From NCBI GenBank assembly GCA_900554275.1, contig USGS01000001.1, positions 5,036-69,035 of the forward strand: a stretch of DNA of 64,000 bases, in the 5' to 3' direction. The notes beneath the pieces are model-generated. The model worked only from the letters and a program-made list of their open reading frames with translations. It was not told where the DNA came from and did not search any database. This document shows positions 1 through 64,000 of the stretch, in pieces; the first letter of the stretch is position 1, and every line of letters starts with the position of its first letter. The position numbers and the translations under genes were made by a program. Source of the stretch: an uncultured Eubacteriales bacterium (lineage in GTDB: Bacteria; Bacillota; Clostridia; Oscillospirales; Oscillospiraceae).

Positions 1-290
1 TCAAGCTGCTCAATGACCTCCGCATCGTTTTCCACGTGCAGCGCAAGCCGATAGTTTCTATATAACTCCTTGCGTGCATCGTTGATCCTCTTCACATTTT
101 TAGCCTGATACTTTCGGTTGGCAGCCTTCTGCTTTTCATAGTAGTCCGGGCGACACACCCGCATGATCGTCGCATTGGATACTTTGTACTGAACTGCCAA
201 GGCCGTATACGGAACTCCCGCCTCATGAGCCTCTTTGATCGCCACTTTCTGTTCTTCCGTCAATTTGTGTTCTCGAGCCATAGACTTAGA
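1..290 (-). CDS. Partial HTH-domain protein (resolvase/transposase-type HTH), 5' end only; gene continues beyond window start
   Basis: Reverse translation from ATG (rc of 288-290) gives MAREHKLTEEQKVAIKEAHEAGVPYTALAVQYKVSNATIMRVC...; AAGGAGGA RBS 7 nt upstream; not in ORF track because no stop inside window. Confidence 0.45.
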
Positions 291-459
291 TCCTCCTTGC
301 TTCTTAATGGTTTACTTGATATTATCATATATCTTTATATATGTCAATACCTTTTTCTGCTTTTTTGAAAAAACTTTACAAGGCAGGCGGCTCTGTACTC
401 TTACGGCAGCAGGCGGCACTTGTCTAAGTGCCGCCTGCTGCCATAAAAAGATGTGTCCT

Positions 460-1794
460 TTACCGCTGTTCCCGCTCCGGCCTCCGCGTTTGCTCCCGTT
501 CCGCCGCATATTGTATGGTGCGGATGCTCGTTTGCAGCATTTGCAGCTTACGCCACTCGTCCAGCGCAGCTTCCAATGCAGACTGGTCACAGTCCATCCT
601 GGCGCGGCGGATGGCGGCACGGAGCTCCGCCTCCTTCCATTCGATCTCCTGCGGCGTTTGCAGATCCTGCTCGCGGGCGTATGCCAACCCCTGAAAGGCT
701 TCCGTCTCCGCTTTGTCCGGCGGGCCGAACAGAGCAAGGCATTCCGGCTCGCTATATGCCGCCCGCGGCTTCGGCACGTCTCCCAACAGTAGAAACAAAA
801 CCAGTATCAGCAAGCTGTCCAGTGCACCGCGAGAATGGCCGTATACCTCGCGCCGGGCCTCGTACCACCGGCGGCGGACGCAGCGCACATACGCCCACCA
901 CTGCTGCTCCGCCAGCCGTTCGCGCTCTCGCCGCAGTGCCATCAGGTGCTCTATGTCCGCCCATTCCAGCCCCAGTGTCCGCAGCCGCACCGCCCTGCGG
1001 CCTCCCGGCGGCAGGACGCTGACCGTGTTTCCCCGCCGCTTGAGGGTAATGCCGTAGGCGCGGAGACGGCGCGTCAGTTCTTTGGCGCTGCGGCACTGGG
1101 ACGCCACAGAGGCCAATACATGGCGGAGATACTCGTTCCGTTTTTCGTACCGCTCCCGCCTTCGCTTGGCGGCGATGGCGTTGTTGTCCTTGACCTCCCA
1201 GCCGTGCGTGCGCGTGTAGTCCCGCAGCCAGTCGTTCATGGCCCTCCGCAGCTCCGCACTGTCCTGATGCTTGCCGCCCGCCTTGATCTCACAGGGCAAA
1301 ATGTTCCCCTCGCCATCCCGCATCATCCACTCCCGCTCCGCCCGTGCTCCGGCGCGGACAGAGTTGAGGGAGATGTGGATGTGGTCGTTGTCCGTGTCGC
1401 GATGGACGGCGATCAGGCAGTCATAGCCCTGCAAAAACGCCTTGGCGAAAGCCCGTCCTTCCTCCAAAAGGTCGTCCAGGGATAGCTTGTCCCGATCCGC
1501 CGCCGGATGACTGAGGATATATTCGTGGCTCTTGCGGTCGCCGGGCTTGTTGTTCTTGCCGTAGCGCAGGTTGGTGCGGCGGCAGGCAGATGCCCACCGC
1601 TCCGACGCAGCCTCCGTCCCGTCGGCGGTCAGGTACAATGCGGCGCAATTGCTGCGGGGCTGCATCAAGCCATACTCATCCAAAATCGGTTCGTAATGCC
1701 CGGTGCGGCTGTCCTCCCGATGCCGGCAGGTATAGTACTCCAATACATCTTCATAACGGGCGTTTTTGGAGCTGTTATGCTTAACAATAGCCAT
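460..1794 (-). CDS. Conjugative/mobilisation relaxase (MobA/VirD2-type relaxase-mobilisation nuclease domain)
   Basis: 444 aa; histidine triad HRDTDNDHIHISLNSV (HxDxxxHxH motif III of MOB relaxases); GGAGGT RBS; overlaps downstream MobC-like gene. Confidence 0.8.
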   Translation of the reverse strand: MAIVKHNSSKNARYEDVLEYYTCRHREDSRTGHYEPILDEYGLMQPRSNCAALYLTADGTEAASERWASACRRTNLRYGKNNKPGDRKSHEYILSHPAADRDKLSLDDLLEEGRAFAKAFLQGYDCLIAVHRDTDNDHIHISLNSVRAGARAEREWMMRDGEGNILPCEIKAGGKHQDSAELRRAMNDWLRDYTRTHGWEVKDNNAIAAKRRRERYEKRNEYLRHVLASVASQCRSAKELTRRLRAYGITLKRRGNTVSVLPPGGRRAVRLRTLGLEWADIEHLMALRRERERLAEQQWWAYVRCVRRRWYEARREVYGHSRGALDSLLILVLFLLLGDVPKPRAAYSEPECLALFGPPDKAETEAFQGLAYAREQDLQTPQEIEWKEAELRAAIRRARMDCDQSALEAALDEWRKLQMLQTSIRTIQYAAEREQTRRPEREQR

Positions 1795-2308
1795 CGGCGA
1801 TCTTTACCTCCAACTCCGCCAGCCGCTTTGCCATACGCTCCGCCTGCCGGGCCGCGTGCAGCAGTTCCTCCCACTCCGCCGGGTGCAGCGTCCGCTGTCC
1901 TTCGTTGGGACGGATGGTCATTTTCAGCAGACCGCCAATACGCCCTATATCGGCCTTGAGCAGCGCCAACTCATCCAGCAGGGCAATAGCCAATTCCGTG
2001 TGCATGGAGATCGTGATCCGTTCGGTCAGCGCGGCGCGGCGCAAAAATTCGCTGGCGGACAACTCGCTGCGTTTTACACGCGCCAGGAAAGTGCGGTACT
2101 CGCCGTCGGACATTTTGGTTTTCACGATCCGCTTGCGGACGCTCCGCGGCTTCGCCGGCGGCGAAACAGCCGGCGCTGCGATCTCCGTATGTTCCTTGGG
2201 AGGGGCGATCTCCTCCCGGCTCGGTGGCGGGAGCGATCGCTCCCGCCGCCGGCCAGCATCGGACACCAATGCGTCCAACCCCGGCCTGTGCTGTTCATTC
2301 TCGTGCAT
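1781..2308 (-). CDS. MobC-like relaxosome accessory protein (start chosen at MHENEQ.. with GGGAGGA RBS; ORF extends to 2368)
   Basis: Located immediately upstream of relaxase, 4-codon overlap; C-terminal RFLARVKRSELSASEFLRRAAL-like MobC/RHH segment; start uncertain. Confidence 0.55.
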   Translation of the reverse strand: MHENEQHRPGLDALVSDAGRRRERSLPPPSREEIAPPKEHTEIAAPAVSPPAKPRSVRKRIVKTKMSDGEYRTFLARVKRSELSASEFLRRAALTERITISMHTELAIALLDELALLKADIGRIGGLLKMTIRPNEGQRTLHPAEWEELLHAARQAERMAKRLAELEVKIADGYC

Positions 2309-2401
2309 GGTATTCCTCCCGGGGGTTTGAGGTCTCCCCAGCCGTTGTTCGGCTATCAGGGTACCCAAAAGGGTACCCTGATAGGGAACTTGTCCTCAGT
2401 T

Positions 2402-2791
2402 TTACATACTACCGCTTTCCGCGGCACGCCGCCGGTCCGCATCGTACTTTTCCAGCATTCCATCTTCTTCCGAAATATCCCGCACGCATTCCCAGCCATC
2501 GATCTGTGCGTCTGCACCGACCAGGTAGTAGCATTCGTGGCAAGGTATCTTTTCCGGCCTCAGTGCGTTCCAATGGACGCAGCATTGACAGTTGCCGTGC
2601 AGCAGCTCGTTGGCATTGTGGAGTTTCGCACAGGCTATCCAGTAGCGGTAGGCCAGCACGTGGATATATTTCTCGTCCGTCTGGCGCTTCAGGGTTTTTA
2701 TGTCTTCGGGTGTCAAGCCACTCCTGCGATACTCTGCCAACAGGGTCTTCTCATCCGCCGTCAGGTGGGATGTACGGTTGTTTTTCGTCAT
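2402..2791 (-). CDS. Cysteine-rich VLP-domain protein (mobile-element associated)
   Basis: 129 aa with CxC...HGNCQCCVHW...CHEC cysteine pattern, typical partner of relaxase in Firmicutes ICE/IME; GAGGTGA RBS. Confidence 0.6.
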   Translation of the reverse strand: MTKNNRTSHLTADEKTLLAEYRRSGLTPEDIKTLKRQTDEKYIHVLAYRYWIACAKLHNANELLHGNCQCCVHWNALRPEKIPCHECYYLVGADAQIDGWECVRDISEEDGMLEKYDADRRRAAESGSM

Positions 2792-2804
2792 TTTCGATCA
2801 CCTC

Positions 2805-2990
2805 AAAATTGTTAGTCCGCTGTGCACCGCGGCTAACACCACAATAGTCGTTTTTCCGCGATTTGCAAGAGATTGGCCCATATACGGCGCACGCAAATGG
2901 GATATTTCCATTTGCGGCGGCATTGACCGCCGCAAAAAGCAGCACAGCACCACATAGAAATCGTTCTATGCGGTGCTGTGCTGCTTTTTT
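2805..2990. repeat. Copy A of a ~180-bp conserved promoter/leader module (paralog at 7990-8200); contains 10-bp-arm palindrome (2887-2919) and a strong bidirectional intrinsic terminator hairpin (2933-2990)
   Basis: gttagtccgctgtgcaccgcgg... / cgcacgcaaatgggatatttccatttgcg / aaaaagcagcacagcacc...ggtgctgtgctgctttttt; ~75% identical to 8021-8200. Confidence 0.6.
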
Positions 2991-3097
2991 AAGAAACAAA
3001 TTTGCTTCTCAAGTCAGATCGACTAGATCCGCCGCTTTTGCCATTGCCCCACCCTTCTGCTACAATACTCAAAAATGACCGGGAGGCGTAGCACATC

Positions 3098-3954
3098 ATG
3101 CGGAAGAAATTGGAGATCACGGAGAAGGAATTGGCGCGATTTGCGGGGTATCTGCGGCGGGAGGAGCGGGAAGCATCCACCATCGAATCTTACATGAGGG
3201 CGGCGAGGCAGTTTGCCGCGTGGCTGGATGGCCGCGTGGTGACGAAGGAGCTGGCGGCGGCGTGGAAGGCGCAGCTGCCGGAGCAGGGTTACCGCCCCGT
3301 CAGCGTCAATGCCATGCTGGCGGCGGTAAACAAGCTGTTCGTCTGCATGGGGCGGGAGGACTGCAAGGTGCGGTACCTCAAGCTCCAGCGGCAGATGTTC
3401 CGCAAATCGGAACGGGAGCTGACCCGTGCCGAATACCAGCGGCTGCTGGACGCAGCCCAGACGAGGGGGGACATACGCCTGCTGCTCCTGCTGGAAACCC
3501 TCTGCGCCACGGGCATCCGGGTCAGCGAGCTGCAATACATCACCGTGGAGGCGGCACGAAACGGCGTAGCAGAAATCGCACTGAAGGGCAAAATAAGAAC
3601 TATTCTTCTGCCCACAAAGCTGTGTCGCAAGCTATTGAAATACGCCAAAAAGTGTGGCATCGTCCACGGGCAGATATTCCTGACAAAAAGGGAAACAGGC
3701 TGTCCCGGAAATTCATCTGGGCGGAGATGAAAAAGCTGTGCGAGGCGGCGAAGGTGGCGCGGAGCAAGGTGTTTCCTCACAACCTGCGGGGGCTGTTCGC
3801 CCGGGCATTCTACGCCGCCTGCCGGGATGTGGTGCGGTTGGCGGACGTGCTGGGGCACAGCAGCATCGAGACGACCCGGATCTACCTGCTGTCCACGGCA
3901 AAAGAAAGTGCCCGCCAGCTGGACAGGCTCGGTCTGCTCAGCGGGTGGGCATAA
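3098..3954 (+). pseudogene. Tyrosine site-specific recombinase/integrase (XerC/D-phage integrase family), interrupted by -1 frameshift in A5 tract at 3685-3689
   Basis: N-terminal SAM-like domain in frame of 3098..3730; C-terminal catalytic region (HNLRG...LGHSSIETTRIY, R..H.xR..Y) in frame ending 3954; one extra A would give LTKKGNRLSRKFIW continuous protein. Confidence 0.7.
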
Positions 3955-4270
3955 TTATTATTTTGTAACATAGAAAACGGGCGAAAAATAGAATGATTAT
4001 CCGCGAATGTGCGTTTAACAAAATGGGCGCAGCTGGAAATGGTAGTGCGAAAAACGACAAAACGGCAACGCCGTGTCACTGAGAAATGGCTGGTTTGCTT
4101 GACTTTGTCCACAAAGTGTGGTACGCAACCGTTGGAATTTTGGCACAAACGCACAGGGCTTGTTTTGAAGTGTGTCGGAATAACAATTGCGTATATTTAG
4201 CCGATGAACTTTACGCCACCTGCAAGTGCATCCTTTTGCCAGATCGTCCCCGCAAGCGCCCCCCTGATAC

Positions 4271-4316
4271 GCAGCAGGAGCGCGGCAAAATGCCGCGCTC
4301 CTGCTGTCTTGTTTTA
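4271..4316 (+). terminator. Intrinsic terminator hairpin (gcagcaggagcgcggc-aaaatg-ccgcgctcctgctg + T-tract)
   Basis: 14-bp perfect stem followed by tcttgtttta; lies at 3' end of AT-rich non-coding stretch 3955-4313. Confidence 0.5.
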
Positions 4317-4574
4317 CGCCACAGGCTCTGCCGTCAGGTAGCACATATAGCGCGTTGTGCTCTCCGAATAGCTGAGATTGCTGAAATAGGCGCACTCGCC
4401 GCGGTCGATGAGCCATCCGTCCTCGTAGGGCACAGCCGTGATGCCCAGCAGCGCCGTCATATCGGCATCCGGCGCATCCTTCCCCGCCTCCCACGCTTCG
4501 CACCACTGGCGGATCAGCATCGCGGGCGTGTCCAGGCCGCTGATCACGTTGATGTGCTCCGCTGCCGACACCAT
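4314..4574 (-). CDS. Hypothetical protein (86 aa), last gene of ClpX-like operon
   Basis: ORF in operon arrangement with 4648..5118 and 5102..6229; no recognisable motif. Confidence 0.4.
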   Translation of the reverse strand: MVSAAEHINVISGLDTPAMLIRQWCEAWEAGKDAPDADMTALLGITAVPYEDGWLIDRGECAYFSNLSYSESTTRYMCYLTAEPVA

Positions 4575-4647
4575 CCGGGAGATACACGCTTACGAGGGAA
4601 ACAAAAACGCATGAATTTCTCAAAGTTTTTAGGTTAGACGCAAAACC

Positions 4648-5118
4648 TTATTGCATATCTCTCAGCTTTCCCGCCTCGCTGATTGACATCACGCAGACGA
4701 CCTCCAGCCCTTTCAAAATCCGCGGCATATCCTCATCACTGCGGATGGGGTCATCGGCGGAGTGGTGCTCTGCAAATAGTTCAAAGCGCGTGCCCTGCGG
4801 CAGTTCCGTCAGCTTGAGGAGATAATAAAACGTGCGCTCTCTGGGCGGGCAGCAGTGGAGCAGATAGCTCACGCAGCCCTCCAACCAGCGCTTTGCCCTC
4901 CGCAGCGCAGCACGGCCGGAGCAGGATGCCAGCGAGAACAGCAGCCTGTCGGCGATGTAGTCGGCCATAAGCGGTTTGGACAGCCCCTGTAAATGCTGCG
5001 GCAGCAGGATCGTCAGCGGTGTATCCAGCGCCAGCAGCCTGCGGCGCTGCTGATAGAGCTCATTGTCTACCTTGCGGATAAAATCCTCCGCCTGATGGCG
5101 GTCAAGAGACGTGGCCAT
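4648..5118 (-). CDS. Hypothetical protein (156 aa), overlaps ClpX-like gene stop by 17 nt
   Basis: Translational coupling with upstream clpX-like; no recognisable domain. Confidence 0.45.
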   Translation of the reverse strand: MATSLDRHQAEDFIRKVDNELYQQRRRLLALDTPLTILLPQHLQGLSKPLMADYIADRLLFSLASCSGRAALRRAKRWLEGCVSYLLHCCPPRERTFYYLLKLTELPQGTRFELFAEHHSADDPIRSDEDMPRILKGLEVVCVMSISEAGKLRDMQ

Positions 5119-6229
5119 AGACGTTACCTCCCAGTGTTACAGCGCCGGAGAGCTTGCCCTCCGCCAACGCATACAGCAGCGGCTGCACCAACGCTTCCAC
5201 CGCGCCGTCCAGCCCCCGGGCGCCCGTTCCCTGCACCACAGCCTCACAGGCCAACTGCTCCACCAGTTCATCCGGCAGCTTGAGCCGAACCTTGTGGGCG
5301 CGGAAAAATTTCCTGTACTTCACGAATGCTGAGAGGTTGGATTCAGTCAGGATGCGCCGCATCTGCTCCGTGGTCAACTGCTCCACCGGCACGAACCGAC
5401 CGATGCGGCCCATCAGCTCCCGTTCCATGCCGTAGGCGCAGAAATCCTCGGCGGTGCGCTGAGTGACCGTGGGATGGGACGGCTCGTCCCGCACGAAGCC
5501 GATAGGATCGGCGTATCTCTGTGCATCCCGCATCCTGCCGAACGCGCCGCCGAACAGGAACAGCAGATCGGCGGTGTTGATGGTCGCCCTCTCCGTGGTG
5601 ACCTCCATCCCCTCCACCATCTTCAAAAGCGCGTGCTGCGTCCCCTGACAGTACGATTGACGCCAATCATTACCGTGAGCGGACAGCTTGTCCACCTCAT
5701 CGATGAAAATGATGGCGTGTCGGACTCGAGGGTGCTCCTTGAAGCCCGCCAACAGGTCTGTCACGATGTCCGCCGCGTTTTTCCCGCGATACCCCGTCTC
5801 GGTGATGCCGGTGGCATCCACAGTGAGAAACGGCAGCCCGGCGATCCTGGCTGCCTCACGGATGATAGCCGTCTTGCCGCAGCCGCTGGGTCCATACAGC
5901 AGCAGATTGGTTCGGGGAACGCCGGCATCCCCGTTGGCGCGGAGCATCTGCTTCCAAACTGCCAGCGCCACGGCAGCCTTTGCCTGCTCCTGCCCGATGA
6001 TGGACTTATCCAGTTCCTGAACGATGTGCTGCGGCGTGATAGATGGCGCAGATACAGCCTCCTCCGTGACCTCGTCAGACGCTTCCAAAATATGAAACGA
6101 GGTTTGGAGACAACCGCGGCAGACCATCCTGCCGGTGCTGCCCACCACATGATCGTTGCCGAGGATGTTGATGACGCCCTTGCACAGGGCGCAGCGCGAG
6201 ACGACCGGGGTTCGTTTTTTCTTGCTCAT
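5102..6229 (-). CDS. ClpX-like AAA+ ATPase (ATP-dependent unfoldase paralog) with N-terminal C4 zinc-ribbon
   Basis: CALCKG...CRGC zinc finger; IGQEQAK; Walker A LLYGPSGCGKT; Walker B IIFIDEVDKL; sensor/GYVG-region; AGGAG RBS. Confidence 0.8.
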   Translation of the reverse strand: MSKKKRTPVVSRCALCKGVINILGNDHVVGSTGRMVCRGCLQTSFHILEASDEVTEEAVSAPSITPQHIVQELDKSIIGQEQAKAAVALAVWKQMLRANGDAGVPRTNLLLYGPSGCGKTAIIREAARIAGLPFLTVDATGITETGYRGKNAADIVTDLLAGFKEHPRVRHAIIFIDEVDKLSAHGNDWRQSYCQGTQHALLKMVEGMEVTTERATINTADLLFLFGGAFGRMRDAQRYADPIGFVRDEPSHPTVTQRTAEDFCAYGMERELMGRIGRFVPVEQLTTEQMRRILTESNLSAFVKYRKFFRAHKVRLKLPDELVEQLACEAVVQGTGARGLDGAVEALVQPLLYALAEGKLSGAVTLGGNVYGHVS

Positions 6230-6411
6230 GTGATCACTCCTTATTTCAGAATGATCGGGGGTGGATGTAAAAGACGTTTCTCCTTATTTTCATCATCAAA
6301 CCTCCATGCAAAGTACTGATATGCCGAATGGCACGACACCCGTTTTCACACGCGGTGCTTTTCTCTGTGGTCGGCGCATAGAAAAAAAACGCACCTCTCC
6401 GTCTATTTTAT

Positions 6412-6447
6412 GTCACAAATAATATTCATTTTTGTGACTTTGTCAAT
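6412..6447 (-). promoter_or_regulatory. Consensus sigma-A promoter (TTGACA-16-TATTAT) for ClpX-like operon, overlapped by 8-bp-arm inverted repeat GTCACAAA...TTTGTGAC (putative operator)
   Basis: minus-strand reading ttgacaaagtcacaaaaatgaatattatttgtgac ~190 nt upstream of ATG at 6229. Confidence 0.5.
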
Positions 6448-6650
6448 AGCGGATTTGCTGTTTCTGTACTTTTTGCGTCAATTCGTGCACCATGCATATA
6501 TATCACCTGCATTTTGCACGCCATAATTGGACGTTTTGAACATATTTCATTGGTACGTCACACAAAACAAACGCAGGCGACTCCCGCTTACAACGGAGAG
6601 CCGCCTGCTGCTCGATGTTCATTTCAGCCTGCATTCGATCGACGCACGGA

Positions 6651-7292
6651 CTATCGCCCCGCCCTGCCATAGCAGTCGCATATAAGCTCAATAATGGGGC
6701 GCAGTCTCGGAGGCACAAGAGAGAGTTTCTCTATCAGGTCCTTTTTGACCTCGGGCGCAAGCGTTCGGGACAGCTCCGCAATCTCGTCGATGGTAATCCT
6801 GTGCCTGTCCAGATCCGAAAGCGCGCTGATAACAACAGCGCCCTCATCCGAGAGGCCATCAAACAGCTTTGCCGCGGAATGAACCAGCAGCACCTCATGA
6901 CCGGGGGCATATTCGACACGTGTCTTAGGGCCTGTGCTCAGGTACTTCGGCAGCTTCGGGTCTTCATCGGACAGACCGATCCTGCGCCTCGCAAGCTCTG
7001 TAGCCGGAAGTATCCTCCAGTGGTTTCTCCGGGCAAGGGCCTGCGCCACAGCTTCATGAGACGGCAGCGCAGGGACATCGTCACACTGTTTCGGGTTCAG
7101 CCGATACAGGCCCATGCAGATACGCTCTATACGCTCACTCTGCGCAAGGCGGGACAGCGCCTTGCGGACCGCATCATAGCTGCCCAGCGCATCGAAATCC
7201 TCCACAGCAAACACCGCATCGTGCGGCTTGGCATACATAAACGAAATGATCTCCCGTTCACACGCGTACAGCTGCTCCTGCATCGTCCCCAC
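6651..7292 (-). CDS. DUF6088-like (AbiEi-type wHTH) family protein
   Basis: 213 aa; pattern R..R.G.Y...P......A.ALA....W.I.P....A..LGLS...P..Y...GP.. resembling DUF6088/AbiEi-like proteins common on Firmicutes mobile elements; assignment from memory only. Confidence 0.45.
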   Translation of the reverse strand: MGTMQEQLYACEREIISFMYAKPHDAVFAVEDFDALGSYDAVRKALSRLAQSERIERICMGLYRLNPKQCDDVPALPSHEAVAQALARRNHWRILPATELARRRIGLSDEDPKLPKYLSTGPKTRVEYAPGHEVLLVHSAAKLFDGLSDEGAVVISALSDLDRHRITIDEIAELSRTLAPEVKKDLIEKLSLVPPRLRPIIELICDCYGRAGR

Positions 7293-7561
7293 CTCCGTTC
7301 GTACTTGTCACAAATTATACTGGTTTTCGCAGAATTGTCAAGTTTGGCGCATTTCGGCTATTCCATTTCGAGGCAAGCTACCCACGTATCTTGCCCCACT
7401 ATGCTGCAACCGCACGGCTCATGCAACAGGCTGCCGGCCCACATTTGGACAATCAGTGAATGATCAGTCGCCGATCCCTTGCACCAACATGGGACAGATA
7501 TACCACATGTAGCCATCCCCCACAGCCAGGGAGGACAGACACTCTCCCCGCATCCATAGTA

Positions 7562-7927
7562 TCAAGACAGAGGACAGATCCCCTTCCACGTGAGAGAAAA
7601 CCGATACTCATTAGGCTTGCGGAGAGCCTTCATGCTCCGCACTTCGATCCATCCTCCGGCCTCAAGCTCCCGGATATACCGGCAGAGCGACGAGTGCGGG
7701 ATGCCGTACTTCTTCGCCGCACTCCGGGGCAGGCGAAATTCGCGCCGCGGCCCGGCCTCCATCGCCATACACAGGAAACAGTATCGCGCTCCGTGGGAAA
7801 GCCGCTGAAACCGATACGACAGCAGCAGCGTATTGCCGAGCTGGATGAAACGCTTTTCATCGCAGTCTACCCGCGCCGTCAGCCACGGCCGGAGCGTCGC
7901 TCCGGCTTTTCTTCTGGAAGCGCTCAT
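7562..7927 (-). CDS. Small HTH-domain protein
   Basis: 121 aa; RLPRSAAKKYGIPHSSLCRYIRELEAGGWIE helix-turn-helix segment; GGAGGTGA RBS. Confidence 0.45.
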   Translation of the reverse strand: MSASRRKAGATLRPWLTARVDCDEKRFIQLGNTLLLSYRFQRLSHGARYCFLCMAMEAGPRREFRLPRSAAKKYGIPHSSLCRYIRELEAGGWIEVRSMKALRKPNEYRFSLTWKGICPLS

Positions 7928-7989
7928 CTCGTCACCTCCCGTGCCGCAGTGCCTGCATCTTTCGCCGCCGGCATATAAGTGTTATTGGT

Positions 7990-8200
7990 GTTATTGGTCA
8001 TGTGTGACCACCTCCATAGTGTAAGTCCGCTGCGCGCCGCGGCCAATAACACATTAGCCCATATTTCACCATAAATCAATGGATCTGCCCGTATATGGCG
8101 CACGCAAATGGGATCTTTCCATTTGCGTCAGTGTCCTATATGCAAAAGCAGCACAGCCCCGCGTGTTCCACGCGATGCCGTGCTGCTTTGTCGTGACAAC
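7990..8200. repeat. Copy B of conserved promoter/leader module; includes remnant 5' end of a second Cys-rich-VLP-like gene (minus-strand mini-ORF 7925-8001, MTNNTNNTYMPAAKDAG..), palindrome 8099-8128 and terminator-like hairpin 8146-8195
   Basis: gtaagtccgctgcgcgccgcgg.../cgcacgcaaatgggatctttccatttgcg/ aaaagcagcacagcc..gtgctgcttt; N-terminus MTNNTNN.. parallels MTKNNRTSHL of 2402..2791. Confidence 0.55.
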
Positions 8201-8309
8201 GGAAGTCTTCAGTCCCCGTTCGCAGATTGACGATAACAAACTATGCAGATGTCAGACTACACCAACGCCGCATGAAGCACTGCCGCTAACATATTGCTTC
8301 CTCTCCGCG

Positions 8310-9473
8310 TCATGTAAGCTTAGTAAAGTTCAGTTCATCCATCTGGTCTGCCAGCCAGTCCATAGCCTCGGTTTCGTTGGAGAAGGAAGAGTCGAAGATA
8401 ACAAAGTCGTTCTCACTGTAAGTCAGGTGGCCGTCATCGCCCATCATGCAGTCGGGGTATACAACAAAGATGACGTCCTCATAGGGCTCATCGTCCCAAG
8501 GATTGTCAAGTACGACCTTGGCAACGCCGATGATGCCGCAGTACCCGCTAAAACCGTGGGTCATATCAAAGAAGTAAGTGCCAGGCATCTTGGGCTCAAA
8601 GTAATACAGAGACCAGAACTCGGAATCCAGGACGGGCATGTCTTTGGTGAGAATGTCCTCGGCAGCATAAGACAGAGCGGAAGACATAGTCAACTCTTCA
8701 AAACGGGTACGCTCGGAAACGGACAGCCCGTCAGAGGGGCGGAAAAAGTCCTTCAGGCCGGAGACAGTATATGTCTTACTGCACTGCTCGGGGACAGTAT
8801 AGCCCAAAGAAGCAAAATACTGCTGGTCGAAAACGGCAGTCAGGGTGATTTCATCGCCGTTGGACAGGTTGTAGTTATTGGCGAAGCTATAGGTCACACC
8901 CTTATACATCGCATCATCAGAGACCAGGCCGACAATGGCCTCGCCACCGCCAGAGGCACCGATGAGGGCAACGGAAATGACGTCCTCGGAGAAGGGGTCA
9001 AAAGGCAGGCCGTCAGCCAGGCCTTCCACGGTATAGGTGATCTTGCCGCCGCGCAGCTCGAAGTCCAGCTTCTCATTGGTAGGGTTATCGAAGCTGACGG
9101 TCAGCGTCACCTTGTCGCCGTTGGACAGGTTGTCGGACTTGTCTGCCACCACAGAGACTCCCTCCAGAGCGGCCCAGATCTTCTCGGTCTTCAACAGGTT
9201 CTCCTCGCTGAAAAGGGCTTCAACATCCTTATCGTTCTTGACGTCGATGCCGGCGATCTTCTGATACACGGAGTAGCTGTCAAAGGAATACTCCAAATGA
9301 CCATATCCGTCTGCGCCGGATACGGCATCGATACTCACGTAATCTGTCAGGTCAATACTCTTGCCGCTGCAGGCGGTCAAGGTCAGCGCCGCCGCCATCA
9401 ACAGCAGGGACAGGCAAATAGTTCGGAAATTCGTGTGTTTCATAATAGTCTCTCTCCTATTGTTTTTATTCAC
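8310..9473 (-). CDS. Secreted lipoprotein (signal peptide + lipobox LTAC)
   Basis: MKHTNFRTICLSLLLMAAALTLTACSG; 4-nt overlap with upstream sigma-fusion gene. Confidence 0.7.
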   Translation of the reverse strand: MNKNNRRETIMKHTNFRTICLSLLLMAAALTLTACSGKSIDLTDYVSIDAVSGADGYGHLEYSFDSYSVYQKIAGIDVKNDKDVEALFSEENLLKTEKIWAALEGVSVVADKSDNLSNGDKVTLTVSFDNPTNEKLDFELRGGKITYTVEGLADGLPFDPFSEDVISVALIGASGGGEAIVGLVSDDAMYKGVTYSFANNYNLSNGDEITLTAVFDQQYFASLGYTVPEQCSKTYTVSGLKDFFRPSDGLSVSERTRFEELTMSSALSYAAEDILTKDMPVLDSEFWSLYYFEPKMPGTYFFDMTHGFSGYCGIIGVAKVVLDNPWDDEPYEDVIFVVYPDCMMGDDGHLTYSENDFVIFDSSFSNETEAMDWLADQMDELNFTKLT

Positions 9474-11164
9474 CCCTCATAGGGCCGCCATATCCATTCG
9501 ATGTTGTCCAAGATTGTATCGTACTGCTCGATCATCGCCGTATATGTGTTCTGCGTTTCGGGCGTAAATTGGACGTCGGTGGGACGGCTGGCGACGAATT
9601 GCCGGATGATGCCGCTGGCGGGGTGTGCGTATGTGCCGAGGTACGTGTAGTCGGGCCAGTGCAGATAGTCCGTGCTGTCAGGGCCAAACAGCGTGACAGA
9701 AAATAATTCGCCCGCGCCTGCGGCATAGCTTTCGACCTCATACACGGTGTAGTACTCCCGCAGGCCGTCATCGCTGAAATTGTTGTCAATAATGACCTTA
9801 CCCTCCCAATCCGCCGGGAAATGGAGGATAAGCTCCACCATCTCAACAGTAAAGTCGCTTTTGGGCGTGAACTCGTTGGGCTTCAATTCCAGCCGCTCGG
9901 CGGTTTTGACAAAGGTGTCGCCGTCTGTTTCGCCCGGGAAATAGTAATAATCCTCGTAATCGGCATCCATTCGGTCTTTATAAAACTGTTCTGCCTTACC
10001 GACATAAGAGATACCGGGACGCCCCATACAGCGAAGGTAGGTATCATTGATGAGATAGATTGAATCGTAATAGCTGCCGACATCGCCGACCAGCCGAAGG
10101 CCGTCATCGTCATAGGCGTAGAACTGGGCATCCGTCAGCCACTCCGCTGTCCCGGGATTGTTGGCTGTCAGAAGCTCAGGGATACTGTCCTTCTCCAGGT
10201 CAAAGGTGGTGTAATACTTGATCTCCAAGCCGCTGTCCGTGACACCTCGCCGGAGCAATTCTTCATAAGCAGCGTATGCCTCCGCCGCCTGTTCTTCCAC
10301 CGACACTGCCGTTTGCACGACAGCATCCGACACATCGACAGCTCTGTCGACGACTGCATTTTTTGCCGCGGCTGCGCCGCCTGCGACCAGGCCTGCCGCC
10401 AGCACACCTGCGGCGATTTTGACCGCCAAACCGCCCGCGGCCTTGCCGGTGACCGCAGCCGCCGCGCCCGAAGCAACCACATCGGTTGCCGTGGCCGCGG
10501 CAGCGCCCGCCGCCGTAAGCCCGGCGGGCAGCGGCATCGCCTCGGCCTCCTGCCGCAGCAGCAGGGTCAGCAGCGCCATAGGTGCGAGGCCGTACAGCTT
10601 CGTGTCCTGCTTTTCCAGCGCTTCCACCTTGGACTTGACCTTCCGCCGCCCATAGTTCAGACGGCTTTTTACCGTGCCCTCTGACACCTGCAGCGCCTGG
10701 GCGATCTGTGACACAGACAGTTCATCCCGATAATACAGCAACAGACACAGCTTCTGATCCTCCGGCAGTCCGTCGATAATCTCCGCCACCAGGCGCACCG
10801 TCTCCTGATGCTCCAGCCGCACCTCCGGCAGATTCTCCTCCCGGTCGTCCGCCCAATCCGGCGCTGGGGCATCGTCCTTTTGCAGCTCGGTGAACAGGGC
10901 AGGTTTTTTCTTCTTCAGATAGTCCCGGCACTTGTTGGCCACGATCATATATAGCCACGAGGGGAATTTCTCCGCCTCCTTCAGCTGCGACAGTCTCCCA
11001 AGGGCGGCCAGGTACGCCTCCTGCGTCAAGTCCTCCGCGTCCTGCGAATTGCCGCAGACCTTCAGCGCCACGAAGTACACCTCCCGACAGGTGGCGTTAT
11101 AGAGCTCCTCCCACGCGGCAGTGTCCCCCTGTACGGCGCGAGGAACAGTTTTCGCCCAGTTCAC
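9470..11164 (-). CDS. ECF (sigma-70 family) sigma factor fused to a transmembrane segment and ~330-aa extracytoplasmic C-terminal domain (single-chain sigma/anti-sigma-like)
   Basis: Region 2 (DLTQEAYL..FPSWLYMIVANKCRDYLKKKK) and region 4 (LPEDQKLCLLLYYRDELSVSQIAQALQVSEGTVKSRLNYGRRKV), then Ala/Gly-rich hydrophobic stretch, then acidic/aromatic-rich domain. Confidence 0.75.
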   Translation of the reverse strand: MNWAKTVPRAVQGDTAAWEELYNATCREVYFVALKVCGNSQDAEDLTQEAYLAALGRLSQLKEAEKFPSWLYMIVANKCRDYLKKKKPALFTELQKDDAPAPDWADDREENLPEVRLEHQETVRLVAEIIDGLPEDQKLCLLLYYRDELSVSQIAQALQVSEGTVKSRLNYGRRKVKSKVEALEKQDTKLYGLAPMALLTLLLRQEAEAMPLPAGLTAAGAAAATATDVVASGAAAAVTGKAAGGLAVKIAAGVLAAGLVAGGAAAAKNAVVDRAVDVSDAVVQTAVSVEEQAAEAYAAYEELLRRGVTDSGLEIKYYTTFDLEKDSIPELLTANNPGTAEWLTDAQFYAYDDDGLRLVGDVGSYYDSIYLINDTYLRCMGRPGISYVGKAEQFYKDRMDADYEDYYYFPGETDGDTFVKTAERLELKPNEFTPKSDFTVEMVELILHFPADWEGKVIIDNNFSDDGLREYYTVYEVESYAAGAGELFSVTLFGPDSTDYLHWPDYTYLGTYAHPASGIIRQFVASRPTDVQFTPETQNTYTAMIEQYDTILDNIEWIWRPYEG

Positions 11165-11493
11165 TCCTGCGCCTCCGCTTCCTCCGGGGCACGCAGTCGG
11201 ACGACGGCCCGGATCAACGCGATAGGATAGGCGACCCAGCCCGTGATCATGGCCACCACCAGCCGCAGCATATAGAAGATGATCATGACAGGCAAACTTC
11301 CCACCAAGCCAAAGGTGATGACCTTACCACTGAGCTGCCAGCCGTAGGGTACACCGGCAAAAAAGATGGCAAAGAGCAGCACGCCCCACCATTCCTTGTC
11401 GCCGCTGCTGGTGGCAAGAATGACACCTACCACCACGCCGATCAGGCCCTTAATGATGAGCTTTTTCAGTTCTTCTTTTCTCGTGTTCATTTT
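11161..11493 (-). CDS. Small integral membrane protein (3 TM), start at MNTRKEEL (GGGAGGA RBS); ORF track extends to 11622
   Basis: Hydrophobic helices; ATGA overlap with sigma gene start. Confidence 0.5.
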   Translation of the reverse strand, partial: KMNTRKEELKKLIIKGLIGVVVGVILATSSGDKEWWGVLLFAIFFAGVPYGWQLSGKVITFGLVGSLPVMIIFYMLRLVVAMITGWVAYPIALIRAVVRLRAPEEAEAQE

Positions 11494-11715
11494 GTTTCCT
11501 CCCGTTTCTCCTCTGCTTTGTTTGTGTTGTCCCAACCTCTGGGGAATTGAAGCGATTGAAACAGTGCTGCCAGCGCTTCCCGGATAAGCTGACCCAGCCG
11601 GTCCATATAGACGTACCTCCATCTCTGTGATGCCTATAAGACGAGCACGGGTCTATGACGGTTTTATGAAATAGAAAAACTTTTTTAGTTTCCAAATTCC
11701 GCCACCGTCAAGCGT

Positions 11716-11790
11716 ATTGACCAGTATAGCGGTCAATATCTAAACCGAGTGTAGCATACAATAGCCTCAGTTGCAACCAATACTGGTCAA
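11716..11790. promoter_or_regulatory. 11-bp inverted repeat TTGACCAGTAT...ATACTGGTCAA (plus internal TTGACC-N8-GGTCAA) in divergent promoter region upstream of XRE gene
   Basis: seen directly at 11716-11726 and 11780-11790. Confidence 0.35.
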
Positions 11791-11811
11791 AAATTTGCCT
11801 GAGGTGAGAGA

Positions 11812-12063
11812 ATGGAACAGAAAATCAGACGTGACCGCAATATGGGCGATAATCTGCGGCGGCTGCGGAAAACACACAAGCTGTCACAGGAGAAGCTGTG
11901 CGCCGAATTGCAGCGGCGTGGCTGCGACATCGGGCGCACGACCTACGCCAAGTATGAGTCCGGTGAGCTGAACATCCGCGCCAGTGTGCTTATCGAGCTG
12001 CGGAGCATTTACGACTGCGCGTATGAGGAATTCTTTACGGGGCTGGAGATGCGGAACGAGTAA
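11812..12063 (+). CDS. XRE-family HTH transcriptional regulator
   Basis: 83 aa; LRRLRKTHKLSQEKLCAEL...TTYAKYESGE; GAGGTGAGAG RBS. Confidence 0.75.
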   Translation: MEQKIRRDRNMGDNLRRLRKTHKLSQEKLCAELQRRGCDIGRTTYAKYESGELNIRASVLIELRSIYDCAYEEFFTGLEMRNE

Positions 12064-12136
12064 CGCGCCTCCCGGCATCCTCTTTCCTTTCGGATGCGCC
12101 CATAATGCAGAAATACGCGCAGCGATCTCCAACAAA

Positions 12137-12175
12137 CTGAGCCGCGGCCAAATAGCCGCGGCTCAGTTTTGCACT
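12137..12175 (+). terminator. Intrinsic terminator (ctgagccgcggc-caaata-gccgcggctcag + TTTT)
   Basis: 12-bp perfect stem and T-tract downstream of XRE gene. Confidence 0.55.
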
Positions 12176-12190
12176 GCGCCTTCCAGAACC

Positions 12191-12222
12191 GCACGCAAAT
12201 AGAAATTTCCCATTTGCGTGCG
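12191..12222. promoter_or_regulatory. Copy C of palindromic operator GCACGCAAAT-N11-ATTTGCGTGC, ~20 bp upstream of -35 of promoter (tgacgt-16-tataat) for 12341 gene
   Basis: same 10-bp arms as in copies at 2887-2919 and 8099-8128, same position relative to a promoter. Confidence 0.5.
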
Positions 12223-12340
12223 CCTAAAACGCCGTAAGCTAGTGACGTCCGAAGTCCTCACCCGTATAATATAGCCAAATGCAGCGCTGTGTAATTTATC
12301 CTACAAATGGCAATACTATCCAGTACAGGGAGGGTACAAA

Positions 12341-12589
12341 ATGGAACTCGACATTAAAAAGGATCAGGGCATCGCTCTGATCTGGCTGACTCGGGCAGAG
12401 TCCGCAGACCCCGCCGTCAGTGAACATCTGAAGCCGATCTACGCAGAGTGCCGCGCACAGGGGCTGATGCCTGTCGTCATGCACTCCGGCAGCGGAGATC
12501 TCTACGCCAACACCCGCGATCTGCTGGTCGATACCCGCCGCCGTCAGGCGGAGAAGGCGGTGCGGGCAGAGCGGGCGGCCTCACGCTGA
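12341..12589 (+). CDS. Hypothetical small protein (82 aa)
   Basis: ORF downstream of predicted promoter; no recognisable domain. Confidence 0.4.
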   Translation: MELDIKKDQGIALIWLTRAESADPAVSEHLKPIYAECRAQGLMPVVMHSGSGDLYANTRDLLVDTRRRQAEKAVRAERAASR

Positions 12590-12716
12590 GAATATAGGGA
12601 GGCCGATGGGCCTCCCTATATCACATTTGGCCTTGCATACCGCCGCAGCGTATGATACAATGTAGTCTATAATCAGATTGCATTATCTAAACAAAATTGG
12701 TAGGTCGAGGTGTGCT

Positions 12717-13727
12717 ATGGAACAGAAAATTTCGGAAACCAGTGAGATCCTGCTGTATCAAAACGGCGACGACAAGGAGTACATCCGCGTTATCTTTCAA
12801 GATGAAAATTTTTGGCTGACACAGGCCGGTATGGCAGAGCTGTTTGACTCCAGCAAATCCAACATCAGCGAACACCTGACACATATCTTCGATGAGGAAG
12901 AACTTGATAAAGCCGCCTGCATGAGAAAATTCGGAATTTCCGAATTTTCTACGAAACCCACCCACTTCTACAACCTCGACGCCATCATCGCCGTCGGCTA
13001 TCGCGTGAATTCCAAAAAGGCCACGCGCTTCCGCCAGTGGGCGACGAGGACGCTGAAAGAGTACATCCAAAAGGGCTTTGTGCTCAATGACGAGCTGATG
13101 AAAAACGGCCACCCCTTCGGCAAGGATTACTTCGAGGAACTGCTGGAGCGCATACGTGAGATCCGCGCCAGCGAGCGCCGGGCCTATCAGAAAATCGCAG
13201 ATGTCTTCGAGCAGTGCAGCTACGACTACGACAAGAACAGCGAGACCACGAAAGCCTTTTACGCCTTCGTACAGAACAAGCTGCATTATGCCGTCACCGG
13301 CAAAACCGCCGCGGAGCTGATCTCCGAACGGGCCACGCTGGACAGCCCCACTATGGGTCTGACTAACTGGAAAGGTGCGCCGGACGGAAAAATTCTGAAA
13401 AGCGACACGCTGGTGGCAAAGAACTATCTGAGTGAAAAGGAACTGTCCCGTCTGAATCGCTTGGTGACCATGTTCATCGACTATGCCGAGCTGATGGCGG
13501 AGGATGAACAGTTGATGTCCATGCAGGACTGGCTGGAGGAGACGGATCGCTTCCTGACCAACAATCGCCGTCAGGTACTGGAGAGCAAAGGACACATCTC
13601 TCGAGATGCAGCCATGAAGAAAGTCGGTGCGATTTACGATGAATTCCGCAGGAAGCAGGACGCGGAATACATCTCCGAGTTCGACCGCGAGATAGCAAAA
13701 TATCTGAAAGGCGGTGAGACTCAATGA
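12717..13727 (+). CDS. RhuM-family virulence/Fic-DOC-associated protein
   Basis: YQNGDDKEYIRVIFQDENFWLTQAGMAELF... characteristic RhuM N-terminus; stop overlaps recombinase start (ATGA). Confidence 0.7.
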   Translation: MEQKISETSEILLYQNGDDKEYIRVIFQDENFWLTQAGMAELFDSSKSNISEHLTHIFDEEELDKAACMRKFGISEFSTKPTHFYNLDAIIAVGYRVNSKKATRFRQWATRTLKEYIQKGFVLNDELMKNGHPFGKDYFEELLERIREIRASERRAYQKIADVFEQCSYDYDKNSETTKAFYAFVQNKLHYAVTGKTAAELISERATLDSPTMGLTNWKGAPDGKILKSDTLVAKNYLSEKELSRLNRLVTMFIDYAELMAEDEQLMSMQDWLEETDRFLTNNRRQVLESKGHISRDAAMKKVGAIYDEFRRKQDAEYISEFDREIAKYLKGGETQ

Positions 13728-15892
13728 TCGAACGCTTTGACATCGCGGGCTACTGCCGCATCTCCGTGGATGAGGAGCTGGATCGGGACAACACCTCCAT
13801 CGAGAACCAAAAGGCGATCATTACCGACTTCGTCAAGCATCGCTTTCCGGACAGTACCTTGACCTTCTACGAGGACCGCGACCGCTCCGGCTACACCTTC
13901 GAGCAGCGGGAGAATTACCAGGCCATGCGCCGGGGGCTGATGTCCCGCAAATATGACATCCTCATCGTCAAGGACTTCTCCCGCTTCTCCCGCCGCAACT
14001 CCCGCGGTTTGGTGGAGCTGGAGGACCTGCGGGACGCAGGCGTCCGCATCATCTCCATCGGCGACAATATCGACTTCCCCAACGACGATGACTGGCTGAA
14101 GATTCAGTTTCAATTCCTCATCAATGAGATGCCCGTCACCGACACCAGCAAAAAGGTCAGGTCCGTCATCAAGCGCCGCCAGACCGATGGCAAATGGCTC
14201 TGCGCCGCGCCCTACGGCTACCTCATCAACAAGGCGCAGCAGTTCGAGATCGTCCCCACCGAGGCAGACATCGTGCGGCAGATCTTTCAGCTTTACAACG
14301 ATGGCTGGGGCTACAAGAAGATCGCCAACCACCTCACCGACCAGGGCATCCCCACGCCCCGTATGTCCGAGCGGGAGCGCCGCGAAGCCCAGGGCGAGAG
14401 CGTCAAGCGCGCCGCCAAGTCCGCGTGGGCCATCGTCACCGTGCAGGGCATATTGGACAACGATTTCTACATCGGCACGCTGCGGCAGGGCAAATACACC
14501 CGCCGGAAGATCAACGGCGCGGAGGTCAAGCGGGACGAGAGCGACCACCTGGTGTTCGAGCACCACCATCAGGCCATCATCGATTACCGCACCTTCGCCA
14601 CCACCCGCGCCCTGCGCCAGCAGCGCACCACCAGCCATTACCGGGGCGTAAAGATCAACGATAACACCTACTCCGGCTTTCTCTTCTGCGGCGACTGCGG
14701 CAGCCCCATGTTTGCCATGAGCCGTTCCGATCTCAAGGACGCCTACCGCTGCGGCGAGTACCACAGGCGGGGTCTGAAGGCCTGCACCAGCCACCATATC
14801 CGGGTAGACAGGCTGGACCAGCTGCTGAAGCTGTATATCCAAAAGGTGAAGGACAACTCCGCTTCCATGCTGGAGCGGCTCAACGACGATCTTGCCCGCG
14901 AGCAGGAGGACGTGGCCGAGACGGAGCGCGCCGCCGAAAACCTGGAGCAGCTGCTGCTGGACGCGCAGGAGGAGCTGAAGGCCACCAAGCGCCAGCGCAT
15001 CCGGGACATCATGAAGCACCCGGAAAACGAGGAAACGCTGGCGGAGACCTACGACGAGCTGGAAAACGACCTCCTGCACCGCATTGAGGGACTGCACCAT
15101 CGGATCGCCATGGCTGAGGACAAGCGCAACACCATCATCCGGGTCAACCGCGCCGCCAAAACGGCTATGGAGGTCTTTGATGACCTGCTGCACAAGGAGC
15201 GGCTGGACCGCAGCGACCTGCAGCTCATCATCGACAAGATCAAGGTCTACGAGGATCACCTGGAGGTCTGGCTCAAGTCCGACATCGACACGCTGCTGCG
15301 CTGCGGCACGCTGCCTGAGGAGGGTGCGCCCGCCGCCGTGGAGGGTGATATTATCTCCTTCCCCAAAGACGCGGAGAGCGCCCCTCCCATCACCCTCATT
15401 CAACAGACCTCCAACCGCCCCGACAAGGTCTTTCGTGTCAATGTCATCAGCAACGGCGACCCGTTGGAGATCTACACCACCCGGGACGGGGAGGTCATCT
15501 TCAAGAAGTATTCCCTCATCAGCGGGCTGGAGGATTTTGCCGCCCAGTTCTGCGACACGCTGGCCCGCAGCACCGACTTCACCGCCGCCGTCACCGACCG
15601 GGACGCGGTCATCGCCATCGCCGGGGCGGGCAAGCGGGAGCTGCTGGGCAAGCGGATCTCCGTGGAGCTGGAGCGCATCATGGGCGAGCGCGGGGTGTAC
15701 TGCGGGCCGGGGGTGGCCGTCAGCGACGAGAACGGGCAGTTCCGCGTCACCGTGGCCGCGCCCATCCTCTGCGAGGGCGACGTGCTGGGCGCGGTGCTGT
15801 TCCTCTCCGCCGATGACCGCACCGGCGGCGAGACGGAGTGCAAGCTGGCCCAGACCGTGGCCGCCTTTCTGGGCAAAAATATGGAGAGCTGA
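13724..15892 (+). CDS. Large serine recombinase (resolvase/TndX-SpoIVCA family) fused in-frame to the C-terminal GAF-like domain of stage V sporulation protein T (SpoVT); probable right end of an intervening element in spoVT
   Basis: N-term resolvase domain (catalytic S in YCRIS), recombinase and Zn-ribbon (CGDCGSPM...CGEYHRR..C) domains, coiled coil; residues ~560-722 GDPLEIYTTRDGEVIFKKYSLISGLEDFAAQF...GDVLGAVLFLS....ECKLAQTVAAFLGKNMES align with B. subtilis SpoVT 30-178. Confidence 0.8.
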   Translation: MIERFDIAGYCRISVDEELDRDNTSIENQKAIITDFVKHRFPDSTLTFYEDRDRSGYTFEQRENYQAMRRGLMSRKYDILIVKDFSRFSRRNSRGLVELEDLRDAGVRIISIGDNIDFPNDDDWLKIQFQFLINEMPVTDTSKKVRSVIKRRQTDGKWLCAAPYGYLINKAQQFEIVPTEADIVRQIFQLYNDGWGYKKIANHLTDQGIPTPRMSERERREAQGESVKRAAKSAWAIVTVQGILDNDFYIGTLRQGKYTRRKINGAEVKRDESDHLVFEHHHQAIIDYRTFATTRALRQQRTTSHYRGVKINDNTYSGFLFCGDCGSPMFAMSRSDLKDAYRCGEYHRRGLKACTSHHIRVDRLDQLLKLYIQKVKDNSASMLERLNDDLAREQEDVAETERAAENLEQLLLDAQEELKATKRQRIRDIMKHPENEETLAETYDELENDLLHRIEGLHHRIAMAEDKRNTIIRVNRAAKTAMEVFDDLLHKERLDRSDLQLIIDKIKVYEDHLEVWLKSDIDTLLRCGTLPEEGAPAAVEGDIISFPKDAESAPPITLIQQTSNRPDKVFRVNVISNGDPLEIYTTRDGEVIFKKYSLISGLEDFAAQFCDTLARSTDFTAAVTDRDAVIAIAGAGKRELLGKRISVELERIMGERGVYCGPGVAVSDENGQFRVTVAAPILCEGDVLGAVLFLSADDRTGGETECKLAQTVAAFLGKNMES

Positions 15893-15904
15893 GGGACAGC
15901 AAAA

Positions 15905-15940
15905 CACCGCCCGCCCGGGAGACCCGGGCGGGCGGCGGTT
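15905..15940. terminator. Bidirectional intrinsic terminator with 26-nt palindrome gcccgcccgggagacccgggcgggcg (identical copy at 26704-26730)
   Basis: perfect GC-rich stem, flanked by A/T runs on both sides. Confidence 0.6.
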
Positions 15941-15943
15941 TGC

Positions 15944-16651
15944 TTATTTCAGGGAGTAGGCTTTTATCATCTTCCTGATTTCCTCCGGTGAATTGTACAT
16001 CATCACATCAATGATGGAAAGGCCCGGCTCAAAGCGGCCAATGCCCTGCGTATCCGGCAGCAACTCAGGCTGAAGAAATTCCAGTTTGATCCCTGCCTGC
16101 CGGTATTTTGACTTGTCAAAAAACGCTTCGCCTCCGGGTGCATTGACGTATTCATCCGCTCCCAATGTCCTGCATATCTCCAGCGCCCATTCATCTGGCT
16201 CACAATCACTTGGAACATTCAATCCCATTTGAGAGAAAATGTCCCAATCCAAATCCAGGCCCATGTACTTGCACGACTCTACCACACTTGCAACACTCAT
16301 CTCGACCAGCGAGTCCGTCTCCCTGTCGATCACGCTGCGGACGATCTCCATCGCCTCCCGATAGTACGGCGCCCGCTTTTTATATACCTCCAGCTGGGCC
16401 AGCAGCTTCTGCCGCCAATCGGTACTGTTATTGATGTGCATATCGCAAATAGCCGTTTTCTGCGGGACCTTTACCACCGGGACAGAAATATACGTCGATC
16501 CCTCTGCGATGTTGATGATCCTGTTCCTGTTCATCCAGCCGCGGCGTTCAAACTGCGGCGTATTGAAGAAAATAAATTTGTCACAGGCCGCTATCAGCTG
16601 AAAATAACCGATATACGGGAAAAAGTACGGCTGCATGATCCCTAACTTCAT
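15944..16651 (-). CDS. WbqC-family protein (polysaccharide biosynthesis)
   Basis: MKLGIMQPYFFPYIGYFQLI N-terminus typical of WbqC-like family. Confidence 0.75.
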   Translation of the reverse strand: MKLGIMQPYFFPYIGYFQLIAACDKFIFFNTPQFERRGWMNRNRIINIAEGSTYISVPVVKVPQKTAICDMHINNSTDWRQKLLAQLEVYKKRAPYYREAMEIVRSVIDRETDSLVEMSVASVVESCKYMGLDLDWDIFSQMGLNVPSDCEPDEWALEICRTLGADEYVNAPGGEAFFDKSKYRQAGIKLEFLQPELLPDTQGIGRFEPGLSIIDVMMYNSPEEIRKMIKAYSLK

Positions 16652-17772
16652 ATCTCTTCACCTCTCCTGACGGCGATCTGTTCCCGGGCGCAGTCCAGCG
16701 CCGCGCGCACCACCTGGTCCATGTCGTAGTAGCGGTACTCGCCCAGCCGGCCGCCGAAGATCACGCGATGCTCCCGCTGCGCCAGCTCACGGTACGCCCG
16801 GTACAGCGCCGCGTTCTTCCCATCGTTGACGGGGTAGTACGGCTCGTCTCCCGGCCGCCACTCCGCGCTGTATTCCCGGGTGATGACGGTCTTCGGCTGC
16901 GTGCCGTACACAAAATGCTTGTGCTCGATGATGCGGGTGTAGGGCGTCTCCGCGTCGGTGTAGTTCACCACCGCGTTGCCCTGATAATTGTCCGTGTCCA
17001 GCAGCTCCGTCTCGAAGCGTAGGCTGCGGTATTCCAGCGCACCCAATCGGTAGTCAAAGTACGCGTCGATGGGGCCTGTATACAGCACGCGCTCCGCCAG
17101 GGCCGACAGTTCCTCCCGCCGGGGGAGGAAATCCGTGTGCAGATGCACCGGGATGCCCTCCAGCATCCGCTCCACCAAGGCGGTGTAGCCGTCCTCCGGG
17201 ATGCCCTGATGGTAGGCGTTGAAGTAGTTGTTGTCATAGGTGAACCGCACCGGCAGCCGCCGGATGATGAACGACGGCAGCTCCGTACACGGACGCCCCC
17301 ACTGCTTCTGCGTATACCCCTTTATCAGCTTCTCGTAGATGTCCCGGCCCACCAGCCGGATGGCCTGCTCCTCCAGATTTTGCGGTTCGCCGCCGGAGGC
17401 CTCCTGCTGCCGCCGTATCTCCGCCCGGGCCTGGGCCGGCGTCGTAACGCCCCACATCTGGTGGAACGTATTCATATTGAAGGGCAGGTTGTAAAGCTCC
17501 CCCTTGTAGTTGGCGATGGGGCTGTTGGTGAACCGGTTGAAGCGAGCGAAGCGGTTTACATAACTCCATACTGTGTCGTCGTTCGTGTGGAAAATGTGCG
17601 CGCCGTAGCGGTGGACGGCGATCCCTTCCACCGTCTCGGTGCAGGCATTCCCCGCCACATGATCCCGCCGGTCGATCACAAGACAGCGCTTGCCGGCGTC
17701 CGTCATCTCTCGGGCGAACACCGCGCCGAACAGGCCCGCGCCCACGATAAGATAGTCGTACTCTCTGCTCAT
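16648..17772 (-). CDS. glf: UDP-galactopyranose mutase
   Basis: YDYLIVGAGLFGAVFA FAD-binding motif, 374 aa, strong similarity pattern to Glf. Confidence 0.9.
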   Translation of the reverse strand: MSREYDYLIVGAGLFGAVFAREMTDAGKRCLVIDRRDHVAGNACTETVEGIAVHRYGAHIFHTNDDTVWSYVNRFARFNRFTNSPIANYKGELYNLPFNMNTFHQMWGVTTPAQARAEIRRQQEASGGEPQNLEEQAIRLVGRDIYEKLIKGYTQKQWGRPCTELPSFIIRRLPVRFTYDNNYFNAYHQGIPEDGYTALVERMLEGIPVHLHTDFLPRREELSALAERVLYTGPIDAYFDYRLGALEYRSLRFETELLDTDNYQGNAVVNYTDAETPYTRIIEHKHFVYGTQPKTVITREYSAEWRPGDEPYYPVNDGKNAALYRAYRELAQREHRVIFGGRLGEYRYYDMDQVVRAALDCAREQIAVRRGEEI

Positions 17773-18518
17773 AGCTTCAATTTCCCCGCCAAAAAGGCCT
17801 CGTACCGGTCACAAATCTGCTGCACATCGTCCCCAAACTCGATCTGCCGGCCCTTGTGCAGCCACAGGATCTTGCTGCACAGCTGCCGTACCTGGGTAAT
17901 GGAGTGGGAAACCAGGATGGTGGTCGCGCCGGACGCCAGGATTTCCCGCATCTTCGCCTCGCTCTTCTTCCGGAACGCCCCATCGCCCACGGACAGTACC
18001 TCGTCCAAAATCAGGATGTCCGGCTGCACCAGACTGGCGATGGAGAAAGCCAGGCGGCTCTTCATGCCGGAGGACAGCTGCTTGAACGGACGGTCCTCAA
18101 ATTCCTTCAGCTCCGAAAACTGCATGATCTGCTCGTACATCTCGTCCATGAATTTGCGGGTGTAGCCCAGCATAGCGCCGCGGAGATACGTGTTCTCCCG
18201 CACCGTCAGGTCGCCGTCGAACCCGCTGGCCAGCTCCAGCAGCGCCGCGATCGTGCCCTCCCGGTAAACGCTGCCCTGGGTGGGCTCCATGATGCCGGAA
18301 ATCACCTTCAGCAGCGTGGACTTACCCGCGCCGTTGGTGCCGATAATCCCCAGCATATCCCCCTGCTCCAGGGTGAAACTGATGTCCCTGTCCGCCCAGA
18401 ATTCCTTGACGTGGTAGTCGTGGCGCAGCCTCCGCAGCACGTATTCCTTCAGTCCAATGTCCTTGAAATCCCCTGTGATATAGCGGATGGAGACATCGCG
18501 GACCTCTAAAATGCTCAT
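17769..18518 (-). CDS. Polysaccharide ABC exporter ATP-binding protein (Wzt/TagH-type; start at MSILEVRDVSI)
   Basis: Walker A GIIGTNGAGKST, signature LSSGMKSRLAFS, Walker B ILILDE. Confidence 0.8.
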   Translation of the reverse strand: MSILEVRDVSIRYITGDFKDIGLKEYVLRRLRHDYHVKEFWADRDISFTLEQGDMLGIIGTNGAGKSTLLKVISGIMEPTQGSVYREGTIAALLELASGFDGDLTVRENTYLRGAMLGYTRKFMDEMYEQIMQFSELKEFEDRPFKQLSSGMKSRLAFSIASLVQPDILILDEVLSVGDGAFRKKSEAKMREILASGATTILVSHSITQVRQLCSKILWLHKGRQIEFGDDVQQICDRYEAFLAGKLKL

Positions 18519-18528
18519 TTCCGCCTCC

Positions 18529-19335
18529 TTACACGTAGTACAGAAACCGCGTGTTGTACTTCTTATACATCCAGCAGCCCAAGCCCAGCACCGCCAGCAC
18601 ATCTGCCGCCATCAGCAGGTGAAACCACACTGTCGGGATCGCGCCGTCAATGACGATCTTCCGGAAGTAGCGGATAAAGAGGTATATCGGGTTGACGAGG
18701 AACAGGCACTGCACCGTGTAGTCATAGTGGTCGATGGTGTAGAAGATCGCGGAGGCGTACAGCAGGATCTGGGTAAAGATGCCCCAGAGGTACTGGATGT
18801 CCCGGAAGAACACATACAGCGCCGACAGTATCAGGCCCACACCGATGTTGAACAGCACCAGCAGGCAGACGGGATACAGCAGCAGCAGGAATTTCCAGGT
18901 AAACAGAATGTGGTCAAGCCCGCAGAACACGAAGAAAATGCACAGCGTCAGGCTGAAGTTGATCAGCGTCTGCACGTTTTTGGAGAACAGGAACAGGTAC
19001 TTGGGGATGTTGACCTTGGTGAAGATGGCCGCGTTGTTCACAAGGGATGTCATCCCCTGGGACGTAGACTCGTTGAAATAAGAGAACACCAGGTTGCCGC
19101 AAAACAGGTAGATGGTGTAATGCTCCATGGTCCTGCCGAAAAACTGGGTGAACACCAGCTTCATCACCAGCAGCATGAGCAGCGGCGAGAGCAGACTCCA
19201 CGCCATGCCCAGTACCGTGCGTTTGTATTTTTTCTTGAAATCACGCTTCACCAGCTCCTCAAAGAGAAAGCGGTGGCGCAGGTATTGCTGCATCATGTCA
19301 AAATCCCGACGGCGCGTCTTTCGCGCCTGCTCCAT
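18529..19335 (-). CDS. ABC-2 type polysaccharide exporter permease (Wzm/TagG-type)
   Basis: 6 predicted TM helices, ABC-2 family profile, adjacent to Wzt-like ATPase. Confidence 0.75.
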   Translation of the reverse strand: MEQARKTRRRDFDMMQQYLRHRFLFEELVKRDFKKKYKRTVLGMAWSLLSPLLMLLVMKLVFTQFFGRTMEHYTIYLFCGNLVFSYFNESTSQGMTSLVNNAAIFTKVNIPKYLFLFSKNVQTLINFSLTLCIFFVFCGLDHILFTWKFLLLLYPVCLLVLFNIGVGLILSALYVFFRDIQYLWGIFTQILLYASAIFYTIDHYDYTVQCLFLVNPIYLFIRYFRKIVIDGAIPTVWFHLLMAADVLAVLGLGCWMYKKYNTRFLYYV

Positions 19336-19353
19336 TGGTTTCGCTTCGGTCTA

Positions 19354-20256
19354 TTACTTCGCCGCCCCGGTGTAGGTCTCAAGCAGCCAGTCCACCGTGT
19401 CGGCCAGCGTATACTGCGGTCTCCATCCCATCTGCGCATAGAACAGGGACGAATCCATCTCGTCGATAAGCGCCGCGTCCCGCTTCTGCCGGGTGATGGA
19501 CACCCGCCAGCCGTACAGCCGCTGTGCCTCTTTCTGGATGATGGGCGCGATGTCCTTCAGCCGGGTCGCCTGCTCCGCGCCGAAATTATACAAGGGCCGC
19601 CATGCCGTCGGCTCTTTCCGCAGCAGCGCCCGTATGCCTGCGGCGGCGTCCCGTATGTCCAGCATGGAGAACTGCTGCTCTCCTCCCATGACGGTGAGTG
19701 CGCGGTCGTGAATGGCCCGCATGGTCATCTGCGACACCAGCCGTGCCTCCATGCCGACGCCGATGAGCCCGGCCATACGCAGCACCGTATAGCGAAAGCC
19801 ATACGCCTCCGCCGCCTGGCGGGTCAACAGTTCCTGGGCCGCCTTCGCCAGGGCATACGGCGAGGCCGGCATCAGCTCCGCCGTCTCCGTCCAGGGAGTC
19901 TGCTCATTCTGGCCGTACACGCTGCGAGAGGAAATGTCCACCCATGCGATCTCTTTTCCGGATGTGCCCGCCTTTTTCAGCAGCGTACCGGTCAGATCCA
20001 GCGCCTCCGTCAGCTCCTGTCCGTTCTCCTGCCTGGGAAACGCGCCGTGGACGATCACGTCACCGTCCGCCAGGGGCATCTGCGCTAACTCGTCCCAGGA
20101 GCAGCATTTCATATTCGCATAGCCCTGCCAGCGCCGGGTCAGTGCCTGTGGCTGCCGCGTGACCGCGACGATCTCCGCCTGCGGGTCGGCCCGCAGGGTC
20201 TGTTCGATCAGTTCACTGCCCAAAACACCGGCCGCGCCGGTCACGATCAGCCGCAT
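19354..20256 (-). CDS. NAD-dependent sugar epimerase/reductase (SDR family, RmlD-like)
   Basis: MRLIVTGAAGVLGSEL Rossmann motif; 300 aa. Confidence 0.7.
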   Translation of the reverse strand: MRLIVTGAAGVLGSELIEQTLRADPQAEIVAVTRQPQALTRRWQGYANMKCCSWDELAQMPLADGDVIVHGAFPRQENGQELTEALDLTGTLLKKAGTSGKEIAWVDISSRSVYGQNEQTPWTETAELMPASPYALAKAAQELLTRQAAEAYGFRYTVLRMAGLIGVGMEARLVSQMTMRAIHDRALTVMGGEQQFSMLDIRDAAAGIRALLRKEPTAWRPLYNFGAEQATRLKDIAPIIQKEAQRLYGWRVSITRQKRDAALIDEMDSSLFYAQMGWRPQYTLADTVDWLLETYTGAAK

Positions 20257-22130
20257 ACCGCACCTCTTTCGCCTGCAATATCTTCCTTCACCACGGCAAA
20301 CGGCTCGACGGTGCAGCCGTCGCCCACCGTGACGCCCGGCGCGATCCGCGCAAAAGCGCCCACGGTGACGCCGCGGCCCAGCACCGCGCCCTCACCGACC
20401 CAGCTGTCGTGCAGCAGCACGCAGCATTCGCCCAGCACCGCGCCGTATTCCACCGTGGCGGAGTGCAGCAGGCAGCACCGGCCCACCGTACTCCCGGCGT
20501 GGATATAGCTGTGTCCCATCACCGTGCAGCCGGCCTCCACCGCCGCCCCGCGTTCGATGACCGCGGTGTCGGCGCAGTACGTATACAGCGCCGCCCGTTT
20601 TTCCTCCGGCAATCTCTCCAGAAAGCGTCCGCGCTGTGCTGCCGTCTCCAGCGCGTTGACCAGCCCGTCGCCCTCCTCCAGCCGGATGTCCTCCATCCGG
20701 CCGATCACATCGCAGCCGTCGATGTCCTCCGGCAGGCACGCCAATTCCTCGTCCGCGAAGCCCCGCACGTCCCACTTCATACCGCTCTCGTTGCTCCGGA
20801 GCATCTGGCAGCAGACGCTCTGACCCAGGCGGCCCGCGCCGGCGATGACCACGCTCCTGACATCCGCCAGCACCGTATTTTTCGGCAGGGCCACGTACCG
20901 GGAGAAGTCGATGTAGTTCAGCTTTCTGCGCGCCGCGCCGCCCTGCTCTGTTTTCGGGAAAACCTTCTCCAGCCTCCGCCGTATCTCCTGCTGCCGCTGT
21001 TCATCGGAGGGCACATACGTTTTCCCCTCCTTCCGGCAGCGCAGCGCCTCGAACATATCCCTCCAATAGACCACAGACGCTTCCGGATGGTGATGCTCCC
21101 GTATCCACGCCACGGCCCTGTCGGACGGCAGCGGCCTTACAAATTCCTCAAAGGACATCTTTTCGATGTCGTCCGTGCACCCCAGCTCGATGCCACTGGC
21201 TGTAAAGCAGGTATAGACCGGGTTGTCCCGTGGCAGGAACACCTTATTCCCCACGTAGAGGGAGCGGAAAATATTCCCCAGCGCGTTCTGCCGGTGGGCC
21301 CCGTACACGCTGACATCGATGTCGCACAGCGCGTCGGTATACTTCTCCGCCGGCATAAGGCGCTTGAGACACACCGCCTTGTCGCCGAAATAGCCGTCGG
21401 CCCGCTTCTGCACCTCCGCCACGTACCCGTTCTTCTGGTTGTACCAGTCGTTGCCGTAGCTCAAGGGCAGCACCACGCGGATGTTCTCGTTCCGGTACTG
21501 CGCCAGCGCGTCCAGCAGCTCCAAATGGTGGTTGAACGCATAGGCGTTGTGCGCCACCTGGATATAGACCTTGCCGTTGGCCCGGGGCGCACGGCCGCGA
21601 AGGGATTCCATAGACGCAAAGGCGTTCTCCGAAAGGGGATAGGGCGTATAGAACACCTTGGCCCTTTGGCCGAACTGCTGGTGATAGACCTCCTCGTCCG
21701 GCTCAAAGATCACACACACATAGGGCATATTTTTCCGCCCGTGGTAGTTCACAAAGTTGATCGCCCAGCTCTTCGGCCCGCGCTCCTGCTTCCGCCAGTT
21801 ATACAGGTCGATGCCCCGGATGATCCAAACGGACTTCCGCATATATTTGCGGAACAGCAGCGGGATCAGCACCCTCTTGGCGCCGGACATCAGCCCGTGC
21901 CAAATGATATAGTCCGCCGCGTCGAATTCCTCGCAGATGGTACGAAACCTCTGGCGCAGCGAACCCATTACCTCCTTGGAGTTGCCGTATTCCAGCAGCC
22001 TTCTGTCCTCTCCGCCCACCTCGTCGCAGTAGAGGAAGCGATGCTCCTCCTCCGGGAAATTGCTTCGGATCATGCGCGTATAGGTGTCCATCATACGCAC
22101 GCTGGACAGCGATACGTGTAAAAAGCGCAT
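20247..22130 (-). CDS. Bifunctional fusion: GT56/WecF-like 4-amino-sugar transferase domain + NeuD/PglD-like hexapeptide-repeat N-acetyltransferase domain (start at MRFLHVS with AGGAGGGG RBS)
   Basis: N-terminal ~400 aa WecF-like; C-terminal VIAGAGRLGQ... Rossmann-like + left-handed beta-helix repeats (VGDGCTVEPFAVV..). Confidence 0.55.
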   Translation of the reverse strand: MRFLHVSLSSVRMMDTYTRMIRSNFPEEEHRFLYCDEVGGEDRRLLEYGNSKEVMGSLRQRFRTICEEFDAADYIIWHGLMSGAKRVLIPLLFRKYMRKSVWIIRGIDLYNWRKQERGPKSWAINFVNYHGRKNMPYVCVIFEPDEEVYHQQFGQRAKVFYTPYPLSENAFASMESLRGRAPRANGKVYIQVAHNAYAFNHHLELLDALAQYRNENIRVVLPLSYGNDWYNQKNGYVAEVQKRADGYFGDKAVCLKRLMPAEKYTDALCDIDVSVYGAHRQNALGNIFRSLYVGNKVFLPRDNPVYTCFTASGIELGCTDDIEKMSFEEFVRPLPSDRAVAWIREHHHPEASVVYWRDMFEALRCRKEGKTYVPSDEQRQQEIRRRLEKVFPKTEQGGAARRKLNYIDFSRYVALPKNTVLADVRSVVIAGAGRLGQSVCCQMLRSNESGMKWDVRGFADEELACLPEDIDGCDVIGRMEDIRLEEGDGLVNALETAAQRGRFLERLPEEKRAALYTYCADTAVIERGAAVEAGCTVMGHSYIHAGSTVGRCCLLHSATVEYGAVLGECCVLLHDSWVGEGAVLGRGVTVGAFARIAPGVTVGDGCTVEPFAVVKEDIAGERGAVCG

Positions 22131-22167
22131 TTCTTCCCCTCCTGTGTTGTTTCTTTCTCCATATCGG

Positions 22168-23154
22168 TCATAAAGACCGCAGGCGGCGCACACACCTGCG
22201 CCACGTCAGCTTTATCAGCTCAAGCGGCAGCAGCACCACGCAACACCAGCCGCCATCCTCCCCCCGGAGTTGGGCCGCCTCGCCCTGCATGGTCTCCGAC
22301 CGTCCAAGCACCGCCCGCACCCACGCCTTCGCGTACAGCTCTCTGCGGAAGCGGGAGAAAACGATCCTCCGGCCGAATTCCTCATACGCATACCGCTCCA
22401 TGGCCCGTGTGATCTGCACATCCCGCACTATGGAGGCCTCCCCGGCCAGCTGGGACGTAACGTTGCCGCCCTGCAACGCCGGCACGTAGCGGTACACGCT
22501 CATGGGCTGGTCAAAGCAGTAAAAATCGCCCTGCAGCAGAAAGATAAGCATGGCAGTCCTGTCGGAGATCATGGTGTCCGCCTCCGTCAGAACGGAGTAA
22601 TCGTGGGCGGGTGCTCGGAAAATATTCCGGCGCATCAGGCTGGACGCCTGGCCAGGCAGATGCACCCCGTCAAAGTCCGCCAGTGTGAATACCCGCTTCT
22701 GCCTGATCCATTCCGGCTTTCCCCGGATGGCGCAGCCGTTTTCATCCACGCACCGTATCCGGGAGGTGCAGCCGATGAAGCCCGGCGACTCTCTGAGAAA
22801 TGCCGCCTGTTTTTCCAGCTTGCGGGGGTCGATCCAGTAGTCGTCGCCCTCCAGCGACGCGATGAGCTCTCCCCTCGCCTGCTGCAGCAGCAATACGGCG
22901 TTCCGCGCCGCGCCTACGTTTTCCGGCCTGATAAATGCTTTGATAATATCCGGGTACGCCCGTGCGTACTCCGCCACGATGTCGCTCGTCCCGTCGTCGG
23001 ATGCGTCGTCCCCGATCAGCAGCTCATAGGGGAAGGACGTCTCCTGGGCCAACACGCTCTCGATGGCCTGGCGAATATAACGCCGCTGGTTGTACGCGAT
23101 GAGTATCACGCTGACCAGCGGCTTTTCATCGCACCGTTTCCTCTTATCGTTCAT
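22168..23154 (-). CDS. Family 2 glycosyltransferase
   Basis: VSVILIAYNQRRYIRQAIESVLAQ...GDDASDDGT (DxD region) GT2 signature. Confidence 0.75.
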   Translation of the reverse strand: MNDKRKRCDEKPLVSVILIAYNQRRYIRQAIESVLAQETSFPYELLIGDDASDDGTSDIVAEYARAYPDIIKAFIRPENVGAARNAVLLLQQARGELIASLEGDDYWIDPRKLEKQAAFLRESPGFIGCTSRIRCVDENGCAIRGKPEWIRQKRVFTLADFDGVHLPGQASSLMRRNIFRAPAHDYSVLTEADTMISDRTAMLIFLLQGDFYCFDQPMSVYRYVPALQGGNVTSQLAGEASIVRDVQITRAMERYAYEEFGRRIVFSRFRRELYAKAWVRAVLGRSETMQGEAAQLRGEDGGWCCVVLLPLELIKLTWRRCVRRLRSL

Positions 23155-23168
23155 AACCATACACCCGG

Positions 23169-24458
23169 TCAAAACGGCTCATGGAGACGCCGGACGTCAA
23201 ATGGGCAGAACAGCATATTCCGTCCCTCCGTGTCCTCCACCCGGATCAGCATCTGGATGGCCCGGATCACCTCCGCCAGCTCCTCCAAACTTTGCCCTTT
23301 TATGTGGGTACGGAACACAGACTGGGTCATGGCCGCGTCGTCGGCGATCACATCGCCCTCTGTTTTCAGGTACTCCGCCGCCAGAACGTTTTCCAGCGCC
23401 AGCACCCGCTCCCGGCCGCTCAGGCGACCGATGACGCCGCTCCTCGCGGTCATGTTGAAGATGCCGCTGTAGCCCCGCATATCGGAATAGACCTCCCGAA
23501 GCGTCCCCTCGCCCATGCTTCCGGTGAGGGCAAAGCGGATCATCATCTCCAGATAGTCCACCCCATAGGCATCGCGGATGTTGTGATAGTCGCACAGGGC
23601 GTTGAGCCTGTAGCCGCACTCGAAAAAGGTGACCCTGTCCGGCGCGGCGATGCCCTGAAAGAAAACACAGCCGTTGGACGCGCCCACGCGCGCCAGCAGC
23701 CGCCTGAACCCGGGGTCGCTCTGCCGCAGGAACAGGTTCATATATTTGGAGGGCATCAGCGACAGGTCATACTGGGATGTGACCCGCTCATGCTCCCTGG
23801 TGGGATAGCGATCCCGGAGGCAGACAAAGCTGATGACGCCGTCCTTGATGACGTACACCGCCGTGACCTCGCGGCCCACCACATATTCCTCCGCCACGAT
23901 CTGCCCGCTGGGGGACTCCCGTACCGCCAGCGCCACGGCCTGCCGCAGCTCTGCCTCATCGGTGCAGATCGTCACGCCCACCCCGCCGCCGCCATCCCGG
24001 GGCTTGATGATGAGCGGATACCGCAGCGCCCGCAGCTCGTCCGCTCCCAGGGTTGGCGTTATCCCATAGCTCTCCGGCACATCGATGCCCGTCCGCTTGC
24101 AGCTTTCCTTGAAAAACACCTTGTCGAAGTTCAGCCGCAGCTGCTCCTCCGACGCATAAAAAGGCTTTCCGCACAGGGCGCAAAGCTCTTTTGTCCTCTT
24201 CAGGTTGAACTCATGCACGCCGGTGAAGATACCGTCCACGCCCTCGTCCCGGACGCGCTCCGCCAGGCGCTCCACCTCCGCCGTGCTGATGTCCCAGTAT
24301 TCGTCCGCCATGAGCTTGGCCGGTGACCTCTCCGGTGGGACGTTGTCCGTCACGATGGTGTAGACTCCCATCCGTTTGGCCGCACGCACAATGTCCGGCG
24401 TTGCCGCCGGACGGCCGCCCATGATGAGCAGCTTTTTTCCTGCTACGCTCTGTTCCAT
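23169..24458 (-). CDS. ATP-grasp domain protein (putative amino-acid/carboxylate ligase acting on sugar intermediate)
   Basis: 429 aa, ATP-grasp fold pattern (RYPLIIKPRDGGGGVGV, EEYVVGRE). Confidence 0.65.
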   Translation of the reverse strand: MEQSVAGKKLLIMGGRPAATPDIVRAAKRMGVYTIVTDNVPPERSPAKLMADEYWDISTAEVERLAERVRDEGVDGIFTGVHEFNLKRTKELCALCGKPFYASEEQLRLNFDKVFFKESCKRTGIDVPESYGITPTLGADELRALRYPLIIKPRDGGGGVGVTICTDEAELRQAVALAVRESPSGQIVAEEYVVGREVTAVYVIKDGVISFVCLRDRYPTREHERVTSQYDLSLMPSKYMNLFLRQSDPGFRRLLARVGASNGCVFFQGIAAPDRVTFFECGYRLNALCDYHNIRDAYGVDYLEMMIRFALTGSMGEGTLREVYSDMRGYSGIFNMTARSGVIGRLSGRERVLALENVLAAEYLKTEGDVIADDAAMTQSVFRTHIKGQSLEELAEVIRAIQMLIRVEDTEGRNMLFCPFDVRRLHEPF

Positions 24459-24471
24459 CCTGTTCTCTTCC

Positions 24472-25344
24472 TCACTTATCGCGCTCCATGACGAGCTTTT
24501 TCACCCTGGCCCGCAGACCGCTTCCCGGCGGCAGCAGTGCGTTGATGACCTGCTGCTTCACCCGCCGGCCCGTGTCCGGCTCAAAATGCACGCGAGGCAG
24601 CTCCAGACAGGCCAGCGATGCCCGCCGCTTCGTGTAGTACACGCCGAACAGCCGCTCCGCCAAATACCCGTCCACCCGCAGCTCCTGGGCGCTATACCCG
24701 CTGAGATCAGCGGTCTCGTCAAACTCCCGCAGGATCGGGAACAGCCAGCCGCAGTAGTCGAAAAACGTCTCCCGGTCCATGATATAGATATTGCCCCAAT
24801 AGCATATCGTTCCCGACAGATAGTGCTCCATGGCCTCCGCGTACTCCGGGTATCTTCGGGCCACGATGCGCTCCGCCAGCTCCAGATCCTTCGCTCTGTG
24901 GAACGGCGCCGCACCGTAGTGTTCCCGCACGGAGACGTGCATATCCTCCCCTACGGGCGCAATGAGCTGGTATTGCCCGATCAGCCCGGCAAACGTACCG
25001 TAGCCCAGCTTCTCCAGAAGTGGCCCGTCGGGCTCGGACCGGATGATATATGGCCTGCGGCAGTGCGTGTCGGGGTAGAGATACCGCCGGTAATGGAAAA
25101 AGCCGTAGTATTCGGCGTCCGCATTCTTCCAGGCCCAGTACTGGCCCGTCAGCTCGCAGTAGCGCCTGTTCAGGCGGGAGATATTCTCTCCGCTGTCATC
25201 CCGGATGTAACCGTCCAGCGGCCGGTCAGCCAGCGCCGCCCCCACATGGATGGGATACAGCAGGCCGCCTTCAGGCACGGGAAACGCCTTGTGGCACGAG
25301 ACGAATATTCGGATGTCAGGCGCGTGTCTCTCAGCCATGGGCAT
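24472..25344 (-). CDS. DUF4422-family protein (polysaccharide-locus associated, putative glycosyltransferase)
   Basis: IRIFVSCHKAFPVP... typical DUF4422 start; exact start codon ambiguous (25338/25344/25362). Confidence 0.55.
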   Translation of the reverse strand: MPMAERHAPDIRIFVSCHKAFPVPEGGLLYPIHVGAALADRPLDGYIRDDSGENISRLNRRYCELTGQYWAWKNADAEYYGFFHYRRYLYPDTHCRRPYIIRSEPDGPLLEKLGYGTFAGLIGQYQLIAPVGEDMHVSVREHYGAAPFHRAKDLELAERIVARRYPEYAEAMEHYLSGTICYWGNIYIMDRETFFDYCGWLFPILREFDETADLSGYSAQELRVDGYLAERLFGVYYTKRRASLACLELPRVHFEPDTGRRVKQQVINALLPPGSGLRARVKKLVMERDK

Positions 25345-25404
25345 CTTCCCTTTTCTCTGCATCTGTCAGCCATACACGGGCCGCCTGCAGGCGCGTCCCG
25401 TCGT

Positions 25405-26505
25405 TTACAGTCCTTCGATCACGTCGCAGACGCGGTCCACCTGCTCCAGTGTCAGGTCCGCGTACAGCGGCAGACACAGGATCTCCTCCGCCGCCTTCTG
25501 CGCCACCGGTGTCTCCTGCACCGGGTAATTCTGCCGTACCAGCGGGAACGATGAGGTCAGCGGATAGAAATACTTCCGGGCGAAGATCTCCCGCTCCGCC
25601 AGCGCCGTCAGCACCGCGTCCCGGCCATAGCCCAGCTGTTCCGGCAGGAAGCGCACCGGCATATAGGCGTAGTTGGACACCACGCCCATCTGCTCTGGGG
25701 ACAGCACGACACCGTCCCGCCCGCTCAGCCGCTGGCGGTAACGCTCTGCCGCCTGACGGCGGCAGGCGATCTGCTCGTCCAAATGCCGCAGGTTGCAAAG
25801 CCCCATAGCGGCGGAGAATTCCGTCATCTTGGCGTTGGTCCCCAGCATCTCCGACTGCTCGCCGTCGTACATACCGAACCGCTCCCACGCCGTGAAAAAC
25901 GGCTTCAGCGTCCCATCACCATAGGTAAGGCAGCCGCCCTCCGCCGTGTGGAACACCTTGGTGGCGTGAAAGCTGAACATGGACACGTCGCCCATGGCTG
26001 CGGCGCTGACGCCGTTTTCGCTGATGCCGAAGGCGTGGGCCGCGTCGTAAATGACCTTCAGCCCGTGTCTGTCCGCGATCTCCCGGATGGCCTGCCAGCG
26101 GCAGATGTGTCCGTACACATGGACCGGCAGGATCGCCACAGTCTTATCCGTGATCAGCGTCTCCAGCTTCTCCGGGTCTAACGTGTACTGCTCCTCCTCG
26201 ATGTCGCAGAACACCGGCGTCAGCCCTGCCCGCGCAATGGCCAGCGTGGTCGAGCCATAGGTAAACGGTGTGGTGATGACCTCACCGCCCCGGGGGAATT
26301 GGGCCAGCGCCGCCTCCAGCGCCTGGTGGCCGTTGCAGAACAGCGACACGTTCTCCACCTGGAAATACGCCCGCAGCGATGCCGCCAACTGCTGGTGCTT
26401 CGTGCCCATGTTGGTCAGCCAGCGGCTGTCCCATATATCCCGGATCTCCTCCACGTACTCCTCAAAGGGCGGCATAGAGGATCTCGTTACCAAAATCTTG
26501 TCCAT
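25405..26505 (-). CDS. DegT/DnrJ/EryC1/StrS-family PLP-dependent sugar aminotransferase (start at MDKILV, GGGAGGGA RBS)
   Basis: HATKVFHTAEGG lysine motif, 366 aa. Confidence 0.85.
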   Translation of the reverse strand: MDKILVTRSSMPPFEEYVEEIRDIWDSRWLTNMGTKHQQLAASLRAYFQVENVSLFCNGHQALEAALAQFPRGGEVITTPFTYGSTTLAIARAGLTPVFCDIEEEQYTLDPEKLETLITDKTVAILPVHVYGHICRWQAIREIADRHGLKVIYDAAHAFGISENGVSAAAMGDVSMFSFHATKVFHTAEGGCLTYGDGTLKPFFTAWERFGMYDGEQSEMLGTNAKMTEFSAAMGLCNLRHLDEQIACRRQAAERYRQRLSGRDGVVLSPEQMGVVSNYAYMPVRFLPEQLGYGRDAVLTALAEREIFARKYFYPLTSSFPLVRQNYPVQETPVAQKAAEEILCLPLYADLTLEQVDRVCDVIEGL

Positions 26506-26639
26506 CGTCTGTCCCTCCCGCTTCCCGGCGGTATACAGGACCGTGCTCCCGCTGCCATCAGCGGCCGGTCCAATGCGAATGTTCTTTGCTTCGCAAAGAA
26601 CGAACCCCACAGGGGTTCAGCACATAATACATATTCTGT

Positions 26640-26672
26640 ATTATTATACCCAAATAAAGGGCAGAACGCAAG
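26640..26672 (-). promoter_or_regulatory. Sigma-A-type promoter TTGCGT-17-TATAAT for polysaccharide operon, followed by ~130-nt leader with two hairpins
   Basis: minus strand ttgcgttctgccctttatttgggtataat. Confidence 0.5.
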
Positions 26673-26699
26673 AACTTTTCCCACGCGAACAGCATATAT

Positions 26700-26732
26700 A
26701 GTGCCCGCCCGGGAGACCCGGGCGGGCGTTCG
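26700..26732. terminator. Second copy of 26-nt palindromic terminator gcccgcccgggagacccgggcgggcg
   Basis: identical to 15908-15935; downstream of exonuclease gene. Confidence 0.6.
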
Positions 26733-26733
26733 T

Positions 26734-27642
26734 TCACTTTTTCCGCTTCCGACGGCAGCGCACCGGCTCATTTCGCCGCGCGCTGCGCAGCGCCGAGCGC
26801 TCCTGCTCCGTCACCTGGGGCACAGTCCGCCGCCCCTGCCACTGGCCGTCCTTCCGCTGTACCACCGCCATACGCACGGGAAACCGCCCGTGCTCCTCGC
26901 AGCAGAACGTGCCGTAATACAGCTCCTTCCCCTGGGGATACCAGCAGCTCACCGTGCCCCGGCGCTGGCAGATGGGGCAGGTCACGAACCGCGCCGAACG
27001 GCTGTTCAGCACATCCTCCCGGTCCGGACAGCACTCCGTCCGCTGCCGGGCCTGCTTCGGATACTCCAGCGTTGTCAGCGATCTGCCCCGCACCCGGCGC
27101 GCCTTCTCCTGCTTCGGCTCTTCCACCGCCTCCGGCTTGATCCAGCCGCTGACCAGCGCCGCATACATGGCGTCGTGCAGCGCGTTGTGGTACTCAAACA
27201 CCTCCGGTATCCCGCAGTACGCCACCGCGTTCTCCAGCGCCAGCCGCCGCCCCGTACCGATGCCCAGCGTGCGGTTGAACGACGCCTGCAGGTCCACGTA
27301 TTCCGGCATCTCCAGCAGCGGCAGCTTCCACAGCCGGGCGTTTTTCGTCAGCACGCCGTCGTCCTGTCCGCCCCAGCCGGCAAACACCGTCTCGCCGCCG
27401 CACCACGCCAGGAACGCCTCATACCCCTCCGCAAAGGGGACACCCTCCGTCATGGACAGCCTGCCGTCCGGCAGCTTCCGGGCGATGGGCGACAGCTTTT
27501 TCTGTATGGCCGGTTTTATGTAAACATTAAAGCGCCCCGACAGCGGCGCACCCAGGTGGTCCAGCCGCACCGCGCCGATCTGCAGGATCTCCTCCATCCC
27601 GCCGCCGTAGGGCTGACTCCACTCCAGATCCAAAACGATCAT
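26734..27642 (-). CDS. DEDD-family 3'-5' exonuclease domain protein with C-terminal Cys-rich/basic tail
   Basis: MIVLDLEWSQ...EILQIGAV (Exo I), YHNALHDAMY (Exo III). Confidence 0.7.
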   Translation of the reverse strand: MIVLDLEWSQPYGGGMEEILQIGAVRLDHLGAPLSGRFNVYIKPAIQKKLSPIARKLPDGRLSMTEGVPFAEGYEAFLAWCGGETVFAGWGGQDDGVLTKNARLWKLPLLEMPEYVDLQASFNRTLGIGTGRRLALENAVAYCGIPEVFEYHNALHDAMYAALVSGWIKPEAVEEPKQEKARRVRGRSLTTLEYPKQARQRTECCPDREDVLNSRSARFVTCPICQRRGTVSCWYPQGKELYYGTFCCEEHGRFPVRMAVVQRKDGQWQGRRTVPQVTEQERSALRSARRNEPVRCRRKRKK

Positions 27643-27953
27643 CGTACTCCACGCTCTCTCCTGTGAAAATATAAATTCCTCCGTATTGTATCACTTTTCC
27701 CCCTGCCGCGCAACCTCCTTCACGTTCTCCCATTTTTTGGAATTATGTAAGCCCGGCTTGCGCGGCGGCCCGTCCCCGTTTCCCCTTCCCATGTGCAAAA
27801 CTCGCGCAAATCTACGCAAAATATGCACAAAAGGGCTCTGCTGAGAAATTGAAAACTCCCACCCCTCGATGATATACTATATGTGTTAAATTGCGCGTTC
27901 CACCGTGCGCGTGCGCCGTTTCCATTTCCTTTGCATGGGATGTGAGAATTGCT

Positions 27954-30200
27954 ATGGAGCTATGCCGTATGTCCGCTGTGTTCGCCGCCGCCGATGCCGC
28001 GCGTCCCCCTCACAGCGACCCCACTCAGGCTATTTATATCGTTCTGGCCGTCCTGCTGGTCATCGCCGTTCTGGTAATGCTCCGCATGAGCGGCCTGCTT
28101 CGCGCGCTGCGCCGCCAGCGGAACGACAGCGTCCCTGCCGATGACCTGCTGGGTGACAACAGCCGCTTTCTCCGCCGGGATAACCTGGTGGGCTCGTTCC
28201 GCATCGACCTGACGGCGGATACCGTTTCCGGCGGCTGTAAGCCCGTTTTTGGGTTCCCCTCCAACCGCTACGACGGCCCGCTGGACGAGCTGGCCGACCG
28301 TATGCGCCGGCTGGTGCATCCCTCCATGCAGGACGCCTTCTTCAACCAATTCCGCCGTCAGAACCTGCTCTTCCTCTACGACAGCGGCACCTACTCCGTC
28401 CGCGAGCCCTATCTCTTCCTGCTGGAGGGCAAGGGCTACGCCTGGCTCCGCATCTACGCCGAGCTGAACCGCGACCCCCACACCGGCCACATCATGGCTT
28501 TGGGCTACGGCCTGGACATCAACCGCCTCAAGCGCCTGGAGGAGATCGGCGAAACGCTCATCACCACCGAGTATACCCGCATGGGCCTGCTGGATGCGCA
28601 CTCCGGCTGGTATCTCCCCTTCCGCACCGGCCACGAGCTCTCCGGCACGGTGGACGAGGACGCCGGCTTCCGCAGCTACGAGGGCGATATGCTCCATGAC
28701 CTCGAGAGCCTTATGTACCCTGCGGAGTACAAGGACCTTCGTCCCTCTCTTTCGCTGGACCGCATCGTCGCCGCCCTGGAGCACCAGCCCTTCTACGACC
28801 TGACGTTCCGCACCGCTCCCACGGCGGAGCGCCCCATGCGCTACCTGAAGCTGCGCTACCGCTACCTCAACGACCTGCGGGAGAGCATCGTCATCACCTC
28901 TGTGGACATCTCCGCCCTGGTGGCCACCACCATCGACCCCCTTACCGCCCTCTACAACTCCCACGGCTTCGTCCAGCGTGTGGACGGCTGGCTGCAGGAC
29001 AACCCGGGCCGCCCCTACCGCCTGATCTTCTTCGACTTCGACGATTTCCGCTACATCAACGCCACCTTCGGCCACCAGGCCAGCATGGACCTGCTCCATG
29101 ACAGCGGTCTCCACCTCCACGAGCACGACGGCCCGAGCTCCTTCTCCGGCCACCTGAACTCGGGCCAGTTCGTCCGCTTCTGCGCCGTGGACGACGGCCT
29201 CACCCCGGAGGAGAGCTACGCCCTGTTCCTCAAGCACTATCGCCGCTACAAGCTGGATTACCCCATTCATATCCACGTGGGCGTCTACGACCTGTGCGAG
29301 CCGGACTGCGACGCCTACACCATGATCTACAAGGCCCTGCTGGCCCAGCAGACCATCCTCGGCGACCAGACCCGGCGCATCGCCTACTACACCGCGGACA
29401 TGGGCGAGCGCTCCCAGCGGCGGCACACACTCCTCAGCGATGTGCGCACTGCCCTGGAGGAGGATCAGTTCCAGGTCTGGTTTCAGCCCCAGTTCAACTA
29501 CACCAGCGGCACCCTCATCGGCGCGGAGGCCCTGGTGCGCTGGCAGCATCCCACCCGCGGCCTGGTCTCCCCCGGCGAGTTCATCCCTCTGCTGGAGCAC
29601 AGCAACCTGATCTCCCGGCTGGACCGCATCGTGTGGGAAAAGGCCTGCCGCTGGGTCAGGCGCTGGAGCGATATGGGCCTTCACTTCCCCGTGTCCGTCA
29701 ACATCTCCCGCAACGAGCTGCAATTTCACGACCTGTGCGGCGGCCTCATCAGCCTGACCTCCCGCTATCAGCTTTCCCCCTCCCAGCTCCATTTGGAGAT
29801 CACGGAGAGCATCTGCGCGGAAAACACCGAGCTCATGTCCCTTCAGATCGCCCGCCTGCGTCAGGCCGGCTTCACCGTGGAGCTGGACGACTTCGGCGCG
29901 GGCCATTCCTGCCTGAACATTCTGAAGGACATCCCCGTGGACGTGCTGAAGCTGGACATGAAGTTCCTCTCCGGCTACAAGGACGACGACCGCACCCGCA
30001 CCATCCTCTCCTCCGTGATTTGGATGGCCCGCGGCCTGAACACCGAGGTCATCGCCGAGGGCGTGGAGACGGAGCAGCAGGCCCAGGGCCTGCGCCGCCT
30101 GGGCTGCCGCCGGATGCAGGGCTACTGGTTCGCCCGCCCCATGACGCCGGAGGAGCTGGAGCACCACCTTCTCTCCGGCGAATACAAGCTCTTTGAATGA
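27954..30200 (+). CDS. Membrane-anchored c-di-GMP phosphodiesterase: TM - degenerate GGDEF-like - EAL domain (start uncertain, ORF from 27891)
   Basis: EAL motifs GAEALVRW, EITES, ELDDFGAG, EGVETE..Q; no intact GG(D/E)EF motif in middle domain. Confidence 0.75.
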   Translation: MELCRMSAVFAAADAARPPHSDPTQAIYIVLAVLLVIAVLVMLRMSGLLRALRRQRNDSVPADDLLGDNSRFLRRDNLVGSFRIDLTADTVSGGCKPVFGFPSNRYDGPLDELADRMRRLVHPSMQDAFFNQFRRQNLLFLYDSGTYSVREPYLFLLEGKGYAWLRIYAELNRDPHTGHIMALGYGLDINRLKRLEEIGETLITTEYTRMGLLDAHSGWYLPFRTGHELSGTVDEDAGFRSYEGDMLHDLESLMYPAEYKDLRPSLSLDRIVAALEHQPFYDLTFRTAPTAERPMRYLKLRYRYLNDLRESIVITSVDISALVATTIDPLTALYNSHGFVQRVDGWLQDNPGRPYRLIFFDFDDFRYINATFGHQASMDLLHDSGLHLHEHDGPSSFSGHLNSGQFVRFCAVDDGLTPEESYALFLKHYRRYKLDYPIHIHVGVYDLCEPDCDAYTMIYKALLAQQTILGDQTRRIAYYTADMGERSQRRHTLLSDVRTALEEDQFQVWFQPQFNYTSGTLIGAEALVRWQHPTRGLVSPGEFIPLLEHSNLISRLDRIVWEKACRWVRRWSDMGLHFPVSVNISRNELQFHDLCGGLISLTSRYQLSPSQLHLEITESICAENTELMSLQIARLRQAGFTVELDDFGAGHSCLNILKDIPVDVLKLDMKFLSGYKDDDRTRTILSSVIWMARGLNTEVIAEGVETEQQAQGLRRLGCRRMQGYWFARPMTPEELEHHLLSGEYKLFE

Positions 30201-30221
30201 TCATCAAGAAAGGAGGCGCGT

Positions 30222-31914
30222 TATGGCCTATATGCGTTTGGGCGACCTGCTGATCGCCGCCGGTGCGATCACCGACGAGCAGCTGCAAACCGCGCTGCAA
30301 GCCCAAAAAAACAGCGGCCAGCGGCTGGGCGACGTGCTCATCGACAGCGGCATCATCACCCAGCGTCAGCTCATCGACGCCCTGCAGCTGCAGCTGGGCG
30401 TGGACTACATCGACCTGACCCGCGTCTCCATCCCGGTGGAGCTGGCCAAATACGTCCCCCGGGCCATCGCCAAAAAATACTGCGTCGTCCCCGTCAAGCT
30501 GGTGAAGGACGAGCTGTACGTGGCCATGAGCGACCCGCTGGACTTTATGGCCCAGGAGGAGCTGAAGGCCGCCTCCCGCAAGCAGATCATCCCCATGATC
30601 TCCACCCGCCGGGCCACGGAGCAGGCCATCGCCACCCTCTACGGCAACGAGGGCACAGCCCGCGTCATCGAGGAGATGAAGCGGGAGGCCGGCGACACCG
30701 GTGCGGACATCGTTCCCGCTCAGATGGTCTCCGGCCCGGAGGACGCCGACGCCGCGCCCACCATTCGCTTCGTCAACTCCCTCATCGAGCGGGCGTTCAG
30801 CGAGCGGGCCAGCGACATCCATCTTGAACCTCAGGACGGCGAAATGGTGGTCCGTATGCGTATCGACGGTCTGCTCCACAGGATGCTCACCGTCCCCGCC
30901 AACCTGCAAAGCACCGTTATCTCCCGCCTGAAGATCATGGGCGGTATGAATATCTCCGAGCGCAAGATCCCCCAGGACGGCCGGGCTATGATCCGCCTCC
31001 GCCAGCACGAGCTGGATCTGCGTATCTCCTCCATGCCCACCATCTACGGCGAGAAGATCGTCCTGCGCCTGCTGGACAAGTCCCGCCGCGACATCAGCCG
31101 GGAGAGCCTCGGTCTCACCGGCGAGGACCTGCGGAAATACGACGCCCTGCTGCAGAACAGCTCCGGCGTTATCCTCATCGTCGGCCCTACCGGCTCGGGC
31201 AAGTCCACCACCATGTGCGCCATGCTCCAGCAGCTTTCCAGCGAGGAGACCAACATCATGACGCTGGAGGACCCGGTGGAGTACGACATCCCCGGCGTCA
31301 GCCAGTGTCAGATCAACGAAAAGGCGGGCATGACCTTTGCCGCCGGACTGCGGGCCATCCTCCGGCAGGACCCGGACATCATCTCCGTGGGCGAGATCCG
31401 GGACGGCGAGACCGGCTCTATCGCCATCCGCTCCGCCATCACCGGCCACCTGGTGCTGTCCACCCTCCATACCAACGACGCCGTCTCCGCCATCCCCCGT
31501 TTGGTGGACATCGGCGTAGAGCCTTACCTCATCGCCAACGCCCTTCGGGGCGTCATCTCCCAGCGGCTGGTGCGCCGCATCTGCCCCCACTGCAAAAAGC
31601 CCTACCGCCCCGGCGGCGACGAGCTGGATCTGCTGAAGCTGCCCGACGACGCCGACGTGACGTTCTACCGCGGCGAGGGCTGCCCCGAATGCCGCCACAC
31701 CGGCTACCACGGCCGCCGGGCCGTGTTCGAGATCCTCACGGTGAACAACGGCCTGCGCCGCCTCATCAGCCGGGGCGCCGACTACGACGCGCTGCTGAAG
31801 GCCGCCGCCGACACCGATTTCACCTCCATGCGGGACAACTGCCGCCAGCTGGTGCTGGCCGGTGAGACCACCGCCGCCGAGGCCGCCCGCGCCATCCATT
31901 CCACCATCGACTGA
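30222..31914 (+). CDS. pilB: Type IV pilus assembly ATPase PilB (GspE family with N-terminal MshEN/T2SSE_N domain)
   Basis: Walker A GPTGSGKST, Asp box, His box, tetracysteine CPHC...CPEC; AAAGGAGG RBS. Confidence 0.9.
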
Positions 31915-31927
31915 GGAGGTCCGCGCC

Positions 31928-32986
31928 ATGCTCTCCCTGAACCAGCTTTTGGAAAAGGCCCACGGCCTGCACGCCTCCGACGTCCATCTCGTCTGCGGCC
32001 TGCCGGCCAAGTGCCGCATCGACGGCGCTGTCACCGACCTGACCGATGAGGTCCTTACCGCGCAGGACTGCGAGCTGTATGCTCGCACACTGGCCGGTAA
32101 CGTTTACGAGACCATGTCCTCCATCGGTGAGCTGGACCTGGCCCGTTCCTTCCCCGGCATCGCCCGCACCCGTGTCAACCTGTTCCGCCAGCAGGGCTGC
32201 GTCTCCGCCGCCATCCGTCTGCTGGCCGACCATATCCCCTCTTTGGAGGAGCTGTCCCTGCCCCCGGTGGTGGCCGATTTCGCCGCCTACCGCAGCGGCA
32301 TCGTCCTCGTCACCGGCGAGACGGGCTCGGGCAAATCCACCACCCTGGCCGCGCTGCTGGACCTCATCAACCACTCCCGCCCCGGCCACATCATCACCCT
32401 GGAGGACCCCATCGAGTACGTCTACACCCCCGACCGCTGCATCATCAACCAGCGGGAGATCGGCGCGGACACCCGCTCCTATGCCGACGGTCTCCGGGCC
32501 ATTCTCCGGGAAGACCCGGACGTGATCCTCATCGGCGAGATGCGGGATCTGAACACCATCGAGACGGCTCTCACCGCCGCCGAGACCGGCCATCTGGTCT
32601 TTGCCACGCTGCACACCAACTCCGCCGCCGATGCCGTTGACCGCATGGTCAACGTGTTCCCCGACGGGCAGCAAGCGCAGATACGGCTTCAGCTGTCCAC
32701 CACCCTCCGGGCCGTTTTGTCCCAGCAGCTCCTGCCCAAACGGGCCAGCTCCGGGCGCATCGCCGCCTGCGAGATCATGGTGGTCACGGATGCCATCCGC
32801 AACCTGATCCGGGAGGCCAAGACCCCTCAGATCGACAGCTTCATCACCATGGACGGCCGCAGCGGCAGCATCACCATGGACCAATCCCTTCGCCGCCTGG
32901 TGGAGGATCGCACCGTGTCCTTCGACACCGCCCTGTCCTACGCCCGCGACCGGGAGGCCTTCCAGGCCGCCGTCCGCCCCTATTGA
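31928..32986 (+). CDS. pilT: Type IV pilus retraction ATPase PilT
   Basis: 352 aa, GETGSGKSTT Walker A, PilT family pattern (AIRNLIRE). Confidence 0.9.
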   Translation: MLSLNQLLEKAHGLHASDVHLVCGLPAKCRIDGAVTDLTDEVLTAQDCELYARTLAGNVYETMSSIGELDLARSFPGIARTRVNLFRQQGCVSAAIRLLADHIPSLEELSLPPVVADFAAYRSGIVLVTGETGSGKSTTLAALLDLINHSRPGHIITLEDPIEYVYTPDRCIINQREIGADTRSYADGLRAILREDPDVILIGEMRDLNTIETALTAAETGHLVFATLHTNSAADAVDRMVNVFPDGQQAQIRLQLSTTLRAVLSQQLLPKRASSGRIAACEIMVVTDAIRNLIREAKTPQIDSFITMDGRSGSITMDQSLRRLVEDRTVSFDTALSYARDREAFQAAVRPY

Positions 32987-33009
32987 CCCGTCTCTCCCAC
33001 CGCGCTGTG

Positions 33010-33053
33010 TTGTCATTCCGAGCCAGTGACCGATGTCACTGGCGTGGGAATCC
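33010..33053. repeat. REP-like 44-bp intergenic element with 8-bp-arm hairpin ccagtgac-cgat-gtcactgg (second copy at 38094-38137)
   Basis: tgtcattccgagccagtgaccgatgtcactggcgtgggaatccg vs cgtcattccgagccagtgaccgacgtcactggcgtgggaatccg. Confidence 0.6.
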
Positions 33054-33089
33054 GTTCCCCCATCCCACTCCGAACCGAGGTGACGCCCC

Positions 33090-34298
33090 TTGACCACCTT
33101 CAAATACAAAGGTCTCTCCCCCGACGGCGCAAAGGTCGCCGGCGTCATCAAGGCCTACGACGAGTACGAAGCCGTCGCCCAGCTCCGGGAGACCTGCTCC
33201 GTGGTGACGAAGATCGAACCCGTCCCCGAGCAGCGCAGCGGCCCGATCACCATCGGCCGCAGGCGCATCAAGGACAAGGAGCTGGCCATCCTCTGCTCCC
33301 AGTTCGCCATCATCCTCACCTCCGGCCTGCCCATCGTCCGCTGCGTGGAGATGGTGGCCGCCCAGGCCCGCACCCGGGAGGTGCGCCAGCTGCTGGAGCG
33401 CGTGGCCGAGGACGTGTCCGGCGGCTACAGCCTGGCCCAGAGCTTTTCCAACGCCGGCACGCTGCTGCCCGTCACATTCATCGAGACCGTCCGGGCCGGC
33501 GAGCAGTCCGGCACGCTGGAGCTGTGCTTCCAGCGTCTCCACACCTACTACGACAAGTCCGCCAAGACCCGCGCCAAGCTGGTCAGCACCCTGACCTACC
33601 CCGTGCTGGTCCTCATCGTGGCGGCCATCGTCTTTCTCATCATCATGGTGGTGGCCGTCCCCATGTTCACCGCCGCCTTCGCGGAGATGGGCAGCGAGCT
33701 GCCCGCCGTCACCCGCGGCCTCATGGCCGTGTCCGGGTTCTTCCAGCACTACTGGTGGGCGCTCCTCCTCATCGTGCTGGTGATCCTCATCGTCCGTCTG
33801 CTGCTGCGCCGCAGCGAGCAGGGCCGCCTGTTCCTTGCCGCCGGCAAGCTCAAGCGCTCGCCCCTCCGCCGCCTGCACCAGATGAACGCCGCGTCCCAGT
33901 TCGCCTCCACCATGGCCACCATGCTCACGGCGGGCCTGCCCGTCACCCGGGCGCTGGAGGTCACCTCCGGCGTGGTCAGCAACTACCTGTTTGCCGACGC
34001 CGTCCGCCGCGTCCGTCAGGGCGTGGAGCAGGGCCGCGCCCTGGCCGACTGTATGCTCACCGACCCCGCCTTTCCCCGCCTGCTGACGGAGATGACCGGC
34101 GTGGGCGAGCGCTCCGGCAACCTGGAGCAGACCCTCACCGTCATCGGCGACTACTTCGACAACGAGGTCAGCGTCACCACCCAGCGGCTGCTGTCCCTCC
34201 TCGAGCCCGCCATCACCATCGCCCTGGCCGTCATCACGGTCGTCCTGCTGCTGGCGGTCTACCTGCCCATGTTCACCATGTACGGCAGTCTCATCTGA
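33090..34298 (+). CDS. pilC: Type IV pilus platform protein PilC (GspF family), TTG start
   Basis: 402 aa, two T2SSF repeats, 3 TM; GAGGTGA RBS. Confidence 0.85.
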   Translation: MTTFKYKGLSPDGAKVAGVIKAYDEYEAVAQLRETCSVVTKIEPVPEQRSGPITIGRRRIKDKELAILCSQFAIILTSGLPIVRCVEMVAAQARTREVRQLLERVAEDVSGGYSLAQSFSNAGTLLPVTFIETVRAGEQSGTLELCFQRLHTYYDKSAKTRAKLVSTLTYPVLVLIVAAIVFLIIMVVAVPMFTAAFAEMGSELPAVTRGLMAVSGFFQHYWWALLLIVLVILIVRLLLRRSEQGRLFLAAGKLKRSPLRRLHQMNAASQFASTMATMLTAGLPVTRALEVTSGVVSNYLFADAVRRVRQGVEQGRALADCMLTDPAFPRLLTEMTGVGERSGNLEQTLTVIGDYFDNEVSVTTQRLLSLLEPAITIALAVITVVLLLAVYLPMFTMYGSLI

Positions 34299-34377
34299 AC
34301 GAGTTGTATCTCGCCCCGGCAACCCTTTCAAGCGGGCGGTTACATAGATAAAAAAACACAAAAGGAGAAAAAACAAA

Positions 34378-34797
34378 ATGCTTTCCAAGATCAAGAAGAA
34401 TGAAAAAGGCTTCACCCTGATGGAGATGCTCATCGTCGTCGCCATCATCGCCGTCCTGGTGGCCATCGCCATCCCCACCTTCACCAGCTCCCTGAACAAG
34501 GCCAAGACCGCCACCGACGCCGCCAACATCCGCGCCGGCTATGCCTCCGCCATGCTGAAGGTCCTGGAGTCCGACATGGATGCTACTAAGCCCTCCATCA
34601 CTAACAATACTAAGTTCTACCTGCAGAAGGACGGCACCGTCAGCACTGAGACCACCAATGCTTACGTGTGCAAGGGCGCTTCCGCCGATGATGTCGATGT
34701 TGCCGGCCAGGGTGTCACCTGGGCTAAGGACAACAAGATAACCTACACCTATACCACTGCCGACGGCAAAGTGGCAATCGCTGCGGAAACCAACTAA
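34378..34797 (+). CDS. pilA: Major type IV pilin (prepilin, class III signal)
   Basis: KG|FTLMEMLIVVAIIAVL cleavage/methylation motif with E+5; strong RBS AAAAGGAGAAAAAAC. Confidence 0.8.
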   Translation: MLSKIKKNEKGFTLMEMLIVVAIIAVLVAIAIPTFTSSLNKAKTATDAANIRAGYASAMLKVLESDMDATKPSITNNTKFYLQKDGTVSTETTNAYVCKGASADDVDVAGQGVTWAKDNKITYTYTTADGKVAIAAETN

Positions 34798-34895
34798 CCC
34801 CCTCCCCCTCAACCCATGTACCCCTATATCACCTGCACCACAGAAGCCGAAGGGTTGCGGCTTCTGTGGTGCAGGCATCAGAAAGGATCGCCGCC

Positions 34896-35693
34896 ATGCT
34901 CTACCTCTCCCCCGCCATCACCGCCTACTGCTGCCTCCTGGCCCTGCTGCTGGGCGCCTGCATGGGCAGCTTTCTCAACTGCATGGCCTCCCGCCGGGTA
35001 CACGGCCAGTCCGCCCTCCGCGGCCGCTCCCACTGCGACGCCTGCGGCCACACCCTCGCCCCCCGCGACCTGATCCCCGTCCTCAGCTATCTGCTCTCCA
35101 AGGGCCGCTGCCGCTACTGCGGCGCGAAGCTCTCCCCCCGCCATCTGTGGGCCGAGGTCTGCACCGCCCTCACGTTCCTGCTGCTCCTGCTGCGCTATGA
35201 TATTTCGCTCCAAATGCTCCAAGCCCTGCTGCTGGCCTGCGTCCTGCTGGCCTGCGCCTTTGCGGATTTGGAGGGATATATCATCCCCGACCGGTATGTG
35301 CTGGTCGGCGTTGTCCTTCGTATCCCCTTTTTCTTCCTGCTCCCCGACCTGAAGGGCCAGCTCCTCAGCGCCGCCCTGGGCGGCTTCGCCGTAGGCGGCG
35401 GCCTGCTGCTGGTGGTGCTGCTCTATGAGAAGCTCCGCCGCGTGGACGCCATGGGCGGCGGCGATCTGAAGCTGCTGTTCCTCACCGGCCTGTACCTGGG
35501 CTGGCTGGAAAACCTGCTCTGCCTGCTGCTGGCCTGCCTGCTGGGCATCGTCTTCGGCCTGGCCACACAGAAGCGCCGCGCCGCCCGGGAAAATGCCCAT
35601 CTCATTCCCTGGGGGCCGTCTATCGCCGCCGCCGCCATTCTCACCCTGCTCTTTGGCGACGCCGTCACCTCCGCCTACCTCTCCCTCTTCTGA
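34896..35693 (+). CDS. pilD: Prepilin peptidase PilD (A24 family) with N-terminal zinc-ribbon
   Basis: CDACGHTL..CRYCGAKL; catalytic Asp-containing motifs (FADLEGYIIPD; GGGDLKLL). Confidence 0.85.
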   Translation: MLYLSPAITAYCCLLALLLGACMGSFLNCMASRRVHGQSALRGRSHCDACGHTLAPRDLIPVLSYLLSKGRCRYCGAKLSPRHLWAEVCTALTFLLLLLRYDISLQMLQALLLACVLLACAFADLEGYIIPDRYVLVGVVLRIPFFFLLPDLKGQLLSAALGGFAVGGGLLLVVLLYEKLRRVDAMGGGDLKLLFLTGLYLGWLENLLCLLLACLLGIVFGLATQKRRAARENAHLIPWGPSIAAAAILTLLFGDAVTSAYLSLF

Positions 35694-35704
35694 AGGCGCA
35701 CCCC

Positions 35705-35812
35705 CTTGGCTCTCCCTCTGGGAGAGCTGTCACCGCAGGTGACTGAGAGGGCCTTGGCTCTCCCTCTGGGAGAGCTGTCACCGCAGGTGACTGAGAGGGC
35801 CTTGGCTCTCAA
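35705..35812. repeat. 48-bp tandem direct repeat x2.25, each unit carrying two short palindromes (gctctccctctgggagagc; gtcaccgcaggtgac)
   Basis: cttggctctccctctgggagagctgtcaccgcaggtgactgagagggc repeated; between pilD and pilM. Confidence 0.7.
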
Positions 35813-35920
35813 CAGACCTTCCGCAGGGGGCGATGCCCACGCCGCGAAGCAAGTACCCTTGGGGTGCGCCGCCCCTCCCGCCCAAACCACAAACGCACCC
35901 CCGAAAGTGAGGTAATCCCC

Positions 35921-36919
35921 ATGCCCTCCAACATCATCGCCTTTGACATCGGCACAGCCCAGCTCAAGCTGGTTTGGTTCGCCGGTAAGACCTATAAGCT
36001 GGCCGTCTCCGCCCCTGTCCCCGACGGACTGGTCCGCGGCGGCGTCATCGTCTCCATGGACGCCATGGCGGACTTCCTTTGGCAGCTGGCCAAGGAAAAC
36101 GGCCTGCCCCGCAGGGCGCAGGCCGCCGTGGTGCTGCCCGCCGCCCTGACCTTCACCCGCGTCACCGAGCTGCCCCCCATGACCGCCGGCCAGCTGACCT
36201 ATAACCTGCCCTTCGAGTTCAAGGACTACCTGACCCATGAGAAGAACCAGTATTACTTCGACTACGCCGTGCAGGAGCTGACCCGCGATGAAAACGGCCA
36301 GGTGAAGCAGATGAAGCTCTTCGCCTGCGCCGCCCTCAGGTCCACCGTGGAGGACTACCGCAATATGTTCGCCCGTGCGGGCATGAGGCTGGTGTCCGCC
36401 ATCCCCGAGGAGGCCGCCTACGCCGCTCTGCTGGCCGCCGGCAGCGCCCAGCCGGGCAGCGACGCCGACCACTGTCTGGTGGACGTGGGCCACACCGGCA
36501 TCCGTATGTATGTCCTCCGGGGCGACCGCTTTATCACCCGCCGCACCATCGACCTGGGCGTGGCCGATCTGATCCGCTCCATCTCCCAGCGGCAGGGCGT
36601 GGACGAGCACATCGCCCTGGCCCACCTGCTCTCCGATTACGACGGCGCGACCACCGACCCCGCCAGCCTGGACATCTACCACCGCATGGCCGCCGAGATC
36701 ACCAAGGCCGTCAACTTCTACAACTACAACAACCGGGAAAAGACGCTGGAGCGCGTCTATCTCTGCGGCGGCGGCGCGGCCATCCCCCAAATACACGACG
36801 CCATCCGCCAGCTCACGGATTTGGAGATCATCCCTATCTCCGCCCTGCTGCCCGAGGGCGTCGCCCCCGACGCGCCCTATCTCTATCCCCGCGCCATCGG
36901 CTGCGCCCTGCAAGACTAA
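35921..36919 (+). CDS. pilM: Type IV pilus assembly protein PilM (actin-like ATPase fold)
   Basis: 332 aa; FDIGTAQLKL, PilM family; GAGGTAA RBS. Confidence 0.8.
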   Translation: MPSNIIAFDIGTAQLKLVWFAGKTYKLAVSAPVPDGLVRGGVIVSMDAMADFLWQLAKENGLPRRAQAAVVLPAALTFTRVTELPPMTAGQLTYNLPFEFKDYLTHEKNQYYFDYAVQELTRDENGQVKQMKLFACAALRSTVEDYRNMFARAGMRLVSAIPEEAAYAALLAAGSAQPGSDADHCLVDVGHTGIRMYVLRGDRFITRRTIDLGVADLIRSISQRQGVDEHIALAHLLSDYDGATTDPASLDIYHRMAAEITKAVNFYNYNNREKTLERVYLCGGGAAIPQIHDAIRQLTDLEIIPISALLPEGVAPDAPYLYPRAIGCALQD

Positions 36920-36931
36920 GGAGGTCTCGCC

Positions 36932-37549
36932 ATGAAAACCATATCCGGCGCTGCGTCCTCCCGTGTCAAAGCGCCAAAATACCCCAGCAAACGCACCGTC
37001 AACCTGGCCCAGCGGGAGAGCCATTCCCGCAGCACCCTCACCCTGTCCCTGGGTCTGCTCATCATCCTGCTTCTGTCCTTCTGTGTGGCCAACTTCGGCG
37101 TGCTCCGCCAGCTGGACCGCCAGCGGGCCGCCGAGCAGGCGTACAGCACCGCCCACTCCCAGTACACCGAGATGCAGACGGCGCTGGCGGACTACGACCG
37201 GGTGGAGCTGCAATACCGCACCTGGTCGCGTGCCTGGATGCACGATGAGAACTCCCCCGTCTACGTCCCCGTGGACCGCATGGAGGTGCTGGACCTGGTG
37301 CAGGAGTACCTGATGCCCTACGGCACGGTCAACACCCTGGTGGTGGATGAGGATGTGATGATCGTCACCATGTCCGGTATGAATTTGGAGCAGATCTCCG
37401 CCATGTTCCAGCGGCTTCAGCTCCAGCCCCCCGTCAAGGCCGCCACCCTGACCCTGGCCGCCACACCCAGCGTCAATCCCGGCGACAAGGTGGATTTCTC
37501 CATCACCGTCACCCTCCGGAGCACCGCAGAAAGGGAGGCCGCCCAATGA
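36932..37549 (+). CDS. pilN: PilN-like inner-membrane pilus assembly protein (single TM + coiled coil)
   Basis: TM helix LSLGLLIILLLSFCVANFGVL followed by coiled coil; position after pilM. Confidence 0.6.
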   Translation: MKTISGAASSRVKAPKYPSKRTVNLAQRESHSRSTLTLSLGLLIILLLSFCVANFGVLRQLDRQRAAEQAYSTAHSQYTEMQTALADYDRVELQYRTWSRAWMHDENSPVYVPVDRMEVLDLVQEYLMPYGTVNTLVVDEDVMIVTMSGMNLEQISAMFQRLQLQPPVKAATLTLAATPSVNPGDKVDFSITVTLRSTAEREAAQ

Positions 37550-38076
37550 AGCACGTCTTTACCAACCGCGAAAAGATCCTGCTGGTGATCCTGGCCATCA
37601 TGCTCATCGCCGTGGGCTACTGGAAGCTCATCCTCACCCCCATCAACGACGACATCGCCGATCTCCAGTCCAGAACCGCCTCCGAGCAGGACGCCATGAT
37701 CCAAAGCGCCGCCCGGCTCTCCCAGCTCAACCGCATGAAGTCCGAGCTGGAAACGGTGCTGGCCGATCCCGATGCCAAGCCCCTGCCGGACTATGACAAT
37801 TCCGAGCGGCTGCTGGTGGAGCTGAACACCATTCTCTCCGGCACGGACTATACACTGAATTTCGGCAACACCGTCCCGCTGGAGGACGGCAGCGCCATTA
37901 TGTGCCGCCCCATCACCCTCACCTTTGAGGTCAGCAGCTACACCTCGGCCCGGGCCGTGCTGGACGCCCTGCATGACAGCCAGTATGTGAACCTGATCTC
38001 CGACCTCCGCATGGACCTGGAGGGCCGCACCGTTCAGACCTCCCTCTCCATCACCTACTTTGAATTGCAGAAATGA
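37546..38076 (+). CDS. pilO: PilO-like pilus assembly protein
   Basis: N-terminal TM ILLVILAIMLIAVGYW, coiled-coil; overlaps pilN stop. Confidence 0.55.
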   Translation: MKHVFTNREKILLVILAIMLIAVGYWKLILTPINDDIADLQSRTASEQDAMIQSAARLSQLNRMKSELETVLADPDAKPLPDYDNSERLLVELNTILSGTDYTLNFGNTVPLEDGSAIMCRPITLTFEVSSYTSARAVLDALHDSQYVNLISDLRMDLEGRTVQTSLSITYFELQK

Positions 38077-38093
38077 CCCCCCGCCTGCCCCCC

Positions 38094-38137
38094 CGTCATT
38101 CCGAGCCAGTGACCGACGTCACTGGCGTGGGAATCCG
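38094..38137. repeat. Second copy of REP-like hairpin element
   Basis: see 33010-33053. Confidence 0.6.
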
Positions 38138-38292
38138 CGTCCCCCGTCCCCGCGCCCGCAGGCGCGGAACACCCCCATCCCTTTTTCAAATTTATCCCGT
38201 TTTTTTCAACCTCCTTTATAGAAAAATCCCCATCCTCTTTCATGCTTTTATAAGGTAATTTCAAGTTTTTTTCAACCTCTCAGGAGCATCTC

Positions 38293-38820
38293 ATGACCCC
38301 ATTTTTCTCTCAAAAAACGAAATATCGCAAATATGAAACGGCAAATTCCGGCTTCACCATGGTCGAGCTTCTCACCGTCATCGCCATACTCCTCCTGGTG
38401 GGCCTTATTGCCGTTTTTTCGTTGAGCAAGCTCCGCCGCTCCCTGCGCCAGCACGAGCTGGACGCCAGGGCTGAGATCATCTACGTGGCCGCACAGAACC
38501 GCATGGCCGAGCTGCGTGCCGCGGGCTGCGAGGGCTTATACAGCAAGGGCTTGAGCGATGGAGACAACGGTGTCTATGCCATGGCTTTCGACGGCACGCA
38601 CATGGATGAAAGCTCCCGCGACGTGGAATTCTGCTATCTCTATGTCAACGATGCTTCGGATAAACGCACCGGTGCGCCCGCCGCCCTCCTTCCCGACACC
38701 GCGGTGGACAAGGACCTGTGGAACGGCTGCTGGTGCATCGAATATGCCCCCTCAACCGGCAGTATTTACGCTGTTTTTTACAGCGAGTCCCCCCTCCCCT
38801 CCCCTCCCACACCGCTCTGA
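38293..38820 (+). CDS. Minor (pseudo)pilin with prepilin N-terminal cleavage/methylation domain
   Basis: NSG|FTMVELLTVIAILLLVGLIAVF; ends in C-rich tract where giant ORF continues in -1 frame. Confidence 0.7.
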   Translation: MTPFFSQKTKYRKYETANSGFTMVELLTVIAILLLVGLIAVFSLSKLRRSLRQHELDARAEIIYVAAQNRMAELRAAGCEGLYSKGLSDGDNGVYAMAFDGTHMDESSRDVEFCYLYVNDASDKRTGAPAALLPDTAVDKDLWNGCWCIEYAPSTGSIYAVFYSESPLPSPPTPL

Positions 38821-41800
38821 ACGACGATTATCGAAATTTCAACTACCGCATCCGCACCGCCTCCGTCGGCTATTACGGCGGAGATATTGCACAAACACAG
38901 GATATTAGCAAATTTAACCCCAGTATCAGCATAGAAAATACAGAAAAGCTCACTGTTACTTTTTATTCCAACAACCCCTCCGATGACACCTCCGCCCATC
39001 CTTTGACCTTCACCATTACCATTTCTGACCAGTTCGGCGGCAGCTATACCCGCACCGTCACCGGCCTGCAGGGCGGCCTGCAGCAGCTGGACAGCCGCAA
39101 CTATAAATACCAGTGGGTGCTGGACGATCTCACCTCCTCAAATAAACGATTTTTCGCGCAGACCGTCGGTAAAGTTTCCTGCGGCACCCCCATCACCATC
39201 AAGCTCACCGTATCGTCCACCGATCCTTCTATTGACACGGTTTTCACCACCCGGACCACCAACGGTCTGTTCGATGACAGGACCGATCTGGGCTATGGTG
39301 AGAACACGGCGCTGCTGGCGTATGGACGACATTTGGCTAATTTGTCCGATACGTCCCATGTCAATGCTGCCATCATCACCTCCGCCGTCCAGGTTGACGA
39401 TATTTCGTTTTTCGATGACCCCGCCGACAAAACCGACTGGTACAGCCTTTACACCGCAAATGGTGTAAGATTTTCTCCAATTTACAACAAAAATCTGACT
39501 TCTTTCAGCGGAATACATTTTACCAGCGGCAGTTATGAACAACATATCATCAACGGGCTGACCGTTTCCTCCCCGTCCGCCGCCGGGCTGTTTTCCACCT
39601 TTTCCGGTAAAATTTCCAATGCCATTTTAGTCAATTCCCAGATCACCGGCGGCGTTGCCGGCGGGCTGGCCGCCCGGACCGACGGCACTCTGACGCTGGA
39701 AAACTGCCGCGTCTATCTGACAGAACTGAGCGGGCTGAAGGCCGCCTCCGCCGACGCTGTTCCGGCGCGCATCACCGGCACGACGGTCGGCGGCCTGGTG
39801 GGTATTGCCGACCATTCGCTAACTATTCAGAACTCCTTTGCTTCCACTATTATTAAAGGCAGCACCGCCGCCGCCGGCCTGGTGGGCCACGCGCAGGGCG
39901 CTGTCAGCGTCAGCCGGTCCTACGCCGACAGCTACCTCACCGCGCCGGTCACCGGAGGGCTGGTGGGCACGACCGGCAGCATTAGCGGTCTGTCGCTCAT
40001 AGACAGCTATGCCGCCGGATACCAGGTGGCCACCGATGCGGCAGCAGGCTTTGTGGCCGGGCGGCTGGCCAACGCGCACAGCGCGTACAGCGCCTGCGCC
40101 TTCCCCGGCACGCCCCAGATCATATACACCACCGCGGCGGAAGGGAATGCCGCGAATGTCAGCTCGGTATTCTACCTGACCAGTGGCCTGGACGGGCGGA
40201 GCATCCACAGCCTTACCGGGACAACCCAGGGCCTGCCCTATGCGCAGATGAGCGCCGCATCGTTCCTGACAGCACTGAACAGCACCGCCTTCACCACCGC
40301 CAGCGCGGACACCACTGTGCCCTACAACCTGCTGAGCCAGGGTCTGAGCACCTACTCCTATCCGCTGCTGACGGGAATGAACCACTACGGCGACTGGCAG
40401 GCGGAGTTTGAGGCCGAGGCGCTGGTGTACTACGAGCGGTACGCGGACGATACGGTGGGCTTCTTCGGCGGCAACGTGGACAATTTGGCCGATGACAAGA
40501 CTATCGTCGGCGACGGCTACGCCGTGGCCCTGTCCGCGCCGCTGGGCGGCGCACAGACCATCACGGTGCAGTGCGGCACGGTGAGTACGGTGCTGAATGC
40601 CTCCTCCCTGTACTATTCCAACAGCTATGAGGGCATCTCCTATTACCTGTACCCCGTCAGCGCGCTGACCTCCGAGATCTCTCACAGCGGGAGCTTCTAC
40701 CGGACGGTGACCGTCAATCAGCGAAGCTACCAATTCAACCCCTACTTTGCCAAGACAGTGACCACCGGCAGCGGCGCGGACAGCGCTCCCGGCACGATCT
40801 ATCTGCGGACGGCGCGCCATCTGTACGAGCTAAGCCTCCATTATGACGACCTTGCCGCGGCCACGGTGAACACCACGTTCCGGCAGGAGCGGGATATTAA
40901 CTACGCCGCCTATGGGTGGACTACATACACCAGTTCCACCGATGCCGTCACCAGCCAAGCGCCTATCCACAGCGCGGCAAACACGGCGGATGTGAGCGAT
41001 ACCGGCGGCTTCCGGGCCGCCTACAACGGCGACTACCACACTATTCAGGGCGTGTCCTTCGTGAGCGCGGGGAACGATGTGGGCATGTTCGCCGTGGTCG
41101 CGCCCACGGGTACGGTGCGGAACGTGACGCTGCTGTCCTCGGGGACGGAGCGCGTGGAGCGCAGCGGGCTGATCCAGGGCAGCACCACCGTCGTCTACAT
41201 GGGTGTGCTGGCCGGGCGGAACTACGGCACGATCAGCAACTGTGCCGTGTCCGACTACGGCTTCGGCAACGGCATGGGCATACTGGCCTATCAGCACAGC
41301 ACAGTCTATATGGGCGGCCTGGTGGGCGGCAACCTGTACCACAAGACCCACAGCGGGCGCATCCTCTCCAGCGAGGCCAACTGCCCCCTGGTGCAGGTAT
41401 CCTCCTACAATGCCTCCATTTACGCCGGCGGGTTTGCCGGCAGCAACGCCGGCGGCAGCATCCAGTCCTGCTACGCGCTGGGTGTACTGAAGGCGCTGGA
41501 CGTGAGCAGCAGTACGGTGCGGCTGTGCGGCTTCGCCGGTGAAAACACCGGCGGCGCGCTGGCCTACTGCTACAGCGCCACGGCCCTGACCGCCGCCGGT
41601 GAGGCGGAGGTATACGGCCTGACCCGCACCGGCGGCAGCGCGGCCCAGTGCTACTATCTGGACGGCGGCACATACGCCTACAACAACGCGCTGTATGCCT
41701 ACAACGTATCCCACAACAGCTTCAGCGCCAACGCGGCCCAGTCGCCCATTACGGGAGAAAGGCTGGAGAGCCAGCGCCTGTACGGCTTTTCCAAGGTCAC

Positions 41801-44800
41801 CGGCAGCGGTACGGAAACGGTGTACCCTTACCCCGCCGTGGTGCGGGATCGCATCGGCCGCGCCGTACACTACGGCACATGGCCGGTGCAGCAGCACATC
41901 GGCACGATGGGCGTGTTCTACTGGGAGCGGGAGCAGGGCGGCAACGCCGGCTACCACCTGAGCTACATCGGTACAGACAACGGCGTGGCCTTTTCCGGCA
42001 GCACGCTGTGCGTCCAGCACAACGACAGCGGCGTGGTGACGGAGTACGGCTACGGCTACTTCTTCAAGCCCGGCGGCCTGACGGACACGGTGCAGCTCGA
42101 TGTGTCCGCCAACTGCTACCTGGGCGCGGCCAACTCCACGGCGGCCAGCGCGCTGGAGGCACAGATGCCGGAGTATGAGTTCGTGGCCTACACCACCGGG
42201 GCAGGAAAGGCCACCGACACCGAGTTCACCGGGGCGATGTACCTGACTGGCGAAGAAACCAACTGCACGTGGACACTGACGTATGGCGGCGCAACAAACA
42301 TATACACGCTGTGCCCGTTCTTCGCCGACGCTATGAGTCTGGACAGCATCACCGACACACAGTTCAGCGATGCCCACAAGCCGGGTACGGCGGGCAAGCC
42401 TTATCAGGTGCGCTCCGTGAGCCAGCTGCAGAATATCAACTGGAACTGCGTTGAATTGGATGCCACCTCCTCCATCAAGGGTGCGCCGGAGCAAATGCCT
42501 TTTATGGATGATCAAGGCAAAAACTACTGGAGCGCGTATCCCTATTTGGTACGGTATCAGCCCAAGGACACTACCCACGTAAAAAATAACCAGTGGCAGG
42601 ATCAGCGCGATGCGGCCATCACCCTTATCTCCAACAGCGGAAAGGGGCTGTACTGGGCGCAGTCACATGACGTAGATGCCTATGTCGAAGTGGGCAAGGC
42701 GGACGACAACTTTACACCGATCGGCGGCCTTCAGGACATCATGGAGATAGAAAGTCCGTACTCAAAGCCCTGCACCGCCTTCTTCGCGGGCAGCTTTGAC
42801 GGACAGGACTACACCATCCGCAACATTTCCATCACCAGCAGTGCCCAATGCGTGGGGCTGTTCGGCTTCACCTCCGGCGCACAGCTTCGGAACATCATCA
42901 TGTACTCCGACCGGGGCAGCGTTATCAAGAATACCGCTGACGGGCAAAACTGGTACTGCCTGGGCGGTTTGGTGGGCTTTGCCGGGGCTGGTTCTGCTGA
43001 CACCAGCACTGCCGCCCTTACCAACTGCTCTGTGTCCGGCTACACCATTCAGGACAACTGGAAGAATATCCCCGGCTGGGGCGGCGGCTGCGTGGGCGGC
43101 CTGGTGGGCGCGACCAACATGAACATCACCGGCTGCACCGCCGTAACGGACATCGTGCTGCGCATCGCTTATGAAAAGGGATGGACCAACCTGCGCGTGG
43201 GCGGCATCGCCGGCGTGTGCCGGGCCACGCTGGATAAGTGCTATGCCGGCGGCTCAATCAAGAGCATCTCTACCGTGCCTCTGAAGGAAAATGCCAGCAA
43301 AAGCACCAGCATTTGGGCCAGTGGGCTGGTGGGCGGTATTATGCTCCGCTATGAGGGCGGGCTCTCCAAGCTGGTGGGAAAGGCGGACAACACGCTCTAT
43401 GTAAAGAACAGCTACACCTTTGTGGAGATGCCTAAGAGCGGCGAGAATACCGTCCGCCGGTCTATGGCCATCGCTTCCAACGGCGAGATGCAGGACAATA
43501 ACTTCGACCAGGTGAACAACTCGAACGCCTATATTGAAAACTGCTACGCACTGGTGGACGCTGTGCAGAGCACCGATGATCACAAGGCGCAAAAAGGTGC
43601 CAACTGGAACAACCAGGTCGAGCTCAGTCGTGCTAATAAAGCCGGATGGCGCTACACATATCTCACCAACAACGGCAAGACCCCCTACATCACCTATGAG
43701 CAGATGCAGACGGAGCTGAAGGACTGGCTCAACGGCGGAGCATCCGCCTCGTCCCTGCGCTTCGACACCGTCACCGTGACGGAGAACGGCGCGCCCATCC
43801 CCGGCAAGTACAGCTTCCCCGGCGCGAACGCGGAGATGCTGGACGGCCTGGATTTCCCCTTCCCCACCATCCTGACCCAAAAGGACGTGGCCGGAAGAAC
43901 CGTGAACGTACACTACGGGCGCTGGCCCACCAGCGGCCTGTACTGGGCGCGGACGCGAACCACGCTGGACCTGTGCGCGGACCGCACCGGCCAGGGTGCG
44001 CCCACGCTGACGGTGAAGCTGTATCTCAAGCCCGACGGCACGACGCTGAGCGGGACGCCCACGCTGACGCTGGTGAACGACACCGACGGGCAGGTCAGCA
44101 CTCTGCTGGACTGCACCGCGCCGGCCTACAACAGCGCCGAGCGCTGCTGGGAGGTCACGTTCACCGGCAAGGGGCGGACGGGGCTTGCCGTTGCCCGGGC
44201 CGCGCTGGGCGGCCATACCGCCGAGCTGACCATTGACGTGACACAGACGCTGCGGCTGACCAACGACAAGGCCTCCTCCGGTGTGACCGTGACCTACGGC
44301 GGTGGAGAGCAGACCGTACAGCTGCTGCTGACGGACTCCAAAAACAATCCCATCGTGGTCAAGAGCGGCGAACGGCTGGTCTGGGAGGTCACCGCCACGA
44401 AGCAGGGCGGCGGGTACGATCCCGGCGACGAGAGCATCGTGGAATGCAGCGCCGTTACGGCAGTGGACGCGGCCAGTGGGCTGTATCAGTTCACCATCTC
44501 CGGGTTCTCCAGCGGCGTCTCCACCGTGACGGCAGCGTGTACCTATACCTATCCGGAGGGCGACGAGCTCAAGACCGTGACGGCGCGGTCGCTGCTGTCC
44601 GCCAAGTCCACCCGCGACGCGGTGGGACTTGTGTACGACGCGGCGGAGGATACCTCCGTGTATACCGTCGCCAGCGGCGTGTACCGCCGGGCGGAGAATG
44701 ACGTCGCCCAGCAGGGCACGGCGGACGTGACCGTGCCGGAGTTCCCCCGGGAGGCTGGGAAGCTGTATCTGTTCGCCGGCAGCGGCTATACCGGGCTGGG

Positions 44801-45032
44801 AGGCTTTACGGTCGATCTCACCGGGCTGACCGCCGTGGACGCGGCGGGCGATCCCGCGGCGGTGACCGCCGCCGGGCTGGGCGACATACAGTCGGCCGAG
44901 GGCGTGCAGTACCGGGAGGTGCTGTTCACCGGCGCGGACGCGGCACTTATCAGCGGCGAGATCCGCTTGACCCACAGCATGACCGGTACCGTCTATACGC
45001 TGTATCTGAAGGACTACACATACGCACCGTAA
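38718..45032 (+). CDS. Giant (2104 aa) GLUG-motif repeat surface/adhesin protein; GTG start overlapping minor pilin by 103 nt, or 3' continuation of it via frameshift in C-rich tract 38797-38817
   Basis: Multiple GGLVG/AAGLVG/GGLVGG GLUG-type repeats; no internal ATG for >280 codons after overlap; beta-rich low-charge composition. Confidence 0.7.
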   Translation: MERLLVHRICPLNRQYLRCFLQRVPPPLPSHTALNDDYRNFNYRIRTASVGYYGGDIAQTQDISKFNPSISIENTEKLTVTFYSNNPSDDTSAHPLTFTITISDQFGGSYTRTVTGLQGGLQQLDSRNYKYQWVLDDLTSSNKRFFAQTVGKVSCGTPITIKLTVSSTDPSIDTVFTTRTTNGLFDDRTDLGYGENTALLAYGRHLANLSDTSHVNAAIITSAVQVDDISFFDDPADKTDWYSLYTANGVRFSPIYNKNLTSFSGIHFTSGSYEQHIINGLTVSSPSAAGLFSTFSGKISNAILVNSQITGGVAGGLAARTDGTLTLENCRVYLTELSGLKAASADAVPARITGTTVGGLVGIADHSLTIQNSFASTIIKGSTAAAGLVGHAQGAVSVSRSYADSYLTAPVTGGLVGTTGSISGLSLIDSYAAGYQVATDAAAGFVAGRLANAHSAYSACAFPGTPQIIYTTAAEGNAANVSSVFYLTSGLDGRSIHSLTGTTQGLPYAQMSAASFLTALNSTAFTTASADTTVPYNLLSQGLSTYSYPLLTGMNHYGDWQAEFEAEALVYYERYADDTVGFFGGNVDNLADDKTIVGDGYAVALSAPLGGAQTITVQCGTVSTVLNASSLYYSNSYEGISYYLYPVSALTSEISHSGSFYRTVTVNQRSYQFNPYFAKTVTTGSGADSAPGTIYLRTARHLYELSLHYDDLAAATVNTTFRQERDINYAAYGWTTYTSSTDAVTSQAPIHSAANTADVSDTGGFRAAYNGDYHTIQGVSFVSAGNDVGMFAVVAPTGTVRNVTLLSSGTERVERSGLIQGSTTVVYMGVLAGRNYGTISNCAVSDYGFGNGMGILAYQHSTVYMGGLVGGNLYHKTHSGRILSSEANCPLVQVSSYNASIYAGGFAGSNAGGSIQSCYALGVLKALDVSSSTVRLCGFAGENTGGALAYCYSATALTAAGEAEVYGLTRTGGSAAQCYYLDGGTYAYNNALYAYNVSHNSFSANAAQSPITGERLESQRLYGFSKVTGSGTETVYPYPAVVRDRIGRAVHYGTWPVQQHIGTMGVFYWEREQGGNAGYHLSYIGTDNGVAFSGSTLCVQHNDSGVVTEYGYGYFFKPGGLTDTVQLDVSANCYLGAANSTAASALEAQMPEYEFVAYTTGAGKATDTEFTGAMYLTGEETNCTWTLTYGGATNIYTLCPFFADAMSLDSITDTQFSDAHKPGTAGKPYQVRSVSQLQNINWNCVELDATSSIKGAPEQMPFMDDQGKNYWSAYPYLVRYQPKDTTHVKNNQWQDQRDAAITLISNSGKGLYWAQSHDVDAYVEVGKADDNFTPIGGLQDIMEIESPYSKPCTAFFAGSFDGQDYTIRNISITSSAQCVGLFGFTSGAQLRNIIMYSDRGSVIKNTADGQNWYCLGGLVGFAGAGSADTSTAALTNCSVSGYTIQDNWKNIPGWGGGCVGGLVGATNMNITGCTAVTDIVLRIAYEKGWTNLRVGGIAGVCRATLDKCYAGGSIKSISTVPLKENASKSTSIWASGLVGGIMLRYEGGLSKLVGKADNTLYVKNSYTFVEMPKSGENTVRRSMAIASNGEMQDNNFDQVNNSNAYIENCYALVDAVQSTDDHKAQKGANWNNQVELSRANKAGWRYTYLTNNGKTPYITYEQMQTELKDWLNGGASASSLRFDTVTVTENGAPIPGKYSFPGANAEMLDGLDFPFPTILTQKDVAGRTVNVHYGRWPTSGLYWARTRTTLDLCADRTGQGAPTLTVKLYLKPDGTTLSGTPTLTLVNDTDGQVSTLLDCTAPAYNSAERCWEVTFTGKGRTGLAVARAALGGHTAELTIDVTQTLRLTNDKASSGVTVTYGGGEQTVQLLLTDSKNNPIVVKSGERLVWEVTATKQGGGYDPGDESIVECSAVTAVDAASGLYQFTISGFSSGVSTVTAACTYTYPEGDELKTVTARSLLSAKSTRDAVGLVYDAAEDTSVYTVASGVYRRAENDVAQQGTADVTVPEFPREAGKLYLFAGSGYTGLGGFTVDLTGLTAVDAAGDPAAVTAAGLGDIQSAEGVQYREVLFTGADAALISGEIRLTHSMTGTVYTLYLKDYTYAP

Positions 45033-45054
45033 AAGGGAAGGCAGGTGACATTCC

Positions 45055-45660
45055 ATGGGCGCACTCCACAGAAAATTGCATGAGCAGCGGGGCGCGTCCA
45101 TGCTGATGGCCCTGTTCCTACTGCTGGTGGCGCTGATGGTCAGCGCGGTGGTCATCGCCGCGGCCTCCAGCGCCGCCACCACCCTGCGCTCCGACAAGAC
45201 CCAGGAGCAGTCGTCGCTGGCGGTATCGTCGGCGGCGGAGTATGTGCGGGACGCCTTCCTCGGCAAAGAGATGGACGGTACGATCACCACAGACTACTGG
45301 ACAGGCAGCGCATCGTACAGCAGCGACAGCGGCGGGGCGTTCCGGGACTTCGTGTCCTACGCCATACCGGAGCTGTACCGAAACCAGAATGCGCTGCCCC
45401 GGCGGACGTACAGGCTGCGTCTGTCCGACGACGCCGTGGAGGACGTCTGGGCCGACTTTGAGATGAGCTACGGGCAGAACGAGAACACGGAATACCCCAC
45501 CTACATTCTCACCGTGACGCTGCGGAACTGGGAGACCACGCCGGGGGAGCACCCATGCAGCATGACGCTGCTGCTGTGCAGCAATCTGACCGAGCGCTCC
45601 CAATGGGGTTACACATACACAGATGTGACCTGGGACGGGTACAACGTGATACAGCGATAG
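45055..45660 (+). CDS. PilX-like minor pilin (prepilin-like N-terminus lacking Glu+5)
   Basis: QRGASMLMALFLLLVALMVSAVVIAAAS. Confidence 0.55.
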   Translation: MGALHRKLHEQRGASMLMALFLLLVALMVSAVVIAAASSAATTLRSDKTQEQSSLAVSSAAEYVRDAFLGKEMDGTITTDYWTGSASYSSDSGGAFRDFVSYAIPELYRNQNALPRRTYRLRLSDDAVEDVWADFEMSYGQNENTEYPTYILTVTLRNWETTPGEHPCSMTLLLCSNLTERSQWGYTYTDVTWDGYNVIQR

Positions 45661-45666
45661 GAGGCG

Positions 45667-45969
45667 TTGGGCATGAGGAAAAAACTGCGCTCCCAAAGGG
45701 GCGACACGCTGGTGGAGACGCTGGCGGCGCTGCTGATCGTGGTGCTGACCATGGCGTTCCTGGCCACCTCCCTTGTGACGGCGGCCCGCATCAACGCCGG
45801 TGTGCGGGAGACGGACACCTCCCTGCACTATGACGGCAGTGCCATCCCTGTCCAGGGGACGCTGACCATCACGCGGCAGGGCGGCACGGGGACAGGCAGC
45901 GCCGTGCGCAAGAGCGTGTCCGTGTATGAAACAGATGGCGGCTATCGCTACTACGTCTACCAGGAGTGA
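45667..45969 (+). CDS. Minor pilin (prepilin N-terminal domain)
   Basis: QRG|DTLVETLAALLIVVL. Confidence 0.7.
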   Translation: MGMRKKLRSQRGDTLVETLAALLIVVLTMAFLATSLVTAARINAGVRETDTSLHYDGSAIPVQGTLTITRQGGTGTGSAVRKSVSVYETDGGYRYYVYQE

Positions 45970-45994
45970 TCGCCCCGGAAGGCAGGTGACGCAC

Positions 45995-46495
45995 ATGAAG
46001 CAAAAGAGAATAGCGGGCATGACGCTGATGGAGCTTCTGTGCGCCCTGGCGGTGGTGCTGCTGGTCAGCGCGGGCATGGTGTTGGGCGTGTCGCTGGCGG
46101 TGCGGAGCTACGAGCGCTCCGTGACCAATTCCGAGGCCCAGGTGCTGTGCTCCACGCTGCAGACCATCGTCAACGACGAGCTGCGCTACGCCGGTACGCT
46201 GGAGTATGAAAACGGCAGGGTGGTGGGCTTTTTCAGTCAGGAGCACGCCAACGCGGACAGCAAGTACTCCCGGTTCACCACCGACAGCGACGGCCGGGTG
46301 CTGCTGGGCGGTCAGAAGCTGCTGCCCAACAACGCCTATCCCCATGGGCTGCGGGCCGCGGTGGAGCTGACGGACTATGATAAAGCGACGCGCATTTTCA
46401 CCGCCGTCGTCACCGTGACGGACCGCAGCGGCGACACGCTGGCCCAGACGGAGTTTCAGGTGAAGCAGCTGAACGAACCGGCAGAGCAGACATAA
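45995..46495 (+). CDS. Minor pilin (prepilin N-terminal domain)
   Basis: IAG|MTLMELLCALAVVLLV. Confidence 0.7.
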   Translation: MKQKRIAGMTLMELLCALAVVLLVSAGMVLGVSLAVRSYERSVTNSEAQVLCSTLQTIVNDELRYAGTLEYENGRVVGFFSQEHANADSKYSRFTTDSDGRVLLGGQKLLPNNAYPHGLRAAVELTDYDKATRIFTAVVTVTDRSGDTLAQTEFQVKQLNEPAEQT

Positions 46496-46499
46496 GGAC

Positions 46500-46536
46500 A
46501 CAAAAAAGAACCGCCCGCAGGCGGTTCTTTTTTATG
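46500..46536. terminator. Bidirectional intrinsic terminator aaaaaagaaccgcccgcaggcggttctttttt (same hairpin at 48806-48828)
   Basis: perfect stem gaaccgcc-cgca-ggcggttc with A and T runs on both sides. Confidence 0.7.
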
Positions 46537-46561
46537 CGGTTTAGGTGTTGACGCGGTGTGC

Positions 46562-48595
46562 TTACTCATTCACCGGGTACTCGCTGTTGGCCAATTTCAT
46601 AGTATAGCCCACAACAGGCGCGTCATAGCTGCTGTTGCCATAGGAGACATAGTAATCGCCGTAGGCGCACCAATAGTAGCCACTTTCGACCAAGTACTTG
46701 CCGGAAATTTCTTTGGTCACGTCCGTACCACTGGGCTGGTCATTGGACTTGAAGGTGGAAGTCCCGGTCACCATTTCATAGGTATCATTACTGTCATATA
46801 CCACACTGATGTTCTCCACGGTGCAGTTCTCCACGGTGGCGTTGTCCACGCCGTTGCCGCGCTGGATGTTGCCAGCCAGGCCACCGATGTCATAGGCCGC
46901 ATGGATGGTGTTGTTCTGGGACACGCAATTCTTGAAGGCGACCTTCACGCCGGGGTCTGCGCCCATGCCCAGCAGGCAGCCGATCTTACCATAGCCGCCG
47001 ATGAAGCTGTTGGTGACCGTAACATTTTCAAATAGGGTCGTACCGTAGGTATAGGCCACGACGATGCCGCCGACATTGCCGCTGTAATAGTTCTCATAGC
47101 CTTTAGCCCTAAGCACACTCGCGCCGTCAAAGGTCAGGTTCTTGATGGTGAGATTGCCGGTAGCATTGCTGATAAAGCCGAAGCCATAACCTCCATTATT
47201 GGAATTGGTGCAGCTGCGGACCAGCAGGTTTCTGATGGTATGGCCGTTGCCGTTGATGGTCAGATTGTTGACGGGGTTAATGGGACGCCAGAAGCCTGCG
47301 CCCAGGTCGATATCCGCCGTGATGTTCAGGGTGTAGCCGTTGTAATTGACCTTTTCATTCGTGACCTCATACTTGAACAGGGCCAGCTCCTCAGCGGAAG
47401 CGATGGTGATGACCTTGTTCTCCGTATCAACGGGGGTGGCATAGGTATTGGCCTTGTTGTTATCCCACTGGAACTTGTCGGACGTATAGGTGAAGGGGGA
47501 GAAGGTCTTGGTGAGCATGGTCACCAGGCCGGTGGCGCTGTCATAGTAGAACTCCTGGTCAGCGTCCAGCCACTGCATCGCGCTGCAGCGGCTCATCTTC
47601 TGACCATTGTGGTCGATCTCAACCTGCGACAGCCCTTTCTCGATGTAGAACTCCACCTTGATGGGCTGGTCGTTATCAGCGGCCAGACCGTTCATGGAGA
47701 TGTCCAGTGTCTTGGGAGCGTTCTGAGTAACTTCGACCGTAAAGTTGGCGGGGGTCTCTGCGTCCTCGATGACCAGCTCCAGCTGGGTCGTGCCGCTGTC
47801 CACCTTAGCACCGGCGGGAACGGTGGCCCGGGCAACGGGATTGCCGTCGGCATTGGTCTCACCGGATGTCAGCGTCGCTTTCTTAGTCACAAGACCGGTC
47901 TCCGCGTCCACCTCAACGGCCGCGGCGGCATAGACGGGATACTGCGCGTCCTTATCGTAGTCGTTTTTGCTGCTGTCGTACTCGCCGGTCATCTGGGTGG
48001 CGTAGACCGTAACGGCCACACCGTCGATGGACAGGCCCTGATAGTCGTTGTTGGCGCTGGTCTTCATCGTGCCGGAAATCTTGATGACATCCTTGTTGGT
48101 CTCGTTGGCGTTCAGCACATACTCATCGCTGCCAGTCGCAAGAGGTGTTCCACCGTAAGTAATGGTCCAGTCGATGACGTCATTCAGGTTCGCCGTGCTG
48201 GTGGGCGTACGGTTCGTCTCAATGCCGGTGATCTGCACCTTATATTTCAGGTTCAGGTTTCCGGCGTTGCTGACACGCAGCTCAGGCAGCCGATAGGTAG
48301 CGCCCGGCTCCCACAGGATGTCAGCGTTCTGCTCCACAGTCCCATCATCCTTCATTCGCAGGAAGCTCAGCGTCTCGCCCCTGGCATCCGCCCAAGCGAT
48401 GGGCTTGCCACTTCCATCCCAAGCCGTCGCCATTTCCAGGCCCAGCTTCAGATCACCCGCCTTGATGGTGTTGACGTTGGCGGTGGCGGTGTCCGTGAAC
48501 CACGCGAAGGTCGTGCCCACCAGCATGACCACGCACATGACCAGCGCCATGATACTGGTCAGCAGTGCGCGCTTGGTTGCTCTGCGTTCTCTCAT
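46562..48595 (-). CDS. Secreted 677-aa protein with SipW-cognate-type (TasA/camelysin-like) signal peptide and GLUG-motif repeats
   Basis: N-terminus ...MLVGTTFAWFTDTATANVNTIKAGDLKLGL matches AxFSD/NtF.AG.L.L SipW-type signal; internal IGGLAGN, GNVGGIV motifs. Confidence 0.7.
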   Translation of the reverse strand: MRERRATKRALLTSIMALVMCVVMLVGTTFAWFTDTATANVNTIKAGDLKLGLEMATAWDGSGKPIAWADARGETLSFLRMKDDGTVEQNADILWEPGATYRLPELRVSNAGNLNLKYKVQITGIETNRTPTSTANLNDVIDWTITYGGTPLATGSDEYVLNANETNKDVIKISGTMKTSANNDYQGLSIDGVAVTVYATQMTGEYDSSKNDYDKDAQYPVYAAAAVEVDAETGLVTKKATLTSGETNADGNPVARATVPAGAKVDSGTTQLELVIEDAETPANFTVEVTQNAPKTLDISMNGLAADNDQPIKVEFYIEKGLSQVEIDHNGQKMSRCSAMQWLDADQEFYYDSATGLVTMLTKTFSPFTYTSDKFQWDNNKANTYATPVDTENKVITIASAEELALFKYEVTNEKVNYNGYTLNITADIDLGAGFWRPINPVNNLTINGNGHTIRNLLVRSCTNSNNGGYGFGFISNATGNLTIKNLTFDGASVLRAKGYENYYSGNVGGIVVAYTYGTTLFENVTVTNSFIGGYGKIGCLLGMGADPGVKVAFKNCVSQNNTIHAAYDIGGLAGNIQRGNGVDNATVENCTVENISVVYDSNDTYEMVTGTSTFKSNDQPSGTDVTKEISGKYLVESGYYWCAYGDYYVSYGNSSYDAPVVGYTMKLANSEYPVNE

Positions 48596-48796
48596 GTCTT
48601 TGTACCCCTTTCAAAATTTCCGGCAGACACAACACACTATCCTTTGTACCACAAAGGATAAAACGCCCATGGGCGTTTTGCAGTTCTGCGCTTATGCCCA
48701 AAGTATAGCACCTCGCCGCATGAGTTGCAAGCACCGGGCGGGATAATTAACTATATTTCAGCACATTTGACAAAAACAGTTGTCGAAATTCAGCAA

Positions 48797-48832
48797 AACA
48801 GCGAAAGAACCGCCCGCAGGCGGTTCTTTTGC
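48797..48832 (-). terminator. Intrinsic terminator, second copy of gaaccgcccgcaggcggttc hairpin, downstream of XRE gene
   Basis: identical 20-nt stem-loop + tract. Confidence 0.6.
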
Positions 48833-49056
48833 TATTCCTCCTCCCGGGGCAGGTCCAGCAGCTCGGTCAGAGATATGTCCAGTGCGGCCGCGATACGCCG
48901 CATCGTGCCGACGCGGGCGTGCCGTGTCGTGCCGGAAAGGATACGCTTCATGGTCAGCGGCGTCACACCGCACAGGTCGGCCAGCTGCTCCGGCGTGATG
49001 CCGCGCTGGACGCAGATCCGGCAGATGGCCTGGGCGTATAGCTGGGCATACGACAT
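48832..49056 (-). CDS. XRE-family HTH transcriptional regulator
   Basis: 74 aa; ITPEQLADLCGVTPLTMKRILSG. Confidence 0.7.
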   Translation of the reverse strand: MSYAQLYAQAICRICVQRGITPEQLADLCGVTPLTMKRILSGTTRHARVGTMRRIAAALDISLTELLDLPREEE

Positions 49057-49130
49057 ACTGTCACCCTCCTATTTCCCAAATCGACCAGATAATACCACTT
49101 TTTGCCTACGGATGCAAGGGGTAAATGCCG

Positions 49131-50105
49131 TTATCCGGCGGCATATCCGCCGCCTACGTCATTGCCCAGATCGCAGGTGTAGAGCCACTCCACCACATCG
49201 CCGTTCTGCAGCGCGTAGCGGGAGCAGCCGTAGTTGGGAAACCAGCCGTTGACCCGGTACATCCAGCCCGAGCCCTGGCTTACATCGAACTCGTACAGAT
49301 TGTTGATGCCCTCCACATAGGCGCTGTTATACATGGGCGTCCAGCTGGCCTCCATGTGGATGCCGTTCTCCCGACAGACCCGCTGCAGCACGTCATAGAC
49401 GCTCTCGCCCTCGCTGAACGTGACGGTGGTGCTGGGAAGGATCACGCCGTCGGAGGGGACTAAGGGCTTCTTCGCCGCGGCGGTGTCTGCGTCCCACTCG
49501 TCCCAGGCGTCCCAGTTGGCCAGGATCGTGCCGCAGGAGATGGAGATGGTGCAGGTATACTTGGTGGTCTCGTCCACCGTGGTGTCCTGCGGCTCGGAGG
49601 GTGTGGGCTTTCCCTCGGGAACGGGGTCAGTCTCATACTTGTCCTTGCCCGTATCAGGATCAATGACCTGCTCCGGCTGCTTCTTCTGCTCGTCCTGTTT
49701 CTTTTTTTCTTCCTCTAACCGTTTCTGTTCCTCTTGCTTTTTCTGTTCCTCTTGCTTTTTCTGTTCCTCTTGCTTTTTCTGTTCTTCTAACCGCTTCTGC
49801 TCCTCCAGCTTTTTGGCCTCGTCAGCGGCTGTCTGGCCCGCGTTCGCCGCGTCTGTCTTTGTATTGGTCTTGGTGTCAGTCGTATCGGTCTTGGCGTCGG
49901 TCTTGTCTCCAGCCGCCGTGCCGTCCTTCTTGTCCTCCGTCCTGGCCGTGTCGCCGGTCTTGCTGTCAACGGTCTGTTCCTGTTTGGTATCGGGCGCTGC
50001 GTCGCCGTCAGCCGCCTTTTTCTTGCCGCAGGCGGTGCAGGTCAGCAGCATGGCCAGGGCCAGCGCCACCAGCCAAAAGCTACGTTTTCTCATCATGCTC
50101 TCCAT
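49131..50105 (-). CDS. Lipoprotein with E/K/Q-rich repeat linker and C-terminal DUF4430 (transcobalamin-beta-like) domain
   Basis: Lipobox LLTCTAC; (EEQKKQ)n repeats; C-terminal SGWMYRVNGWFPNYGCSRYALQNGDVVEWLYT matches DUF4430 pattern. Confidence 0.7.
   Translation of the reverse strand: MESMMRKRSFWLVALALAMLLTCTACGKKKAADGDAAPDTKQEQTVDSKTGDTARTEDKKDGTAAGDKTDAKTDTTDTKTNTKTDAANAGQTAADEAKKLEEQKRLEEQKKQEEQKKQEEQKKQEEQKRLEEEKKKQDEQKKQPEQVIDPDTGKDKYETDPVPEGKPTPSEPQDTTVDETTKYTCTISISCGTILANWDAWDEWDADTAAAKKPLVPSDGVILPSTTVTFSEGESVYDVLQRVCRENGIHMEASWTPMYNSAYVEGINNLYEFDVSQGSGWMYRVNGWFPNYGCSRYALQNGDVVEWLYTCDLGNDVGGGYAAG
49690..49810. repeat. 18-bp tandem repeat (ctgttcctcttgcttttt) x~4 encoding EEQKKQ repeats
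   Basis: seen directly; in-frame so length variation would keep frame. Confidence 0.7.
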
Positions 50106-50167
50106 TCCTCTTAAAAGCGCCGCACGCAGAGGCGCTAAAGCGCCTCTGCGTCGGCTGTTTGGTTGTG

Positions 50168-53100
50168 TTACTTGGATGCACGCTTTTTCTTCTGTGTCAG
50201 TACCACCACGGCGGCTGCCGCCAGGATGGCGCTGCCCATCCAGATAGTCATCTGGCTGTCGTCAGCCGTGTTGGCGGAGGTGGGCTTGACAACAGTGGTG
50301 CTGCCGCTGCCGCCACCGCTGCTGCTGCGCTCCGTGTAGCTTATCGCCACCGGGGACAGGCCCGTCAGCGTGACCAGCAGGCCGTCCGCCGTCATAACGG
50401 CGGCGGGGAATTCCACCGTGCCCACGTCCTTGCCGCAGCCGGCCATGGTCACCAGGTGGGCCACCGTGAAGCTGTAGCTTCTGTAGTCACCGGCCACCTC
50501 GCTGGGATAGGGCAGCAGCACGGTGATCCGGCCGCCAGTCAGGTCGTCCTTTGTGGCAGGGCGTGACACGCCGTTCTCCGTGACCGTCAGGGTCACCTCC
50601 ATCATCACAGTGTTCTTCTCCGTGATGGCGTTGTTCTCCCGGCTGATCTCCAGCTGCAGGGTGCTCTTCACCTTTTCGGGGGTGTTCAGCTTCTCGTTGT
50701 CCGCCACGACGGAGGAAACGTCCGCCTTGACGTCCACCTTCTTCACAGTGCTGTCGCTGGTCTTCATCAGGCCGCAGACGCACTGTACGCCCTGTACGTA
50801 GGTGTGGGACTCCTTGGTCAGCACCGCACCGCAGACGGTGCAGGTGAGCCAGTGGCTGTCCTTATCCATGGCGTAGACCGTACCGGCCTTGTGGCCCAGT
50901 GCGGGGATGTCCTTGGTCTCCTTCGCCTCACCGCACACGGTGCAGGTACGGGTGGAGACACCGGTCTCAGTGCAGGTAGCCGCCTTGGTAACGGTCCATT
51001 CGCCGAACTTGTGGCCCAGCGCGGGAATGTCCTTGGTCTCCTTCGCCTCACCGCACACGGTGCAGGTACGGGTGGAGACACCGGTCTCGGTGCAGGTAGC
51101 CGCCTTGGTAACGGTCCATTCACCGAACTTGTGTCCCAGCGCCGGGACGGTCAGGGTCTCCTCCGCGCCGCACACGGTGCAGATACGGGTGGAAACGCCG
51201 GCCTCGGTGCAGGTGGCCGCCTTGGTAACGGTCCATTCGCCGAACACGTGCTTGATGCACACGTCGTTCATGTCATACAGGAAGCTCCGGCCTCCGGTCA
51301 GGCGCATATACGCCGCCAGGGCATAGTAGGATTGCTCAGTGCCCATCTGATCCACGGTGGCGTCCGCGAGCTGATGCTTGAAGGCCTCGCCCGTGTAGAA
51401 GGTCAGCAGGCCGTCCACCACATGGAAGGAATTCTTGGCGAAGCGTGCGTCCGCGGTGGGATCGATACCCAGGGCGCACAGGGCCACCAGTACCTGGGCG
51501 GTGGACTCGCTGCTGCTGGCCGCGCCCGCCATTTCGGCAAACGAGCCGTCGGACTTCTGCATGGTGCTGAGCCAGGTCAGCGCCTTGTCCACAGCGGCCT
51601 TCACCGCTTCGTTGGTCTTGTAGTAGGGAGCAAGCGCCTGGATGGCCATGGCGGTCATGTCCACGTCATCCGTGGCGTTGGTGCTGTTGATGTACCACGC
51701 GCCGCTGTCCTTCTGCAGAGACAGGATGGTCTCCACCAGCGCGTCGCGGGTCACGCTGCCTGCGGGGGTATAGCCGTGGCTGTCCAGGGCGATCAGCGTC
51801 CACACCGGACCGTTGGTGCCCTGCCGCTTGACGTACTTCATATCGTCCAGACCGGCCAGCAGATCGAAGCCGCCCACATCGGTGACATCCTTGCCGATGG
51901 CCGTCAGGGCCAGGATCAGCCGGGCGTTGTCCGTGGACTTATTACGGTCGAGCCGGTTGGTGGTGGTGTTGATCTCGGCCTTGACGTAGGCCACAGCGTT
52001 GTCGTAGTAGCCCTCCGGCACGGTGCGGCCGCTGCGGGCCAGGCCGATGGTCAGCCACTCGCCGCCGATGCTGCCCACGATGGGCGTGCCCTTGCCGGAC
52101 AGATAGTCGCCGGTGGTCTTATAGGCCTCCTGCACGTCCGGACCGGCGGGCTTGGCCACCGTCAGGGTGACGGTATAGGGCGTGCTGGTCTTCTCGCCGT
52201 CGCTGGCGGTAAACACCAGCGTGGTCTTGCCCACGAGAACGGCGGTGTAGCGGAAGGATGCCTCCGCCGCCACAGGCGCAGCGCCGTTGATGCTGACCGC
52301 GTAGGTCATCTCGTCGCCGTCCGCGTCGGTGAAGATAGCGGACAGGTCAATGGTGTACTCGTCGTGGAGCGTCACACCGGCCTCCGCACCCTCGGCGGCC
52401 GCCGCGGGCGCGGTGTCGGCGATGGTCAGGCCGCTGACATAGGCCATGTCAGCGCCGTTGTTGCCGCCGCTGTCCTTCACATAGGTCACGGTGAGCGTCC
52501 ATGTACCGGCGGTCAGAATGCCGTTGTAGGTATCCGCCTTTGTGCCGCTGATGCCGCTGGCAACGGTGTTGGTCTCCGTGCCGTTGCTCAGGGTGATGGT
52601 GGCCTTGTCGTAGTTCTCCTCGGAGGAAACGCCGAAGTCGAAGGCGATGGTGCGCTGGCGATCCAGCGTGAACACGAAGGAGGTCGTGGAGGTGGAGCTG
52701 TTCGCGCCCGCGTTGCCGCTCTCGAAGCGCTCAGCGGCGCTGTTGTAGGTCCAGGGATACTTGCCCTCGTCCGTCATGGCGGCGCTGACAACGCCGGTGG
52801 CGGGCAGGGTCACATACTCCAGACGTGTATCGGCCCAAACCGTGATGAGCTCATTGCAGACATCGCAGGTGTAGGTGTAATAGGCGGGATAGACCGTCCT
52901 CGTGCCGGCGCGCTCCGTGTGGCCGGTGGCGGCCACATAGGTGTCGCGATAGGACTCCCGGCACAGGGTGCAGGTGCGGAGGGTGTAGCCCTTCTCCGTG
53001 CAGGTGGGCGGGACCACCGTGCCGCCCTCGGCCTTGTGGAAGGTCACGTCCTTCTGCCACTTCAGAGCGGGATAGCCGCCGCAGGTCGGGCCAAAGGCCT

Positions 53101-56100
53101 CTGCGTTCAGCTCGGCGGATTTCATCTGTTCCTCCGTCAGCACGGCGGCGTTGGCGTCCGCCGCCAGGGCGTAGCAGTTGGTGACGGTGGCAGAGCCTGC
53201 GTCCACGCTGCCGAACGCGCCGTTGCCGCCGGTGACAGCGCCCACGCTGTAGCAGTCGGACACAGCGGAGGTGGCCAGCAGGCTGCCGGTCCAATTCGTC
53301 TCGCCCTTCGCAACGCCGCCGATACCGCCGGCATTGCTGCTGGCGCTGACCGCGCCGGTGTTGTAGCAGTTGGTCACGGTAATGCCGTAGTTGCCGTTGC
53401 CGAAGATGCCTCCGGCGGTGCTGCCGGTGGCGGCGACAGCGCCGGTGTTGTAGCAGCCGGTGATGACGGCGCCGCTGCCGACGAAGCCGCCGATGATGCC
53501 GCCCACGCTGCCGCTGCCGGTGACAGCGCCGAGGTTGGCGCAGTTCCTGATGGTGGTGGTGCTGTTGGCATAGCCCACGATACCGCCCACATTGCTGCCT
53601 GTGCCGCTGATGGTCACATGGCTGAAGCAGTTCTCAATAACGATGTCCTTGCCATAGGCGTAGCCCGCCACAGAGCCGCCGCCGGCGGACGTGCCGCGCA
53701 GGGTCAGGCTCTGGATGTGAGAGCCGCCGCCGATCTGCTTGAACAGGCCGCTGGTGGCGTTCAGGCCGGTGATCTCATGGCCCGCGCCGTCCAGCTCGAC
53801 CTTCTTGCTGCTGTCGATATTCAGCCAGGCGTACTTGCCCAGATCAATGTCGGCAGTCAGAACGCCGGACACATCGGCGGTCTTGCTCTCGTTCACGAAC
53901 CAGGCCAGCTCCGCGCCGGTGGCGATCTGATACACGCCGCTCTCGTTCTTCTGGGGCTCGGTCTTGCTGCTGCCGTTCCAGGCGCTGTCGGAGGTGACCG
54001 TCAGCGTGACGGAGAACTGGTTCGTGCCGTCCTCGGTGACGGTGACAGAGCCGGTGGTATACTCCACACCCTGGCCGGAGATGGTGTAAAAATACTCCTC
54101 GGCATAGCATTTGAAGCTGCCGTCGTCGGCCACATTGACCACGTTGCCCGCGGCATCCTTCAAGGTAACGGTCAGGCTTGTGCGGGCGATGGCCTTGCCG
54201 TCGCTGCCCACAAAGCTCAGCTTGCCGGTGAGGAAGTCCGTCTTGGCCAGCGCCAGCGTCAGCTCGGGCAGACGGGCCAGGACGCCGGAGGTGCTGGGTG
54301 CGTTGAAGCCGGGGTTTGTGCCGGCGGCATAGGTGATGCCGCGGTGGGTGGGCACGCCCGGCCACCCGGCCTGCTTGATCGCGCCGGAGAGGGAATAAGT
54401 CTCGCCGTCCCAATACTTGGGAATGGTGATGCTGATGCGCTGGCGGGCCGGGTTACCGCTGAAGTCGTACACGCCGAAGTTGCCGCCGGGGTCGGACTTG
54501 AAGAATGTGCCGTCCTCACCCTGGTAGTACAGGGAGAAGTTGAAGTTATACGCGCCGGACAGCTTCTCCTTGGGGCTGACCAGGTTGCTGAACTGCAGGT
54601 TCACGGTGTCGCCGGCCTTGAGGGCTTTCATCGCGGCCTCAGACAGCTCCTTGCCATCGTTGTCCACCAGCTTATAGCTGACGCCCCGGGCGGTGACGAC
54701 CTGATAGTTGGCCACGCCGTTCTTCTCCACCTTGATGATGTGGCGGCCCGTGGTCAGGCCGGTAACGGTGACCGTGCCGTCCTCCGCCACAGTCACACCA
54801 TTGTTGGTGAAACCGTTGAAGGTCATGGTATCGCCCACGGTAGAGCGGGCCACGGTGACGGTGCAGCCGCTTTCGGGCTTGAAGCTGTAGGAAGCGCCCT
54901 TATCGCCCAGATAGAACAGGATGTCGTGCTCCGCGTCCAAAATGCGCTGCTCATCCTTGGTGATGGCGGCATCCATACGATCCAGTGTCATGTTGGTCTC
55001 GATGCCCGTGCCGTCGCTGCCCACCGTCACCACGAACACGCCGGTGCACTCCGGCCAGATGGCGGAGAACTCCTTGCTGGAGGTGCTGCTCTGACCCTGC
55101 TTATGGATCATGGCGTCGTAGGTCACCAGCACGATGGCCGTACCGGCCTTGTTGGCGGTCATAGTGGCCACATTGCTGTTTACCGCGTCCGGGGTGATGG
55201 TCACCACGTCGCTGGGATTGCCGTTGACGTCGATGACCTGATAGTGCATATCGGGCAGGGCCACCTTGGCGTTCATATAGCTCTCGATGGCGAACCAGTT
55301 GCGGAAGGAGTTCAGCTCGAACGTCTCGCCCACGGCCATGCTCTTGTAGCCCTGGGTATTGATGTTCAGGTAGATGTCGGCGCGGTCATACACGTTCTTC
55401 TCGAAGCGGTAGATCGTGTCCTTGGTGAAGCTCGTATCGCCGATGTGCAGATCCTCCGCCGTCAGGGTGATGGCGTCGTCCGCGCTCCAGCGCTTATAGT
55501 CCCAGTAGGTCACGCCGTCGGGGTTCTGCACGCGGTAGAAATAGTCCGTGTTCTGATCCACGCGGTAGGCGACGGTGTTGGTCGCCTCATCGCGGCTCAC
55601 GGGCTCGATATAGGAGTACACATAGTACTTGGCCAGCGTACCCATGGTGACAGTGGAGCCTGCCGGAACGGTAAGGGTCACGTTCACGCCAGCCTTGCAG
55701 TTGATGGAGAAACTGTCGTTCATGGTGGGGGTCTTCTTCGCGGTGGCCGTATTGAAGGTGGGCCGGGTCACCGGGTCGGGCGTGACCGTGGCCTGCACGG
55801 TATCGCCTACCACGAAGATGCAGCTGTCGTAGGTTTTCTCCCACGTCTGGCCCTTGCCGCTGACAGTCCGGCCCGGTGCAGCGGTGCGCACCTGGTTGTC
55901 GGCGGAGGTGACCTTCACATCCAGGGTGTAGTCCGTGCCCAGCACCCAACCGGAGTTCACGGAGATCTGATAGATGCGCTGGATCTTGGCCGCGTTCTCG
56001 CCGGCCTTGACCGTCAGGGACAGGCCGCCGTTGCAGTCGTCGTTGGCGTCATAGCCCTCCACCCAGTAGTCGCCCACGGGCAGCGTCAGGGTATAGGCGG

Positions 56101-57850
56101 CATTGGCGATCGTCACATCCGCCAGCAGGTCGGTGTCGCCCTTGACGCCATCAATATAGGTATACAGCTTGAGATACTTGACCTGCGCGTCATGGAGACC
56201 GCTGAGGGTCAGCTCGGCTTCTTCCACCGCGTTCACATCCACCGTGACCGGCAGGATGCTGAGAACGATGGGAGTCGCGTAGTTATCTTTGATCTCCGCT
56301 TTCGGCATATACGCCGTCAGATAATATGTACCATCCGTCTCCGGAGCGGTAAAGGACACTGTGCCGTCCTCTGCCACCACAGCGCCGCTGATGTCCGTCA
56401 GCTTGCCGCTTTCCGCATTGACCCAGGCCAGCTGGGCGCCTTCCAGCGCACTGATCTGATTATTGGCTTCCAGCGCCTCCATAGGCACGCAGCCATAGTA
56501 ACCGATGCAATAGCCCATCACGGTCATATTCACCGCCGCCTTGGGCTTTATCGTCAGGCTGTCCAGCTTGGCATCAGCCTTCTCCCAGATCGGGTAATTA
56601 TCCAGTGCAGAGTCGTCCTGATACAGGAAGAAATCCACAACATTGCCGGTATTCACCTCCGCCTGTGCGACGGTGTAGCCGGTATAGCTCTTCCCGCCGG
56701 GAGCGTAGGTGTCATCCGCCAGTACGCCGTTATGCGGCACAGAGCCGTTGATGGTAAAGCCGCAGTTCCCCGTCTTTTCGCCGAAAATAGTGGTGATAAA
56801 ACCGCTGCTGCTTACGACCAAATAGTCCGCAGCCGTCTCCTTGGTGAACGCCTCACCGAAGGTCAGCTCATGGGCGCGGACCAGCACGTCCAGCGCGGAC
56901 ACGCCGTCCACCTCGTCGGTAAAGCCGTACTTCTCCGCCAGATCAGACGCCACGGTCTGCTTCTCCGCGAAGCCGTGGAGATATGCGCCCGCCGCCTGAG
57001 AGCGGATGGTCACCTCCGCCGTGGTAACCACCGGCGCGTGGGGCGCGATCATCGTAACAGTATAGGTGGTGGGGGTAACAGCCGGCGTGGCGTTCTCGCC
57101 CTCGCCGCTGGCCTCCTGTGCGTCGCCGCAGCGGATGGTCAGCACCGTGCCGTCCGCCACGGGGATAGACGCCGTGCGGCGGTAGGAGGTCTCGCCCACA
57201 GACAGATAGACCTGGTTCTGCTTGTTGGCTGCGGAGGCCGCGACAGTGACCTGCTCCACGCCCTCCGTCAGCTCCAGGGTATAGCTGGTGGTGTCCTTGT
57301 CGAATTCGGGCGCCAGCTTACCGGCGCTGAAGCTCAGGGCCGTCAGGCTGGTGTCGTTCATCGTCGTCCAGTTGCCGCCGATGTCCGCGCCCAAATTGCA
57401 GGTATACATGACGCGGATCTGGTCGCCGTTGGCCAGCGTACCGTCTGCCACGGTAAATTCTTTAAAGCCGCGGTTGGTGAACCAGTCGTTCAGCGTGCCC
57501 ATCCAGCCGCCGCCCTGGCTGCCGTCAAAATGGCCCAGAGCCGCATCGCCCTTGGTGATCTCGCTGATATAACCCTTGTCCGCGCCTACGGCGGTGTAGC
57601 CCGCCCCACGCAGCGCGCTGTCTACGCAGCTCATCATGGTGGCATCCGCCGTCAGGGTCACGTCGGTGTCCACCAGCGTACCCTTCATCTCATCATACTG
57701 GACGTCGGTATACGTGGTGTTCTCCACGATGACGTGGACACTGCCGAGGCTGCTTTCGCTCCCCTCGGCCACTTCGGCCCACACGGTGGTGGGGATCAGG
57801 CTCAGCGCCATGACCAGTGCCAGGAAGAGCGAAACTAAGCGTTTCTTCAT
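50168..57850 (-). CDS. Giant (2560 aa) cell-surface protein: signal peptide, N-terminal DUF4430-like domain, cadherin-like/Ig-like modules, GLUG-motif repeats, alpha/alpha-toroid (prenyltransferase/squalene-cyclase-like) region, three ~40-aa Cys-containing tandem repeats, C-terminal hydrophobic anchor + KKKR tail
   Basis: MKKRLVSLFLALVMALSLIPTTVWA; GWMGTLNDWFTNRGFKEFTVADGTLANGDQIRVMYT; GGIVGYA/VGGIIGG/AGGIFGN; GHKFGEWTVTKAATCTE.GVSTR.CTVCG x3; ...IWMGSAILAAAAVVVLTQKKKRASK. Confidence 0.8.
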   Translation of the reverse strand: MKKRLVSLFLALVMALSLIPTTVWAEVAEGSESSLGSVHVIVENTTYTDVQYDEMKGTLVDTDVTLTADATMMSCVDSALRGAGYTAVGADKGYISEITKGDAALGHFDGSQGGGWMGTLNDWFTNRGFKEFTVADGTLANGDQIRVMYTCNLGADIGGNWTTMNDTSLTALSFSAGKLAPEFDKDTTSYTLELTEGVEQVTVAASAANKQNQVYLSVGETSYRRTASIPVADGTVLTIRCGDAQEASGEGENATPAVTPTTYTVTMIAPHAPVVTTAEVTIRSQAAGAYLHGFAEKQTVASDLAEKYGFTDEVDGVSALDVLVRAHELTFGEAFTKETAADYLVVSSSGFITTIFGEKTGNCGFTINGSVPHNGVLADDTYAPGGKSYTGYTVAQAEVNTGNVVDFFLYQDDSALDNYPIWEKADAKLDSLTIKPKAAVNMTVMGYCIGYYGCVPMEALEANNQISALEGAQLAWVNAESGKLTDISGAVVAEDGTVSFTAPETDGTYYLTAYMPKAEIKDNYATPIVLSILPVTVDVNAVEEAELTLSGLHDAQVKYLKLYTYIDGVKGDTDLLADVTIANAAYTLTLPVGDYWVEGYDANDDCNGGLSLTVKAGENAAKIQRIYQISVNSGWVLGTDYTLDVKVTSADNQVRTAAPGRTVSGKGQTWEKTYDSCIFVVGDTVQATVTPDPVTRPTFNTATAKKTPTMNDSFSINCKAGVNVTLTVPAGSTVTMGTLAKYYVYSYIEPVSRDEATNTVAYRVDQNTDYFYRVQNPDGVTYWDYKRWSADDAITLTAEDLHIGDTSFTKDTIYRFEKNVYDRADIYLNINTQGYKSMAVGETFELNSFRNWFAIESYMNAKVALPDMHYQVIDVNGNPSDVVTITPDAVNSNVATMTANKAGTAIVLVTYDAMIHKQGQSSTSSKEFSAIWPECTGVFVVTVGSDGTGIETNMTLDRMDAAITKDEQRILDAEHDILFYLGDKGASYSFKPESGCTVTVARSTVGDTMTFNGFTNNGVTVAEDGTVTVTGLTTGRHIIKVEKNGVANYQVVTARGVSYKLVDNDGKELSEAAMKALKAGDTVNLQFSNLVSPKEKLSGAYNFNFSLYYQGEDGTFFKSDPGGNFGVYDFSGNPARQRISITIPKYWDGETYSLSGAIKQAGWPGVPTHRGITYAAGTNPGFNAPSTSGVLARLPELTLALAKTDFLTGKLSFVGSDGKAIARTSLTVTLKDAAGNVVNVADDGSFKCYAEEYFYTISGQGVEYTTGSVTVTEDGTNQFSVTLTVTSDSAWNGSSKTEPQKNESGVYQIATGAELAWFVNESKTADVSGVLTADIDLGKYAWLNIDSSKKVELDGAGHEITGLNATSGLFKQIGGGSHIQSLTLRGTSAGGGSVAGYAYGKDIVIENCFSHVTISGTGSNVGGIVGYANSTTTIRNCANLGAVTGSGSVGGIIGGFVGSGAVITGCYNTGAVAATGSTAGGIFGNGNYGITVTNCYNTGAVSASSNAGGIGGVAKGETNWTGSLLATSAVSDCYSVGAVTGGNGAFGSVDAGSATVTNCYALAADANAAVLTEEQMKSAELNAEAFGPTCGGYPALKWQKDVTFHKAEGGTVVPPTCTEKGYTLRTCTLCRESYRDTYVAATGHTERAGTRTVYPAYYTYTCDVCNELITVWADTRLEYVTLPATGVVSAAMTDEGKYPWTYNSAAERFESGNAGANSSTSTTSFVFTLDRQRTIAFDFGVSSEENYDKATITLSNGTETNTVASGISGTKADTYNGILTAGTWTLTVTYVKDSGGNNGADMAYVSGLTIADTAPAAAAEGAEAGVTLHDEYTIDLSAIFTDADGDEMTYAVSINGAAPVAAEASFRYTAVLVGKTTLVFTASDGEKTSTPYTVTLTVAKPAGPDVQEAYKTTGDYLSGKGTPIVGSIGGEWLTIGLARSGRTVPEGYYDNAVAYVKAEINTTTNRLDRNKSTDNARLILALTAIGKDVTDVGGFDLLAGLDDMKYVKRQGTNGPVWTLIALDSHGYTPAGSVTRDALVETILSLQKDSGAWYINSTNATDDVDMTAMAIQALAPYYKTNEAVKAAVDKALTWLSTMQKSDGSFAEMAGAASSSESTAQVLVALCALGIDPTADARFAKNSFHVVDGLLTFYTGEAFKHQLADATVDQMGTEQSYYALAAYMRLTGGRSFLYDMNDVCIKHVFGEWTVTKAATCTEAGVSTRICTVCGAEETLTVPALGHKFGEWTVTKAATCTETGVSTRTCTVCGEAKETKDIPALGHKFGEWTVTKAATCTETGVSTRTCTVCGEAKETKDIPALGHKAGTVYAMDKDSHWLTCTVCGAVLTKESHTYVQGVQCVCGLMKTSDSTVKKVDVKADVSSVVADNEKLNTPEKVKSTLQLEISRENNAITEKNTVMMEVTLTVTENGVSRPATKDDLTGGRITVLLPYPSEVAGDYRSYSFTVAHLVTMAGCGKDVGTVEFPAAVMTADGLLVTLTGLSPVAISYTERSSSGGGSGSTTVVKPTSANTADDSQMTIWMGSAILAAAAVVVLTQKKKRASK
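50888..51250. repeat. ~120-bp near-identical tandem repeat x3 inside giant gene (encodes GEWTVTKAATCTE..CTVCG modules)
   Basis: three successive units starting ~50888, 51008, 51128 with >90% identity. Confidence 0.75.
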
Positions 57851-58461
57851 CTGTTGTTTCCTCCTTGTGATTTTCTCTGCTCGTTATATAAACGCCTTTC
57901 GGCCTTGCTGCCCCTGTCTCCGCTCAGGAAGAGGAGGTGGGAGAGGCCCGGCTTGGCCTCTCCTACCCTTATGGAAAGCTGACGGTCTCCGTTCAGACCG
58001 CCAAGGCTTGGCAAAAATAAGGGTGCTGCGTGTTCCCTCCAATACGAAAAAACGCCGGTCATCCGCCTGCGCGGAAAACCAGCGAGTGCCGCAAGAAAAA
58101 AGCACCGACGCTTCCGTCACCGGAAACATCAGCGCGTACCCTTGCCTTGTCCATATCACACACGGAGAGAGCGCCCGCTGTTGTCGGCCCTCCTCCATGT
58201 AAGTCTCCTGCCTCGCGCCACGGAGCTTTCGCTCCCCGTCTGCCGCCTACCTTCTCAGGACTTGCGTCCCAATGGCTGACTTTCGTCACACAGCTCTCGC
58301 CGCTTCGGTGCATCCTTGCGCCCACAGTGCCGTTCGCGTGGGGTTCTTGCGCCCCGTTCCTTTCAAAACTGCCGCCTGACCGTGTTCGGTCGTTGCGGCG
58401 GCAGCCACACAGCATCCTCGGACCACTATTCACTTATCCGGGCCGTCCGGCCCACTGCAAA

Positions 58462-58493
58462 TCATTATAGCCGCCCCGTCTTTCCTTGTCAAG
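58462..58493 (-). promoter_or_regulatory. Consensus sigma-A promoter TTGACA-17-TATAAT driving a ~600-nt 5' leader of the giant surface-protein gene
   Basis: minus strand cttgacaaggaaagacggggcggctataatga; leader 58455->57851 contains multiple GC hairpins and two hairpin+U-tract candidates. Confidence 0.55.
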
Positions 58494-58513
58494 GGGGCTG
58501 GCATCGCAAACTG

Positions 58514-59398
58514 TCATTTTTCTCCATTCTCCGCCACCCAACGCCGCACATAGTCCACGAAACGCCGGGTAGACGCGGACAGCGCCCCCTTGTCCTTCAC
58601 GCCGATGCCGATGTTGCGGTAAAACCGCTCCGGCGCGTGGCACACCGCCACCGGGTACGGGCTGTGGCGCACCATCAGCTCCGGCAGCAGGCTGATGCCC
58701 AGTCCCTTGGACACCATGGCCAGCATGGTTCGGTCCTCCCGGGCGGTATAGCGGACGTTGGGCCGCACGTCCATCCGGTCCAGCGCCGCCGTGATCTCAT
58801 AGTCGTCGCCCTCCTCCAGCCGGATGAACGGCTCGCTGGCCAGCGCCTGCAGGGGAAACGTGTTGTTCCCCGCCAGCGGGTGGCCGCAGGGCGTCACCAC
58901 CACCAGCTCGTCCCGGTGCAGGGGATACGTCTGCAGCCGCTTGGCAGACGGCAGCCGCAGAAACCCGCAGTCCACCTTGCCCTGCAATATCCACTCCTCG
59001 CTCTGGCCGTAGAAATCGCCGGTGACCACCTCGAACTCAATATTGGGATACAGCTCCCCGAAGCTCTTGAGGATAGACGGCAGCCACTGGGCGGACACGC
59101 TGGAGAACGTGGCCACCTTCACAAGGCCCGCATCCATGCCCTTCAGATCCGCCGCCGACTGCATCAGCGCCCGGTGGGCGGCGCACAGCCGCTCGATCTT
59201 GGGCAGCAGGGCACGGCCGTCCGCCGTCAGCACCACGCCGCCCCGGTTGCGGCTCAGCAGCGTGACGCCCAGCTCGTCCTCCAGCGACTGCACCGCGTGG
59301 CTCACGCCGGACTGGGTAAAATTCAGCGCCTCCGCCGCCTTGGAAAAGCTGCCGCACTCCACCGTCTTGACGAACATCTGATATTTGGACACGCTCAT
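58514..59398 (-). CDS. LysR-family transcriptional regulator
   Basis: N-terminal HTH FSKAAEALNFTQSGVSHAVQSLEDELGVTLL; 294 aa. Confidence 0.85.
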   Translation of the reverse strand: MSVSKYQMFVKTVECGSFSKAAEALNFTQSGVSHAVQSLEDELGVTLLSRNRGGVVLTADGRALLPKIERLCAAHRALMQSAADLKGMDAGLVKVATFSSVSAQWLPSILKSFGELYPNIEFEVVTGDFYGQSEEWILQGKVDCGFLRLPSAKRLQTYPLHRDELVVVTPCGHPLAGNNTFPLQALASEPFIRLEEGDDYEITAALDRMDVRPNVRYTAREDRTMLAMVSKGLGISLLPELMVRHSPYPVAVCHAPERFYRNIGIGVKDKGALSASTRRFVDYVRRWVAENGEK

Positions 59399-59536
59399 GG
59401 TGCCACCTCCTTCTTGCCCTCTATCTTATCATACTTTTCCTCATACTTGCAAGTACAATTATGCGTTTTACAACTCAATAGCTTTGTGCTAATATAAGGA
59501 CAGTCAAACGAAGCAAATGAATGGAGGTAATTACTT

Positions 59537-59791
59537 ATGGCTTTGATTTCTAAGATGAACCGGTGCGCCGTCTGCGGCAGCAGCTCTGTGGTCTATAACG
59601 AGGAGGCCCGCACCTACCACTGCGCGTCCTGCGGCAGCGACTGCGCCCACACCATGCCCGCCGCCGATCTGGCCCTCATCAACCGCATCGCCGCTCTGGG
59701 CGACCTGAAGGGCGAGATGCCTGAGCTGCGTAAGCGCTATCCCCGTTTGGACATGACCACCTGGACGCGGGAGAACCGTGTGCAGGCCTGA
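59537..59791 (+). CDS. Small zinc-ribbon protein (two CxxC pairs)
   Basis: CAVCGSS...CASCGSDC; 84 aa. Confidence 0.4.
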   Translation: MALISKMNRCAVCGSSSVVYNEEARTYHCASCGSDCAHTMPAADLALINRIAALGDLKGEMPELRKRYPRLDMTTWTRENRVQA

Positions 59792-59882
59792 CCCCGATAC
59801 CATTTCTTTTCCATACTACCCCTCCACAAGAGGGAAGCCCCGGCCGACGGCCGGGGCTTCCCTCTTTATCTCATTCCTGTCA

Positions 59883-61766
59883 TTACAGATCATGCACCCG
59901 CAGGGCGCGGATGGCGTTCAGCACCGCCAGCACCATCACGCCCACGTCCGCAAAGATAGCCGCCCACATATCCGCCGCGCCCACGGCCACCAGCACCAGG
60001 CACGCGAACTTCACCGCCAGCGCGAACACGATGTTCTGATACACGATGCCGATGCACTTGCGGGAAATTTTGATGGCCTTGCTGATCTTGGCCGGGTCGT
60101 CGTCCATCAGCACGATGTCGGCGGCCTCGATGGCGGCGTCAGACCCCATCGCGCCCATGGCGATGCCGATGTCAGCCCGGCTCAGCACCGGCGCATCGTT
60201 GATGCCGTCGCCCACGAAGGCCAGCTTGTCCCGGCCCTTCTGCTGCGCCAGCAGCGCCTCCACCTGAGCCACCTTGTCGCCGGGGAGCAGCTCGCTGTGG
60301 ACCTCGTCCACGCCCAGCTCCGCCGCCACCGCCTCCGCCACCTTTTTGGCGTCGCCGGTGAGCATAACAGTCCTGCTCACCCCGGCCTTATGCAGCGCGG
60401 CCAGCGCCTCCCTGGCGTGGGGCTTCACCACGTCGGAGATGACGATATGGCCGGCGTACTGCCCGTCCACCGCCATGTGGATGATCGTGCCCACGCTGTG
60501 GCAGTCGTGGTACGGGATGCCCAGCCGCTCCATGAGCTTGCTGTTGCCCGCCGCCACCGTATGGCCGTCCACACAGGCGGTGACGCCGTGGCCGCTGATC
60601 TCCTGAATGTCGGTGACGCGGCTGCGGTCGATGGCCTTGCCGTAGGCGCGCTGCAAGCTCCTGCTGATGGGGTGGGAGGACGCACACTCCGCCAGCGCCG
60701 CGTACTCCAGCAGCTTGCTCTCGTCCATGTCGCTGTGGTGGACGGCGGTGACCTCAAACACGCCCTTCGTCAGCGTACCGGTCTTGTCGAACACCACTGT
60801 TTTCACCTGGGACAGCGTCTCCAGATAGTTAGACCCCTTAATGAGCACGCCCTCCTTGCTGGCGCCGCCGATACCGGCGAAGAAGCTCAGGGGGATGCTG
60901 ACCACCAGCGCGCAGGGGCAGCTGGTGACCAAAAACGTCAGCGCACGGTAGACCCACTGCTCCCACTGGCCGTCCATGCCGCCGATCAGCCGGATCACCG
61001 GGGGCAGCACCGCCAGCGCCAGGGCGCTGTAACACACGGCGGGGGTGTAGACGCGGGCGAACTTGGCGATGAAGTCCTCGCTGCGGGACTTGCGGGAGCT
61101 GGAGTTCTCCACCAGCTCCAGGATCTTGGAAACGGTGGACTCTCCGAACTCCTTGGTGGTGCGGATCTTCAAAAGGCCCGTCATGTTGATGCAGCCGCTG
61201 ATGATCTCGTCCCCCTCGCGGGCGTCCCGGGGCAAGCTCTCGCCGGTGAGGGCGCTGGTGTTCAGGGTGGAGCTGCCCTCCACCACCACGCCGTCGATGG
61301 GGACTTTTTCGCCGGGCTGCACCACGATGACCGTGCCCACGGCCACCTCGTCCGGATCGACCTGCACCAGCTGGCCGTCCCGCTCCACGTTGGCGTAGTC
61401 GGGACGGATGTCCATCAATGCGCTGATGTTCTTCCGGCTCTTGCCTACGGCGTAGCTCTGGAACAGCTCGCCGATCTGATAGAACAGCATAACGGCGATG
61501 GCCTCGTTGTAGTCGCCGCTCTTTTCATAGATGGCCAGCGCGAACGCGCCCACGGTGGCCACGGCCATCAGGAAGTTCTCGTCGAACACCCGGCCGTTCA
61601 GAATGCCCTGCCCCGCCTTTTTCAGGATGTCATAGCCGATGACCAGGTACGCCGCCAGATACAGCGCCAGCCGCGGCCAGCCCGTCACCGGCAGGAAGTA
61701 CAGCGCCGCCAGCATGACGGCGGTGATCAGGATGCGCGAGAGCATCTTTTTCTGTTTCTTCGTCAT
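59883..61766 (-). CDS. Heavy-metal translocating P1B-type ATPase (Cd/Zn/Co-type; no N-terminal HMA domain), start at MTKKQKK
   Basis: CPC in TM6 (SCPCALVVSIP), DKTGTLT, TGD, GDGINDAP; AAAGGAGCGGG RBS. Confidence 0.85.
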   Translation of the reverse strand: MTKKQKKMLSRILITAVMLAALYFLPVTGWPRLALYLAAYLVIGYDILKKAGQGILNGRVFDENFLMAVATVGAFALAIYEKSGDYNEAIAVMLFYQIGELFQSYAVGKSRKNISALMDIRPDYANVERDGQLVQVDPDEVAVGTVIVVQPGEKVPIDGVVVEGSSTLNTSALTGESLPRDAREGDEIISGCINMTGLLKIRTTKEFGESTVSKILELVENSSSRKSRSEDFIAKFARVYTPAVCYSALALAVLPPVIRLIGGMDGQWEQWVYRALTFLVTSCPCALVVSIPLSFFAGIGGASKEGVLIKGSNYLETLSQVKTVVFDKTGTLTKGVFEVTAVHHSDMDESKLLEYAALAECASSHPISRSLQRAYGKAIDRSRVTDIQEISGHGVTACVDGHTVAAGNSKLMERLGIPYHDCHSVGTIIHMAVDGQYAGHIVISDVVKPHAREALAALHKAGVSRTVMLTGDAKKVAEAVAAELGVDEVHSELLPGDKVAQVEALLAQQKGRDKLAFVGDGINDAPVLSRADIGIAMGAMGSDAAIEAADIVLMDDDPAKISKAIKISRKCIGIVYQNIVFALAVKFACLVLVAVGAADMWAAIFADVGVMVLAVLNAIRALRVHDL

Positions 61767-61834
61767 AGTCCCGCTCCTTTCCTCGATGGGAGAAAACGCG
61801 CCCTGCATGGGTGCAGGGCGCGGCTGAATATGTC

Positions 61835-62050
61835 TTACAGCTCGATCTCGCAGTCAGGCTCGACCTTCTTGCAGGCCTTCAGAACGGCCTTCATGGTGGC
61901 CTTCACGTCCGCACCCTCAGCAAATTCCACGATCATCTTTTGGGTCATGAAGTTCACCACCGCGGAAGCCACGCCCTCGGTCTTGCCCGCGGCCTCCTCC
62001 ATCAGGTTGGCGCAGTTGGCGCAGTCCACTTCAATGCTGTACGTCTTTTT
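61835..62050 (-). CDS. CopZ-like heavy-metal-associated (HMA) domain metallochaperone
   Basis: 71 aa; MKKTYSIEVDCANCANLMEEA (CxxC), ferredoxin-like HMA pattern. Confidence 0.7.
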   Translation of the reverse strand, partial: KKTYSIEVDCANCANLMEEAAGKTEGVASAVVNFMTQKMIVEFAEGADVKATMKAVLKACKKVEPDCEIEL

Positions 62051-62216
62051 CATGGGTATGCTCCTCTCCGTGCCGGTAGTTTTACCATTAAGCACTTGTT
62101 TAATCATCATGGCCGTAGTATACTGTCCCTGCGCCCAAAAGTCAACAGCTCCGCCCCACTCTCTGCCAAAGGGGCGAAAAGCATTTCCGTTCGGGCGAAA
62201 AGGGAGGATACCGACA

Positions 62217-62914
62217 TGGATGACCGTCAGCTGCCCCACTACCACGGCGAAGAGCCCACCCATACCGACGTGATCCGCCAGCTGCTGGACAGGGCGGATA
62301 CCTTCCAGCGACTGGCGGACATTTTTCGCCAGCTGGGCGACGCCAACCGCATCCGCATCTTCTGGCTGCTGTGCCACTGCGAGGAGTGCGTGGTGAACAT
62401 CGCCGCCATGATGGATATGTCCAGCCCCGCCGTGTCCCACCACCTGCGGACGCTGCGTGACAGCGGACTGCTGGTCACGCGGCGGGACGGCAAGGAGGTG
62501 TACTACCACGCCGCCGACACCGCCCAGGCCCGGCTGCTCCACGAGATGGTCGAGCAGGTCATGGACGTGGCCTGTCCCCAGTGGCGCTCCCAGGCGGAGC
62601 AGGTGCAGCTCATCCGGGAGATACACGACTACCTGACGGAGCACATGGACCGGCGCATCACCATTGACGAGCTGGCCCACCTGTACCCCATCAACCCCAC
62701 CACACTGAAAGAGGTGTTCAAATCGGTGTATGGCACGTCCATCGCCGCCCACCTGAAGGAGCACCGGCTGGAAAAGGCATCCCAGCTGCTGCGGGAGACG
62801 GGCCTGAGCGTGGCGGAGATCGCCCGTCAGGTGGGCTACGAGAGCCAAAGCAAGTTCACCGCCGCCTTCAAGGAGCAGTACGGCCTTCTCCCCACCGCCT
62901 ACCGCAGGACCTGA
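62217..62914 (+). CDS. Fusion transcriptional regulator: ArsR/SmtB (CadC-like) metal-sensing domain + AraC-family C-terminal HTH domain
   Basis: LGDANRIRIFWLLCHCEECVVNIAAMMDMSSPAVSHHLRTLRDSGLL (ArsR wHTH with C-x-C); C-terminal ITIDELAHLYPINPTTLKEVFK...SVAEIARQVGYESQSKFTAAFKEQYG (AraC HTH). Confidence 0.7.
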
Positions 62915-62977
62915 CCCTCCGCAGGCGCGCCCCCAACAAAACACCAGGACCTCCGGCCGCAGCCGGAGGTCCTGGTC

Positions 62978-63982
62978 TCAGTTCTCATATAATATATCCC
63001 GCGCCACGGGCCGGTAAAACAGCTTCTCCGCCTCGTCAAAGTCCCGGGTGCGTCCCAGTATCCACATCAGCTTGGCCACCGCCGCCTCCGTGGTCATGTC
63101 GTATGCCTCCAGCAGCCGCAGCGTGCTTTTCAGCCGCCCGCCCACGTGATACACCGTCAGGTCGCTGCCCTCGTTGGGCACCTGGGTGGTCATGACCACG
63201 ATCTTGCCCCGCTCCACGCCCCGGCGGATGATGTCGTAATAGCTGTCGTCCCCCTCGTATTCCGGCAGACCGCCTACGCCGAAGGACTCGATGACCAGCC
63301 CGTCATACCGCTCCAGCATGAATTCCAGCACCGCCGCCGGCGTGCCGGGGATCAGCTTCAGCAGCCCCACGTTATCGTCCAGCCTGTCGTAGAACAGCGG
63401 CCTGGGATAGCAGGCGCAGCGCATATATTGCAGCAGATGCTCGTCCTGCACCACCGCCAGGTCGGGATAATTCACGCTGGAAAACGCCTGAAAGCTCTTG
63501 GAGCAGGTCTTTCGCGCCCGCGTACCCAGGATCACCTTTCCGTTGAACACGATCTGCACGCCGCCGCAGCCCCGGCAGGCGTATAAGAACGCGTCCGTCA
63601 GGTTGCGCTTGGAGTCCGTGCCGTCGAACCATATGGGCTTCTGCGCCCCGGTGAGGATGATGGGCTTGGGGCTGCCCTGGATGAGATAGCTCAGCGCCGC
63701 GGCGGTGTAGGCCATGGTGTCCGTGCCGTGGGAGATGACAAAGCCGTCATAGTCGTCATACCGCTCCCGGATGGTCTGTGCCGCGCCCAGCCAGTGGGCC
63801 GGGCGGATGTTGGTGCTGTCCAGACTGTATAGCTGGATGCAGTCCACGTGGCACAGCTCCCCGATTCGGGGCACGAAGGATAAAAGCTGCGCGCTGTTCA
63901 GCTCCGGTGTCAGCCCGGAGGGTGACATCTCGCTGGCGATGGTGCCGCCTGTGCCGATCATCAGAATACGCTTCACGGTCAT
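62978..63982 (-). CDS. ansA: L-asparaginase (type I family)
   Basis: ILMIGTGGTIASE threonine-containing active-site motif, HGTDTM motif; 334 aa. Confidence 0.85.
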   Translation of the reverse strand: MTVKRILMIGTGGTIASEMSPSGLTPELNSAQLLSFVPRIGELCHVDCIQLYSLDSTNIRPAHWLGAAQTIRERYDDYDGFVISHGTDTMAYTAAALSYLIQGSPKPIILTGAQKPIWFDGTDSKRNLTDAFLYACRGCGGVQIVFNGKVILGTRARKTCSKSFQAFSSVNYPDLAVVQDEHLLQYMRCACYPRPLFYDRLDDNVGLLKLIPGTPAAVLEFMLERYDGLVIESFGVGGLPEYEGDDSYYDIIRRGVERGKIVVMTTQVPNEGSDLTVYHVGGRLKSTLRLLEAYDMTTEAAVAKLMWILGRTRDFDEAEKLFYRPVARDILYEN

Positions 63983-64000
63983 ACCTCCCTGTTGTCCATA

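Follow-up and report, generated by a model that had tools for sequence, protein, structure and literature searches.

A probable recent frameshift in the conserved gene for a giant modular type IV minor pilin in an uncultured Eubacteriales bacterium

Background

Modular pilins, which consist of a pilin module, a short linker and domains not specific to type IV pili (T4P), are known from Streptococcus sanguinis, in which PilB has a vWA module and PilC has a lectin module (Raynaud et al. 2021, PMC8179133; PMC9934059). The most extreme multi-domain case cited in the InterPro survey of modular pilins has 860 residues (Raynaud et al. 2021, PMC8179133). In Thermus thermophilus, ComZ is a DNA-binding pilin of 554 residues with a beta-solenoid of about 380 residues, and it was argued on steric grounds to fit solely at the pilus tip, in a complex with another minor pilin (PMC6561018). 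Phase variation by frameshifting in a homopolymeric G/C tract was reported for pilC of Neisseria (Jonsson et al. 1991, as cited in PMC5953494), and Neisseria opa loci with 1-4 repeat units were classed as non-variable (PMC5953494).

In the present study, we analyzed a stretch of 64,000 nucleotides (hereafter, the window) from an uncultured Eubacteriales bacterium (contig USGS01000001.1 of assembly GCA_900554275.1). An earlier note, made from the sequence of the window, had proposed that a prepilin gene and a following 2104-aa ORF might be joined through a C-rich tract. We found that the window probably carries a conserved gene for a giant modular type IV minor pilin in a recently frameshifted form, and that the split is probably a sporadic loss of function, not a programmed switch. 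This family of giant modular type IV pilins appears to be little described.

Results and discussion

The two ORFs and the repeat tract

The prepilin reading frame present in the window (38293-38820 (+)) starts with ATG and encodes 175 aa. As the earlier note had claimed, it ends within the C-rich tract, with the TGA (38818-38820) directly after tcccccctcccctcccctccc; the product has an out-of-frame tail of 8 aa (PSPPTPL). The 2104-aa ORF (38718-45032 (+), GTG start) was also confirmed to be in the -1 frame. The -1 frame is open from 38664, which gives an overlap of 157 nt between the two frames. The in-frame starts past 38718 are GTG 38733, TTG 39003, and GTG 39117, with no in-frame ATG before the one at 40248. 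Because this ATG is 475 codons downstream of the pilin stop, the earlier statement that more than 280 codons lack an in-frame ATG holds and is conservative. A well-spaced Shine-Dalgarno sequence was found at none of these starts.

Tandem Repeats Finder (TRF) called the tract at 38791-38808 as the pentanucleotide repeat CCCCT x 3.6; the zero-frame codons over it are TCC CCC CTC CCC TCC CCT CCC. The intact alleles have 2.6 copies, with the sequence TCCCCCCTCCCCTCCCAC. The aligner placed the extra unit of the window at 38791-38795, a placement that is arbitrary within the repeat. The features of the locus are listed in Table 1.

Table 1. Features of the giant pilin locus (positions in the window)
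Feature	Position	Strand	Basis
pilB	30223-31914	+	Gene calls and Pfam on L002, mapped to the window
pilT	31928-32986	+	Gene calls and Pfam on L002, mapped to the window
pilC	33090-34298	+	Gene calls and Pfam on L002, mapped to the window
Major pilin	34378-34797	+	Gene calls and Pfam on L002, mapped to the window; NCBIfam
Prepilin peptidase, A24	34896-35693	+	Gene calls and Pfam on L002, mapped to the window
pilM	35921-36919	+	Gene calls and Pfam on L002, mapped to the window
pilN	36932-37549	+	Gene calls and Pfam on L002, mapped to the window
pilO	37546-38076	+	Gene calls and Pfam on L002, mapped to the window
Whole disrupted gene, giant modular type IV minor pilin	38293-45032	+	Uninterrupted 2244-aa ORF after removal of one CCCCT unit
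Truncated product, 175 aa: 20-aa leader, class III signal (G↓FTMVE), pilin module, tail	38293-38820	+	N_methyl PF07963; TIGR02532 on the intact allele
Pentanucleotide tract CCCCT x 3.6, one unit more than in intact alleles	38791-38808	+	TRF, alignment, pairwise indel listing
Passenger/effector part, -1 frame, no usable start or signal peptide	38809-45032	+	ORF reading, domain matches, AF2 models
GTGCGGCT x 2 direct repeat, intact in the window	41517-41532	+	TRF, pairwise indel listing
Minor pilin, 201 aa, G↓ASMLMA, no Glu5 (GspK/PilX-like feature)	45055-45660	+	Syntenic in 62/80 loci
Minor pilin, 98 aa, G↓DTLVE	45673-45969	+	Weak XpsI/GspI match; syntenic in 60/80 loci
Minor pilin, 166 aa, G↓MTLME	45995-46495	+	TIGR02532; syntenic in 60/80 loci

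Relatives read through the junction

The closest intact allele (L005/P0050) encodes 2244 aa and is 98.6% identical in nucleotide sequence, and the sole indel between the two is one extra CCCCT (5 nt) in the window. As this is the single indel and the relatives are fused, the split is best regarded as an allele-specific frameshift caused by a 5-bp tandem duplication. The difference from the intact alleles is one whole unit of 5 nt, and not the change of +/-1 in the C-run that had been suggested.

Of 12 members retrieved from the same protein cluster, the 10 full-length ones (2227-2269 aa) read AVFYSESPLPSHTALNDDYRNFNYRIRTASVGYYGGD uninterrupted over the junction, and two short fragments stop before it; at the tract site, the cluster proteins have SPLPSH or SPLPPH. 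The matches from the first search that cover the junction (37-90% identical) have the fused reading, the ORF is single and intact in nine complete human-gut metagenome contigs, and one more contig, cut by its end, reads through the junction. All 57 complete species-level loci, including six cultured isolates, are single ORFs with the prepilin leader G↓F(T/S)(L/M)xE and 1721-5137 mature residues. Homologue clusters (50% identity, E <= 1e-10) numbered 722; among the matches listed, most are 2000-3400 aa long with an N-terminal match. Thus, the one fused ORF that the earlier note had proposed to look for in orthologues was clearly present in every sound relative checked across the junction. The fused modular pilin anticipated there was borne out, but its size is 2244 aa and not about 2280 aa. 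From these alignments, both ORFs belong to a single putative giant pilin-adhesin gene that is conserved in many gut Clostridia.

The frameshift allele is a rare one, carried only by the window and by a near-identical scaffold (L002, 99.99% identity) that differs by two SNPs and one 48-nt repeat copy. Downstream of the insertion, the reading frame of the window is free of other stops and indels and has a dN/dS of 0.196 (0.199 between other alleles), and the remainder of the T4P operon is intact. The event looks recent from the sequences compared.

Conserved recoding as the cause of the split was rejected, since the orthologues are single in-frame ORFs. A -1 slip of the P-site tRNA-Pro on C CCC in a fraction of the ribosomes, or RNA polymerase stutter on C6, could in principle still yield a little full-length pilin in the window, or the passenger could be expressed on its own from GTG 38718 or TTG 39003; these readings seem to us very improbable. 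The overlap of the two frames would suit such events, the C6 run lies inside it, one added C restores the frame (junction SESPPPLPSHT), and AAGGA is located 3 nt upstream of GTG 38718. However, the two-frame arrangement is not conserved, the relatives being in frame, and the tract has no in-register slippery heptamer X XXY YYZ. A stimulatory RNA structure is also lacking (fold of 38800-38920, z = -0.68); neither of the features that mark a programmed -1 frameshift, a conserved two-frame layout and a heptamer with a structure, was found here. C6 is short for transcriptional slippage, and no start codon for reinitiation is near the pilin stop. A separately initiated passenger would carry about 30 junk residues and no signal peptide. 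Expression from GTG 38718 through the long overlap, which the earlier note had offered as a fallback, fares no better, as its product would have no signal peptide and the arrangement occurs in no relative.

Assembly and independent disruptions

It is conceivable that the organism has an intact 2-unit tract and that the extra CCCCT was introduced by contig joining or polishing over the low-complexity, C-rich repeat. The frameshift allele is present in only two near-identical records, which may come from one sample. The ENA copy comes from the '_METAG-scaffold' pipeline, which left N-gap breaks within the same giant pilin gene in other samples. In addition, the 175-aa product is on record in no Logan assembly, though the PilT variant of the window occurs in the Logan assembly of SRR5106295. 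We nevertheless consider such an artefact unlikely: the window and L002 are different assemblies and have the insertion in common, and a clean 5-nt tandem duplication is atypical as a short-read error.

Disruptions of the same gene elsewhere also argue for a real mutation. In GCA_963632705.1 (L001/L009), GTGCGGCT x 2 has become x 3 by a duplication of 8 bp, so that this assembly has an independent frameshift through a like event. A nonsense allele, CAG to TAG at codon 511 (L003/L004), was found in two independent assemblies, made by two independent assemblers, and CG is deleted in the gene in L006. From these sequences, the split in the window is one among several independent disruptions of the putative giant pilin gene in natural populations.

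Possible phase variation

Phase variation typically acts on surface adhesins, and the CCCCT tract could be a reversible ON/OFF switch of a tip adhesin, similar to the poly-G slippage in Neisseria pilC, with the strain caught in the OFF state. A change in unit number within a perfect short tandem repeat is reversible in principle, and the downstream frame is pristine. The insertion is at the module boundary, so that an OFF state would still encode the complete pilin module. On the other hand, the 3.6 units of the window and the 2.6 units of the intact alleles are below the PhasomeIt cut-off of at least 5 units for pentanucleotide repeats (PMC5953494), and are not a hypermutable length. Among the other sound sequences in which the tract DNA was read, the tract has exactly 2 units (nine metagenome contigs and L001) or is point-mutated and less repetitive (L088 and L089). 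A 1-unit tract occurs solely in L101, a noisy contig riddled with 1-nt indels; repeat number is thus not polymorphic among strains beyond the 3 units of the window and L002. In the other disrupted alleles, the break lies at an unrelated site and stems from another type of mutation. We therefore regard a switch, which the earlier note had raised as a possibility, as distinctly improbable, with no positive evidence for it in the repeat or the other alleles.

The window and Neisseria pilC are alike in that a frameshift in a 5'-proximal repeat would switch off a pilus-tip adhesin, the adhesin role being a presumed one here. In Neisseria, however, conserved tracts of 9-20 units show polymorphism between strains, whereas the gene of the window has 2-3 pentamer units and its intact alleles are invariant. 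Neisseria PilC is also not a pilin, unlike the giant pilin.

Architecture of the intact giant pilin

The class III prepilin signal, encoded in the 175-aa ORF of the window, is ...ETANSG↓FTMVELLTVIAILLLVGLIAVF. It has G-1, about 20 hydrophobic residues after the cleavage site, and E+5, as in type IV pilin leaders, and the leader motif is kept in the 57 complete orthologues. TIGR02532 scored 17.9 bits on the intact allele, exceeding the cut-off of 16.3, and Pfam N_methyl PF07963 scored 20.3 bits, slightly under the cut-off of 21.2. In an AF2 model of the N-terminal half of a 90% identical homologue (P0001), pLDDT is 70-95 across residues 20-610. The model predicts a pilin fold, a long N-terminal helix (alpha1, 23-76) on a four-stranded antiparallel sheet (94-97, 113-118, 146-152, and 157-164), with pLDDT of about 70-90. 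After residue 164, a beta-sandwich and then a beta-helix follow. The break in the window sits at this predicted boundary between the pilin module and the passenger.

The order in the intact protein is the signal peptide, the pilin module (about residues 1-165; 21-165 after the leader), an SPLP linker, and a passenger of about 2000 residues, composed of a beta-sandwich, three GLUG beta-helix blocks, and C-terminal tandem Ig-like domains. About 10 GLUG-like motifs occur in the three blocks, and Pfam Glug PF07581 matched four stretches (E = 9e-8). The motifs named in the earlier note are real, while its label of a GLUG-repeat ORF was overstated. With these domains, the intact P0050 fits the definition of a modular pilin; the allele of the window falls outside it because the 5-nt insertion parts the pilin module from the passenger.

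In Foldseek, the N-terminal-half model matched 3n6z (E = 1.3e-5; TM-score 0.57, normalised to the target). The best structural matches of the first beta-helix block are the beta-helices of the M26 IgA1 protease and BACOVA_03286 (PDB 3n6z, 7jgj, and 7uvk), which share Pfam Glug with it and, unlike the giant pilin, are not pilins. Neither HExxH nor HxxEH metalloprotease motifs are present in the entire protein, so the likeness to M26 IgA1 proteases is restricted to a non-catalytic domain. The C-terminal AF2 model matched the Ig tandems of InvD and titin. These beta-helix and Ig-like fold classes suggest that the passenger is an adhesin with a direct role in pilus function.

S. sanguinis PilB and PilC resemble the giant pilin in having a class III signal peptide, a small pilin module, a short linker, and a passenger that is not pilus-specific, and in being encoded in the T4P operon of a monoderm bacterium with a presumed role as a tip-displayed adhesin. 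They differ in that each has one extra module, vWA or lectin, against about 2000 residues or more of GLUG beta-helices and Ig-like tandems in the giant pilin. Unlike theirs, the gene of the window is split at the linker. ComZ likewise has a beta-helical passenger on a pilin scaffold, but its solenoid is inserted in the pilin fold, whereas the modules here are C-terminal to the fold. No sequence similarity to ComZ and no sequence match in the PDB were found.

Expected consequences of the frameshift

In the intact protein, the leader would be cleaved by the A24 peptidase of the operon. If the protein works like other modular pilins, its pilin module would hold it at the pilus tip alongside the three small minor pilins encoded downstream, and the passenger would serve there as an adhesin. 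Domain architecture and synteny suggest display on pili and an adhesin function. In the frameshifted allele, the repeat has grown from 2 to 3 CCCCT copies through replication slippage, right at the linker. Since translation stops after 175 residues, only the bare pilin module could be made. The passenger, in the -1 frame without a start codon or a signal peptide, is most likely not produced, and the expected phenotype would be pili without the giant adhesin. Pilus assembly may suffer if the truncated pilin is unstable, and 6.2 kb of untranslated mRNA may lower the expression of the downstream minor pilins and thereby impair assembly.

Operon context

The T4P machinery (30223-38076) is immediately upstream of the giant pilin gene, with the prepilin peptidase and the assembly genes alongside, and this gene order is kept in about 50-60 species-level loci. 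The three further minor pilins that the earlier note had recognized downstream were confirmed, and their synteny extends over about 60 genomes; the giant pilin is the first gene of a four-minor-pilin block conserved in about 60 species-level genomes. The PilY1 beta-propeller family gave no match in the Pfam and NCBIfam scans, and the large putative adhesin, unlike PilY1, is itself a pilin here. The arrangement is otherwise like that of PilY1 with PilVWX/FimU and of GspH-I-J-K, with four co-encoded minor pilins, one of them without Glu5, tied to a very large tip adhesin. A correspondence of the individual minor pilins to GspH, I, J, or K is weakly suggested by their sequences.

Structure of the split gene

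The two ORFs described in the earlier note, which had taken them for parts of a single giant pilin-adhesin gene broken within a C-rich tract, were found with the same coordinates, with the stop of the first ORF in the tract and the second ORF in the -1 frame (see the table). The TGA codon (38818-38820) directly follows tcccccctcccctcccctccc. The -1 frame is open from 38664, giving an overlap of 157 nt between the two frames. Possible start codons in this frame are GTG (38718 and 38733), TTG (39003), and GTG (39117), and the earliest in-frame ATG is at 40248, 475 codons beyond the pilin stop. No convincing Shine-Dalgarno sequence was found at any of the starts of the passenger frame.

Features of the pilus locus and its surroundings
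Feature	Position (strand)	Length	Remarks
GGDEF-EAL protein	27969-30200	743 aa	Directly 5' of pilB
Segment deleted in L001/L009	33061-38179	5.1 kb	
Tandem repeat, prepilin peptidase/pilM gap	35704-35810	48-nt unit	Perfect, 2.2 copies
Gap 5' of the giant pilin gene	38077-38292	216 nt	C-rich runs and an inverted repeat (CCAGTGACCGACGTCACTGG) first, then an AT-rich stretch with repeated TTTTTTTCAACCTC motifs
Prepilin ORF	38293-38820	175 aa	N-terminus MTPFFSQKTKYRKYETANSG|FTMVELLTVIAILLLVGLIAVF; class III prepilin signal, Gly-1, Glu+5
Passenger ORF	38718-45032	2104 aa	-1 frame relative to the prepilin ORF
Pentanucleotide tract	38791-38808		CCCCT x 3.6 (Tandem Repeats Finder)
8-nt repeat	41517-41532		GTGCGGCT x 2, as in L005; x 3 in L001/L009
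SipW-dependent-type protein	46562-48595 (-)	677 aa	Convergent with the pilus operon
Tandem repeat	49693-49814	18/36-nt unit	TCCTCTTGCTTTTTCTGT..., 5.3 or 3.4 copies, 80-84% matches
Giant surface-type protein	50168-57850 (-)	2560 aa	

Cause of the frameshift

Relatives were retrieved with the first 700 residues of a hypothetical fusion, made by adding one C to the window gene, as the query. The matches spanning the junction, at 90, 63, 50, 37% identity and below, were all uninterrupted there (for example, the proteins P0001 (...AVFYSESPLPSHTDLNGSYRNFNYRARTASVGYYGGD) and P0004 (...YSASPLPDPNTLDDYRSYQYRRRMGAKVGYYGGD)). The 90%-identity cluster that contains the 175-aa protein has 57 members; of the 15 listed, 12 have 2237-2269 aa, and the 2009-aa product of the window co-clusters with further proteins of 2227-2258 aa. 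The cluster members are single fused proteins, several of them carrying SESPLPSHTALNDDYRNFNYRIRTASVGYYGGD, which is identical to the downstream frame of the window. The search of orthologous loci for a single fused ORF, suggested in the earlier note, thus confirmed that one gene is interrupted.

At the DNA level, alignment with L001 (the locus from GCA_963632705.1) showed five additional bases in the tract of the window. The closest intact allele, L005 (Logan SRR31716156), is 98.6% identical to the window over 6735 nt, and the sole indel in the whole gene is an insertion of CCCCT. When this unit was deleted in silico, exactly 2244 codons were obtained, the length of the intact protein P0050. 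As the window differs from intact alleles by a single 5-nt CCCCT indel, we conclude that the frameshift is a 5-bp tandem duplication (2 to 3 units); this difference also rules out the previously proposed +/-1 change in the C run as the cause. In itself, the split seems an ordinary mutation.

Recoding at the junction, or separate expression of the passenger through the long overlap, is highly improbable. The two-frame arrangement was not found in orthologues, and the product from GTG 38718 or TTG 39003 would have no signal peptide, leaving the earlier suggestion of long-overlap expression without support. An in-register X XXY YYZ heptamer is absent from the zero-frame codons TCC CCC CTC CCC TCC CCT CCC, and the predicted fold of the RNA at 38800-38920 is no stronger than that of shuffled sequence (z = -0.68).

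Rarity and age of the frameshift allele

The 175-aa product was recorded on only two contigs, one in NCBI (122,680 bp) and one in ENA (67,272 bp). The ENA scaffold (L002) and the window are 99.99% identical, the scaffold differing in two SNPs and in one copy fewer of the 48-nt repeat between the prepilin peptidase and pilM genes; the insertion is thus shared by two distinct assemblies. The PilT variant of the window also occurs on a Logan contig of SRR5106295. It is unlikely that the extra CCCCT unit is an assembly artefact.

Each of nine complete contigs from human-gut metagenomes contains a single intact ORF (2209-2248 codons), and a tenth contig, which ends within the gene, is open across the junction. 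The tract in all ten is the 2-unit TCCCCCCTCCCCTCCCAC or a point-mutated form of it, and no tract-length variants were found in the pattern scan of metagenome DNA. A 1-unit tract in L101 was rejected as evidence of slippage because the contig contains dozens of 1-2-nt indels, and L104 was disregarded (coverage 1.9x, 24-nt deletion). True phase variation by the CCCCT tract, as the earlier note had considered, is very unlikely: the tract is shorter than the PhasomeIt threshold of at least five pentanucleotide units, and opa alleles of Neisseria that have 1-4 units are counted as non-variable (PMC5953494).

In the window, the passenger frame after the break contains no additional stop or indel, and the other genes of the pilus operon are intact. 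The dN/dS value downstream of the break is 0.196 between the window and L005, similar to that between another allele, L003, and L005 (0.199). These observations indicate that the mutation is recent, and the window probably carries a sporadic loss-of-function allele. In the window strain, the extra unit would leave a bare 175-aa pilin module and silence the passenger.

The 96 mismatches between the window and L005 are mostly located in the first 3 kb of the gene, with only two positions in the last 3.2 kb. This uneven distribution in the aligned sequences suggests a recombination mosaic between alleles. Relatives also vary by swapped segments and in-frame indel blocks (P0034 versus P0050, two of the proteins).

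Other disrupted alleles

Three other kinds of disruption were observed. L001/L009 (GCA_963632705.1) have a frameshift caused by an 8-nt duplication, L006 lacks one CG from CCGCG, and codon 511 is changed from CAG to TAG in both L003 (ENA, MEGAHIT) and L004 (Logan), which are independent assemblies. The genes for PilC, the major pilin, the prepilin peptidase, PilM, PilN, and PilO are also missing from the L001/L009 MAG; together with the frameshift, this deletion suggests that the entire pilus system is decaying in that lineage, or that the MAG is misassembled. L107 and L108 were rejected as split alleles, as their breaks are N-gaps in the scaffolds. The word-indexed protein search gave no protein above about 1925 aa, even though some clusters have representatives of 2244-2268 aa; thus, fragments and split genes are over-represented in its lists, which are unusable for estimating allele frequencies.

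Domains and predicted structure

When intact, the gene encodes a giant modular type IV minor pilin, and annotation of the locus as a small minor pilin and a separate 'GLUG protein' lacking a start should be avoided. The only Pfam/NCBIfam matches were N_methyl/TIGR02532, Glug, and a weak Beta_helix, and no entry was matched in the PDB sequence search. Residues 20-610 are confidently predicted in the AF2 model of P0001 (90% identical). The model contains alpha1 (23-76) and four beta-strands, the last ending by residue 164, followed by a short helical linker region including the SPLP site, a beta-sandwich (about 209-322), and a right-handed beta-helix (about 400-610). According to this model, the frameshift at residue 168 lies where the pilin module meets the passenger.

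The top structural matches of the model were the GLUG beta-helix domains of BACOVA_03286 (3n6z, E = 1.3e-5) and IgA1 proteases (7jgj, 7uvk); a protease identity was rejected, as HExxH and HxxEH are both absent from the protein. GLUG-like motifs cluster at about residues 455-590, 1006-1050, and 1556-1640. AF2 confidence is low at about residues 660-1095 and 1150-1880 of the full protein, and the C-terminal half is poorly modelled apart from the last 360 residues or so, which form tandem Ig-like domains matching Yersinia InvD, titin, and S-layer proteins. By its beta-helix and Ig-like domains, the passenger may mediate adhesion.

A family of giant pilins

A scan of one genome per species gave 80 loci, mostly from Oscillospiraceae and other gut Clostridia, including six cultured strains (Neopoerus faecalis, Vescimonas sanitatis, Oscillibacter valericigenes An907, Oscillibacter sp. 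MSJ-31, Dysosmobacter segnis BX15, and Hominenteromicrobium mulieris). All 57 complete loci are single ORFs with the leader G|F(T/S)(L/M)xE and a mature length of 1721-5137 residues (median 2333). The genes have a conserved order, pilB-(pilT)-pilC-pilA-pilD-pilM-pilN-pilO-[giant pilin]-mp201-mp98-mp166, and the giant pilin and the three small minor pilins were never separated across the surveyed loci. The three minor pilins pointed out in the earlier note are thus real and syntenic; the tip complex proposed there is drawn by analogy, in which the pilin module would anchor the giant protein at the pilus tip beside them. One of the three lacks Glu5, as do GspK/PilX.

An exhaustive HMMER search with the N-terminal 460 residues matched 722 clusters (50% identity) with E <= 1e-10, of which 110 reached E <= 1e-30. 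The matches listed were mostly 2000-3400 aa long (up to 5147), and the N-terminus was the matched part.

The modular-pilin concept is already known from PilB and PilC of S. sanguinis. An InterPro survey found more than 1200 modular pilins with 264 architectures, the most extreme multi-domain case cited having 860 residues (PMC8179133), and the beta-solenoid of T. thermophilus ComZ, of about 380 residues, was argued to fit the pilus tip only (PMC6561018). Our literature search found no paper on GLUG pilins or giant Oscillospiraceae pilins, and the gene family is apparently an undescribed and striking extreme of this design.

We give an even chance to the following reading taken as a whole. A large, essentially undescribed family, with by far the largest pilins known (1700-5100 residues), would comprise hundreds of 50%-identity clusters and occur in at least about 60 species of Oscillospiraceae from the gut and of related Clostridia, cultured strains included. 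Its members would have a canonical pilin module bearing a passenger of about 200-500 kDa with GLUG beta-helices and Ig-like domains. They would occupy the tip of a type IV pilus in monoderm cells, where a conserved complex of four minor pilins would have the giant protein as its first member. Natural alleles cut exactly at the module linker, as here, or broken elsewhere would mark ongoing selection in the gut for shedding the adhesin while the pilus is kept.

The disrupted gene is more interesting than the split, since the modular-pilin design reaches passengers of 2000-5000 residues, and an entire clade of human-gut Clostridia, abundant but little studied, encodes the giant subunit within the conserved four-minor-pilin block. 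A pilin of about 240 kDa raises questions of export, processing, passage through the Gram-positive wall, and the binding target, as well as of the recurrent broken alleles in natural populations. Dysosmobacter segnis, Oscillibacter valericigenes, Vescimonas sanitatis, Neopoerus faecalis, and Hominenteromicrobium mulieris are cultured carriers suited to experiments.

Neighbourhood of the pilus locus

No promoter or terminator was found by consensus scan in the gap between pilO and the giant pilin gene. The GGDEF-EAL gene is syntenic in about 12 related loci, and PilB has an MshEN-type N-terminal domain; the GGDEF-EAL neighbour hints at control of the pilus by c-di-GMP. The 48-nt repeat unit contains two short palindromes, CTCTCCCTCTGGGAGAG and GTCACCGCAGGTGAC. 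Downstream, the 677-aa protein, which adjoins the operon in relatives too, carries a signal peptide of the SipW-dependent type (TIGR04088, E = 8.6e-8) and faintly matches Peptidase_M73 (camelysin/TasA-like). The 2560-aa ORF, whose L001 orthologue has weak Cadherin-like and Prenyltrans matches, is a second giant surface-type protein near the pilus locus.

Follow-up and report, generated by a model that had tools for sequence, protein, structure and literature searches.

The analysed window is a stretch of 64,000 nucleotides, and all features described here lie on its minus strand. At the centre of the locus is a gene for a 2560-aa secreted, cell-anchored protein (50168..57850), followed 62 nt downstream by a gene for a 324-aa DUF4430 protein (49131..50105; PF14478, E = 6.9e-19), which is probably part of the same operon. 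The large protein has a signal peptide and a C-terminal membrane anchor and contains a cadherin-like domain, a GLUG-type repeat region, and a prenyltransferase-like alpha/alpha toroid; its homologs contain PF14478, PF12733, and PF00432. DUF4430 corresponds to the C-terminal domain of TCN (transcobalamin) proteins (PMC4350170). The DUF4430 context that the original prediction had drawn on is real, but it resides mainly in the second gene, while the N-terminus of the giant protein matches the domain only weakly (E = 0.047). A PDB sequence search with both proteins returned no relative among B12 binders, and the sole match was the IgA1-protease-like GLUG region. In distant relatives, orthologs are found directly after cobU-cobS-cobU.

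Upstream of the giant gene, we identified a sigma-70-type promoter (58464..58492) with 12/12 matches to TTGACA-17-TATAAT, in which the -35 hexamer TTGACA (58492-58487) and the -10 hexamer TATAAT (58469-58464) are separated by a 17-nt spacer. It is the only sigma-70-like site between 57500 and 59000, a region for which shuffled sequences give 0.3. In five close relatives, neither hexamer changes while the spacer varies, and the related leaders L041 and L046 contain TTGACT-17-TATGAT at the equivalent position. Transcription would start at around 58457-58455, ~7 nt past the -10 element. The ATG start codon at 57850 is preceded by the Shine-Dalgarno sequence AAGGAGG (57866-57860), and this arrangement, together with the promoter, gives a leader of ~605 nt. 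The structure of this leader exceeds chance: the whole-leader fold reaches -269 kcal/mol compared with -233 +/- 6 kcal/mol in dinucleotide shuffles (z = -5.9), and none of the 20 shuffles equals it. The perfect promoter and the long structured minus-strand leader of the original prediction are thus present, with the promoter coordinates 1-2 nt off, as are the hairpins that it named (GGGCCGGACGGCCC at 58453-58440, and CUGCCGCC...GGCGGCAG inside 58406-58367).

The 5' end of the leader (58428..58455) comprises the terminal hairpin GGGCC-GGAC-GGCCC (58453-58440) and a conserved stretch, GGAUAAGUGAAUAGUG. It is followed by a cobalamin-type aptamer (58185..58425), which was delineated from a local match to the Rfam family RF00174, RNAalifold, pair counts, and model R1, a covariance model built from this variant alone. 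The closing helix P1 consists of two segments, in which UGGUCC (58425-58420) pairs with GGGCCG (58190-58185) and CUGUGU (58412-58407) pairs with ACAUGG (58200-58195). The remaining elements are a long P2 hairpin (58406-58367), P3 (AAG with CUU), the P4 (58355-58340) and P5 (58337-58329) hairpins, the ACUGU and GCGC helices (58327-58318 with 58218-58208), P6 with a GNRA-capped extension (58312-58219), the GCCAUUG...GAGAAGG segment (58276-58249), and the B12 box GAGGCAGGAGACUU (58214-58201). The GGGCC at the 5' end duplicates the P1 3' strand and could act as an alternative partner for the P1 5' strand; in L041 and L046, the equivalent 5' copy (GGACA) changes in step with their own P1 3' strand (GGACA).

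The aptamer variant of the window recurs in diverged form in L041 and L046, and sequence comparisons across the three lineages revealed a shared fold. De novo prediction with RNAalifold from seven sequences recovered 72 pairs, which include P1, the P2 hairpin, P3, P4, P5, and the extended P6, and the P1/P2/four-way-junction architecture is common to all three lineages. In the consensus fold, 98.4% of cells are paired. We counted 11 compensated pairs among only three independent lineages, compared with 3.5 +/- 1.4 in shuffles (0 of 500 reach 11) and 0-2 in slid controls. The single-stranded core blocks are invariant and the peripheral stems vary. Identity among close relatives is 98.3-99.6% in the aptamer, compared with 79-97% in the first 900 nt of coding sequence.

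An Rfam search of the whole window at curated gathering thresholds gave 0 matches. Below threshold, RF00174 is the sole riboswitch family matched in the leader: a local match at 58362-58201 covers model positions 45-169 and scores 16.1 bits, where the gathering score, the operational criterion for membership, is 31.5 bits. Its E value against 4227 Rfam families is 0.12 in a 901-nt search and 0.036 in a 266-nt search; since only about four families had been singled out beforehand in the original prediction, the effective E value is roughly a thousand times lower. L001, L041, and L046, which contain the same variant, likewise score below the gathering threshold. We compared the core blocks with those of the RF00174 consensus (GGGAA junction, L4 GGUGnnAnnCC, ACUGU, GCCACUG...GGGAAGG, and B12 box AGCCAGGAGACC) and found all of them, in order, as AAGGAA, GGCGCAAGAACC, ACUGU, GCCAUUG...UGAGAAGG, and GAGGCAGGAGACUU, with single-base deviations. 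The deviations include GGCG instead of GGUG in L4, CUUAC instead of CCUGCC at the end of the B12 box, and a P3 formed by AAG/CUU, whose inner pair is G-A in L041 and L046.

The best non-self match of model R1 is L026 (37.5 bits, E = 4.6e-10) and the next is L016:13141-13338 (23.9 bits, E = 8.7e-6), which Rfam assigns to RF00174 at 73 and 35 bits, respectively. A metagenome search with the pattern GCCATTG..GAGAAGG..GGARGACTTA returned other B12 riboswitches with an AAG/CUU P3, along with chance matches in coding genes, and no close relative of the variant. RF00174 elements are also present directly upstream of homologous genes, in L005 (Hydrogeniiclostridium, 97.9 bits), L007 (54.7 bits), and L002 (39.3 bits), and below threshold in L004 (27.5 bits) and L001 (21.9 bits, the same local match as in the window). 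Taken together, these results indicate that the leader is very probably a diverged cobalamin-class corrinoid riboswitch that controls the surface-protein operon by transcription attenuation. The presence of the P6 extension suggests that its ligand may be an adenosylcobalamin-type corrinoid. The general call of a riboswitch or attenuator was right, its aptamer part being backed by covariation, and the cobalamin riboswitch, initially listed as second candidate, is supported by the RF00174 match, the elements upstream of orthologs, the covarying fold, and model R1. The proposed cmscan test was empty at gathering thresholds and positive for RF00174 below them; its refuting condition of a negative search in all families, if applied at these thresholds, would have discarded the finding wrongly.

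Downstream of the B12 box, hairpin X (58160..58200) pairs the P1 3' strand ACAUGGAGGAGGGCC with the CU-rich strand GGGCGCUCUCUCCGUGU (stem pairing ACAUGGAG/CUCCGUGU; -24.3 kcal/mol, z = -3.8), and equivalents are found in L041 (-22.8) and L046 (-19.5) despite sequence change. As the P1 3' strand is part of both, X and P1 are mutually exclusive. Two intrinsic terminators follow, which correspond to the two hairpins with U-tracts noted in the original prediction. T1 (58096..58135) consists of a 15-bp stem (58135-58102) with a GUGA loop, followed by UUUUUU (58101-58096), and has a folding energy of -26.4 kcal/mol (z = -6.2). Its pairing is kept despite substitutions in L001 and L032 (U-G to U-A), and a single clean terminator stands at this place in both L041 and L046. 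T2 (58047..58084) has a stem of 13 bp with one internal mismatch (58084-58053), followed by UUUUUU (58052-58047; -23.5 kcal/mol, z = -5.2), and is 96-100% identical in relatives; with its similar arms, it looks like a diverged tandem copy of T1. Further downstream, a weak hairpin followed by a U run (GGAGGGAACACGCAGCACCCUUAUUUUUGCC; 58010..58035) lies where L037-type leaders have their terminator in the alignment, and it has probably decayed from one.

Without ligand, the full-length leader has a minimum-energy structure that contains X and T1, corresponding to an "off" state. Since T1 forms in every one of the constrained equilibrium folds, regulation must be kinetic, and its sign is not derivable from the folds. 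When folding is stopped short of the T1 3' arm, the X tip (GACAACAGCG, 58185-58176) and the 5' arm of T1 pair to form a candidate antiterminator. Their complementarity exceeds chance only slightly, with 0.12, 0.06, and 0.09 of shuffles being at least as complementary. A scan for such partners of the T1 arms was uninformative, as many GC-rich segments pair with them. Pairing of the aptamer sequence GGCGCG with the T1 5' end, which was also considered as an antiterminator, appeared only when the upstream partner of GGCGCG was cut off and is absent in full-length folds; we consider it a truncation artefact. An L5-L13 kissing loop is needed in both corrinoid riboswitches that have been dissected, and further coupling mechanisms are expected by the authors of that work (PMC10653944). 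Here, the complementarity between L5 (GCGAACGGC) and the tip of X, as a candidate L13, is no better than in shuffles (fraction 0.45-0.9).

These elements suggest a mechanism in which the aptamer (58425-58185) would fold during transcription, once RNA synthesis has begun past the -10 element. Ligand binding would then decide between P1 and X via the shared P1 3' strand, and this choice would be relayed to T1 (58135-58096), with T2 (58084-58047) serving as a backup terminator. Termination would presumably be the regulated step.

Other identities of the leader are much less probable. GEMM-I riboswitches are frequently found upstream of surface-protein genes, and the original prediction had seen a likeness to them in GACGAAAGUC and GGGACGCAAGUCC, which would make the leader a sensor of c-di-GMP controlling a surface adhesin. 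This likeness is a visual one: neither RF01051 nor RF01786 gives a match at E<=10 with permissive filters in the 901-nt and 266-nt searches, the two GNRA hairpins are peripheral P6-extension elements of the cobalamin fold whose stems vary with compensation, and the orthologs have cobalamin riboswitches, so that we give this reading practically no credence. The T-box model (RF00230), which had been proposed for searching along with RF01786, likewise has no match at E<=10 in either sequence. Leader-peptide attenuation or a small protein gene is just as hard to credit. Open reading frames do exist in the leader (57884-58198, 104 aa with its AUG after AGGAGAC; 57847-58062, 71 aa; 58059-58433, 124 aa), and the B12 box resembles a Shine-Dalgarno sequence 6 nt ahead of an AUG. 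All three frames, however, are interrupted by one-base indels between the window and L001, L041 and L046 lack an AUG at the B12 box, and substitutions track RNA pairing rather than codons. The resemblance of the B12 box and AUG to a translation start also explains a Mu-gpT-DE match (17.6 bits), which covers only CCUGA...CAGGAGAnnnACAUG, that is, the B12 box and the AUG, and is spurious. Finally, the leader might be a former B12 riboswitch that has decayed or become independent of ligand, its sole remaining role being that of a constitutive attenuator or stability element. The sub-threshold Rfam score, the deviation of several consensus positions, the failure to find a kissing loop between L5 and the X tip, and the thermodynamic dominance of T1 in all states are consistent with such decay. 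We nevertheless consider it improbable, since the core junctions have stayed invariant in three lineages while the peripheral stems diverged with compensation, conservation is higher in the aptamer than in the coding sequence beside it, and the P1/X alternative is retained in all lineages, which together indicate continued selection on a switching RNA.

For a functional corrinoid riboswitch at this site, the direction of control has to be weighed separately. By analogy, B12 would probably repress the operon, as all tested corrinoid riboswitches but one repress and the encoded protein resembles one for B12 capture. The same aptamer could also work with the opposite sign, as an activating corrinoid riboswitch, a reading that we regard as possible but rather doubtful. 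In that case, the ligand would lock P1 and thereby prevent X, which would free the X tip and 3' strand to form an antiterminator with the spacer and the 5' arm of T1, allowing read-through; without ligand, X and T1, and then T2, would form and stop transcription. The predicted helix relay indeed reads as having activator parity. All three lineages have a strand common to P1 and X, and substitutions in it are matched in both partners. Folds in which P1 is forced or its 3' strand withheld pair GACA.ACAGCG with CGCUG.AUGUU in the window and GCGCGGCGGGCGU with AUGCGCCGCCGGU in L041 and L046, all of them being folds that end before the T1 3' arm. Activation also agrees with X and T1 together being the ligand-free minimum-energy structure and with the lack of a detectable kissing loop by which the ligand could stabilise X instead, and it has a natural precedent in Alkalihalobacillus halodurans cobT (PMC10653944). 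However, this is the one natural activator among the tested corrinoid riboswitches, and it uses a different mechanism, with a P13 antiterminator and a kissing loop. Moreover, in each lineage the complementarity of the antiterminator hardly exceeds that expected by chance for its composition (0.06-0.12), GC-rich RNA offers many alternative pairings, and repression by B12 is what would be expected for B12-capture genes.

Between the terminators and the gene lies a conserved tail motif (57928..58014), composed of CAAGCC, hairpin A (GGCGGUCU/AGACCGUC), UUUCCAUAAGGG, hairpin B (GGAGAGGCC/GGCCUCUCC, loop AAGCCG), and the CU-rich run CCUCCUCUUCC. As MAFFT and RNAalifold misaligned the tail hairpins, a model-guided alignment was used instead. 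Model R2, built for the tail from the window group only, finds the motif in L036, L042, L043, and L044 (35-37 bits, E~1e-6) and in L037-L040 and L045 (25-28 bits, E = 1e-4 to 7e-4), so the tail is common to orthologs with a different, class-II-like B12 aptamer. The motif has no match in Rfam, and UUUCCAUANGGG occurs once in the window. The proximal leader (57851..57927) contains a small GCC-GAAA-GGC hairpin, GGCGUUUAUAUAA, which is conserved with L037-type leaders, and the Shine-Dalgarno sequence. The promoter scan found no second promoter within the tail, and the tail blocks were rejected as promoter elements, as they are 24 to 30 nt apart depending on the lineage. The last ~170 nt form a separate conserved module, which, as our best guess, may mask the Shine-Dalgarno sequence or act as a processing or stability element. 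Minimum-energy folds pair the CU-rich run with the Shine-Dalgarno sequence, but with a different segment in each lineage, so that masking is a tentative reading. It is conceivable, though we think it unlikely, that the leader is a two-module device, in which a kissing-loop-free relay of P1, X, antiterminator, and terminator with B12 as activator is combined with the tail motif (58014-57928), a structured RNA not described before, as a second control point kept through swaps between class-I-like and class-II-like aptamers. Such a device would be a second natural activating corrinoid riboswitch, acting by a different mechanism.

These leaders define an Oscillospiraceae gut sub-lineage of B12 riboswitches below the Rfam threshold, which comprises the window group, L041, L046, the L004/L006 type, and the short L036/L037 type. 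As such elements score below threshold, B12 regulons are under-called in these abundant, poorly studied gut bacteria, and models R1 and R2 provide a means of recovering missed elements. The association ties very large, variable surface proteins with transcobalamin-like domains to B12 sensing and suggests that Gram-positive gut anaerobes have a system for corrinoid capture, a subject on which we found almost no literature. The expression platform is unlike the two dissected corrinoid platforms in that a hairpin rivals P1 directly, terminators occur in tandem, and no kissing loop was detected. It would be well suited to studying how the binding of a corrinoid is passed on and would, if its sign is positive, represent a rare natural activator.

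Compared with class I (adenosylcobalamin-type) cobalamin riboswitches (RF00174, clan CL00101), such as those of Escherichia coli btuB and Priestia megaterium metE, the window aptamer has the same closing P1, P2 hairpin, P3-P6 junction, and extended P6, and shares the conserved blocks of the GGAA junction, L4, ACUGU, GCCAUUG...GAGAAGG, and the B12 box GCAGGAGAC. It is likewise coupled to a terminator-type platform and placed 5' of B12-related transport or binding genes. It differs in a P2 of about twice the usual length, a P3 of A-U pairs, the GGCG of L4, additional GNRA hairpins in the P6 extension, two tandem terminators, and no detected L5-L13 kissing complementarity. In the P. megaterium model, P13 is a separate hairpin, whereas the post-aptamer hairpin described here uses the P1 3' strand. 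[quoted passage not shown] Both systems place a corrinoid aptamer before mutually exclusive hairpins that decide on an intrinsic terminator, with activation parity derived only from predicted structures in our case; in contrast to cobT, X (58200-58160) shares bases with P1 and none with T1 (58135-58102), and no kissing loop was found.

Among the relatives, the canonical RF00174 leaders of L005 (Hydrogeniiclostridium mannosilyticum), L007, and L002 occupy the same position before genes of DUF4430/cadherin-like surface proteins and also span several hundred nt with a terminator. They score above threshold, cannot be aligned with the window outside the aptamer core, and lack the tail motif. In the L036/L037-type orthologs, in turn, the same regulated gene family is preceded by B12 aptamers that are short and class-II-like (clan CL00101, with RF01482 AdoCbl as best match at 21.3 bits) and that differ from the window aptamer by the absence of a P6 extension and by the B12 box AAGUCAGAUAC. 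The leaders of these orthologs contain the same conserved tail between terminator and start codon, and the sensing module seems to have been replaced while the tail downstream of it was kept.

The leader of the giant surface-protein gene carries a cobalamin riboswitch sub-lineage that lies below the Rfam threshold, with an unusual platform competing with P1, tandem terminators, and an undescribed conserved tail. A perfect TTGACA-17-TATAAT promoter (58492-58464, minus strand) is the sole site of its kind between 57500 and 59000, compared with 0.3 in shuffles. Downstream of it, the first start codon that has a good ribosome-binding site is the ATG at 57850, which opens the 2560-aa ORF on the minus strand and is preceded by AAGGAGG (57866-57860, minus strand). 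This leaves an untranslated leader of about 605 nt, which folds far better than shuffled controls do (z = -5.9). The promoter and long structured leader of the original prediction were thus borne out, with coordinates off by 1-2 bases, and all hairpins that it named are present, including both hairpin-plus-U-run sites. Three ORFs crossing the leader were ruled out as coding by one-base indels among relatives. A LysR-type gene (294 aa; 59398-58514, minus strand) ends upstream of the promoter; its stop lies 22 nt from the -35 hexamer (58513-58516, 58493), no terminator-like hairpin was found between them, and lysR transcription possibly reads through into the leader. More distant orthologs do not share this gene order, which is kept in four fetched loci of relatives (L001, L029, L032, and L034).

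At curated thresholds, the whole 64-kb window gave no Rfam match. With E-value reporting on 901 nt, Cobalamin (RF00174) was the only riboswitch family matched (16.1 bits, E = 0.12; E = 0.036 when rerun on 266 nt), spanning 58362-58201 and model positions 45-169. The alignment contains all cobalamin hallmark blocks in order: the junction block (AAGGAA; consensus GGGAA), the L4 block (GGCGCAAGAACC; consensus GGUGcaAauCC), ACUGU, the GCC block (GCCAUUG...UGAGAAGG; consensus GCCACUG...CGGGAAGG), and the B12 box (GAGGCAGGAGACUU; consensus GAGCCAGGAGACCU). A Mu-gpT-DE match (17.6 bits) was dismissed as merely the B12 box plus AUG. The c-di-GMP riboswitch initially favored was wrong, as GEMM-I and GEMM-II, like the T-box, had zero matches in the leader even at E<=10; the proposed Rfam scan was thus negative for RF01051, RF01786, and T-box and positive, below threshold, for RF00174.

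Unguided RNAalifold analysis of seven aptamers from three lineages (alignment A4) predicted the cobalamin architecture, with P1 in two segments (UGGUCC/GGGCCG, CUGUGU/ACAUGG), P2 as a long hairpin, P4 and P5 as hairpins, and an extended P6 that carries several hairpins with GNRA caps and is closed by the ACUGU and GCGC helices. For P3, the pairing AAG/CUU was taken from the Rfam alignment and is absent from this prediction. Across the 72 predicted pairs, 98.4% of cells are standard pairs, and 11 pairs changed on both sides, compared with 3.5 +/- 1.4 in shuffles (0/500 reach 11) and 0-2 in a slid-partner control. Junction and loop blocks are invariant across the alignment, and peripheral stems are variable. 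In a reciprocal test, R1, a covariance model built from the variant only, was searched against 292 kb of fetched loci; its best non-self matches were L026 (37.5 bits, E = 4.6e-10) and L016:13141-13338 (23.9 bits, E = 8.7e-6), which Rfam independently assigns to RF00174 (73 and 35 bits, respectively). L041 and L046, like the window, score below the Rfam threshold.

Relatives of the N-terminal 700 aa of the giant protein are encoded at eight genomic loci, with several hundred non-coding nucleotides 5' of the homologous genes. RF00174 scores across this gene family form a continuous gradation from canonical to sub-threshold: L005 (Hydrogeniiclostridium; 97.9 bits), L007 (54.7 bits), and L002 (39.3 bits) lie above threshold, followed by L004 (27.5 bits, below threshold) and the closest relative, L001 (21.9 bits), whose local match is the same as that of the window. 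Because RF00174 elements precede homologous genes, the family is under B12-riboswitch control. Protein-homologue look-ups also recovered leaders near-identical to that of the window (L029-L035) and, in L041 and L046-L048, two diverged copies of its variant aptamer, each with its own TTGACT-17-TATGAT promoter and one clean terminator. In close relatives, aptamer identity is 98.3-99.6%, whereas that of the gene's first 900 nt is 79-97%. We conclude that this is a true aptamer of the cobalamin class, albeit a divergent one, so that the second candidate of the original prediction proved right on the local match, the relatives' RF00174 elements, the covariation, and the R1 matches. Its low Rfam score is due mainly to oversized P2 and P6-extension insertions, which leave a local core match only.

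A further sub-threshold cobalamin variant occurs at L004:3416-3641 and L006:~3600-3800 and in L012, L021, and L024, with the blocks AAAGGAACGCGCAA...GCCAUUGUGCCGG...GAGAAGGCGGGAAC...AGCCGGAAGACUUAU; L004 reaches 27.5 bits, and the other four give nothing at the gathering threshold. Its P3 is likewise AAG/CUU, not GGG/CCU, and the same P3 is present in the above-threshold members L013, L018, L022, L023, L026, and L028. Incidentally, L028, an unrelated metagenome contig, contains a ZMP/ZTP riboswitch (58.1 bits; L028:4093-4176, minus strand) about 1.2 kb from its cobalamin riboswitch.

A B12 sensor before the giant-protein operon makes biological sense. In the giant protein (50168-57850, minus strand), which has a signal peptide and ends in a C-terminal membrane anchor, DUF4430 is matched weakly at the N-terminus (E = 0.047). 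A cadherin-like domain and a region of GLUG/IgA1-protease-like repeats are also present, as is a prenyltransferase-like alpha/alpha toroid, which scores 30.4 bits if scanned by itself; homologs of the protein carry PF14478, PF12733, and PF00432. The next gene, 62 nt downstream (49131-50105, minus strand), encodes a clear DUF4430 protein (E = 7e-19). DUF4430 is a domain of the transcobalamin C-terminal region (PMC4350170). We infer that the toroid is the counterpart of the transcobalamin alpha domain. The B12 link is strengthened by distant orthologs (45-50% identity) in which cobU-cobS-cobU, genes of corrinoid salvage and nucleotide-loop assembly, lie directly 5' of the surface-protein gene (L037:1-1585, L039:1-1587, L040:1-1589, and L045:1-1085; also L038).

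The GLUG-type region of the giant protein (aa 1426-1564) resembles a putative IgA1 protease (PDB 3n6z, E = 1.7e-5). A second very large ORF (38718-45032, plus strand; 2104 aa) also has a GLUG motif, so that the window encodes several giant surface proteins. The giant gene, a single ORF in the window, is called in close relatives as two ORFs that break at differing places: L029:2501-6677 (558+1942 aa), L032:2501-6617 (538+2105 aa), and L034:2501-6398 (465+2047 aa), and gene nt 900-1650 of L034 are ~66% identical to the window, against >97% for the leader. These differences may reflect frameshift or stop polymorphism, a hypervariable region, or assembly error.

Distant orthologs with ~45-50% protein identity (L036/L042/L043 and L037-L040/L045) carry a short B12 aptamer of a different, class-II-like kind (best match RF01482, 21.3 bits, E = 0.11) and, 3' of the terminator, a stretch that is conserved between them and the window. 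This two-hairpin tail motif (window 57928-58014, minus strand; L036:1409-1483, L043:937-1011, L037:1869-1946, and L039:1868-1946) consists of CAAGCC, hairpin A, UUUCCAUA(A)GGG, hairpin B with the loop (A/C)AGCC, and a CU-rich 3' run, of which all but the hairpin stems are invariant; GGCGUUU..AUAA, a Shine-Dalgarno sequence, and a similar signal peptide follow. R2, a covariance model built only from the window and near-identical leaders, finds the motif in the distant ortholog lineages (E~1e-6 and 1e-4 to 7e-4) and elsewhere matches nothing but generic terminator hairpins. By manual reading of the alignment, both hairpins keep pairing through two-sided changes, such as U-A to C-G or G-C. The motif has no Rfam match and is absent from L041 and L046, though their aptamer is the same as that of the window. 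A weak hairpin with a U run (58035-58010, minus strand) aligns with the L037-type terminator, which suggests that the tail was retained while the sensing module upstream of it was exchanged. A promoter was ruled out because block spacing varies, and a coding sequence was rejected. Folds predict Shine-Dalgarno masking by the tail, but through different segments in each lineage; our best guess is that this conserved RNA element masks translation or acts as a site for processing or stability.

The short class-II-like aptamers (L036:1100-1260, L037:1660-1800, and L003:3690-3800; GGCGGAAUGGGGUGAAAAGCCCC...GGUCACUGUGAUGCCUGC...AAGUCAGAUAC) gave no Rfam report at E<=1 in locus-wide searches, and a focused search of L037 reached 21.3 bits for RF01482 against a gathering score of 50. 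They are another under-called B12 riboswitch group.

Downstream of the aptamer core, the P1 3' strand (ACAUGGAGGAGGGCC; 58200-58186, minus strand) has an alternative, CU-rich partner strand, with which it makes hairpin X (58200-58160, minus strand; -24.3 kcal/mol, z = -3.8), an equivalent of which exists in L041 and L046 despite substitutions in both strands. Since P1 and X share a strand and X is kept in these loci, the two are conserved, mutually exclusive alternatives, a predicted exclusivity that is the signature of a switch. Two hairpins with U runs follow, the terminators T1 (58135-58096, minus strand; -26.4 kcal/mol, z = -6.2) and T2 (58084-58047, minus strand; -23.5 kcal/mol, z = -5.2), the latter in the window and its near-identical leaders only. 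The T2 arms look like a diverged copy of the T1 arms (CGCUGGUUUUCCG vs CGCUGAUGUUUCCG; CGGAUGACCGG vs CGGAAGCGUCGG; 58047-58135, minus strand), so that, were T1 blocked, its 3' arm could pair with the 5' arm of T2; in that case, judging from the arm sequences, T1 and T2 would be either both passed or both formed.

We commit to a mechanism in which transcription would be attenuated at T1/T2 under corrinoid control, and we lean toward repression as its sign. When folds are cut before the T1 3' arm and P1 is forced or its 3' strand withheld, the tip of X, together with its 3' strand, pairs with the spacer and the 5' arm of T1 (GACA.ACAGCG with CGCUG.AUGUU in the window; GCGCGGCGGGCGU with AUGCGCCGCCGGU in L041/L046). 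Read literally, this helix relay has activating parity: locking P1 would prevent X, the antiterminator would form, and T1 would not. Such an activating switch nevertheless appears rather unlikely, as the antiterminator complementarity is only marginally above composition-matched shuffles (0.12, 0.06, and 0.09), GC-rich RNA offers many pairing partners, and T1 is present at equilibrium in every constrained fold. Moreover, only one natural activating corrinoid riboswitch is known, in which the antiterminator is a P13 stabilized by a kissing loop (PMC10653944). The finding is real but of moderate value, its class and B12 context being ordinary; that value could rise through the sign of control, the lack of a kissing loop, the tail motif, and the connection with giant transcobalamin-like surface proteins.

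In the validated repressing model, the ligand stabilizes P13 via an L5-L13 kissing loop, and the 3' side of P13 otherwise pairs with the terminator (PMC10653944). This repressing model would suit the leader of the window if X corresponds to P13, but comparison with shuffles found no complementarity between L5 and the loop of X; unlike P13, moreover, X overlaps P1.
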